A stretch of DNA of 53,691 nt, counting the filler, from Bipalium vagum (Eukaryota), in assembly GCA_037834085.1 (NCBI GenBank). It is 3 parts of 3 records of this genome, joined end to end, with 100 filler letters (N's around TTAATTAATTAA, not from the genome) between each part and the next. Parts side by side here need not be neighbours in the genome. Positions count along the whole stretch, not along the records: positions 34,587 to 53,691 come from JBBMKC010010070.1; 2 more parts are not named here. One strand, 5' to 3'. Positions 1 through 53,691 of the stretch are shown one piece after another. Position 1 is the first letter of the stretch, and the number at the start of each line of letters is the position of its first letter. The notes below the pieces were generated by a model. The model saw only the letters and a list, made by a program, of their open reading frames with translations, had not been told where the DNA came from and did no database searches. Made by a program: the position numbers and the translations under genes.

Positions 1-458
1 TTTACTTTCAGCAAGATGGTGCCACATCCCATACAAATAGGAAAACAAATGCATTATTACACGAAACTTTTCCATCTGGCATGATCTCAAGTTTCGGTGA
101 TGTTGATGGGCCTCCCAGATCTCCCGATTTGACGGCTCCAGACTATTTCTTATGGGGATATCTAAAAGATTAAGTTTTATTAATCAATCAAAAACTATTA
201 CACAACTCAAAAACAACATTTCGTAAAAAATCGCTATGATTTCAATTGACTTATGCCAAAATGTTATGCAAAATTCCATAAAAATAGCCCAAACTTGTAG
301 GGCTGCCAGAGACGTCATTTAATGACATCATATTTAAAATATAAATTTTTGTAATATCTGTGTTTAAATAAAGGTTTAAAAAAATTACTTGGCTTTTTAA
401 TTTTTATGTGCGGAGAAATAATGACTTAAAGTAGTAAAGCTTCTTTTGGAAGACCCTT
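1..458 (+). mobile_element. 3' part of a Tc1/mariner-superfamily transposon, DD41D (rosa/Visitor) type; pseudogenised
   Basis: Frame from 3 reads YFQQDGATSHT...GPPRSPDLTAPDYFLWGYLKD*, with 41 residues between the QD and PD aspartates. The TIR-like end ...GGAAGACCCTT is followed by TA at 459-460. Confidence 0.8.
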
Positions 459-537
459 TAGTACCCTGGTGAAAGGTCATCTTGAAACTCCTATACATAT
501 ACATGTATATGCTTATACGATTATATATAATATTCAG

Positions 538-3500
538 GTTGTGGAGGTCTCAGAATGGCATCTGAAGATAGTAAATTTATTTTGTCTCCAAATTATCCCC
601 ATGCTTATCAATTGCCCGATGGCGTTTGCGAGTGGTCCATTTTATCCAATGTTTCCAATCCAGGTTATTCGTTCCATGGACTTGTTCATTTAGTTGCAAA
701 TATTGTTTAGGTGAAAAGATATTCTTTTATTTCATGGGGTTCGAAGGAATTACGAGTGATCATACAAGAAATTGTTCTGCAAACGGAGACATTCTTCCTG
801 ATAATTCTCTCACTGTACTCGAAGGTATTGGAGAAACAACATCAATTAAAGCTGTACTCTGTTCGACCGTACCATACCATCCTATAGTATCATCAGGACA
901 TGGACTGAAAGTGGTTTTAAAATCAACATCTGGCCATGCAATTTTCAAAGCTTCTTATGGAACTGGAAGCTCATGTTTGTTTTTGCTTTTTGATAATAAT
1001 ATCATTAGTGAGTATATGTAGCCTGTGGTGGAGAATTCTTTCTGGATGACGGTCTCATAACAAGTCCATTTTATCCAAATGCAGTGAACATGGAGATAGA
1101 CTGTATCTATATCATTAGAAATAGTCCAGGGAGTGAAATAGATCTTAATTTTGAGTAAGATATCCTTTATTAACGTAACCTTAAATATTTTAAATATTTA
1201 AATATAAATATTCTATTAAATGTGAAACTTTATAATTATCATAATTTCAAATATTATTATTTCACATTAAATTATTTTAAAAAAAATTTTAGTGTAAGCT
1301 TTTAGGTTACACCTAAATTTACATTTGATTCATATAAATTTATTTTGTTTTAATATTATATAAAAGGTCATTAAATTTGAAATAATATAACGCTCAATAA
1401 TTAAAATGTTAATTTTTTTAAAAATTTATGCAAAATTTTCAATTTTTCTCCCTTTTATATATTTTTTAGTAGATTGAATTAAAACAAAAAAATGAAGATT
1501 AGGATTAGAAATAATTGTCTATGAATATATTAAATTTAAATTAATTAAAATTGAATAAATATTTTAAATTAATTTAATTTAATAAAACTATAATACTTAA
1601 ATTATATTTATTTAATTCAATAAATTTTTAATAGTTTAATGATAATAAATAATAATAATTTTTTATTTAAAATTTTTTTTTATTTTATTTATTTATTAAA
1701 TTAAATTATTATTATTTAATTAAATTTCAATAGTTTAATGATAATAAATAAAATAATTAAAATCAATAATTTTTTAATTAACGACTCTAAGTAACTTGAC
1801 TCAAAATAATTTCTTAGCCCATAAACTTAGAGAAACATCTGCCTGCTTTAGAAAACAAAGTTAACCACTCCAAGTTGACCTTTTATAAAACTATTAAAGA
1901 AGTGCATGTATTTATTAATGTATATTAATATATAAAACAAATATATAAACATTCCGCTAATTAAAATTACATAATGAAAGGAAAATCAATAAAAGTTTTG
2001 TTAAGTATATTCAAATTTGAAGTTGACAAAATCATTTATGTTGAATGTTTTTGTTCATCATAAATTTTTACGGAACACAATAACATAAAGGAAAATCTTT
2101 ATAATTTGAAAAGAAATTTATCAATAATCATTAAAAATTATTTATTTTCCTATTCATTTATGAATTGCTTAAATAATTTAGTAACATTTTTGAAAAATAT
2201 TTTTTAATTAAAAGTTAATTAGTTAATTAATTATTAAAACCAGAGAATTGGCAAGATTGAACGACCAGTATTATCTGTTACATGATTTCATTGATATCCG
2301 AAACGGACCCAATGAAACGAGTCCTCTTGTCGGAAGATTTTATACCTTATCATCATTGAGGAATATAACGAGCAGCGTGAAGTTCAATAATTCCGTTTGG
2401 ATACGATTAAGAAGTCAAGGAGGAGCTTACACAAACAATATTAAATTTTTGGCCAGATATCACATAAGTTTCGTTGCAAACATTCAATAATTGAAAATAA
2501 TAAAGATTTAGATTATATCAGTGATTTCCGAAGTGATCGAGGATCGATTGGTTCTCCACAGCTGGGCCATTTATATAACAAGGATGTGAGGCGAAGCTGG
2601 AGAATAGATGGAGAAACAACAAGTTCTTTGGAAATTACATTTGACCAATTTTCAGTTGGAAGAAAACTTGCGAATGACGAATGTGCGCGTGGAAGACTGA
2701 AAGTATAATATATAAAACTTTATATACATTATATTCCTGTTTTGATAAGTTACTATAAAAAAAGATTTTAATCAATAAATGATTTAAGTTTTTCACAGTT
2801 TTATAACTCTAAATTAGTATTTAGCTTTAACATTGTGTTTATTGCTAATATGAAGTTATTTCCTGACCATGATTTGTATTCTTGTGCAGTAAAAGGGAAT
2901 TTATAAACAAATCAAATGATCACCACTCAATATTTGAGATTTTCAATTTTTAATTTCCAAAATTATTGAAGACTAAATTCGGATTGGCCCGTTTTGTTTT
3001 AACAGACTAATTATAATTATTTTAAAAGTTTATTTATTTTTTTGAAAAAGTTATTAATTTTTGTCTAAATAATTTATTACCAAGACAACAGTCTTCTTCA
3101 ATTTTTTACAAATCGTATGTGAGTAGAATGTGAATAAAATATTTCTAATTTCAAAATTATAATAAGCTCATCATATCCAAAAATACAATCCATAAATATC
3201 CATTAAACAGTTTAGAATATGACCTTAATATATGACCTTAACAATTCTAAATAGTTCGTTTAAACAAAACATGACCAGACCGAATTTCAACTTAAAAACT
3301 TATTATTTATTACTATTTACCGTATAATTTTAGTGTTCTTCCTATGACAATATCTCCTAATAAGTATGATTTGTTGAGTGTATTTATGTAAAAATAATCC
3401 TAAATTATTTTACTTTGAATTTTTTTAATTCTTTGGGATTTAGTGTAAAAATTTGAATTTAGAATTTATTCGTTTAATATACTTTTATATGTATTTTAAT

Positions 3501-6500
3501 AATTATTGCTCAAAAGAAAATAAAATTCAGGTTTATCGATTATAAAAAATGTTATAAGTAAAAATTTTCAAAGATAAAGATTAGAAGAAGATTCGTTAAG
3601 ACAAAAATGTTACGGTAATAATATTTAATTGTTTAAATTTATTTTCCAGATTACGGATTCTAATAATATCGTGAAGGAGTTCTGTGGAAATTCGATACCC
3701 CAAACAGAAACATTTTCCAGTCCCTTGTTGATAGAGTTGATTGCAGAAGGCTACAGGTATCCGGGATTTCTTCTTCGTTGGTCCATTCCCAGAAATGAAA
3801 CTCATAGAAATATTGGTAAATATTGTTTAGTCTTTCGTTCTACAGTCGAGATTTGCCACGTTACGTAAGTACATCGAAACCTCCCTATAAAGTATACCCA
3901 GCATAAATTACATTTCAATAAGAAGTACAATGTTACATTTTTCTATAATGAAATGGAAATATCACCTATTTACCGATTAAAGTCAATTATATAGAGTACA
4001 GCATATAAAGTAAATACTGTATAAAAAATTGTATTACTATATTGCTTGGAACATTTGTCAAATATTCACATTCATAAATTTCCACTTTTTAAATAATTAG
4101 AGATTTCTTTTAAAATATTTTGGTTTTAAAATTAATAATTTTCATGCAAATTATGAGAAAATTGCGACATTTGATAAAAAAAAGAAAGAGACTATGTGGA
4201 TTAATGTGGGCCTCAAGAAGATAATAAAATGCTTGGGCAAGACATGAGCATCCGCAAAATAACTGATGAAAATAAAGTTATTAGTTAAGGAAGAGTTCAA
4301 AATGCAAAAAAACATAATATAATCAATCCACTGCATTCGAACAAATCAATGAGAACTTATCGAGTATAGAAAATAAATAAAAAAGAATAAAGGAAATCGA
4401 AATTAATATTATATTGCACAGGTGGTTTTCAATAGCAAGAAGTCAGGGTTTATCGGTATCAAGCCAATTAAACATGAAAAGACTAAAAATATTGAAAAAC
4501 AGTTTCAAATTCCGATAATTAATTTCAGTGCATCGTCTGTCTGGTTGCAGAAATTTTTAAAGGGTAATAATATTTCTGAATATACGATATCAGATGGTCT
4601 GCAGAAGTAGATATCAGTACAATTCAAAGGTGAAAAGAAAATTTCAATTTTATAATTGAGGACTATGAATTAAAAAATATATTCAATGCTGACGACAGAG
4701 GCTATTTTTTCAAAATTTTGCCAGATGAAATTATTTCCGGTAAAATTAATAATAATTCCAAAGCTGAAATAATTTCAAATGGTGAAGCACTACAAATGAC
4801 TCAAAAACTAATGAGTTATTTGAAGAAAATCTTTTTGTTCAAAAGAACTGGATTTATTAAAACTTTGCCATAAAATTAAAAAGCAAAAGAAAAATCAATC
4901 GACAAAGTGACCGCTGGATCTGACAATATGTTTCTGATGTTCCTACGACCATGCATTCAAAGTCTCCAGCATGTGTCATGATATTTTGTGTCATATCTAG
5001 TGAAGGTGACATTATGTCCCTCACTTTTTCGACCAAGGGCTTAAATTAAAAGCAGATAAATATATATTGAATACGGTTGTCAAACCCTGGATGGGAAAAA
5101 ATATTTCTTCAAACAAGACTATGGCTATATGAAAATTTAATTTACCATTGCTTACCCGATTTGTGACCTTTTTCCAGCCCCTGTTGCAAAAACCTTGATT
5201 ATTATCTATGGGGTGTAATTGAGGCAGAAGTCAATTCAAAGGGTCATCTCAATATCAAGTCATTGCGGGACGCTATGAAAAAGGTAATGGCACATTTGTA
5301 TACGGAAGAGGTAAAACAAGCACAGGTTTCGGTCTAGACTAGAAGAAGTTGCTGCAGCTAATGGAGGTCACTTTGAATAATATTATTATGTAAACTTTCA
5401 TATAGTTGTTAAACAATTTTTATTTAAATATGTTTATTAAATCTCTCTGAGGTACATTATTTTATTGTCTGTCAAAAGAGGAATTTGATAATTGGTTATC
5501 AATTGATAATTAAGTCCGAATCGCAGCAACAATGACAGCATCAAACATTTGTCAATCTGTTATACATTCCAATATATATCAAAATACAATGAAGATAAAT
5601 TTGAAAAAGAAAAAATTTTAGAAACTCCACAAACGATTCTCAAATGCACAAAGTTTTAAAAGTCTTTGTCCTGGTGTTCAACTTGCAGAAACATTATGAA
5701 TCTGAACAATTTATTAGAGAATTACTGAACGCAAAGAAACGCCAAAAAAACCCTAATCGAATATTTCAAATAAAATATTGTTTTTATAAAATGTGACTTT
5801 AAGAAAAGGTAATAAATTTTAAATAAGATTGTTACATTGGTTGATATAATAAAATTAATAAAAGTAGATAGATATGATAATTTTTCGGTTAATGTTATCA
5901 AAAGTAGTAGATCCCATCGTAATCATATTAAGCGGATCCTACTATATATTTTTAATAAAAATAATAATATTATTAAATTATTATTAGTTATTATTAATAA
6001 CTCGTTTCAGGTAATTGCAAATTCGTCCTTACAGCAACAACGCAGCTTCAATTTTTAACTTCTCCAAATTATCCATACTTTGATCCAATCAATACTAATT
6101 GTGAATGGACAATAATGACACCATATAGTAATACATTGGAAATTAAAATGCTCAATTTTTCCCTGGAGGACTCTGCTGATTGTAAATTTGAAAATTTTAC
6201 AGTCTTCTTCATTGGCAGAAGAGCTCCAAGCTGTAATTAGTTAATAATTATTATTATAATTATAAAAACTTCTTATTAAAAGAATAACCATTAATTATTT
6301 ATTTAACAAAAATAATGATAATAATAATTTCTCACCAGCCCCATGGGTTCTGTTGAATTCATAAACATAAATTGCTCTTAGATTTATTTTTATCCATATC
6401 TGAATATTTTATTGAAACTGTTTTAATATTTAAAAAAATGATAAACTTTTACTGAAATATAATATTATTTTAAATATTTTTTATTTCAATTAATAAAGTT

Positions 6501-9500
6501 TATTTGGATTTAATTTTTTTGGGTTTAAAGGTTTTCTAGTTGTCTTTCTGAACCTCCCGTTTTCCTTCCTATAAAATCTTACCCATATCATGTACGCGCG
6601 CGCTTATTGCTTGCTGGATAACACCTACTCTTTTGGTAAGTTGATTTTGCAATTGACAGGCATCTTCGTCTAATAAATTTTGTAAATCGTGGTTTTCAAT
6701 ATTTTAGGGACGACCTGAGCGTTCTTTTTCCTTTACACTGAAATCATTACTTCTAAACCGATGCTCGCATTTGTCCTGAGATACTACATGTTTTCCATAT
6801 ACATCCCATAATATCCAGCAGATTTCTGTGCCAGTTTTGTTCATTATGAAGTAATAAATGAGAACTTCTTGCAAGTGTTCTTTGCTTGGCTTAAATGTTG
6901 ACATTTAGATTTTTAAATTTTTAAATTATTAACATGAAAATTTAAATGATTATCCCATTAATTAGATATTATTCAAATAAATTGATTTATATTTTTCGAT
7001 ATCTCACTAAATCTATTTTAAATAAATCTGCATTATTTATTTGTACCCCTTATAGTAGTATATTATTTTGTAAAAGGAGATTTCTTATTATCTAAGTTTA
7101 TCTATAATATAAAGTAAATTTTTAATTATTTATTAAATTCATTTATTAAAATATTAATTATAATTTTTATAAATTAATTATATATTATTCCTTCAGACGT
7201 CTACCCTGAAATAATTCGAGATACAATCTGTGGTTTTCAAAACGTTTCCAGATTTAACTTTTTAGATAATTATTATTTTAATAAAATTAAAATAAGATTC
7301 AAAGTGGATCAGTATGATATTTTCCCCGGATTTAAGTTATCCTATAAACTAAGTTATTGATTTTTTTACCGTTTAACCTTTCCATCTGCTCATTCATTTT
7401 ATTAAGGGTGCTTTAAATACATATGGGATACGACCGAGGGTTGGATTCAAAATGATGAATATCCCAATGCCATTTCAGGCTTTAAAAATTGTACCTATTT
7501 GCTGAGAATGAGAGCAGCGAGATTCTTCATATTAAATTTCACCAAAATAAGCCTACCACCGAAAATCAATAATGTTTGCAACGATGGTTACCTAGAAGTA
7601 GATTTTTTATTTATCATTTTCCATAAAATCTTTTATACGTTATTAATTTATTTTCATAAAATACTGTTTGTTTTAAATTTCTTGGTACCTATATATATAC
7701 AGCTACTAAATATTAGTTTTGATCACTTGTATTAATAATAATTTTTTTAAAATTCGTGTAATATATTATTAAAGATTTCTCGATTTTCATGTCACATTGT
7801 CAATGACAACTAATTTATGAACTCTTAATATTGCATATTTTCTTGAATATTTCATTTATTTAATATCAATTTCAATACAATTTTCGTTTGATTGATTTGA
7901 TTAGAATTTACGAAAACATATATATTTATATATTTGTTTGGGTAGTCATAATAAAAAAGAAACTTCATAAAAACACTTATATTTTCAGTGTCAACTAACT
8001 TTTGAGCGCTATTGTATATATATATATATATATATGTAGAATATTTATTTACATATAGAATATTCTGCGCACAAAAAATCATTTTATATTTGATAAAAAA
8101 TGCTTGCAATGCGAATATATAACCAAATTTTCGATGAGCACCATATCCCTCTCTAAGCTTGTTATTTAATTTCTGTCATATTGATTGAATGGTAATGGTG
8201 AATGTAAAAGTTATTTGATCAATAAAATATTCATTGTAGTTAACAGTTGCACGACCATGTCTGCCTGTTAAATGTGAAATTTCAGCATCATAAGCTCCAA
8301 AGATCGGAATGAATTATAATCCCAGGATTAATATGATAAACAATGCATTACAGCAAACATTTTACAGAAGTATCTTTAACAATAACAAAAAAATGTATGA
8401 AATACGTTCTGCTTCATAAGTTATCTACTGCTCCTTAACTAGGTGATCGAGATTATTTTTTCGACCAACCACCCGGCACTCATCTTTTTCAACAATTAAA
8501 CCAGGTCAACCAATTTTATCATATATTTGAATATCTTTAAAAAAAATTTGCTTATCATAGTAAACCATATAATCAATAAGGTAGAAGTTAAATAACAACC
8601 ATAGAGAAGGAAATGGTACTCATCATCATATATATCTTTATTCGTGTATTTACGTTCCAAATTCCAAAAATGTTAAAACCTTTGGTTTTTTATATTGTAA
8701 ACAATTTATATATTAAAAATTGGCGTAGGGTATTCTATATAAGTGCCCATTTATTTTCTACATTCGATAAATTTGTGATTTCTTTTGTTTTGAAAATATC
8801 TTTATTTAAACGAACCATTATATTTTAAAATGTATAATATTATAGGGAAGTTTTTTCATACAAGCTCAAAACTATTTCGAAACATTTATGCAATTTTTAA
8901 ATCCTCGTTTTAGAATTAATATATTTAAAATTTTAACCAATCAAATATAAGATGAAATAAAATTTTTTTTTAAATAAATAATAATAATATAATAAAAATT
9001 CTTCCTTTTTTAATATCCACAAAGACCAAACAATATTCATTGAGAATTAGAATAAAGTGTTTTAAAAATGTTATTTGTTAAAACTCGAGACTGTATCAGC
9101 TAATGCCATCAGAACTGACCTAAAAATCAGAACTTGGCATCATTGAAGTAAGCATGGAAAGTCATTTATAGGGTTATGTAAATACCATGATATCGGCGAT
9201 CAACAAAAAACTTTGCAAAGGTCGAACATTTATTTTGTGGCCTTCATTAGATCATTAATAAATCATTTATTGAAGACAATTATCTCTGCCAATTTAGAGA
9301 CGCCAGTAAAATACATTAGCATGTATTAAGTGTCAGAAAACCTCGGAGGTCTAGATTTTGTAAATATCAAAGACTTGGCTAGTGGAACATACCTGTCAGA
9401 AATTAGAAGAAAAACTATTTTAGATTATGGATTGGCTGGTTCATTCTCATATAAAAGATTTTTACATTGATCTGTCCAATTCTCAAGAAAAATTAAATAA

Positions 9501-12500
9501 TAATTTTATATAATCCATACAAGATTTTCCGTAATCTTCTATGGCTCCTTTTCATATAATTGGTAGATCCGTAATCCCTTTTTAATGGACATTTTAAAAT
9601 GTCTAGCTAATTTTTTTTTATTTTGAGCTTTTTAAATAAACTGTAAATACATGTTTGAAGAACATTTGCATAACACGTGGTATGGCGTTGGTGAGCGGCA
9701 GAATAAGTTTATGCCTTTTTTCTAAAAAAAGGCTGTTTAACATCGCTCCGCTCATTATTTAACGCTCCCAACAGTAAGATTCCGTTATAATAATGTTTTC
9801 AGGCTTGAAAAATGAATTGTGAATAAATGTTTCGCCATCATAAACTTACCATAATTTTGACAGAGTTAATGTGTGCTTTTGCAAGGGTCCTTGACACTCA
9901 AGATCTCACGAACTATTGTCTTTTTCTTTTGTGATTCTCATAAAAGATCGTTTTTTCATCGCTAGTGTCACCTCTAATTTTCATTAGTTATGTGTTTAGT
10001 TCAATTCATAGAGATTCAATACGTTAAACTTCTTAACATATTCAATCTTTTTAATTTTATAACATGCGCTTGCTAAGATTACCTGAAACTTTAGCACAAA
10101 ACACAAGAGAGTAATCAATGGTTCAGTTTTCACTTCCACCTGCAGAACCTCTTCATTAATTATAAAAAGCGGTTTTCTAGGAGTTGATCCTTTCCTATTA
10201 AAATCTATTTTGAATAATTTTCAAAGCCATCGTCTTATTGTTCGTTTGCAGAGTTATCTCATCAAAATCTTTCATTGATTCTTTGATTGTTTTCGTTTCA
10301 TCAGGACTTTTTTGAAATGAAAAATAACCCGAATATCTTGTTTAGATAATGTTTTTATATGAAAAACAAGGTAAGGTTGACTTATCACATGATGATGTCA
10401 TAAACAAATTAAAAAATAAGATTTCAAATAATCACGTGAAAGAAATCAAATAAACAAGTGCTTTTAACAATGATATCAGTTGCCAACTTTTTAATAAGTC
10501 GAACATTTTTAATGGAAAAAATTGTTATCCTTGTTATTAATGTTTAATGCTTTTTCTCATAAAATGTTTCAGTACAATGCTTAATATTTTTATATGATTA
10601 ATAAAAATTTTTTTATTAAAATAGCTCTCTTTTCGACAATATAAAGGACAATATTGTGGTACGGATGTACCGTCAAATCTTACATCATTGTTTACCAATA
10701 GTTCTAAAGTTGTAATAAAATTGGTCGGAAATTTTACAACTTCCTCACCATTCAGTGGTTTTCAATTAAAATATAGTCTGGAAGACGTTGAAGAATGTGG
10801 AGGTAGTCATTATCTAGCACATCCAGATGATTACTTGGTAATAACCAATCCGAGAAACAAGAGTATTTTCTCTCCTCAGTTCATTGAATGCCAGTGGATC
10901 ATAAGATCAACTTATGGATCTCGATTTCAGATTGACTTCGAAGAAGTTTTTATTAGTGGGTAGGAATCTTTATTCATAATTCCGCTTTGATATCAATCAT
11001 CATTCAGTAACTGTGTTCGCAGTTACTTAGCTTTTTATGATGGATCTACGATCCTGTCTCCGAAAATTGGTGGTTCTAATTATTGCACTAAAAAGAGTAG
11101 TATTTTCTCGTCCGGGAATACCCTGCTTGTAATATTTAGAAACATTAACCGCGGTGTAAAATTTCAAATTAGAATAAAAAAGAGTAAGTAATAAAGTTTC
11201 TGTTGGATAAAAAATATTTTGTTAAATGTAATAATTTTTTTATTTTCAAAATCATTTTACACTTCAACTTGGTTCAAATATAATTATAATTATAATAATA
11301 AATTAAGTATTATTAGTAAATTATAATGTTACGGGCTTATGCAGAAATATATAGAAAAATATTCAAAATATATAGAAAACTATTCGATTGTTTATATTTG
11401 AATTCGATCGAGTCTTAGTCAGTTAAAGTACTGTCTCAAGAATCTGTTTATTTATTAAATCAAATTTGTAGGCATATTAAGGTTCGAAATCAAAGACGGA
11501 TCTTTCTATGGAGGCAGATTTACGGACTGTGACTGTTTTATTAGTGACAAGCTATGCAATCATTTCGATCAAAATCCTGGGGATGTATTGATGATGGACA
11601 ATTGCAGGTTCCATCACCGCAAAGATGTTATGAAGTTGATTAAAGATTTCTACCACCATGCTCACCTCAACTAAACCAATTGAAGAGTTTTTCAGCAGCT
11701 TGTAAGTCGCAAATATCATCCTTTGTGAGATCAGAAAGATTTAAAAGAGTTGATTACACAAGTACTCATGCATGACGATATCGATTCAAGTGGTTATTTT
11801 CGCAACATGAGGCGGTTTATAGAAAAAACCTTGACGAGACAAGAATCTATTTGGTGTACATTTCCACTCTTGTAATTGTTATGAAATTTTTTCCTATATT
11901 TTTCTGCATAACTCTGTATTACAATATTTAATCAAATTAAATAAATATTTTGTTTTAATAATGATTTATTTTGATAATAACCATTATTTGAATGAATGTT
12001 TTAAAATTAAAATCACGTTAAATCATATTTAATGAATTATTGTCAATATGTTTATCTTAAAGAATTGTTAAATAATTGGTTAAATAATATTTTCTTTTTT
12101 CAAGCCTAAATTTCTTCAAAAAAAATATTTCAATTTCTGACCAATAAAAATTTATTAAATTTGAACAGTAAATATTGCTAATACTTATACTAACCGAAAA
12201 TGCAAAAACCCAAAGAATTTACGAATAGATTGTATTGTTACCCAACTAACCATCCAATAAAGTTCAATTGGTCCCACTACCACAATATAAGGTATGCAAA
12301 AGAGTAATTATGGTATTTAACCATATACTTCAAAACTTCATAACGTTATTAAACAAAATAATTTTCATCTGAATTAACAAATTTTTCCCATGTATTAACA
12401 AGTTTTATATATACCAGTACGATAAAGATCTGAATTCTGAGAACCAAAAAAGTTTACAATATCGTTTTTTAATGAGTCATCAGAATTACAGATTTTATTT

Positions 12501-15239
12501 CTTTGAAAATTAGATAAACATAAAAACAAATACCCTAAAATCCTGTGTATAACACGCATATATATAAACACATAATGTGAACCAGTAATATTCCTGAACT
12601 ATTTACCATTCGATCAATGAAATGGGGGACTTGGTGTTAATATGCTCCATTCTGCCAGTCGATGGTAGCCTTAAAATCTGTAACTGAGAGGAAATTTTAA
12701 AAGTAATTGATTGAACTGAACTGGAGCAATTCGTAATGGACTATTCCTTGAAATTCCACCACACAAAAATTACCACTTGATCAAAGTACTTTAAAAACTT
12801 AATGTTTTGTACAAAGGAAAACAAAAAATTGATAAAATCATAATACCCAACGGTTCTAAACTACCGTTTGTGGATGTAAATCTCTCTCGTCAATTAGAGC
12901 ATGTTCCTTAATGCAAACCATGATACTAAGTTTTCGAATGAAGCAATGGGTATAAAGAAATTTGACACCTTCAAAGCTTGGATAAATATCAATAGGGTTA
13001 CGCTTTCAAAACTGACAAAACTATATTTTTTGAAAATGAAAATATTTCCTGCAACATTATGTTTAACATTAATCAATTTTTCAGTTGAAATGAAGACATA
13101 TTTTACTTTCATTAAGGTTTATGTGGTGGACTGCTCTACAAGTCTCAGGGATCTATCTCTAGTCCTAATTATCCACACAATTATCCAAGCATAGTAAATT
13201 GCACATGGTCTGTTAATGTCAGACGGTCCAATCTCATTACAATTACCATGATGGATCTCGATCTCGATCGGAACTGCTCAAAATCCAATCTGAGGTTTCT
13301 GAACATTGAACAACCAGATCAAAGTATTTATTTTGCCTTTTTTTTTCATTTTCCATAGTATTATTTGAACAGCTGTAGTCTGGAACAATTGCAATCAGTC
13401 CACTCTTTTTTTCCATGTTCCAAGCAGTCAAGTTAAAATAATCTTTACCACGAATACCACTAGGACGAAGAAGGGGTTTAAGTTGAATTATCGTTCCAAA
13501 TACTATAGTAATCACGCTATTATTATCATACTTTCGTAATAACATTTCTAGATTGTGATACGAGTTTTAAACAGCCTTCTGGTGAGGTTAAATCTCTAAA
13601 TTATCCGGGGGTCTTGCCTCCTTATATGACTTGTCACTGGCGTATTGAAGTTGATATTTCAAGAAGAATTTCCATACAAATAAAGGACATCAATCTTAGA
13701 ACAGGATGCATCTTTGTAAATTTTATAATAATGATAATAATAATATTATTAATAAAAGTAATAATAAAAATAGGAAAAAAAATAATAATCTAAATAATAC
13801 TTTGAGTGCAAATCTTAATTTTTAGGAAGAATGTCTTTAATTGATTGTAACTAATAATAATTTTTACTTTTTTCATTATTTTTTTTTCGTTCTTACTGTT
13901 ATAAATTTTGATAATACGTTCATAGGTGTATATACTTATTTTTCATAAAAATACACCACTAGTAAAAATAAAACCGGATATATATGTGATGAAATTGCGT
14001 GAACTTATTGAATTTATATTGCAAAAATTTAGAGATATCTTGTCTTACGATACAATTTTAGATTCTTGTTGGCATGCTATTAATTAAAAGATTTATTCTC
14101 CCTGAGTTATGTTGTTCCATATCAGCAGTTGAAGGTGGTTTTTAACTCATTCAATGCTTTTGGAGCAGTATGTGAAGAGCGTGGTTGATGACCCGTGAAA
14201 TATGTTTCCACTTCCGATTCTTTCAAAAACTTTACTGTTATACTACCAGTTGCCTTCACTAGTGCTTTCTTGTTGAAAACTAATCTGAAGTTGTTTTCAT
14301 TAATGGAAGTAAAATGGGTCTCAAAATTTTAACAATTCTATCGAAGAACATTCAAATTAGATCTGATACGTACAAGTAGTGACCGGAATCCAAAGCATAT
14401 GACATCCATTACCATAATTTCCAAAATAATTTTCTTGCGCATTGGTATAAGATCTTGACAAAATTTTGTTGTTTGCCACTGTAATGGATTCATTACTAAG
14501 GATAATGTGATTTCATTCATCACTTCAATTCTGTCTTTCTTAACAACAACTATACCTGCGGCTTTATGATTTAATGTCAATGGTAAATATGATTTTGGAA
14601 GATATGAACGGGAATGTAAATTTTTATGGTCGGCATAAATCTATCTCTAACATGTATGGGATGAAGGTTTATATCTTTACGTTCGTTGATGCTTTGATGT
14701 TGTCAACTTCTACTGAGACAATGCTGGAAGCTTTCTTCACACCTCACATTTCATGTCCTTAATATATTAAAATTATTTATTCCTCCAAATCCAGCGATAC
14801 TATTGACACTTATTCCACTTTCATGAAGTCCTGCTATCCAATTGTTAAATTTAATATGAGTACTTCTTATCATTCATGAATTATTAATTTACCTATTTAA
14901 ATGATACCCATACAAAAATATGGATATCTGATTAAATTTAACAACAGAATTCAATTCCAATTCTTTTTAAAATAATATGTGATACGTTTATATTGAAAAT
15001 AACATATAATGAAAAGACATTTTTAAAAAAAGTACACTTTATTTGAAATTTTATTTCAATTTTTCATAATTTTTTCCGTTTTAAGATAAGAGGACTCTAT
15101 ACTAATTACCAAAAATTATTTTGCAACGTCTTGTTTCGGACCATAGACATAGAAACAACTGTATCAGCGGTAATGTTTTCCATATTCGGCAGAAGCAATA
15201 ATCGAATATGGTTTACGTATCATTCAGAACTGCCATCTT
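538..15239 (+). CDS. CUBN: Cubilin-like tandem CUB-domain protein, partial (5' end upstream of window; about 8 CUB domains)
   Basis: GT-AG, phase-compatible exons: 538-663, 711-974, 1022-1154, 2244-2467, 2512-2702, 3650-3815, 6011-6232, 7197-7352, 7407-7597, 10625-10959, 11008-11183, 13117-13323, 13373-13507, 13552-13715, 15086-15239. They join into a stop-free frame with repeated CUB motifs (CGG...SPNYP...CEW, SPFYP...CIY, FCG, GFxLxY). The third domain lacks its first Cys pair, as I recall for cubilin CUB13; orthology needs a search. Confidence 0.8.
2969..3293. repeat. Imperfect ~44-bp inverted repeats (MITE-like) inside a CUB-gene intron
   Basis: AAGACTAAATTCGGATTGGCCCGTTTTGTTTTAACAGACTAATT (2969-3012) vs the reverse complement of 3250-3293, AAGTTGAAATTCGGTCTGGTCATGTTTTGTTTAAACGAACTATT. 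Confidence 0.5.
4100..4890 (+). mobile_element. pogo/Tigger-like transposase remnant
   Basis: Frameshifted CENP-B-type HTH (HRWFSIARSQG; FSASSVWLQKF...NISEYTIS) and the first DDE motif YELKNIFNADD...FKILPDE. Confidence 0.65.
4900..5380 (+). mobile_element. maT/DD37D-like Tc1/mariner transposase remnant (3' half)
   Basis: Fragments SKSPACVMIFCVISSEGD, NTVVKPWM, LDYYLWGVIEAEVN...SLRDAM, RLEEVAAANGGHFE*. Confidence 0.65.
6545..7051 (-). mobile_element. mariner (Mos1-like) 5' remnant
   Basis: ORF 6904-6704 MSTFKPSKEHLQEVLIYYF...VYG...RFRSNDFSVKEKERSGRP continues past a stop into ENHDLQNLLDED. TIR-like AGGGGTACAAATAAATAATG near 7050. Confidence 0.8.
8090..8800 (-). mobile_element. Merlin (IS1595/ISXO2-like) transposase remnant
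   Basis: Minus-strand fragments KIG*PGLIVEKDE, INPGIIIHSD, GAY, ATVNYNEYFIDQIT match the ISXO2 consensus GGPGxIVEIDE / PGTxIHSDxWxAY / TVNHSxxFVDPxTG. Confidence 0.6.
9490..10380 (-). mobile_element. Decayed mariner transposase
   Basis: Fragments LSKQDIRVIF, CKRTIRRW, TSDEKTIFYENHKRKRQ (consensus VTxDEKWIxYxNxKRKxQW), KIMVSL*W; many frameshifts. Confidence 0.6.
11332..11916 (+). mobile_element. Internally deleted IS630/Tc1-like element with TIRs and TA target-site duplication
   Basis: About 35-bp imperfect TIRs (CGGGCTTATGCAGAAATATATAGAAAAATATTCA / CAGAGTTATGCAGAAAAATATAGGAAAAAATTTCA), TA at 11330-31 and 11917-18. Internal VLMMDNCRFHH...FLPPCSPQLN..IEEFFS. Confidence 0.8.
14030..14880 (-). 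mobile_element. Decayed Tc1-like transposase
   Basis: Fragments IAGLHESGIS, ERKDINLHPIHVRDRF, LPLTLNHKAA...DE*NHIILSNES (WxxVxFSDES), ILRPILLP. Confidence 0.55.
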
Positions 15240-15599
15240 GTAAATTTATTTTTTTTATAATTATACCAAACATAATTTTCTGTTCTTAAAATATTTTCAT
15301 ATTAAATAAAATGAAAGTTAATTTGCCTTGAATTTATTTGAAAATGATTATAATGTTTGAAATACTCTAAATCCTGAAATAATGCCACAAAATTTAATAA
15401 AGCCAAATTCAATTTATTCATATACATTTCTGAAATATTCGATCCAGAATTAACAGTTAAGTATTGACTTCTATCAGTTGAATCATTGGGAATGTTGTCC
15501 CATAACATGAGATTATTGCTAATAATAACTGGAGACCTAAGTTTTAAACTTTTATTGATTAGCTTCGGTTTTAATAAGTTTCATCTTTCTTTAAGTCAT

Positions 15600-16050
15600 T
15601 CCCCAATAACTCAAAATTTTCCTTGCACAAACTATGCCAATAGTCAATTTCATGTGCTCCTCCAAAAATTACCGAATCATTAAGATTATAAATATTCTCG
15701 ATTTGAATATTGAATTCAGCAATTACATCTTCAAAATTGTTGATAGAAAATTGATTGATTTATCATTGTTAGTACAGAAATCTTTTCTCATTGTAAATAA
15801 ATTTCTTTTCGGAAAACATTCTAATCTTCCATTCTATGCTTTGAACTGAACCTATTAATTATCAGTGAATTTCTTGGGCCATTTCAAAATATCAAATCTC
15901 CTAACTATTTTTCTTTGAAAACGATCATTTTATATTTGGAGTAATAAAATTTGCTCTTGAGACTCTAATAATAGCTTTCTTCCTCATCCAGCACACCTAT
16001 GCTGTGAAACTTAAAATGTTCATATTATCTCTTCGTTACTTTATCATCTT
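15600..16050 (-). mobile_element. Possible pogo/Fot1-like remnant
   Basis: FEDVIAEFNIQIENIYNLNDS resembles the pogo-family IxNxDETG region; little other support. Confidence 0.3.
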
Positions 16051-16276
16051 CTAGTAACCTTACGGTCGATCATGAAATTAATAGCCGGTTTTCGAATGAT
16101 TTTATTCATTTTATTCTCGTTTATAGCTTTAATTTTGCATGATTGGTTACATTGGTTATATTTCATCTGAAAAGGTAAATAAGCAAAACAAAAAATAAGA
16201 GAATTCTTAATTAGTTAATCAGCTTGTTTTTCAATTAAAATAAAAATTATTTTATCACGTTTTTTAATTTATTTAG

Positions 16277-16521
16277 AATTACGTGATTACTTTGTACCAA
16301 GTATGTATAAAAAATATTCATAATGTGGAAAATAGATATTTCATGCTTCCATAATTTTCGAATATGGATGTTTATTTAAAGTTTTCATAAATTAATATAA
16401 CTTAGACGATTTGTCTCTAAAGCTGACAACTATGACGACCCACGGGGCATTATTTCAGGTTTGATATTTATGAGTGTTATATTGACCAATTTCATAATTA
16501 GTTCAAGATCTGAGAGATTGA
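16277..16521 (+). CDS. Tentative micro-exon cluster; possible 3' end of the CUB gene
   Basis: Candidate exons 16277-16300, 16336-16369, 16406-16458 and 16502-16521, separated by 35-, 36- and 43-nt GT-AG introns. One frame gives CUB-like IWIRFVSKADNYDDPRG...*; frame and connection upstream are ambiguous. Confidence 0.35.
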
Positions 16522-16844
16522 AATTTATATAAATCTAATGTAATTTAAGTCTATCTATTTTATTATAAATTAATTATTATTATTAAACAGATATCATTAA
16601 TTAACTTTAAAAAATTGATTTCTATCCTCCTCAATTTGTATATTGATTTCTGATCATCTTACTCTGATCAATAATGACTCACAACTTTTTTTTACCATTA
16701 CCTTGGGTCGGGAGTTAATAAATTTTTTCGTAAAATAATTTTTCAAATATTTTTAATTATTAGGTGTTGTACAAGTTGAAAATGACGTTTTTTAAGACTG
16801 TAAAAAAGTTTATTTTTTACAAGAATAAACAAAATTTTTTATAC

Positions 16845-16944
16845 NNNNNNNNNNNNNNNNNNNNNNNNNNNNNNNNNNNNNNNNNNNNTTAATTAATTAA
16901 NNNNNNNNNNNNNNNNNNNNNNNNNNNNNNNNNNNNNNNNNNNN
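16845..16944. other. Artificial scaffold-joining linker (44 N + TTAATTAATTAA + 44 N)
   Basis: Exactly 100 nt, identical to 34487-34586; the 12-mer puts stops in all six frames. Confidence 0.95.
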
Positions 16945-16975
<31 letters not shown>

Positions 16976-16979
16976 GTTA

Positions 16980-17020
<41 letters not shown>
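16945..17020. repeat. (TAT)n microsatellite at a contig end
   Basis: Directly visible, with a few TGT interruptions. Confidence 0.9.
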
Positions 17021-17076
17021 TATTGCCTCTATTTATTTAAGTTAATTCTTCATCCAGGTTACAAGAATAAAAAATA

Positions 17077-17228
17077 TTGCATTTCAGTTATTAGCTGTCT
17101 AATTTCTTTTATTTGTCGGATATTTTTTTTCATCAATTGTTTGATAAATTTCAAAGACAGTCTGAAATGTATGGCACGAGCTCTCTAAAAATTCTCTAAA
17201 TGGAACACATTACGAGACTGAAATGCAA
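17077..17228. mobile_element. Small MITE-like element with perfect 12-bp TIRs flanked by TA
   Basis: TA|TTGCATTTCAGT ... ACTGAAATGCAA|TA. Confidence 0.45.
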
Positions 17229-18099
17229 TAATTGATAATTATACATGAAGCTTTTTATTGAAAATAATAATGTCGTAAAATAATTATATAATATTTTTTT
17301 GTCTATTTATAAAGTTGACGCACATTTATGTCGTCTTATAAGAACGTTTTCCGCTTTAGAGATCTGTGAAGCCTGACTGCGAAGTGTGCAGCAGCGTCGA
17401 TTCTGGTCAAGGTGCTAGCGAAGAGGAGATTTTATTATATAATTACAAATGTTAGTAAAACCTTTAATGTCAATGTTTATTTTCATTTGATTAAGTGATT
17501 ATTGTAATTAAATATTTTGCTTCCTCAACAACACTTGAGTAATAAAAGAACAAGATACATCCACTTGAGATTCGATGTTTTTGACATGATAACTATACCT
17601 TTCTCCTAAGAGATGTTAGAGGACATTACCAACTGGAATTATTATGGTATTGAGATTTCCCTAATTTTCAGATGGTGGAATAATCAAGTCTAGGAAGCAG
17701 AAATTGTTTATTCTTCTGCGAGAATCGTATTATTTTCGTTCTTGTTTGTTTTGCAATTTTAATATTTACATAATTCATATTTTTGATAAATTAGTATATG
17801 GCAATTTGAACATATTCAACATATTAAATTAAATCTTTATTCATCATTAAAACCTGTTTGAACTTATTTATTTTGGAAAAATCTAATTTCACAAAAATGT
17901 TCATTTTCTTCAATTTCATTTTTCGATTGAAGTAATTTAATTGACCTTTCCTTGATTTGATTTTTGGGGAAATGTTTCCTCCACAATTATTAATATTATT
18001 TATTCTCCTATTCGCCTTTTGCGTTCAAGGACCAAAGTTCATTATTCTTGGAACTTTTCTGAATAATTATTCAGTCTTCTCTTAGGTACCGGAATACTG

Positions 18100-18930
18100 A
18101 GTGTCGTTTTCCTCCCAGAAGTTTCAAATAAAAAAATTATTTATTCAATAAAAACAATTTGAAAAATGTAATCACCAAATGACTTAACAACTTTTCTTCA
18201 ACGATATATAACCGAAAAAGTGCCTCTCTCTAAAAAACCAGGTCCCTTAGAGTCAAAAAAGAGAGACAGGTCACTTTGAAAATCATTTACGCAATAGTAC
18301 TTCTTACCAAACAAAAAATTAAACAGCCAAAATGATCATATATATATAGACAATAGTTCAATGGCTCAAGATCCGGACTGTACGCTAGATGTGGTAAAAA
18401 CTCAATAGATTCTAATTCTTGGAATTTTCCATTGTTTTCTTCGCAGTGTGTGGCTTGGCGTTGTCTTGTTGCAGGAGCACTCACTTTCTGTTACCAATGA
18501 CGGATATTTCTGCTTTAATTTGCAAATATGAGATCTATTTGAGCACAATAGAAATCTACTTCTACAGCCATGCTATTCGGAACTAATTAAAAGTGAATGA
18601 CGCCTTCAAAATTCCACCAAACGCACAATAGATATTTTTTGAGAACCATTCTCTATTTGGAACTGGATATGCTGACTGGTATATATCCAAAAATTGATTT
18701 ATTTGTCAGGATTAGTGTTTTAGACCTAAAGTAACAATTTGGCCATTAAATCAGTGGATTTTGATGCAGTTTTGTACATGCTTCAATACGTCGCTTTGCC
18801 TGACTTTGTGTTAACTCACGAGGTACTTTTTTGCAGCATTTGTTGATTCCTGATGTCGGACAACTGTTCTCTGTACAATACCAAGTTCAGGAGTCAATAG
18901 ACGAGTACTGGTCGATGGATTAGCTAACAA
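18100..18930 (-). mobile_element. Decayed mariner (DD34D) transposase
   Basis: LLQQDNAKPHTAKKT then (frameshift) FQELESIEFLPHLAYSPDLEPLNY; upstream fragments VPRELT, CAFGGILK, EVDFYCAQID. Confidence 0.75.
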
Positions 18931-19209
18931 TATCTATATATAAATATGGGTGCCTATGAATTACCTTAGAATAATATTTTTAAGTTATAGATTTTAATTA
19001 ATGACATATGCTGTGTCAATGAAAGAAATAGTTTTGAATAAACTATTTCCTTAATATGCCTCCACACAAAAAGGTTTAACTGATGAAGACCAATACGCAA
19101 GCTCCAGTCTTTTGTAAAGACCATTAAAAAAATAATTGATTAAAGGCAGGCTTAAAATAATCTTTCAAAAAATCTAACTAATTTATGCTTATCACATTTT
19201 TGGAGAACC

Positions 19210-19490
19210 TACTAACATAATCAGAAACTCAGTTCATGACACCAGCAAGCATGACCGACCTTTCCGCTGCCAGATGAGGATTGTCTTAGCTCCAAAAAAC
19301 ATTGTCATGTGTGTTCACACATCCGTCGATATGAAATTTAGCATCGTTGCTCCGCTGAATAAGAGATTTGCATCTCTGTCAATCCGAGTGAGAAATTCTT
19401 TACAAAACATTCATCTGTCAAAATCATTTTCTCTCAACGACTGAATCAATCTGCAGATGTCAGTTTAATATGCAATATCTTCATTGCTTT
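19210..19490 (-). mobile_element. DD41D-type transposase fragment
   Basis: LIQSLRENDFDR*MFC...SNDAKFHIDGCVNTHDNVFWS*DNPH (consensus SDEAxFHLxGxVNxHNxxxWxxxNPH). Confidence 0.65.
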
Positions 19491-22389
19491 ACCGCTTTAC
19501 CATTCTTAGCAGTTTAAATACTAAATTTCTGAAAATTTAAGGTTTAACTATTTTATGAATCTTTTTGTATAAATAAATATTATATATAGAGATAAAGATG
19601 TGAAATACTTTAACACTTTCAAAATTGCTAAAAGTGAACCAAATAGATTCTTGACATGACTCTTATAAGGCTTATATCTTATAGTTTTTGACTAATAATA
19701 AATAATTCCCTGAATCAGATATCAAGCAGCTGTCAAACCATTCAAAATCTGATTTCCTGTAGTAATCCCTTTGGCCAAGTGATTAATTCATCTCCATACG
19801 TGAGACTTTAGAACCATGGGAAAATTCGTATGGACCCTAATCTTATCTTACAATCCTATAGTTGATACTACGAATGATATATTAAGGGAATGATATACTG
19901 ATGATATTTAATATTATCAACTTTTTATGATAATCCTTTATGACTAATTTATTTGACTGCCATAACCATATTTTTAAGTTAATTTGAGGTACGACATAAT
20001 GAATAAAAAAAAGATTGATTGATAAATAATTTATTTGAATTAATGAGAAAAATTGTCCTAATTCTATTTTCTGTATATATTTCCTAATTGATGCGTTTAA
20101 TTCAGTCCATTTGTTTTAATAATATTTTACAAATTCCTACGAAATTAAATGTAGTACATCTTTTATGATAGACAAAATTTAATTCGGTAAAGTGCTTATT
20201 TCCTCAAAATCAGGAATATATTTTATAATTTTTCCTATAATTATGAATTTATTTTTTTAAGTATTAAAAAATATCAATTCGATTCGAAAAACGTTTTTTT
20301 TTGAATTTTTGGGACATTTTAAAATTAACTATAAAAAGTAATATGTATAAATTCTTTTTAATTATGTAAAAATGTTTTACAAGCACAGTTTACATGTATT
20401 CTTTCAAGCACACACCTTTTATCAGTTGACAAAATATTTGTTTAAACAAATAAACAAGTAATTTTTGATTTTACACATTTTTAATGATTAAATTATAGGA
20501 TAATTTTTTATTAAAATACTTTAATTGATCATGACTGACCTAAAATTGTTTTATTTAATTTTAATTAATCAGAGAATATGCGAACAACTCAGTGGCTTAT
20601 GTCTTCTGTTTGAATGTTTATCTCTAATTCTTTTATTATTAATTTCTCACCATTCTTAATTTTTTGCATTCATTTTAATTTTTACGTGCAAGACAATTCA
20701 TTAAATGGTCTGTGACTTTATTGGTTCTGCTTAATTTCACATTCTCACTAATATGTTTTAAAGTGACAATATCTCACATATATAGATAATCTATCATGTC
20801 CATTAAATTTGAATTGGTACACAATATTGTAAGCAAACTTTAATTTTTATATAATTCTTTGTTTTCACTGATATTCATATTACTTTCAGATCATGTACTA
20901 TTTCCTACTTGAAGTTTCTAAACCTCTTTGAAAATGTTCTTTATTAGACCTGCAGATTGTCACTTATATTGCGATAATTCGGAAGACGCAATAGCTGCTG
21001 TGCTTTGTGTAAATCTGAATTGTAACAGGATAGACTTTGATTCATCATAAGAACCAATAGAATATTTCTAAAAATCATGTATATTGAAAGATATATTGAA
21101 AATTAGTCTGGGTATTTAGCTCAGCAGTCACAGCAGTCCATTCACTTATGATAGATCTCTGGTTTTATATTCGCCATAGAATTTCATATTGTTTAGAGAA
21201 CATCTATTCATTATAAGTAGTACTATCAAGATAATTTTAATTTTTGATTACTCCAAAAGTTCCTTTTACTAAACTCAGTGCTCTGTTTATTCATATTTTC
21301 AGCCGTCACCTTTTTCACAGGCCTCTGACCAAGACTGTTTTTTTTCTGAGGACTCTTAGTTAAAATAATAAGAGTAAAAATTCTCTATAATTATTTTTTT
21401 TCTGTACAACTTGTCCATAGTTGATAAAAAATTTAACGAAAAAATTTGATTGGTGTTTTTATTAATTACTCTCGTTAAATATTATTATATTTGTAAAACC
21501 AGGCTTAGAGTGAAATCTATAAGATATAAGGCATTATACTCAAAATAGGTCATAAACTAAACGATAAAGAACAAATAACTAAGTTGTTCTTTAAACATAA
21601 TTTTATCTTCCGTTTCTCACAACAACCTTACTCTCAATATGAGTTATAAGGACACTTTCATGTTCAGGAATTTATAGTGGAAGAGTGAACAAAAAAACAT
21701 TCACATTCAAAGATGAAGTAAAAATAACTTTACTGAGAAGACCGACAAGATACAAGGTGATCTGAACAGCATTATCTTTTCTTAACAAATATTTGGTCAT
21801 TAAGGGTCCTCTTGACTTATTCCCGAATTCTTTTAAAATGAACTCCATTATATTTTATTTTTACACGTGTTCCTCCGCTATTTGAAATCATTTCTATATA
21901 CATATATTAATTCTTTATGTGCTCATTTGTCAAATTTATATATTATATATAATGAAATGCTCATTTGCCGAGTTTCTTTAGAGAAAAATCTCAATTTAAT
22001 TTTAATTTAATTTGATATACCGAGCGAATACCAACAGATTTCTCAAAACATTTTCATATAACTTGCCTAATGTCTTTCATAAATTAAATAAATAATAATT
22101 AATAAAACCATTTTTCAAAATATAAAATACCGTGACTGTGGGAACGGTATAAAACTTTTTTAATCGTAAATGGGTATTGTTTAATTTTAAAAAATTTATA
22201 ATTAAAAAAATTAAAACATTATTTTGAAATTTATATAGAAAAATAAAATAAAATAAAATTTTATTTCATAAATTTTCTAAGAAATTTATAAATCTACTTT
22301 TAAATGTCTGGTTCTTTTCTTAATGAAATATATAGTGATATTAATGTTGCTAACAATTTTAATATATGAATTTTATTTTTTATTTTTTT

Positions 22390-23740
22390 TGTGGACATAC
22401 CTTTAAATCCGTAGTTTTTATTTCACATAACTAATGCATTTGTTAAAATTATTTCCTATTTATTCGTTACAACTATTTAACTAAAGTGAAAGGCAACTAA
22501 TGAAATTATATATAGTAATATAGATATTTTTTAATTTTGTTTAAACAAAATATTTATTTGAAATTGGTGCCATTGTAAAACATGAAGAGAGGCGCAGAAT
22601 TATCAGATTTTATAAGTGGAAGAATATATTCATTGAAATTGGATGCTCAATGGAACTACCAGGAAATTGCGGTTGTTTTAAAGATTTCAAGAAATATTAG
22701 GTTGTCCGAAACGTTCCTGGCCTAGTCAAGAAAGACCAATGAAGTCAACGAAAAGCATTTATTTTAATCAACTTAAAACCCTTGTAGATAAATAGTACGA
22801 TATCAGCGTTTATCAATGTTTATGGCTCAAAGATGAGTAAAATATCATAATGCGGGATAGTAAATCACAAGTGTGAAAAGTGAATGCTATATCGAACGAA
22901 ATTATGAACCTAATCGACTTAGAAGGACTGTCAAAGAAGGAAATTACCCATAATATATATATCTGCACAAATTCTGAATAGAAGACTTTGTGAAAATTGA
23001 CTATGTGCGACCGGAAACCGAAACTGAATGAAAAATTGAAAGACCGAAGAAGTAAGTGGAGACTCAATCACGTAAACTGTATATTAGATGGTTGGTCTCG
23101 TATTGTCTTCAGTGTTGAGAGTAGCTTTTAATTAGGCACTAATTTTGCCCAATAATTGTACTGATGTATAGGAAAACGGTATAATGAAAAGTGTGTATTT
23201 ACTCATGTAAATCGAAATACAGGCAACTGTATGATTTAGGATGCTTTCTTTGTGATAGGATTAAAAGTGGAACGTTGAATTCAGAAAGGTACCAACAACT
23301 TCTCACAATTAGTCAACTGCCAATTATACTCAAACTCTTAACAAATTAAAGTCAATTTCAACAAGACAATGATCTTGCAGATGTGTACAGATCAACAAAA
23401 ACTTTTGGAGGTCTGTGATGTCAATGTTTTTATATGGACTAGTATTAGTCAGATATGAGCCCAATCAAAAATGTATTGAATCGTATCTGATCGAGATTAT
23501 AAGTTGACAACAGACAGTGACCAGTTATTCTCTACGTTGAAGAGAAATACGGAATCACTTTATGAGGAGCACAAAGTATGGCCTTATTTAGATTGAATCC
23601 ATGATTGATTGTGTTAAAACTTTGTATAAAATTTATGGTGATATAACAGGTTATTAGTTGGTGTTTACTTCAAAAATGTGAAAATATATGTATTTAAACA
23701 GGTATGTAGTTCTCATTGTAGTTCTCACAACTCTATACTG
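22390..23740 (+). mobile_element. Near full-length decayed Tc1 element
   Basis: ATG at 22582 MKRGAELSDFISGRIYSL; KPKLNEKLKDRRSKW...WSRIVFSVES; LNSERYQQLL; FQQDND; degenerate TIR match (ACATACCT[G]TTAAAT) at about 22399 and 23691-23707. Confidence 0.75.
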
Positions 23741-24889
23741 AAAATATATAGTTAAAAAAGATATTTTTTATAACTTCCTTCGAAAATCTCTTGTTGATAT
23801 TTTTGATTCCTCGTCATGTCAATAAACGCTCTTAAAAGTTCAGAGATGATCATAGAAATCCAGTAAACATTCTGAAGAATATGGTTGGTAATATCATACT
23901 CTGTAGTATATCTTTCGTAATATTTTCTTATTAATAGTACTTTATTTGGGTTTACCAAAATCAATTTTTAATTAAAATTTCAATTATTTTCAAGTGACCA
24001 CAGACTTTTTTGTGAAGAATTTTAATAATTGAATTTGTTTTAATTTTCGTTTTCTATTATATTTTTCTCTTTGAGCAATAATAATATTTGCGAAAAACCG
24101 AATGAGTTTTATCTACGAATAGTTATATGCAAAAATTATAACCTGAGAATGACAAGCTTTGTGAAAATCCCTAGGAATATTCTTATGAATTTCTATTTTG
24201 TGAATTTATTATTCCCGTTGAGTGATGATCTGAAAATTGTATTATTTTATGAATATTTATACTAGCAATATGATCCGTGATCGGTAATCAGGTTTTCTAC
24301 TCAGAGAAACATAAAAACCCAAACTAAATATAATATTTATTATTATTATTTGTGCCGAAATAATTGGTATGTTTAGGTCGACAATTAAAATACTTTTCGG
24401 CATTCTTTTCATCATTATACTAATGTAACATTTCGCTTTCTTTAATTTTTGATGCATTACCACAATTGTCATGGAAAACTAATTAGTATGAATTCAATTT
24501 AATTAATTATAATTTTGCTTAATAATCATAACAAAAATTATATTCAATTAAAAGATAAAGGAAGAAAAATGTCTGAAATACATTAATGTATTAGAAATTT
24601 TTTGAGGAAACGCAAATTGTAAAAATAAATAAAAAAATATATTTATTGTTACAATTTTATTTCTAATATGAATAAAATATTTATTGAAAACTCTTTATTT
24701 TTTTTTAAATATAATAAATGTTTTTTTCTAAGAATACAATTCATTAATAAATTAAATGTCTAAATATAATTATTCGTTCGGTAATTATAAAGTTCTCTAC
24801 GTTAATTGCGTTTATTAATTATTGAAAGACAATATTAAATTATAATAAAGTTCAAGTAATTATATAAAAATACTTTTGATTGTTTTTTG

Positions 24890-25100
24890 TATGATAATAA
24901 TGATAATAATAATAATAAAAAAAAATAATAATAATAAAATTTATACGTAATATAATAATTTTGATTTTTAAAAAAAAATAATAAATTTTTTTTATTATAT
25001 TTAATAAAATAATTTTGACTGCTTTTTAAATAATAACAATAACAAAAATAATAATAATAAAATAATAATAATAAAATAATAATAATAATAATAAATAATA
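24890..25100. repeat. Degenerate (AAT)n low-complexity tract
   Basis: Directly visible. Confidence 0.7.
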
Positions 25101-28100
25101 TTCTAGTTTATAAAATTATTAAAAAATTGTATATTTTTTAAAATTAAAGTTTATCTTGGTATTTTGTATTTCAATAAAAAATTTCCACAAATTCAAATTG
25201 TTTAAATTGTGACCGTGATGACCTAGTTCCTTGTGCCGCGCGATTACATAAACCTTCGGTTTAGGTACCTTGAGATATCAAGCAATTTGAATTTAATGTT
25301 TTCCCCTTCTATACATTGCCAAAATATCAGATCGCTCATTTGTCATCTATTAACAAAAATATTAAGAAATCAATTGAAATTAATCAATATACATTCATTA
25401 GATTGGAATTCGTATATTACGCTGACATAAAAAACATTATTCATGTAGTAAAACAAAGTGCTTATATAATGTTTTGAAGTTTGTCTGATTTGTTTTGAAA
25501 CACCTTGTAATTAAAAATAGTAAAACCAAAGAGAATTAAGAAATAAAATGTCAGAATTTTGATACAAGCAGAAATATTACGAATTCCAAGGAAGATTGTT
25601 AAAAGACCTCCAATTATATTCAAATGAGTGGATAATCTGGTTTTACAACTTCAAAATCTTTGAAAGATAATTATATTAAGATATTTTGTGATAATGACTT
25701 TAGACAGGGTTTCTCAAACATTTTCAATTCTATATTTTTTCTCATCAATTTTCCTTTCAGGATCTAAGTAGAACAGTAGTTAAAATTTGATAACCAAATC
25801 AATACTGTCCCTCTTTTAATGTGATGTTGCAGAAGCAATTATAAATTAAATGACCAAGAACTTTATTGTTGATTAATTAAAGACCAAGTGGAGTACTTCT
25901 CTCAAAATTCTAATTACCCAACACAAACAAACCTAAGCAAAATTTACAAAGGTTGCGGTTTTACAAAAATATTATTTTATTATTTACAAATATTTTTTCA
26001 CAAGCAATTAAAAGGAATCGGTTTACAAAGCTTTAACTGTGTATTTCCACAGTCTTCTTACTTTTACCTTTATTTTTATTTTTATTTTAAACTATCAGAA
26101 ACTTTAACGACTCAAGGAAGCCCAGAATGGTCTTAGGAAAGACTCTTCTGCACCTAATGGTGTTGAAAATAGGAAATTGGAGCAACGTAAAAAAGTATGA
26201 ATTTTAAATAAACCTGGAATAGTAAAGAAAAAGACTTTGTGTTTAATGTCAATTGTTAACCTTACAGCTTGGAGGTAATTATCAATTGATTTTGATAATT
26301 TAATAAAAATTAGAATCCCCTGATAAATTAAAAGGAATTTATGATAAATTAATGACAAAAGAAGAAGGATTTACTTTATTACTATCAAAATGAGCTTGCC
26401 GCCATTTTAAGGTTTAATGATTTATTACTTAAATTATGATTTTCTTGATAAATATTATGAAAAAATTATTTGGGTTCAATACTCAATTTGATCAATAACG
26501 CACAACGATCAATTCTTTGATGACCTAAAGTTCAATAAAATATATATTGTATGGCTCTTCCCAGAGTTGAATCATTTAATGCCAGACTTTGTTTTCAAAT
26601 TTGAAAATCCCTGTGATCTTTGAAAGGTTGGAATCTTTCTCATTTATTATTTTTATTTCGTTTGGTGTGTATTTTAGTTTTGGATGTATTGATGAACTGC
26701 CCTCCTTTTATGGAGCTTGAATTTTTATATAAAAATATTTAGTAACAAGTGTTTTATATAGTAACATCTTTACAAAGTTATTCACAATTTATTAACAGAA
26801 AAGAAATTATTTTTTCTATTTTTTATTATTCATTAATAGAAAGTTAATTAATTGAGATTTATTATTTTAATTAATTATTTATTAATTTTTATAACTGTTA
26901 TTTCTATTGTTATCTATGTTTTCTTAAAGCATTTGGAAGTGAAGAAAGATACAATCAAAATAAGAGATGTATTACAAGCATACCAAAATATGTTGATCAT
27001 ATAAAATTGGTTCTTGCATGGATCACTGGTCAAGATCTTCGATTAATCATTTTAAAGGTCAATTATTTCTGTTTGCCTCAGTCATTGGTTTGGATTCTTG
27101 TCAATGACTTTCTTCGCTTTGGCCCTATAAACCAATTTCACCTTTGTAAGGGGGTTTTTTAGTCAGTTGTGATTGTCTCCACAATATATAGAAAAGACAA
27201 TGTTTCTGAACCTTAGATTTATTTAAAAATAAGAACAACTTAGTAAAATTAAAGTTTCATTTTGAAGAGATTGTTTTATGATTTTATATCTGTAACAATA
27301 GATTTCGTTTGGAAAAAATGAAAGACCAGTGCGACATAGACCTTTTTATATTAAACCTTGGTTGATTTTGAGAAGTCTTTTCAGGAGATAAATGTATCAA
27401 ATTTCTGGTGAACGGAAAAGTTATGTAGTGGAAAATGGTGCTTGTGGGCCATTCGAAAGATTCATCTTTTTAAAATTAAAATAAAAATTAAATAAATTAT
27501 GTTTTTAAATTATTCTTTTCATCGAATTTGGCTAACAAGGTCATTTTACCTTAATCAATTTTTTAATTGTTTAAATTTTTAAAATATTTTTGATTATTAA
27601 GTTCTTAAAAATTGACCCTCCAAAGCTATGACATCTTTCAACAGCAAAATCTGGCAAATAAAATTTTTTAATAATATTATTAGTGCTTATTATAAATTTT
27701 TTAAAATTATATTGATTTTTTAAAAATATTTGGATCTCTGAATTTTTTCTCTTTGTAATTTATTTTTTAATTTTTTTCCAACATATTCAACATATACAAC
27801 AATTAATTCTGTTTAGATTATATTTTTCAGAATTCGCACAATCAATATAAAATATTTTTAAAATATTAAACCAACATCCATGGGGAATTTTTGCTTAAAG
27901 AATACAAAAATAATTAGCTGCCATGAAATAATATTTTTTATTTAAATTACAACGACCTGTTAGTTAAATGGAAATATGTAATTAAATAATATAATATTTC
28001 TTGATTCAAAAGAGAGCTTTCATAAAATATTATTTATAAAATCCATAACTAATGGGACTTAGCAAAACACAGGCTTTTTCTTCTCCATTATTTTTTTGAA

Positions 28101-28366
28101 AAATTAATAATTAACTAAAAAATCTTTTAAATATATACTTATATTAAATAATCTCTTGAGTTATCTAAATTAAGGAATGAATATAAATATTTTAATTACT
28201 TAATTATTACTTAATTTAATATTTTAATGTAAAACAACAAATAAAAGTGAGACAATAAAATACCTAATTTCGGAACCCGCGTGTAAGGTGATTGGTTTGA
28301 TTCCCTAAGTTTGAGATTAAGAAAACAAACCTTTATTCAAAGGCTAACTGGTAGTTACATAAAATA

Positions 28367-28946
28367 TTGGGTTGATCAATAAGCCAGGGAGTTATTTTTA
28401 GTAGTTTTAATAGTTTTCGTTTTTTCGTATCAATACAATTTAATTATACATCATAATTCACAATTAATTGTCTATTTACATAAAAAACAAAAACATAAGT
28501 ACAGCTTGACCCTCATTTTTAAACTTATCGTCTTTTTGGTGGAATCAAAAACTTTGAAATGAGATTAAGAGATTCTATCCAACAGAAACGTTCTGAGCTG
28601 GTAATTTGAAAGGAGTGGTCTATCACCATCCTAACGCAAGACCACAAATGAGTTTGATCATTCCCCCAAAAATGGTCGAACTTTGATGGGATATTTTGCA
28701 AAATCCACCCTATAGTACAGGCCTTGCGCCCCCTAATTTCCATTAGTTTCAGTCCCTGAAAATGTACTCTTTTCAGAGTAAAAATGGAGACTTCTATCTG
28801 CCAAGAATAATGAAGCTAGAACAGAGATGACAGATGGTGATTGATCAAAATGGGGTATATATAATAGATTAATGTTGATTTTCTTATATTAAATAAATGA
28901 GCCTAAACTGTGCAATAAAAATACACTGACGTATTGAACAATCCAA
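28367..28946 (+). mobile_element. Internally deleted mariner with TIRs and TA duplication
   Basis: TA|TTGGGTTGATCAATAAG ... CGTATTGAACAATCCAA|TA; internal WDILQNPPYSTGLAPPNFH and the C-terminus MKLEQR*QMVIDQNGVYIID*. Confidence 0.8.
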
Positions 28947-29689
28947 TATTATGTTTTATTTTTTTTGCATTTTTGTTATATTTTCCTTTGAAATCATGTC
29001 TAATAAATGTATTGTGCGAGAATTTTGATTCAAACCTAATAGTGATAATTAATTTTACATCAATTTTTAATCAAATAGCTTCATCTTCCATAACAAGGCA
29101 ACGAAAAAATTTCTTGAAACATATCCAGCAGGCGTTTTTACAAGGTTTGGAAGTACCATACAAAAACCACTAGCCATGTGAAAATCAATTCGTGTTAGGT
29201 CTCGTGAAAAGGGCTTATGAGATAAAATTTTCTATAAAATTATTATCAAAGTTCCGTCGAAATATTGGTTCAAGAACCATGTAATTACTTCGTAATTATC
29301 ATAATGTACTTTTATCTTCTGAAAAAGAACAGTGAATAGATAAATAATGAAATTCTGAGTAGTCAAATGTAATTAAATTTTACAATTTTTGTAGGAAATT
29401 GGTTCATCATTACATGGTTAACTTTGGCAACTGATTTAAATTGGTGATTATATTAATTAATATAAAAAACGGGAAATAATTTGACAACTTAATAATATAA
29501 CAGACAAAAAAATACATTAAAAATAAAGAAAAATATTATAAAAAATCCAAAATAAATAAGAAACAAATTTTAAAACGTCAAAAAATATTTTTTAATTTTT
29601 TGCAACAAATTTTATTTTATAACAAAATATGATATGTTAAATTTTGTTTAAGTTTTTAATTGTTTTAATAAAATAATATAATTGCGTAA

Positions 29690-30188
29690 TGTCAATCGAA
29701 GTAATGTCAATGAAATCATTAATTTCAATGAGACAACATTTAAGAAAGTTGAAATGGAAAACAATGGAGAACTTTGTCAGAGAATAAGATAAAAAATTAT
29801 TTTTACAACAGGATGGATTCGTAGCTTGAAGTTAGAAATTTTTGAACAACGTTTTTCATGGAAAGTGGATTGAGAAAGCAGGACTAGTCTATTGGGCTGT
29901 GTGATCATCAGATCTTTCTTTCATTGGGGATATCTAAAGTCAAATGTTTATACAAGAAGACCAAAGAGTCTAACAGGCTTGACATATGCAAATACATAAA
30001 AGAAATTTTAAAATGCTGAGTTCTTGATATTATCGATTACCTCATTGTACACGTATTAGTGTTTATGAATGTCCTGTTGAGAAATATTAATTTTAATTTA
30101 TTTCATTGTGTCAAAAATTTCAGTTATATCAAGTATATCTTAACAATATCACATTTTAAAATCTGTTACTTACATTTTACACATCCTT
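29690..30188 (+). mobile_element. DD41D-like transposase 3' remnant
   Basis: LQQDG, FHGKWIEKAG..YWAV*SSDLS, WGYLKSNVYTRRPKSL; TIR-like end ...TTTTACACATCCT|TA. Confidence 0.6.
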
Positions 30189-30899
30189 ATATTTTAAGTC
30201 AAAACTAAATTTTGATTAGGAAATGTTTTAGAACCAAAAAGCTATTTTTTATAATTTTCAATAGTGAAATTTTATTTCATATTTTATAATTGACCTTTTA
30301 AGAAAACCTAAATATAAATATTGCATAATTATCTTTTCCCAGATATACAATTAAATTATCACCAAACAAACCTGGATAATATTTAATCGATTTCAGATTA
30401 ATAATTATTTCAATAAAATTTACATTTGAATTTAGTAGTTGAAAATTATACAGAACTTATCCATAAACTAATATATACATTTTAAGTAAGTAATAATTAT
30501 AATTTATTTTTAATTAAATTATTATTTTAAAATAAAAGTATTTGATCAAATAAACTTTGAAATATTTAAAATATCCATTTTATTTTTTAAAATTTTCTCT
30601 TTAATGCACAAATGATTTTTTTATAAGAAATAAAAGTTTATTTTATTTGAGGTCGTAAATTTGATTTAACTTAACTTAATTAAAAATCTAGGATTTATCA
30701 AATAATCTTGTACAGAGCTTAAATATGAGAAATATAAATAAACTGTATTTCACAACATATTTCTATTGGAAATTAATGAAACTTTTCTTTAGATAATGAA
30801 TTAATGAATATTTTAATTTTTAATAAATATTTAATTGATAAACATAGTAAATAAATTGAGTAAATAAAAGCCTTCCGTTTTATAATCAAGTATGCTTAA

Positions 30900-31760
30900 A
30901 TCACAGATAACTTAGAGTCTTTATGAAAGATAGATGCCATGATGGAACTTTCCAATGCCGAACCTTTTTCTTAATCCTAAGAAACAAAAGTCATGCCTTA
31001 GATCTAACTAGGAATTTTTAAAATTCAATCTCAGAAATGTTAACTCTTCTAGGTCATAAAAAGATCTTTATTAATTTTCGTGGTATTTTTTTTCAACAAT
31101 GTTTCTTCTCATTTTTCTAAAAGAATAGATTTTCAACCTCACCCATTTTCATATAGGTCTACTAAACGTGAATATCAATGAAATCTGGTAACCGCATAAC
31201 GTTCAGTTTTCTGATCTTATATATCTGATCTTACAATATGCATTCTGCGAGATTATGTAAATGAAATTTTCAAGCTCATTTGCTTCCAGGCTAATTTTAG
31301 ACCAAAAGAAGTAACAAATAATGAATTTTAATCTGTCCGCTCAAAGCTCGGTATATTTTTCGTTTTATTTTATATCTTATGATATCAGAATGGTGTAAGA
31401 TAACTGAGCTTTCTAATTATAATTTTCTCAGGATTTTCTCGGAAATTCAAGAGATTCGTCATGTAGCTCCTTTCCTGGTGGTTATTATCACATTGAATCA
31501 TAGATTTTAGTTATAACCTTTTAGTTATCTTTGAATTTTCTATATTTATGTCATAACAGACCTGACTACCAATGTTCTTTAATTATAAAGATAATTATCA
31601 TCATTTATGATTTAAATTGAATTTTCCTGGAAAATTCCCAATTATAGTCACTTCTGCCCTATTCTAAATTCATTCCAAACCTTCTGGATAACCAAAAAGG
31701 TTTTAATCAAAATTTATAAGAATACTGAAATCCAAACCAATATTTAGAAGAGTAATGACC
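30900..31760 (-). mobile_element. Possible CR1/L2-like LINE reverse transcriptase remnant
   Basis: Highly decayed fragments NRAEVTII and RSYMTNLLNF (consensus WKxAxVxPI; GRSCxTNLLxF). Confidence 0.35.
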
Positions 31761-32137
31761 CATTGTGTATATTCTCATTATCGCAATTAAAATGGATAGT
31801 TAAAGACGTTTTATGTGATAGAATTTATATTTAAATTTTAAGGTTTTTGCTATGTATTTTTAGAGGAATTTATTTAACTTAATCATGTGATTAATTTTTT
31901 GATAATGAAGATGTACCTTTTTGTTTTCTTTTCAATTAAATCAGAAATAAAAATCCTAACTATTCTTTTTTCTTTTCTGATAACCTGACTTGGCAAATAA
32001 TTCCGCAGGTTTTTAAGACAGAAATTAAACTGTTTTTCATAGTTTGAAAAGGTAGTTTTAATAATTTTCATTTATGCATCACAAAATATGTTTTGTTTAA
32101 ATATTTTATTTTTTATCGAATATTTAAATAAATTAAT

Positions 32138-33060
32138 ATGAAAGATATTTATGTTAATCTCAATTATATTTCTTTGTATTACAGGGTGTCTCAAAAAATG
32201 TAGACACTTAAAATAGTTATAAATCAGACGTTTAATGAAATGCATTTTATTTCAAAATTGAATACAATGTGTGAAGAGAATCTTTTGAGATTCCTAGCTC
32301 AAGACTTCCTTGTCCCACAGAGGTTTGTGGACGTCGGTTAAATAATTCTAGTATTCTTTTTTCCTTTGTGGTAGTTGTCGATATTCTCCGTCTTCCAGAA
32401 CAGTTCTTTTTGACATTAATAATAGTTCCATTTTTTTGAATTTATCCTTTATTCAACTGATTGTCAGTCTTGTTAGATGATCTATCTGAACTTCTTTCTG
32501 AACAAGGTCTGTACCCCTTTTATGTTTTCAAACTTGAAGTAATTTTTAATAATAAATTGTCGCTGCTTACAGTTCAACCTACCTTTCATGATTCAACCTT
32601 TAAGAATAAATTTATAGATTTAAAATAGCAGTCATTTATTACCAGTTATTGGAGTATTTAAACAAACTATAAAACAAGTAATAAGGAGTTATAATTACTT
32701 AGTGATTAATATTTAAAGTTTGTATACACTTTTTTGATACACATTGTACTTTAAGAAGGGTAAGCAAGCTGCTAATGCTTACAAAAATTGTCATCGATAT
32801 TTATGATTTACAAACAGATATTGAGCGTCAGGAATGGTTTTCGAAATACAAACCTGGAACTTTTAATGTAAACTTGTCACATTTCTCCAGTCGTCCTAGC
32901 GAGATTAAGCCAAAACAATAATCAATGAAAATTCATACCGAACGGTTAAAGTGGTTAGAAAGACTAAAGATATCACACATTTCAAGAGAGTCATTTACTC
33001 AAAATAGGTTACGATTTACTTCTTAATAGGATACCTCACAAAACTAAGTGAAGCCAGATT
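32138..33060 (+). mobile_element. mariner 5' remnant interrupted by a nested element
   Basis: After removing 32182-32748 the frame reads MKDIYVNLNYISLYYFKKGKQAANAYKN. Later fragments QEWFSKYKPGTFNV, SSRPSEI, IPHK. Confidence 0.7.
32182..32746 (-). mobile_element. Internally deleted DD41D-type element with TIRs and TA duplication
   Basis: TIRs CAGGGTGTCTCAAAAAATGTAGACAC / CAATGTGTATCAAAAAAGTGTATACA, TA on both sides. Internal YFKFENIKGVQTLFRKKF...TRLTIS*IKDKF...SGRRR. Confidence 0.8.
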
Positions 33061-33683
33061 AATAATAATTTTATCTAAAAAATATTGTCTGAAAGTTATT
33101 ATGATTAGTTTAGAAAACAATACACTTGTGCTAAACTAGATTTATATAAAATTAAACTATTGCTTAATTAATATTTAAAAAATAAAAACGATGATAAATA
33201 ATTTAAAAAAGAAAATCCTTAAAATATAAATTATTAAAAAATATGTACTAGTTTGTAAAGTGGTTCAGTATTCTTACATAGTATGGTATGATATATACTC
33301 ACATTGATTAAAAAATCCATTCAGGAGAAAAAGACAAATTAGGTTTCCAAGCCATTGAGTATTCAAAAAATATTATTTTAATGAATAAACCATTTTAAAT
33401 GAAATCTTGATTTTGGTTTATATAATTTTTTATATATTGATGTTCTCCGAAATGTAGATAAAAACATATATAAAAAATGTATATTATTTTACGAAAAAAA
33501 TATATACATGTAATATGTAAAAGATGAAAATATAATATTATTAATTATTATATTTAATAATAATTATCAGGAAAAATAATGATGAATTTTCTGACTTCTA
33601 GAGTTTCACCACATAAAAAAATAATGAATAATAATATTCAAAAAATATATAAATAAGCTAATTTTTAAATTATTTCAATTATT

Positions 33684-33874
33684 NNNNNNNNNNNNNNNNN
33701 NNNNNNNNNNNNNNNNNNNNNNNNNNNNNNNNNNNNNNNNNNNNNNNNNNNNNNNNNNNNNNNNNNNNNNNNNNNNNNNNNNNNNNNNNNNNNNNNNNNN
33801 NNNNNNNNNNNNNNNNNNNNNNNNNNNNNNNNNNNNNNNNNNNNNNNNNNNNNNNNNNNNNNNNNNNNNNNNNN
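33684..33874. other. Sized assembly gap (191 N, no linker)
   Basis: Directly visible. Confidence 0.95.
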
Positions 33875-33945
33875 TATTCACATTCAAAATAAAAATACCG
33901 TACAATTTTTGTCGAAAAAACATTTTCATTTTCCTTATTTTTCAG

Positions 33946-34250
33946 CCAAACCGGACAAATTGACTTCTCAACAGCTGTCAAATTATATTTTCCAACCTCT
34001 GATGGAAGAGGACAACAATAATACGTTTTTCTACTTCAGTTCCAACAGAACAAATAAACACGAAGATAACGATCATAATTGCAATTGCTACAATGAATTT
34101 GTTAATCGTTACGCTGAATCCGATCAAAGTATGAATTTTCTTTCATTGCTCCACTGTCCAATCCATAACCAATTGACACCTCTTGTAAATAATTCTGACA
34201 ACAACGACTTTGTGGGCAATAATGTACCATCGTCTGACCCCAATAGATAA
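33946..34250 (+). CDS. Possible terminal exon of an unidentified gene (Asn-rich, no recognisable domain)
   Basis: Polypyrimidine acceptor TTCCTTATTTTTCAG at 33945, then about 100 stop-free codons with exon-like GC content. It sits on a short contig between gaps. Confidence 0.35.
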
Positions 34251-34486
34251 TCAGCATCATCGAGGAAAATGTCAACGAGTCCAACTTCATTTTCCATATG
34301 TGAACGGAAAAGATTCATAAAATGAAACAAACATTAAGAAAAATAATTGTACTTTTAATAAAATTTATTTTTCAATTTTCCATTTTTTTAAATTAATGTA
34401 TAAAAACGCATTTTCTCACGTTATTTTTACTAAAAATCAAAAAATAATTTCTCATCAGTGAAAAAGTAAAAAAATAATAAATGGTT

Positions 34487-34586
34487 NNNNNNNNNNNNNN
34501 NNNNNNNNNNNNNNNNNNNNNNNNNNNNNNTTAATTAATTAANNNNNNNNNNNNNNNNNNNNNNNNNNNNNNNNNNNNNNNNNNNN
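34487..34586. other. Artificial scaffold-joining linker (44 N + TTAATTAATTAA + 44 N)
   Basis: Identical structure to 16845-16944. Confidence 0.95.
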
Positions 34587-36530
34587 CTGCTGTCAACCGT
34601 ATTATTTAAACAACAAATGATTTTTTTAATTGATTATTTAATATTTTTAATAATCCTCACAATTTAAAAAGTAGGAATGAAATTTTAAAAATAAAATTAT
34701 TTTTTAAATTTAATAAAAAAATTAATTTCCAGGTCTGAGAAAATTTGTTTAAATATTATTTGTTATATCACTTAATAAAATATTCAAAAATGTCTTCTAT
34801 TTCTGACTACAAGCCGATTGATATTAACACAGCGTGTGAAATATAAACAATAAAAAGAAAAAGGTGATAGAAGTGGGAGTTTAAAAATTTATATAATCCT
34901 TAAGTCCTGGCCTGAGTATTTATTTACTTATTATATACTATGGTGCCTTGTCTGACAAGACACTCTTGCTTTATTAAATAAAAATGAAATATCAATTAGA
35001 GATTTTACTTTATTATTGACAATCGATGCTAGTCTTGTGAACCTTAGTTCCAAGCTAGTATTTATTATATTTTTTATTATATATTTTTTTTATAATAGAC
35101 TTTGATACTTGGAAGTAACTAGTTGCAAATATAAATATAAATAATATTTTATCAAATGACGAAATTGAATATGTGAATAAATAGTATCGCTATTATTACT
35201 TTAATTTTTAGTATTGGATACACAAAAGAACTTTGTTACACAAATGTAACAAGTCGATATTATAGAATAAAAAATAAAAATTACTTTTAAAAAAAATCAA
35301 AAGGGCATAGATTGAATATCTTTATTTTTATATTTTTTTGCTTTTTCGCTCTAGTTTGATGAGCTCTTTATATAATTGTCTCCTTGTAGACGAATTGGCT
35401 TGGTTTGTGAACTACTCGTGCTATAAGCGTTGGTTGTAGTACAATGTCGTAGGCTTGAGTACCGTATGAACTATCTACTTCAGTAGACCTGATATTCTGC
35501 TTGTCGTAGTTGGTTATAGTATAAACTTGTTTGGTTTATTTAGGATTGAACGTGGTATGAACTTCGTGTCCTGACTAGTGGTACAATTATTCAATCAGCT
35601 TTTTGGTTGTAAGCACTTGTCTGTTTAATTTCTGTTTGACGTAGTCTTATTCTCGTTTGTAGTCGAATTTTGCTTTCTTTTCCTTTTTATTTTTTGTCCC
35701 TCTTTATGCTTTTTCATTCCTTTTATCCTCTTTTTTATAAATAGTAACTTTCTTTTTCCTATTTTAACTCTACTGATTAACCTTATTTCTATTTTTAATA
35801 CCCCTTTAGTTTTTTACTATAGAATTTCCACCTATTTTTATTATTAGTAACTTTATGTTACTTTATTATAAATTTTCTTTATTTTATAAATAAATAATAA
35901 ATAATACAGCTGTTGATAATAATATAACTATAATAATTTATACATATTATTATTTTAATAATATTATTATTCCGCATGAAATTTTATATTACTTATGTAT
36001 AATTATTTCATTATTATATATTATTTCATTATCTATACAAATACTATAACGATATTAACATGATATTTCATTATATAGTTATTGGTTATTTATCATTTTA
36101 TTATTTATTAAGATCAATCAAGGACGATTTAAAATACATATATTTTTTATACTAAGGATATCAAATACACGGTTGAAGTTATGTTTGAAATAATGATCCC
36201 TCAAGATAAAGATTAATCAGATCAAAAATAAAAAAATCATCAAATACACAATTTTGTTTGAAGTAATGGTCACACAGGATAAAGATTATATACACAGGAT
36301 TACTAATGTTAACTAGTTTTTTAGCTTGGATTGGCTTTGACTTGGTCATCTTGAATTATTGGGAACGGAATTGGTTGACTTTGACTTGTTTTGTTTGCCT
36401 GGAGTCTCCACAATGGGAAGCATGATTTTCTTTTTCACCTGAAAGTGTCTAAAAATTAAATGTTTAGCCTGCCAATGCCAACAACAAAATATTATTCAAA
36501 TTGCTATCGATTAATCTTGACCTCAAATTT

Positions 36531-36650
36531 AAGATTTTTATAATATTCATCCTCATAAATTCTGACAAAATAATGTTTTTTGATTTATGTTTTAAAGCTT
36601 GGATCTCGGTTGATATTATGAATTTCTACACTTATCATTGACAATAATAT
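36531..36650 (-). repeat. Dispersed ~110-bp homologue of 45820-45934 (Polinton-region ORF fragment)
   Basis: The reverse complement AGTGTAGAAATTCATAATATCAACCGAGATCCAAGCTTTAAAACATAAATCAAAAAACATTATTTTGTCAGAATTTATGAGGATGAATATTATAAAAATCTT aligns along its length with 45833-45934. Confidence 0.8.
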
Positions 36651-37679
36651 TTTTTATCTTACTTTTTTGAGTCAACTTTTTTCCAGCTATACTTTTAACA
36701 TTTTAAATTACATTTTTCATTTGGTTGAACTTCGAAATCACTGTTGGTCTTTGGTCAAGATTAATTTAATATTTATGAATTTAATATTTCTTATGTTATA
36801 CAATTAGTTTTAGAATCTAGACTTACAGAGTGAGCTTTTAATTAGCCGAGCGTTTACGGGAGCACAGAAACCTTAATAACCAGTACTTTCGTTAAATTTA
36901 ATTAACATACTATATAGTTACAAAAGTAAACTAAAAATTAACATTACTTAGAGATTAAATTACTCATTTAAAACAAAAAATGCTGCAGCTATATCGAATG
37001 AGATCCCTTCCTTTTATTATTTTAATATTTTTTTAACATTCTTGTATTTCTTACTCTGTAGAGCTCTAGTACCTCGAACTCAAATTAACACGGAGCTACT
37101 GCCTCAAAATAATCAACCATCGTCGTCTTGTTTCTACATTTTGAATGTAATAATAAAAAATAATTAGTTACACGCTGACTATAACTATGATAAAGATATG
37201 AGAATTGAATAAAGTGTATTCTTTTTTTCTGAAATAAAACAAATATCAATATACTTTATTAATTTAATTATTTTTTCATCTTTTCAACTATTTGAATATT
37301 TGTTTTTTAGGAATCTTTAAAAAACGTATAAAAATAAATATTAATTAATTAATTCAAAAATAAAATCAGTTATCTGAAATATAAAATTAATAATTTTTAA
37401 TTATATATGATTTTTATTTGTAATGTAACTTTTAATATAAATTTTAAAAATATTTTTAAAAGGAATATTAAATGCATTAAATACTGATTGCAGTACTTTA
37501 AAACATTTTAATATGAAAATTTTAAATTAAACAAAATATTAATGTAAAAATCTAATTTAAATTAAAATAATTTTTAATAAAATAAATTTTAGAAAATTTG
37601 GTTGTAGTTTTTTAAACTTGTTTGACCTGTCATTTAAAAATCTTGTTTCAATCAGTACACATAAACTAGATTTTTTAAA

Positions 37680-40639
37680 ATGTTTAACCTTTTAACTCTC
37701 TTTGTTTTTGTACATGCCGTTTTATGTATAGATAAACCAAGAGGAATTCCTTTTTCAAGTAATAACTTATTATTTGTAAAGAAAGATATAACTTCATTTA
37801 AGAATTATCATTTTACCAACCAAATTCACCATTTAAATGCCTTGATGGATCGGGCATAATCAGTTGGTCAAAGGTAAACGATGATTACTGTGATTGTCGC
37901 GATGCCACTGATGAGCCCGGTACATCGGCTTGCTCTAATGGTGTCTTTTATTGCGACAATAAAGGCCATAAATCACAATATATTCTGTCATCTCGTGTTA
38001 ATGATGGTATTTGCGATTGTTGTGATGGACAAGACGAGTATTTTGGAATTATCAATTGTAACAACACCTGCTGGTATTTTCGTTATATTGATTCCTGTTA
38101 AATTGCTCTGAACAGGGAAATGGGTGCCATTGCAAGAGAAGAAGTAAAACGGTTGAAAGAGGCTGCTGTTAAGGGACACAAAATATATCAGGAATACATC
38201 AAAGACGTAAGTGTTGCGTTATCATTATTTTGTTTTCTCACTGAAATCATTTAAAGCACGAAGTTTCTGTGTCTGAAAAGAAGTCGAGACTTGAGGCGAT
38301 AAACGAGCAGTTCAAAGTTCTTAACGAGGAAAAGCTGGCTGCCGAACGAGTCAAAACTGACGCTGAGCTGATTGAATCAGATTCCAAGAGAACGTTTGAG
38401 GAAAGCTGGAAAAAGGCCCAATCAGAAAACGAGACAAACCAAGAGTTGAAGAGAACAACGAAAGCGTTCAAAGAACTCGACACAGATAAAAATGACAGGT
38501 ATTCACTTTATTCCCTGTCCACAGTTGACATTCTATCCATCGATTGGCAGAGTGTCAATTGACGAAATACAGAACCACCACGAATTCGATATTGATCAGA
38601 ACGGAGAAGTATCGATCGAGGAGGCTAAAGTAATTTATTGATTTAATTTTCTAATCGGTGATAGCAGTCATTGTTTTCATCGCTTGGATCGTTAGCAAGA
38701 TCAATTTTTTCACCAACCAATTATATTGAGAGTTTTCTTTCGATTATTTCCAAGGAATATTTAAGCGAGCATGAATCGGTCGATGAGATTCAATTCATGG
38801 AATTTGTCTGGCCCAATATCAAACAGATTTTCAAGTTCAAAGACGATCATCAGCACGACGTCCATTCTGATGACGACAATACAGATGCCGCTACCTCTAG
38901 GGAACCGAGTGGCGATCAATCGGCAGAGGAGGACAAGAAATTGGAAGACAGCGTTCAGACCAGCGGCGCAAAAATGGAATATGACGAGGAGACGTTGCGA
39001 ATCATCTCGAGTTAGGATTTTGTTTGGTTGTTGAACGAGGCGGAATCGAAAGAGAGTAAACGGATTTTATCGATTAGTTTTTTCCAGTGGCCGATGAAGC
39101 CCGAAAATCGTTTGAAGAATTGAACGAGAAATATACTAAATTGGAAAATGAGAAAAAGTTTGTTGATATTATTATATTGATTTGAGATAATGTTGGTTTT
39201 TTGAAAATATAGGTTGGAGAGCACTTTAAAAAATTATTATTCAATTAAAATATTATCTAATATTCAATTGATGTTTAATAAAAAGTCATTATCAGAAAAA
39301 TAATGGCATATAATTAATTGTTTTACAATCAGTAATCTTCAATGACCAATTAATTTCCGTTTATTGATATTGAATTTGATAACGGTTTCAAGTCCATGTA
39401 TTGGAATTAAAAATCTATATTGTTACAATCGGCAATCTACAGATCGTTAGATAAATCTGAATCTGCTTAAACGTTTTTTTATAAAAAATGAGAATTATTT
39501 TTCACTAAAATATTGATTTTGTTCCGTTTTGATTTAAATACTTTCTGATAATTGAAAGAAAAATCTCTTTATTCTCAAAGTTTCGTGGTAGACTTACGAT
39601 TTTTTGAAAAACTTGATAATCTCAGTATCTATTGAGATGTCTCAATAAAAAAATTTTCTCTCCTGCCGATGAAGTAGCTTTAGACAAATAACAGTTAACG
39701 TTTATGTTTTTTCAAACTCCTATTGATAGTTTTTTAAATATTTCATGAAATCTAAACCTTTGATTTGTTAATTGTGAAAGACATTGCCAAAGCGATACAA
39801 AAACCAAATCAGTCTTTTCTTTTCAATAATCCTTTATTGAAAATTAATCTCCAAGGTGACACTGTCTAATATAGTAATTATCGATCGAATTTGATCACAG
39901 TGAAAATCCACATTTACAGAGATCGATAATGTGGGACAAAGTTGTCCTCTCATGCCTGCAGTGGCATTATATTATTCGTTACAGCTGGTACATGTACGTT
40001 TTCATGGTAACACTTATTGAATTTTCAATGTGAAAAATTGTTGTTTTAATTATTGATTTCCCCTATCGATCGATGTCAATATTAATTGTATTTAAAATGT
40101 AATGAATAATCAATAATCCGAATGAAATAAAATTAATCAATACTATAGGAACATCGAAATTCTGCTCAATCTCGATTACGGAAAGAATCCGGCATTCTTC
40201 AAATTGGCTGAGGATGAAACGTGTTACGAGCTCGCCGATCGGGAATACATTTACAAAATGTGCCCGTTCAAAAAGACCAGTCAAATGTCGAAGGATTCTT
40301 CCTTCGAAACCGAGCTTGGTCGATGGGGCCATTGGATGAATGACGATCAATATTCCACTCAAATCTACGACAACGGTTTGGCCTGCTGGAATGGACCGAA
40401 TCGGCAGACGAAGGTTTGTTTTTTATCGATTTTTTAGTTCTGTCACTGACTTGAATTGTTAATTATCGTTGGTTTTCAATTGAAATCAATTTTCGGTTCA
40501 GGTGCAAGTTATTTGTGGCGTGGAGAACAAATTGACGGAAGCATCGGAGCCAAGTCGGTGCGAATATTTATTTAAATTTGAAACGCCTTCCGCATGTACA
40601 AAAACACCAGATCAATACGATGAGCATGACGAGTTGTAG
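37680..40639 (+). CDS. PRKCSH: Glucosidase II beta subunit (PRKCSH / 80K-H), complete, about 496 aa
   Basis: Exons 37680-37758, 37803-38073, 38116-38206, 38257-38498, 38551-38629, 38755-39010, 39088-39157, 40149-40413, 40502-40639 (1491 nt). Signal peptide; KPRGI; FKCLDGS...[20 protein letters not shown]...[17 protein letters not shown]; EF-hand-like loops ELDTDKND and [13 protein letters not shown]; acidic stretch; MRH domain (EYIYKMCPF...CWNGPNRQT...EPSRCEY); C-terminal HDEL*. Confidence 0.95.
39400..39980 (-). mobile_element. Possible LINE RT remnant in PRKCSH intron 7
   Basis: Decayed TDLVF..AFGNVFHN and [11 protein letters not shown] fragments (consensus DxxxxDxxKAFDxVxH; VNxxxSxxxxxxSG). 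Confidence 0.3.
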
Positions 40640-41329
40640 ATCGTTATTCTAACCGGTCATCATAGCAACATGTGGTGTGTAAATTATTGAATTATTTGGG
40701 CTTAATTTTTAAAAATAAAATGTGTTAAATAAACAAAAAATGCTTTGGCCTCCTTCATTTTTGTCGACAATTTCTTTTGTATGTGCTTCAATTTGTTTTG
40801 TTTAAAATATTTTTAATTAGTCGATATAGTTCTTAAAATTGATTTCTGCCGTGTTTTGTGCTGGTTTTTTCTTTTGTATTTCTTTTTCTCACCAACTCTT
40901 CCGTTGAAAACGTCTTAAAATTTCCATTTTTATCTGATATATTGTGATCTGGACTTAAATTATCTCTGTAAGTAGCGATTTATATCAGCAAGTGGCGGAA
41001 TAATGGTGTTTGTTTTCTTGAACTGGAATCTTTAAATTGATAAATGTTGATATCTGAAATAGAATCGCGATACTCCATCGTTCTGTGTGCTGATTTTTAA
41101 TAATCATATTATTATACTCTGGTTTTTCGTTTTTGTCAATGGAAGAATTTGTTTGGATTAGTTCAACTTAAGTAAAAATGCAACCACATAATTTTCAGGA
41201 AAGCTAATTAATTCATTTTATATATATAATGACTAACAAATGTAACGATCATGGAATCACTGAATTTGAATTTTTAAGAATTCTAAATGACTTTATGTTA
41301 CCGTAAGATTATGAATTGGATCATGTTAT

Positions 41330-42200
41330 TCTTTGGAAACTTACATATTTTAAGTCAACATACTTATCGACAATAGCTAGTGAGAGCCATATACTGGAAA
41401 TCGGAAACGATTATTCTGAAAGGATTGAGACTGGTGGAGAACACGCCCGTAGGCAAAGGAGGTTTACAGATTTTTTAAGTAGAGTGTAATCAAGTGAATG
41501 TGATTGCAGAAAGTGAAGAAACAGTTATTTCGCATGACAAATTGCAAGCAGGTCCAAGTGTGATGATACAAGTGCTGGATTTAGTATAAGATACAGATCA
41601 AGAACCAATGTAATGAGTAAGAAGATTGTCCAGAAACTGACAGATATCAGACTTCTACAGTATGGTAAAAATGAGATGATCAAATGACAGTTATTTAGAG
41701 ACAAGAGGGTCAATAAACGTTGAGGTTAGCGTTGGTGAAATTATTAAAATTTATAGTGGTAGAAAATTTCAAAAATAGATGCTATCCGAACATTTACGCA
41801 ACTCAAATGTATAAAAAACCTGAGAGGCTTTTTGGGTATATGCAATTACTATAGACGATTCATAAAAGGGTATGGGACACTTATGGGGAATAAATAATAA
41901 GAAATTGATTTGCACACCAAAGGAAATAAAGCTTTTGAAGAACTAAGAGGCACTGATGCCCAGCCAATATTATGATTTCTAGATATTAATTCTTGATATT
42001 GATGCAAATTTCGAAACTATTGGTGCACTTTTTCACAGAAAGATTCAAATTATAATGAAAGATTGGTTACATAAGTTTCACACTCAACGAAGGCTCGTGA
42101 AAAAGATTACTGTTAGACACGGGAAGATCTACTGACTGTCTTTCTTATTATTTATATGGTGAACTCTTCCCATTATGTATGGATTTTAAAGCAATAAGCT
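41330..42200 (+). mobile_element. Gypsy/Ty3 LTR-retrotransposon pol remnant (RT-RNase H)
   Basis: KNLRGFLGICNYYRRFIKGY; AFEELR; LDIDANFETIGAL; ERLV...EKDYC*TREDLL. Confidence 0.8.
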
Positions 42201-43159
42201 TAATTGTTACAAAAAATTTTCATTCGTTAGCTGAGATATCAACAAAATCAGTCATAGTTTGTAAAACATATTTTTAATGTCTTTAAAACAATAATACTCA
42301 AACAAATTTTCAATTCTTAAGAAATAAATTGTGCCATTAAATATCTAGATTCATCTCAATAAAAATTATTTTAAAATATATTAAAATTAAATGTACAATT
42401 TATTAAAAATTTAAAGTAAGCACAATGTAAAAATTAGAAATCAGTTTAAATATTCACAAGTTCAATAGTTCACTCACGTATATCACAAATATTAGTTTTT
42501 GGTGAATGAAAACTTCAATATCAATAAAAGGAAAGCTATAAATAACAAATTCACTTTTCAAATAAAAACAAAAGACTGTCATAAATAAAAAAAATGACAG
42601 ATTTTTATTCAAAATTAAATAATTGTAAATATTGTTATCTAACCCATATTAAAATTCATAGAAATATTCCAGAAAATAAAATACGATTATCACAGAAATA
42701 GAAAACAAGAAATCCAATGTTAAAATGTACACAAAATTTATATAATACCTTAAATAGAGCTTTAAAAGAAAAAAGAGAGTTAAATCATTCAGAAGAATTA
42801 TTTGGATTTAGTTTTGATTTTCTGTATGAATGAATTGAATTTCAATTTTATGTTGGAGTGACTTCGAAAAATTAAAGAAAATACTGGCATTTAGAGCGTG
42901 TTTTACCAATTTCAAAATTTAATTTAGATAATAAAATATATTTAAAAATTTTTATAATTGAAAAAATTAAAGACATTTAACTGTTCAAAATAATTTATCA
43001 AATAGTAATAAAGTAGATTTTTGGCAATATATATTTCAAAAAATTAAAGCAAAATATTTTATAAAGGAATATAAAAGGAAACGATAATAATTTTTTAAAA
43101 TACGTAATTCATTTTCACTATCTTTCTCAACTTTATTTTTTACTCTATCTGTTTTTTCA

Positions 43160-44712
43160 TTTTTTGTTTCAATATTAAACCTTTTTCCACCGATTATTTT
43201 TATTTCCATAAATTTTTCTATTACTAATAACAATTCGTTTTTCCTTTAAAATCTGAATCTTTTAAAATATATAAAGTTATAACAGCGCCATTTAAACATA
43301 ACATTTCTGGTTGATCATTTAAATCAAAATAACAGATAGAATATAAATTTTGTAAACCTAGTTGAGGATTATTGTTAAAATATTTACATGCTTTTACGTA
43401 ATTAGAATAAGTTCTATTATTTTTAAATTTTTCAAATTGTATAGGATTTAAAGGATAATAAGAATTATTAACTTGAACTCTTAAACATTTTTTATTTTGA
43501 ATAAACCAACTATTATTTTTGTGAAATTAATTTTAGATTCTCTAAAAGCAATAAATATACAAATTGGTTTATTTGATACACTATATAATTGTAATGTTTG
43601 TGTTGTTTCTTCAGTTAAATGTCTTTCTTCACAATGTCTAGATAAAAAATTTACATTTATCAATTTTCAATAATTTATTCTTGACCATAGATTTAATTTA
43701 CAAGATTTATTTAATTGTAATTCTGGAATAAATAGTTTCAAATCTATTAATTTTAATTTTGCATCTCCTTAGGGTCCATAAAATATTTTTTATCAATATC
43801 AATTTTTCTTGTAAATGGTAATTTTCCTTGCATGTTATAAATTACTCTCTTATAAAACTGTAAAAATCCAAACATTAATTTTAACCAAAATTCTCTTAAA
43901 AATTTGTTTTGTGAATACAATTTTTTTATTTCTTTGAATCCTTTATTATCTTTAGCTGGATCATCTTTAATTTTATCTGGTATCTAAAATATTATTTCTC
44001 CATTGTTATTTTTATCAACTGTGAAGTAATCAGTTATTAATCGAAAACCCAAGATCAATTCATTCATTACCAATCGATCAATCCCAAAATTTGGGTATCA
44101 ATTCCAAAGTCAACTACAATAATTATTTTAATTTTTTTTCAGATTAGAAACAATACTGATTATAATTTTATGATTTTACCAATTATATATAATTATTAAT
44201 TTTTTAAAATTTAAATAATAAAATAAATAAAATCTTACGCTGCGTCATTTGAAGAAACTGAAAGAACAGGATCGTCGGGGGTGGTTTGAAATAATAATAA
44301 TAATAATAATAATATAGGAGTCAGATTATAAAGAATTTGAGAAAAAATAATATACCCCATCATTCAAAAACCCAACACAATCATTAGAAAATTTGTTATA
44401 GAATTTGATGGACCACCGTTTTCAATTGTTTCTATTTCAGTGAAACCTAATTTTAAAGTTGTATTAGAAAATAAATATGGAAAGAAGTTCTTTTGTTAAG
44501 TTATTTTTTCGTCATTTTTTATATCTTGAATTTCAATTTTAAATAACATTGATTAATATAAAGATTTTGCTGATTGTAATAAAGAAAAATTAATATTTCT
44601 ATTATTATTTAAATTTGTTGAAATTGTTGGATTTAAAGAAATTTTTAAATAGTCACATTTTAGTTGTTAAGTCTTGATGATAATAATTTTTATATAGATT
44701 TAATTTAAACAT
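43160..44712 (-). pseudogene. Polinton-type double-jelly-roll major capsid protein, frameshifted, split by a 314-bp insertion
   Basis: NFFPYLFSNTTLKLGFTEIETIENGG; IPDK...DNKGF; LKLMFGFLQFYKRVIYN; LKLFIPEL; NKPICIFIAF; RVQVNNSYYPLNPIQF; LYSICYFDLNDQPEML. Confidence 0.75.
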
Positions 44713-44729
44713 TTTTAATAGAAAAAATT

Positions 44730-44964
44730 TGAAAAGATATTTTAAATGCTGAAGACATTATCATTTCTTCTTCTAAATTAATAAAAAATATATATTTTTC
44801 TCTCATGTGTAAATTGTATAAATCATGAAATTCTTCGTTTTCAAAAAATTAGATAAATTTTTTGAAAAAATTGGATCTTTATCTGATTTTGAAATTTTAA
44901 ATAAAATTAAAACATTTTCATTATTTCTTATATTTATTAAAGATAAATCAAAAAATGAATTGAG

Positions 44965-45000
<36 letters not shown>

Positions 45001-45380
45001 AATATTTATTATGTCTTCCTCTTGTAAAATACATTTCTATAAAATTTTGATTTTTTCATTTATTACATCATCAAAAACAATCAATTTTTTTAGTTTAATC
45101 TAATTTATCTGGTGAAGGAATTTTAACAGATAATTATTTATTATCATTATTTTCCATTAATTTCTGGCTTTATTTCTTTTTTTAAATTGTTCTCATTTAA
45201 ATTTAATTTTAATAATTCATATTTTGGTGGATTTTCTTGTATCAAATATTTTTTTGATGTTTTATCAAATCTTTCATTTCATTATTTTCATAAAAAATTC
45301 AATCTTTTTCATTTTGTCTTCATTTATAAATCTTTTAATTAATAAGATTTCATAAATTTTTATTCCTCTTGTATTAAAAA
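44730..45380 (-). pseudogene. A32/FtsK-like DNA-packaging ATPase, 5' (Walker A) part missing
   Basis: KIPSPDKLD..KKLIVFDDV (Walker B); IEMYFTRGRHNKYSIIY(IY)nISQ; SFFDLSLINIRNNENVLILFK. Confidence 0.8.
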
Positions 45381-45409
45381 TAAAATTATTATAAAATTAA
45401 TATAAAATT

Positions 45410-45720
45410 GTTATCAATATTTGAGCCAGGCCCACAGAAATTTGCGACCGTATTTGTTTTATTAAAAAGATTTTTAGATTTTAAATGTAATTCTTCTGGA
45501 TATTTTCCTGTTGGAAATTTATTTAAAAATTTATTATTAAATGTTACCATCTTTTTTATAAAAATTTGGGATATTTTTAATTTTTTACAATTACTTTTTT
45601 TAGTAATTTTTAGTACTTTTTTCATTATTACTCTTATCATTAGTACTTTTTATGATGTTTACTCTTATTATATTTTGAAATACTTTTTTTACAATCTTCA
45701 CAAAATTATGATTCAGTCAT
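45410..45720 (-). pseudogene. Truncated zinc finger + PLA2-like gene (copy A)
   Basis: ATG 45720 MTES*FCEDCKKSISKYNKSKH; then FLNKFPTGKYPEELHLKSKNLFNKTNTVANFCGPGSNID. Stops before the catalytic HD motif. Confidence 0.75.
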
Positions 45721-45787
45721 TTTTTTTAAAAAAAATAAAGATAAAAAATTTTTTCATATATTTTGTAAAATCAAAATGTTATTTTCA

Positions 45788-46200
45788 ATGACAGACGATG
45801 TGTTAAATTCACATTTAAAATAATACTATTGTAGTGTAGAAATGCGTGAAATCAATCAAGATCCAAGCTTTAAAATATAAATAAAAAACATTATTTTTGC
45901 CCGAATTTATGAGAATGAACATTATAAAAACCTTTGTAATGAATAAAAAATAATATCATAAATAAAGAAATAAAGAATTGCAAAAAGCTATTCAAGAAAT
46001 TAGAGAGGAAAATTAATTAAAAATTATAAGCTTAAAGAACAAATAAAAAATTTTAAACATACAATTGAAAAACTTAATACTGAAATTAAAAGTATAGTCT
46101 CACATTAAAAAAAAGATAAAATGAACAAAATAATGATTTTTTTGATTTTAAAAACAAATTTGAAAAAGGTGAAAATTATTAATACAAGACTTAAATAATT
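45788..46200 (+). pseudogene. Decayed hypothetical coiled-coil ORF within the Polinton region
   Basis: Fragments RIYENEHYKNL, NKELQKAIQEIREEN, SLKEQIKNFKHTIEKLNTEIK; diverges from copy A. Confidence 0.4.
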
Positions 46201-48517
46201 AAATGTAGAAATTTTTAAAAATTCAGTTTTTTGTAAGATATACCGCAGTTTATATACGGGATTATACGGTAATACTGTTATTTATGACATTGTATTCCTT
46301 TAATAATGATCTTATTTTTTCTTGATTATTCTAATTTTAATGAAAAAAGTTCGATATGGAAAGGTAAAGGAGAGTAAGAAGAAACTATAAAAATAGAACC
46401 ATCATTAAGTAGAAAAATAATAAAGACAAATACAGCGGTTAAAAGTTATTCATCTATTCATGTGGCGTAGATTCTTTACTATTTAAATAATATTGTAGAG
46501 ACTACTCCCAGGCAAGGAAACAAAAACGAATTGATCCAAACTTTAATGAAAACTTGAATTTAATGTTGTAAATTTTGTGATCCGAATCCTTTAATCTTTT
46601 ACAAAACCTATTATGTAAATCCTTTAAAAACCTTATTATGTATATGCATGTTATATTAGTATTTGGTATAAATTTTATGTGTAAATAATTTAATTGATAA
46701 ATCCCGAAAAAATAATTAATTAATAAAATATAATTAATACTCATAGAAATAATAAATAAATAAAAATAATTATAAATTTAGGAAAAATGATAAAGCTAAT
46801 TACTAAAAATAAAAATATTAACTAAATAACGAAATAAATAAATAAAAAATTATATAAGTAATAAATATAGTAAATTTATATTCCTATAAATAAAAATATG
46901 TAAAAATATTAATAAAATTAAAAACTTAATAAACAACAGAAACACCTAAAATACGAAAAAACCAGAGAGCAAAAAAAGTCTGCATTATTCATCAATTAAA
47001 AGCGAAGTTTAGATATCAGATTACTTCATAAAAGGGACAAATCGTCAAATTGTAATTGGATATTTTCGCAGTTATTAAAAGGAATTTTTTTAAATCGTCA
47101 AATTACCTCTGACAGGACAGTGTCAGATTACTAGGATACTGAGTATAAAAGCAAACAATCCCAAGCAGAAAAAGAGGAATTAAAATCGAAGACACGAAAC
47201 AGTATCTTACTTTTGTTGAAGACAATTCAAAATATTTAATTCGTATTCCGATTTTGAATTATTAAGAAGAAAGATATTTTCATTCTGGTATTTTGCAAAT
47301 TATAAGTGTTCAATCCGGTGCTCCATAATTCAAAGATAGCCAGCAGTAATTATTTTATTTATTTTAATCAAATCATAAATAGCAATTTGATTTAAAATTG
47401 TATATTGTGATTATTAAATAAAGTATAAAGTCTTGAAACTAACTCAGATAGAATAATTGGATAAATCCCCAATTATTATATCAATATCAAAATAAAAATC
47501 CTTTTTGTTGTGTTTTCCCTTATTTTCTTTTTATCGCCTTCTCTACGCCTATTATGGCGGAGAGGCGCCTGTTTCTTTTGAGGGCTCTTGAGGCTAGGTT
47601 AGCGAAGAGCAAACTAAATTCTTTCTTAAAAACTTAACTACCGGGATTTACCAATTAATATACAACATCTGTATTTTGTTTTATTTGTTTGTTCAACAAA
47701 AATTAAAAATTTATAATTATAAATTTAATAACTTGTTTTAATTTGCGTTAGTGGATAATTTTTATTTAAACCTTATGAAGTGTTATCGAATCATTTGTAT
47801 ATTTTGATCAGTTCGATTTGATTTTATTATTTGCATAATCTTTTAAATACCTAGTCGATTAAAAATAATTATAATTCATTTTTCTTTTATTTGAACACGA
47901 AGATTAACACACAAAAGGAACCCCGTTTGTACCTCATTTTTTCCTCACTCATTCGCATATACGCCTCTCGGCGCACACGCTCATTCGTTTGTCAAAAACC
48001 TTTTTAACAAATAAGATCCCCTTTGTGGGGCATATAAAATATAATTTTTTTCATACACATAAAATATACCAAAAAATCAAAAAATAATAAAAAATTTAAA
48101 ACTGAAAAAATCAATTTTTTTTCAAAAATGGAAACTAAAAGAAACGATTTAAATAACCTATCCAATCTAGAATTAAATAAAATACAAAATAAATTTCCAC
48201 AACATAAATATTATGAAATATATTTACGAGCAAAATCTTTTAATTTAGAATAAAAATATTTAAAATCTTATTCTAAAGATTTATTATGGTTAATAGATAA
48301 TTGTACATTTGACTCATAAAAATAAAATAAAAGAACAACATAAAAATCTGAATGATATAATTTTTTTAATTATTCTAAAATAAATAAAGAATTAAGTGTG
48401 GAAATATTAAAATTTTATCAAGGAAAATTAATAAAAATTTTAAATAAAACTCAATAATTAATTTTATTAATTTTTTAATTATAATTATTTTTTAATAATC
48501 TTTTTTTTCCTAAAAAA

Positions 48518-49850
48518 GTGGTAGAAAAATGGTATTGCGAATTTTGTGAAAAATCTATTAATAAAAAAAATAAAAATCATTTTGAAAATACAAAAATACA
48601 TGAAAAAAATATACAACGATTTAAAATAAAAAACAACTAGTAATAAAAACGACAACGACGAAAAATCAACAATATCTACGAATAAAAACAACGACCTAAA
48701 AAATTTTATCAACGACTAAAAATAAAAATCTAAATATTCAAAACATTCAAGAAAGATTTCCATCTTTTTTTATAAAAACAGGAGGTGACATACAATCACA
48801 AATTACAAATAATAATTTTTTAAACAAATTTACAACTGGAAAATACCCAGGCTAATTACATTTAAAATCTTAAAATCCTTTAAATAAAACACATCCAGTT
48901 TCAAATTTTTGTGGACCTGGAACTCATGTTGATAAACGTTTAGAAAACTATAATTAAATAATAAATAAATTTAATGAAACAGGTGAATTAAATATCCTTC
49001 CAAGTCCAAAACCTGATTCAATTCCAATAAATCGAGTTGATGCAGCAGCAATGAAACATGATGTAAAATATATGTCAACAGATTTAAAAGATAGACATGT
49101 TGCAGATGTATAAATACATGAAATGAACCATATTCAAAATCCAACTCCAAGAGAAAAACTTTATTAATTTTCAATTGTAAAATTAATTATGAAAGGAAAG
49201 ATAGCTTTAGGATTAGGTTTACCAAGAAAGTCAAAAAATTAGCAACTGAAAAACTTTTCGAAAATTCAAAAATTCTTCCTCCTGAAAAAAAAACAATTAG
49301 CAGATGAACTTCATAAAGAGTTTAGAAAAACTAAAAATTTCATAAAAGTTCAAGTTAATAATAAAGATGATATTTGGTCAGCAGATCTTACATTTGTCCC
49401 AGGAGAATTATAAAATAATTCTAACAGTTATTGATTTATATACTAGTTTTGCTTTTGCTGTTCCTTTAAAAAATAAAACAGGTCAATCAATTACAAATGC
49501 TTTGGATAAAATATTTGAGGATTCTAATAGAGTTTCAGAAAAACTTTGGGTTGATAAAGGTATTATTAATTTTATATTAAAAAATTTGAAGAATTTTGTG
49601 ATGATAATGAGATTGAAATTTACTCAACAGAGAATAAAGGAAAAGCATTTTTAATAGAAAGACTTAATAAAACTTTAATGTTCAAAAAATTTACAGAACA
49701 AATAAATAGAAAATGTTTACATCTTTTACCAAATTTAATTAATTTTTATAATAACAAAATTCATTCATCAATTGGAATTTCTCCAAATGAAGCGAGTGAA
49801 AATCCAGAAAAATTAAAAGTTATAAAAGAAGACAGTAGAAAGTTATAAAT
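48518..49850 (+). pseudogene. Zinc finger + parvovirus VP1u-type phospholipase A2 + retroviral-like (rve) integrase (copy B)
   Basis: WYCEFCEKSINKKNKNHFENTKIH; NFCGPGTHVDKRL; PINRVDAAAMKHDVKY..DRHVAD; NPTPRE; KGKIALGLG; QLADELHK; DDIWSADL; YKIILTVIDLYTSFAFAVPLKNKT; KLWVDKG; KAFLIERLNKTL; YNNKIHSSIGISP. Several stops and frameshifts. Confidence 0.9.
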
Positions 49851-50006
49851 TGAGCAAGAATATGTTTTGGTTTATAAATTTTATAACCTTCTTTTGCTCT
49901 TTCTATTTCATCAAGTCTTTTTATTTGGTTTTTAATATGTTTTATATATCTATTGAAACAGAAATTTAAAAAATATAAAAAGGAAATTTATTATCTTAAA
50001 GGAGAA

Positions 50007-51725
50007 TTAAATAAGACTGAAGAACTTATGAAAGTAATGAATGTAAGTCTTATTTTCTGTTGTATTGAAATAATATGGAAAATATCTTTTTGAACTCTTG
50101 AAACCAAATGTATTAGGAAAAGCTTTTAATGGGCATAAAGTAAAGTTTATAGAATCAATAAATCTTATATTAAAATATTTAATTTTCATAAAAGTAATTT
50201 TATTAACAGAACTCAATTTTTCAATTGGCAACTTATTTTTAATTAACCAACCTAATATTGGATGATTATCATAACCTTTTGCATAATGAGCTATAAAAGT
50301 ATTTTGTTTGAAATCGTCACTAATGAAACATTTACAGAAGATATCAATAAAAGAGTTTGAATTTTTTATTGTTACATCTTTTAAAAATTCAATATTATTT
50401 TGAATATTTTCAATTGTTAAATTTTCTAATTCTAATTTAATTTTAAAATATGAAATTTTGTTTGTTTGTATTTTAAAATATATTTTTCTTTCAGTATCAT
50501 AAGCTATTGCGTAATTCATGTCATGATAACCTGCATTTTCTTGAGTAGACTCAAAATCAAAAAATAAATATTTATTACTTTGTTTAAAATTTCCTTCATT
50601 ATTCATATTTATTATCCTTCGTGATTCATAAGCTTCATTCCAAATTGGACAATTTTTACAACCACGTTTATGATCAGATCTATTATAATATTCTTGTTTT
50701 TGAATTTCTATAAGTTGTAACATTATCTACATTACATTTATGTTGATTTTGAAATCCTAGTAAACATTTGTGACAATATTTTTGGGATTGTAAAGAAGCT
50801 GATATTTTTGTAATTGAAATAAAGTGAATATTTTCTTGATCATAAAATATAAAACTTTGTTTTTCAAAATTTTCATTGCCTCTATATAAAATAGAATTAT
50901 TATTATTATGATGATAAACTATAATTCTTAAATTTAAATAATTTTAAATCATCAATATTATTACCATTTTATTTAATTTATACTTGTGCCATATTGTGTA
51001 ATTTTATAGCCCATTCTTCTTCAATTCTATTTCCTCTATTATCTTTTTCTCCAAAATTTAAATAATTTTTATTTGTGAAATAATCATAAGTTAAAGAAGT
51101 TATTATTGTCCTAGCCAAAAAAAGTGTATTATTATTTTGAATTATATTAATAGAATTTTTTGTAAAAGTTTGTAATATTAAATTTGAAGAATTATTACCA
51201 TTATAATTAATAAATATTTATTTCCCTTTCCTTGAGGTATTGATATTATTAAAAATTCAAAAGTTACGTCTTTAATATTTATTTCTACAGCAGATTGTAA
51301 ATTTTTTTCTAATTTCGAATATAATAAATTAGTTACATTATCTTTAGCTGTTAAAGGAAATGAACCATGTTTTGAATAAATTATAGGATGTAAGTGTTTT
51401 AGTTTAACTCAATAATTACCTGAATCATTTGTAACGGTTTTTAAAATAAAATTTAAACAACTACGAACATTTTTTGAAGTTTTATCTGCTGGTGAAATCT
51501 TATATCAAAAAGGGAACCAAGATGTTTTTTATAATAATGAGAATTTTAATAATGAATCAAATTACCATCTACTATTTCTGTTGTCTGATTAAAATCATCG
51601 TGAAATAAATTATCTGGAAAAAGTCAATTTTCAAAAGGTAAGTTTTCATTTATAGCTTGCCATTCATCAATATTAAATTCTGGTTTCGCTATCTTTTTTT
51701 GATTAATACTATTTTCGCTTGCCAT
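50007..51725 (-). pseudogene. Protein-primed family B DNA polymerase (pPolB), N-terminal and exonuclease part; polymerase domain missing
   Basis: ATG 51725; LEKNLQS...IPQGKG; LARTII; YCHKC; ExoI YLFFDFESTQ; ExoII FIAHYAKGYD; IRFIDSINF..LKAFPNTFG..SKRYFPYYFN; homology ends at about 50040. Confidence 0.9.
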
Positions 51726-51831
51726 TTTTTTAAAGAAAAAATAAAAATTTTAATTTTTGATTTTGAATTTTTATTATTGTTTTGATTTGGATTTTTTAAA
51801 ATTTTTATTTTTTAATATTTTTTTATTCCTC

Positions 51832-51921
51832 TTATACAACCAATTTAATCTGACAACACCGATAAATAACCAATTTAATTTCACAACCCCATTATACAAC
51901 CAATTTAATCTCACAACCCAA
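51832..51921 (+). repeat. 30-bp tandem repeat x3
   Basis: TTATACAACCAATTTAATCTGACAACACCG / ATAAATAACCAATTTAATTTCACAACCCCA / TTATACAACCAATTTAATCTCACAACCCAA. Confidence 0.9.
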
Positions 51922-52167
51922 AATTTTTGGACAAATTAACACAACACTGAAAAATGAATATTTTATAAAATAAATGAAAAAAATTAATTAAACCAAAGAT
52001 TTATAAAATTTTATCAATAACAATATTTCATTAAATGAATTTTCTTTGAAGTAAACAATCTTCCGCATGCCCACAAATATATAGCCTAAATAAATAATAT
52101 AAAAATATATTATTTTAATAATTATTACCTTTATAAGTATATTTATATTGATTTTAAATCCAGAAAT

Positions 52168-52302
52168 TCAAGAACCTGTTGACATTGTCAATTTGCAGTC
52201 AGCACAGATTTGTTCAAATTGAATCAATCCTTTTCTTCTTAGCCAATCAAACAAATCAAGATTGCTGAAAACTGCTAATTTATCTAAAAATGATGGCTCC
52301 AT
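52168..52302 (-). mobile_element. Possible Merlin transposase N-terminal fragment
   Basis: MEPSFLDKLAVFSNLDLFDWLRRKGLIQFEQICADCKLTMSTGS* (WLxxxGL...CxxC...M pattern typical of Merlin/ISXO2 N-termini). Confidence 0.5.
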
Positions 52303-52349
52303 TTTCCTTATTTTCTGACTATTACTAGTATCTCTAACTATTTATAGTT

Positions 52350-52415
52350 CAATTAAATCTAACAACCACTTTTTACAACCAGTTAAATCTGACAACACTG
52401 GTTAAATCTGACAAC
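52350..52415 (+). repeat. Three further copies of the TTAAATCT(G/A)ACAAC motif related to 51832-51921
   Basis: CAATTAAATCTAACAACC / CAGTTAAATCTGACAACA / GGTTAAATCTGACAACA. Confidence 0.75.
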
Positions 52416-53149
52416 AACTAAAATTAAATAAATTAAATAACTTTTTCTTATAGTTATGTGATATTTCTCTGATGAAATTTAAAGAATTAACATCTAATTT
52501 AAAATTAAATTATTCAATAAATAGAATTTCAAAATTATTTTTATAAATTTTTATAAAATTTTTGAATAATTTTTTAAAATAAATTTTGTTTTAATATAGA
52601 TAAATTTCCAAAATGGTTGAAAAATATTTGTTTATGGTTATTTATTAATGATTATTAATTATGGTTATTATAAATTTCACGCTTTTATTTTATAGTTGAA
52701 ATAGAAGTCATTCCAAAATAAGTAAGTTGTTTTTATTAAATTAAGTAAAAGTTTATTTCATATATGATTATTCATTTTTACATTTTCAAGTGTTATTTAA
52801 TATTTTGATTTCTTAATAATGATATGAATTCAATAATTATTTCCGTTTCAATTTTCTTATCAATAAAACTGAAATTATCAAAAAATTGTACATACCACAT
52901 TTGGATTTTTTCAACCTATAATTAATATTGGTCTTAATTTCCGTCACAAAAATGTTTTCAGAGTTGACATAAACTACATAGTATGAAAAATTTTAATTTG
53001 TAAACAAATTTTTTAGAGAGAAAGTGTATTTATTCTTACACCAGTCTTGTCATCGAAAGTAATATGGAGTTTGAAAGATTGATTTTACGAATATTTAAGG
53101 ATAAACCTTGATTTTATTAAAAATAAGACTATTGATCGACAATAAATTG

Positions 53150-53560
53150 AAATAGAAGTTCACATTTATTACAGTGTTGATGATTTCATGTCATACAAAT
53201 ATCTTCAATTCTTCAGGATGGCAGCAGCACATCTTCGGAATTTATGAAATTTTTTCTTAGGTTCTTTTTTTAGAAGACCAGATTTCCCTTTATGAATAGT
53301 GGTGTCATCACTGATTGAATCTATGAAGCAGTAAAAGTATGGTGCACATTTCCAAGCGACTCTAACTGAATCTATGCAGCCTATTGATCAGAAATTAAGA
53401 TTTATTCTGGTGCTACCATTTTTTGAGTAATTGGTAATAATGCTTTGAACCAAGTTTCAAAATATTACACTAACCATTTTTCGTTAAATATCGTTCATTC
53501 CACATATCCAATATTTCACAATATGTCCAACATTGCATTTCCTTCTAAAAAAAACCGCAT
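53150..53560 (-). mobile_element. Merlin (ISXO2-like) transposase remnant
   Basis: ALLPITQKMVAPE*ILISDQ*AA*IQLESLGNVHHT...FIDSIS (consensus TLxPxIxxxVxPGxxIxSDxWAAY...HxTVNH...FVD). Confidence 0.55.
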
Positions 53561-53619
53561 ATTTCATAAAGTTTATATATTTGATTATGGGTTTATATAT
53601 TTGTTTATGAGTTTATATA

Positions 53620-53691
53620 CAGGGTGTTCGATAAGTCACTCCGGGATTTTAAAATGGTATTAATCTAAAACAAAAGATAACTGAAAGAGTT
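53620..53691 (+). mobile_element. Left TIR of a Tc1/mariner-type element running off the window
   Basis: TA|CAGGGTGTTCGATAAGTCACT, the same CAGGGTG terminus as 32182. Confidence 0.55.

Follow-up and report, generated by a model that had tools for sequence, protein, structure and literature searches.

The region at 43160–51725 of the analyzed window, a stretch of 53,691 nt from Bipalium vagum, is on sequence grounds a decayed Polinton/Maverick relic of the alpha-adintovirus type (Group 2). Relics of five genes (pPolB, integrase, PLA2, capsid, and ATPase) lie inside it, all of which exceed chance similarity. The PLA2, integrase, ATPase, and capsid relics all match one intact-looking element, L013. 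We give a probability of about 0.5 to the reading that two related insertions of this type, arranged head to head and each probably reduced by a large deletion, left these disabled genes. The initial annotation had described a fossil Polinton/adintovirus-like virus with five pseudogenes. The general identification held, with pPolB, rve, PF08398, DJR-like, and A32-like relics present, and all five pseudogenes proved real by homology to Polinton proteins and shuffle controls, but the PLA2 is two genes rather than one.

Every one of the genes (capsid, packaging ATPase, integrase, pPolB, and the two PLA2-like genes) is disabled. Besides stops and frameshifts, large losses truncate pPolB, the ATPase, and the integrase, and replication, packaging, and integration are impossible for anything in this region. 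The alignment paths contain ten stops of all three types, facing six different residues, and a neighboring host gene ends in HDEL followed by a stop; these observations indicate decay and led us to reject a changed genetic code. Introns were also rejected as the cause of the breaks, as single-base shifts and stops appear to predominate.

The main block of the major capsid protein (double jelly roll) pseudogene lies at 43160–44080 on the minus strand and contains at least two frameshifts, based on alignments to PF21738, L013, and capsid profiles. In a frameshift-tolerant comparison, residues 156–417 of the L013 capsid aligned at 43950–43227 with 27% identity (z 23.7, matched by 0 of 40 shuffles), and profile alignment of this block gave z 21.8. 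The gene is interrupted at 44080–44385 by approximately 300–350 nt that include an (AAT)8 run, as deduced from the tandem repeat and from the block spacing (about 435 nt here, about 28 codons in L013). Beyond the interruption it extends to approximately 44650, which had been overlooked before: an N-terminal block with stops (44385–44654, minus strand) was recovered with residues 39–128 of the L013 capsid (at 44630–44385, z 7.4) and with a three-sequence profile (z 12.2, 0 of 50 shuffles).

One of six capsid pieces submitted to Pfam matched PF21738 (DJR-like, E 1.3e-4), below the cut-off. The capsid C-terminal ORF had no match among nine protein database candidates, a mixed ATPase/capsid frame had none among 8,000 scored, and two capsid ORFs gave matches of at most 0.80, or none, in the ESM Atlas. 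The PLV-type capsids of three further loci (L007–L009) also missed the window capsid. The double jelly roll is supported at the sequence level; AlphaFold models had mean pLDDT values of 42 and 53, too low to be of use, and the capsid model (53) had no Foldseek match at E ≤ 0.001.

Directly adjoining the capsid gene is an A32/FtsK-like packaging ATPase (44737–45266, minus strand), of which only the part after Walker A is present. Walker B and an RGRH motif are visible, and frameshifts and a (TA)16 run lie inside. The stretch 45266–44827 (minus strand) aligned to Pox_A32-family proteins with z 13–18 (14.2 in one test); once the motif used to find the compared proteins was zeroed, z was 6.3. The N-terminal half gave z 0.9. 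Residues 110–252 of the L013 ATPase were matched at 30% identity. Five pieces had no Pfam match, and no Walker A pattern was found in 42000–53691. A natural PLA2–ATPase fusion was considered and rejected because Walker A is absent. Among 72 tiles of the window, the capsid and ATPase profiles peaked in this region (scores of 98 and 71 vs. medians of 30.5 and 27), where they align colinearly over 240 and 140 aa, respectively.

Two zinc-finger-PLA2 genes were found on opposite strands. Copy b (PLA2X-like; 48515–49240, plus strand) is full length, with a CGPG loop, an HD motif, and five in-frame stops in its PLA2 part. This part (approximately 48780–49240, plus strand) scored 26.3–26.8 bits against PF08398 (cut-off 23.9), and copy b is 40% identical to the L013 PLA2 over 140 aa (z 23). 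Its zinc finger has weak Pfam matches (E 0.02–0.1); its tail, where the PLA2X of alpha adintoviruses has a pX-like domain, also aligns to the L013 PLA2 and has no Adeno_PX match in Pfam. Copy a (45410–45725, minus strand), missed in the initial annotation, shows clear similarity that stops just past the CGPG loop. It matches copy b at 82% over 128 nt, its zinc finger is 54% identical to that of copy b at the amino acid level (z 7–11), and it aligns to residues 127–152 of the L013 PLA2 with z 4.8.

Within the PLA2 core, 23 of the 128 nt differ between the copies, and only 2 of these 23 differences affect the second position of a codon (P = 0.03 by chi-square test, P = 0.006 by binomial test). 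Because the differences avoid second positions, the two copies probably diverged while functional, the test being based on 23 differences. Identity declines from 82% in the core to 66–73% in the flanks, where shuffles give 62–67%. The examined ORFs of each of five PLA2-bearing relatives included one PLA2 gene, at least two of these relatives (L008 and L010) being partial contigs. The matches listed in a literature search for two-PLA2 Polintons included none of relevance, which is weak evidence of absence.

Copy b is followed by an rve integrase pseudogene (49249–49827, plus strand) with two frameshifts. It is 40% identical over 188 aa to the integrase of another locus (L001), with 0 of 100 shuffles scoring as high, and 40–43% identical to Polinton integrases (43% to that of L013). 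Its Pfam rve match (E 1.9e-4) is below the cut-off. Residues 11–209 of 289 were matched, and the C-terminal third was undetected (z 0.6–1.5).

The 5′ half of a pPolB gene lies at 50043–51725 on the minus strand and includes the N-terminal region and the first exonuclease motifs; the polymerase domain is absent. Its 51545–50043 part (minus strand) aligned to two pPolB proteins (P0001 and P0002) at 43% identity over 475–483 aa, with 3–4 frameshifts and 3–4 stops. Residues 27–525 of 1,261 were matched, and the gene ends approximately 40% along its length. The remainder was absent at 49780–50060 and 45500–48800, and tblastn found none elsewhere in the window. The N-terminal region, which may correspond to the OTU domain of alpha-adintovirus PolB, aligns with that of relatives. 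Comparison of a stop-free pPolB ORF with 649 candidates recovered 13 relatives, the best with E 4e-48. The window piece matched PF03175 with E 7.6e-6, below the curated cut-off (its closest relatives have E 5e-26 and 9e-35). The relic pPolB is 47–51% identical to PF03175 proteins including those of Mytilus and grouped with Mytilus-type Polinton polymerases in a phylogenetic tree (support 100/99). Locus scans based on pPolB found nothing in viral contigs or prokaryote genomes and one locus among 580 metagenome stretches; some motif scans for relatives returned chance or giant-virus loci only, and others returned 1 Polinton among 5 loci and 3 capsid-bearing loci among 92.

The initial annotation recognized these genes without their truncations (pPolB at about 40%, ATPase without Walker A, integrase without its C-terminus). 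Pfam profiles, by which it was to be confirmed, succeeded for PF08398 but fell below cut-off for DJR-like, rve, and PF03175, with no match for the ATPase. Its failure to see penton and protease genes agrees with our result: profiles built from three distant sequences per gene did not rise above background in any of the 72 window tiles, and the genes may have been deleted or be too diverged. Terminal inverted repeats were not found above shuffles in the flanks or the middle (best 38–41 bits vs. shuffle maxima of 36–46), and there was no Rfam match in 42000–53691. No close intact relative was found, the capsid being only 27–30% identical to that of L013, the relative measured. In a search of sequencing runs, one run shared 0.46 of the words, and the matches listed included no RNA run.

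Several minor features were noted in and around the region, which is flanked by other transposon debris and lies downstream of a host glucosidase II beta gene. Just past the capsid 3′ end is a previously unreported endonuclease VII/HNH-like pseudogene with in-frame stops (42600–43060, or more narrowly 42600–43000, plus strand), which matches PHROG 1035 (“endonuclease VII”, E 7e-8) and had no Pfam, NCBIfam, or PDB match; the element may have carried it as an accessory gene. A dispersed repeat at 45833–45934, with an inverted second copy at 36531–36632 (86% over 103 nt), is probably not part of the virus. A broken ORF-like stretch from the ORF list (48128–48460, plus strand) lies upstream of copy b, has no Pfam, PHROG, or NCBIfam match, and has no counterpart upstream of copy a. 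Upstream of pPolB, a 30-bp unit is tandemly repeated three times (51832–51926); the array resembles 52350–52420 in direct orientation and may be an end of the element or of another transposon.

The gene set is that of alpha adintoviruses, which have a PF03175-type PolB, rve integrase, FtsK/A32 ATPase, DJR capsid, and parvovirus-like PLA2. As described by Starrett et al. (2021, PMC8502044), the PLA2 gene is characteristic of alpha-class virion modules, PLA2-bearing members come from many invertebrates including Mytilus, and a Mytilus element is among the alpha maps. Unlike the viruses described there, the relic has two PLA2 genes, all its genes are broken, and penton, adenain, and ITRs were undetected. 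A survey of invertebrate Group 2 Polintons reports more than 22,000 integrase-linked pPolBs of two classes in 960 and 164 genomes (Jeong et al., 10.1101/2023.08.22.554363). The relic resembles these Group 2 elements in that its pPolB groups with Mytilus-labelled PF03175 proteins, but it lacks the region of the nuclease insertion that, in that survey, separates pPolB1 from pPolB2.

L013 (from IMG/VR) and L077 (a contig filed in a bacterial MAG) are both intact-looking Polintons. In both, as here, a zinc-finger-PLA2 gene is directly followed by the integrase, and the other strand carries ATPase and capsid; relic identity to L013 is 27–30% for capsid, 30% for ATPase, 40% for PLA2, and 43% for integrase. 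Unlike the relic, they have one PLA2 gene and, separating ATPase from capsid, a penton-like gene plus four other ORFs; L013 in addition encodes a protease and a large PolB-like protein with no PF03175 match. Like the relic, the degraded Mavericks of vertebrates (Barreat and Katzourakis, PMC8097293) and a human chromosome 7 relic (PMC8502044) show stops, frameshifts, and large insertions; they have lost their TIRs, and none was found here. In the former account, such fossils make up 96% of 3,511 vertebrate loci and most lack TIRs; its main text does not contain the word “phospholipase”.

In the reading with two insertions, the living ancestor would, like its family, have had a linear DNA copied by pPolB and packed into a double-jelly-roll capsid by the A32-like ATPase; membrane entry would have relied on the parvovirus-like PLA2, and the rve integrase would have brought the virus into the germ line. 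The initial proposal that the ancestor formed virions can fairly be drawn from the capsid and ATPase, although no penton or protease was found. The left arm (PLA2 copy a, ATPase, and capsid) would have lost the 3′ half of PLA2 and the 5′ end of the ATPase; in the right arm (PLA2 copy b, integrase, and convergent pPolB), the loss would have taken the 3′ end of the integrase, the polymerase domain, and everything in between. The two arms would then have decayed, gaining microsatellites and other insertions. Two diverged PLA2 genes in opposite orientation with a truncation after each favor this reading and make the earlier view of a single virus doubtful. Both gene adjacencies have parallels, PLA2 to integrase in L013 and L077 and PLA2 to ATPase on one strand in L008–L010, and the higher identity of the core than of the flanks is expected if the copies diverged under selection. 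On the other hand, the layout, with capsid and ATPase leftward and PLA2 and integrase rightward, is that of the single elements L013 and L077, so that the relic could also be a single element carrying an additional PLA2 gene, and zinc-finger-PLA2 is the sole gene present twice. The absence of terminal repeats above shuffles, of a counterpart to the ORF upstream of copy b, and of a close intact relative also counts against two insertions, as does the small number of differences behind the codon test.

A somewhat less probable explanation is accordingly a single Polinton whose ancestor had two diverged zinc-finger-PLA2 genes, one heading each divergent module, and which later lost the ATPase start, a penton/protease block, and the polymerase domain. 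It accounts for the gene orientation and for five core genes that are complementary without any other duplicate; the codon-position bias suits paralogues as well as two viruses, and two-module layouts are described as normal for Mavericks (PMC8097293). However, a second PLA2 gene was seen in none of the five relatives examined, the starts of ATPase and PLA2, which abut in L013 and L077, are here approximately 3.2 kb apart with a host repeat between them, and at least three separate losses are required. We consider it improbable that, in one element with a single PLA2 gene, part of this gene was copied in inverted orientation once the element had integrated and overwrote the start of the ATPase. 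Copy a does end within about 145 nt of the start of ATPase similarity, and a rough stop-count estimate of several percent decay per copy is comparable in order of magnitude to the 18% difference in the core, but neutral decay of a duplicate predicts neither the avoidance of second codon positions nor the uneven identity along the duplicated stretch. An origin from unrelated mobile elements or from chance matches in AT-rich DNA is very improbable and, judging from the comparisons above, already largely refuted: despite the sub-threshold Pfam scores of capsid, rve, and pPolB, the ATPase without Pfam match, the three empty database searches with capsid or ATPase pieces, and the flanking debris, the capsid and ATPase, on which the initial annotation staked its identification, fit Polinton profiles best here and colinearly, and share with PLA2 and integrase one matching element, L013.

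The suggestion of an undescribed lineage remains unproven, as pPolB groups with Mytilus-type polymerases and PLA2-bearing alpha adintoviruses are already described (PMC8502044). It seems unlikely that the relic represents a distinct alpha-adintovirus lineage, with two diverged zinc-finger-PLA2 entry genes each heading a module, an ATPase directly before the capsid with no penton between, a free-standing endonuclease VII-like gene, and a small-intron animal host without described Polintons.

The region is an ordinary fossil of an already well-known type of DNA virus resident in genomes. With every gene broken, it has no bearing on virion formation by animal Polintons. It is a further host record of Polintons that bear PLA2, and the group had at least two PLA2 variants, either over the history of this host or within one virus. 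The finding would matter more only if the whole genome showed a two-PLA2, penton-less family, or if the family fell in an animal group with no known one.

All five pseudogenes in the initial annotation of 43160–51725 (capsid, ATPase, integrase, pPolB and PLA2) were found to be real, with homology evidence for each gene. The region has ~20% GC in an AT-rich window. Of 649 candidates, 13 proved related to the stop-free pPolB ORF (239 aa); the top seven show 47–51% identity, two of them with a Mytilus label. The relic at 51545–50043 (minus strand) aligned to residues 27–525 of 1261 of P0002, a PF03175-type pPolB, and carries 3–4 frameshifts and 3–4 stops relative to its two closest relatives. Alignment and tblastn search revealed no further similarity beyond this 5′ part, so the polymerase domain has been lost. 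In an exonuclease tree of 13 rows (one relative, P0010, was left out as too short), the window pPolB joined relatives P0001–P0007 with support of 100/99, but its branch is long and was marked as uncertain.

The integrase relic matched residues 11–209 of 289 of the L001 integrase (40% identity). The parvovirus-like PLA2 domain scored above the PF08398 cut-off at 48780–49240, where a CGPG loop, an HD motif and five stops are visible. A different genetic code was also considered; the ten stops analyzed comprise all three types and lie opposite six different residues, indicating decay instead.

Pfam detected a DJR-like domain in one of six capsid pieces (E = 1.3e-4) and nothing in five ATPase pieces; relatives were needed for these two genes. 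An ATPase-motif scan yielded five loci, all with Pox_A32 proteins. Against three of them the window ATPase reached z = 14.2 over shuffled controls, or 6.3 with the selecting motif zeroed; its N-terminal half gave only z = 0.9 against the same three, and no Walker A pattern occurs in 42000–53691. A capsid-motif scan led to L013 (one of five loci), an intact-looking Polinton with DJR capsid (E = 8e-56), ATPase, PLA2, integrase and protease. Its proteins matched the window with z = 23.7 (capsid, partly circular because L013 was chosen by capsid motif), 13.2 (ATPase), 23.1 (PLA2) and 54.9 (integrase), and 0/40 shuffles reached the observed score for each. The selecting motif lies outside both the capsid N-terminal block at 44654–44385 (z = 7–12) and the Pfam match. 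The capsid gene is interrupted by ~300–350 extra bases. Penton, protease and four other genes of L013 and L077, a second intact-looking Polinton, did not rise above background in 72 window tiles, the probes being distant.

Elsewhere, a PLA2-like domain and an adenovirus-type C5 protease domain share a single ORF in three Polinton-like viral contigs (L008 4130–5131, L009 9728–10726, L010 978–1976); in each, this fusion immediately precedes the ATPase. Beside the A32 ATPase of viral contig L007 (904–3500) lie an integrase of the rve-chromodomain type and a weak match to tyrosine recombinases. Capsid genes 53–75% identical to that of L013 occur in L077, L023 and L103, contigs that are filed in bacterial MAGs and are probably eukaryotic or viral contamination; L077 also has an ATPase, a penton-like gene, PLA2 and integrase.

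A second zinc-finger-PLA2 gene, overlooked initially, was detected at 45725–45410 on the minus strand (copy a). It is 82% identical to the plus-strand gene (copy b) over 128 nt, and the zinc fingers are homologous (54% amino acid identity, z = 7–11). Clear similarity in copy a stops after CGPG, and the first ATPase similarity follows within ~145 nt. The 23 differences between the copies fall 9/2/12 at codon positions 1/2/3 (chi-square P = 0.03; binomial P = 0.006), and identity in the flanks of the aligned core barely exceeds that of shuffles. Both genes therefore probably diverged while still functional.

Whatever its arrangement, the material is dead and Polinton-derived (probability about 0.95), as the initial annotation held, although with two PLA2 genes rather than one; the interpretation given there is supported in part. 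For the arrangement we favor, at roughly even odds, two sister elements lying head to head, each cut by deletion. A single element carrying two PLA2 paralogues is a somewhat weaker possibility, consistent with the overall layout common to L013 and L077. Duplication after integration is improbable given the codon bias of the differences. No terminal inverted repeats stood out from shuffles in the element flanks and middle. Based on known Polinton biology, replication in this family would be protein-primed and DNA would be packed by the ATPase into a DJR capsid, with PLA2-aided entry and rve integration; PMC8502044 gives the PLA2 role solely as the prevailing view for parvoviruses.

Around the relic, a glucosidase II beta (PRKCSH) host gene with apparent short introns occupies 37680–40640 (plus strand), ending in HDEL and a stop at ~40640, and CUB-domain exons at roughly 500–14000 probably belong to a cubilin-like gene. 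The host is taken to be an animal. Between PRKCSH and the virus relic lies a decayed sequence at 41200–42200 (plus strand), which we take to be LTR-retrotransposon pol-like from reverse transcriptase/RNase H-type motifs; it has no Pfam or NCBIfam match. An endonuclease-VII-like relic at 42600–43000 (PHROG E = 7e-8) had also been overlooked. A 103-nt dispersed repeat has inverted copies at 36531–36632 and 45833–45934 (86% identity), the latter between the arms bearing copies a and b. Two short GC-richer islands in the middle stretch (47500–48030) gave no Rfam match. A broken short ORF with a CxxC motif (51990–52302, minus strand), which looks like the beginning of a Merlin/ISXO2-type transposase, had no match in Pfam, PHROG or NCBIfam; repeats upstream of it, at 52350–52420, are similar to the 30-bp repeats upstream of pPolB and share their orientation.

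With its PF03175-type PolB and PLA2, the relic fits the alpha adintoviruses, which PMC8502044 bins with Group 2 Polintons and for which it gives maps from corals, Hydra, Mytilus, insects, spiders and nematodes. The pPolB1/pPolB2 classes of 10.1101/2023.08.22.554363 are told apart by a nuclease insertion in a region that this relic has lost. PLA2 genes are reported in Polinton-like viruses too (PMC11296320, PMC3671162), and 96% of vertebrate Maverick loci are likewise described as degraded (PMC8097293). The locus is a dead example of a known Polinton kind, with one small oddity, its two PLA2 genes.
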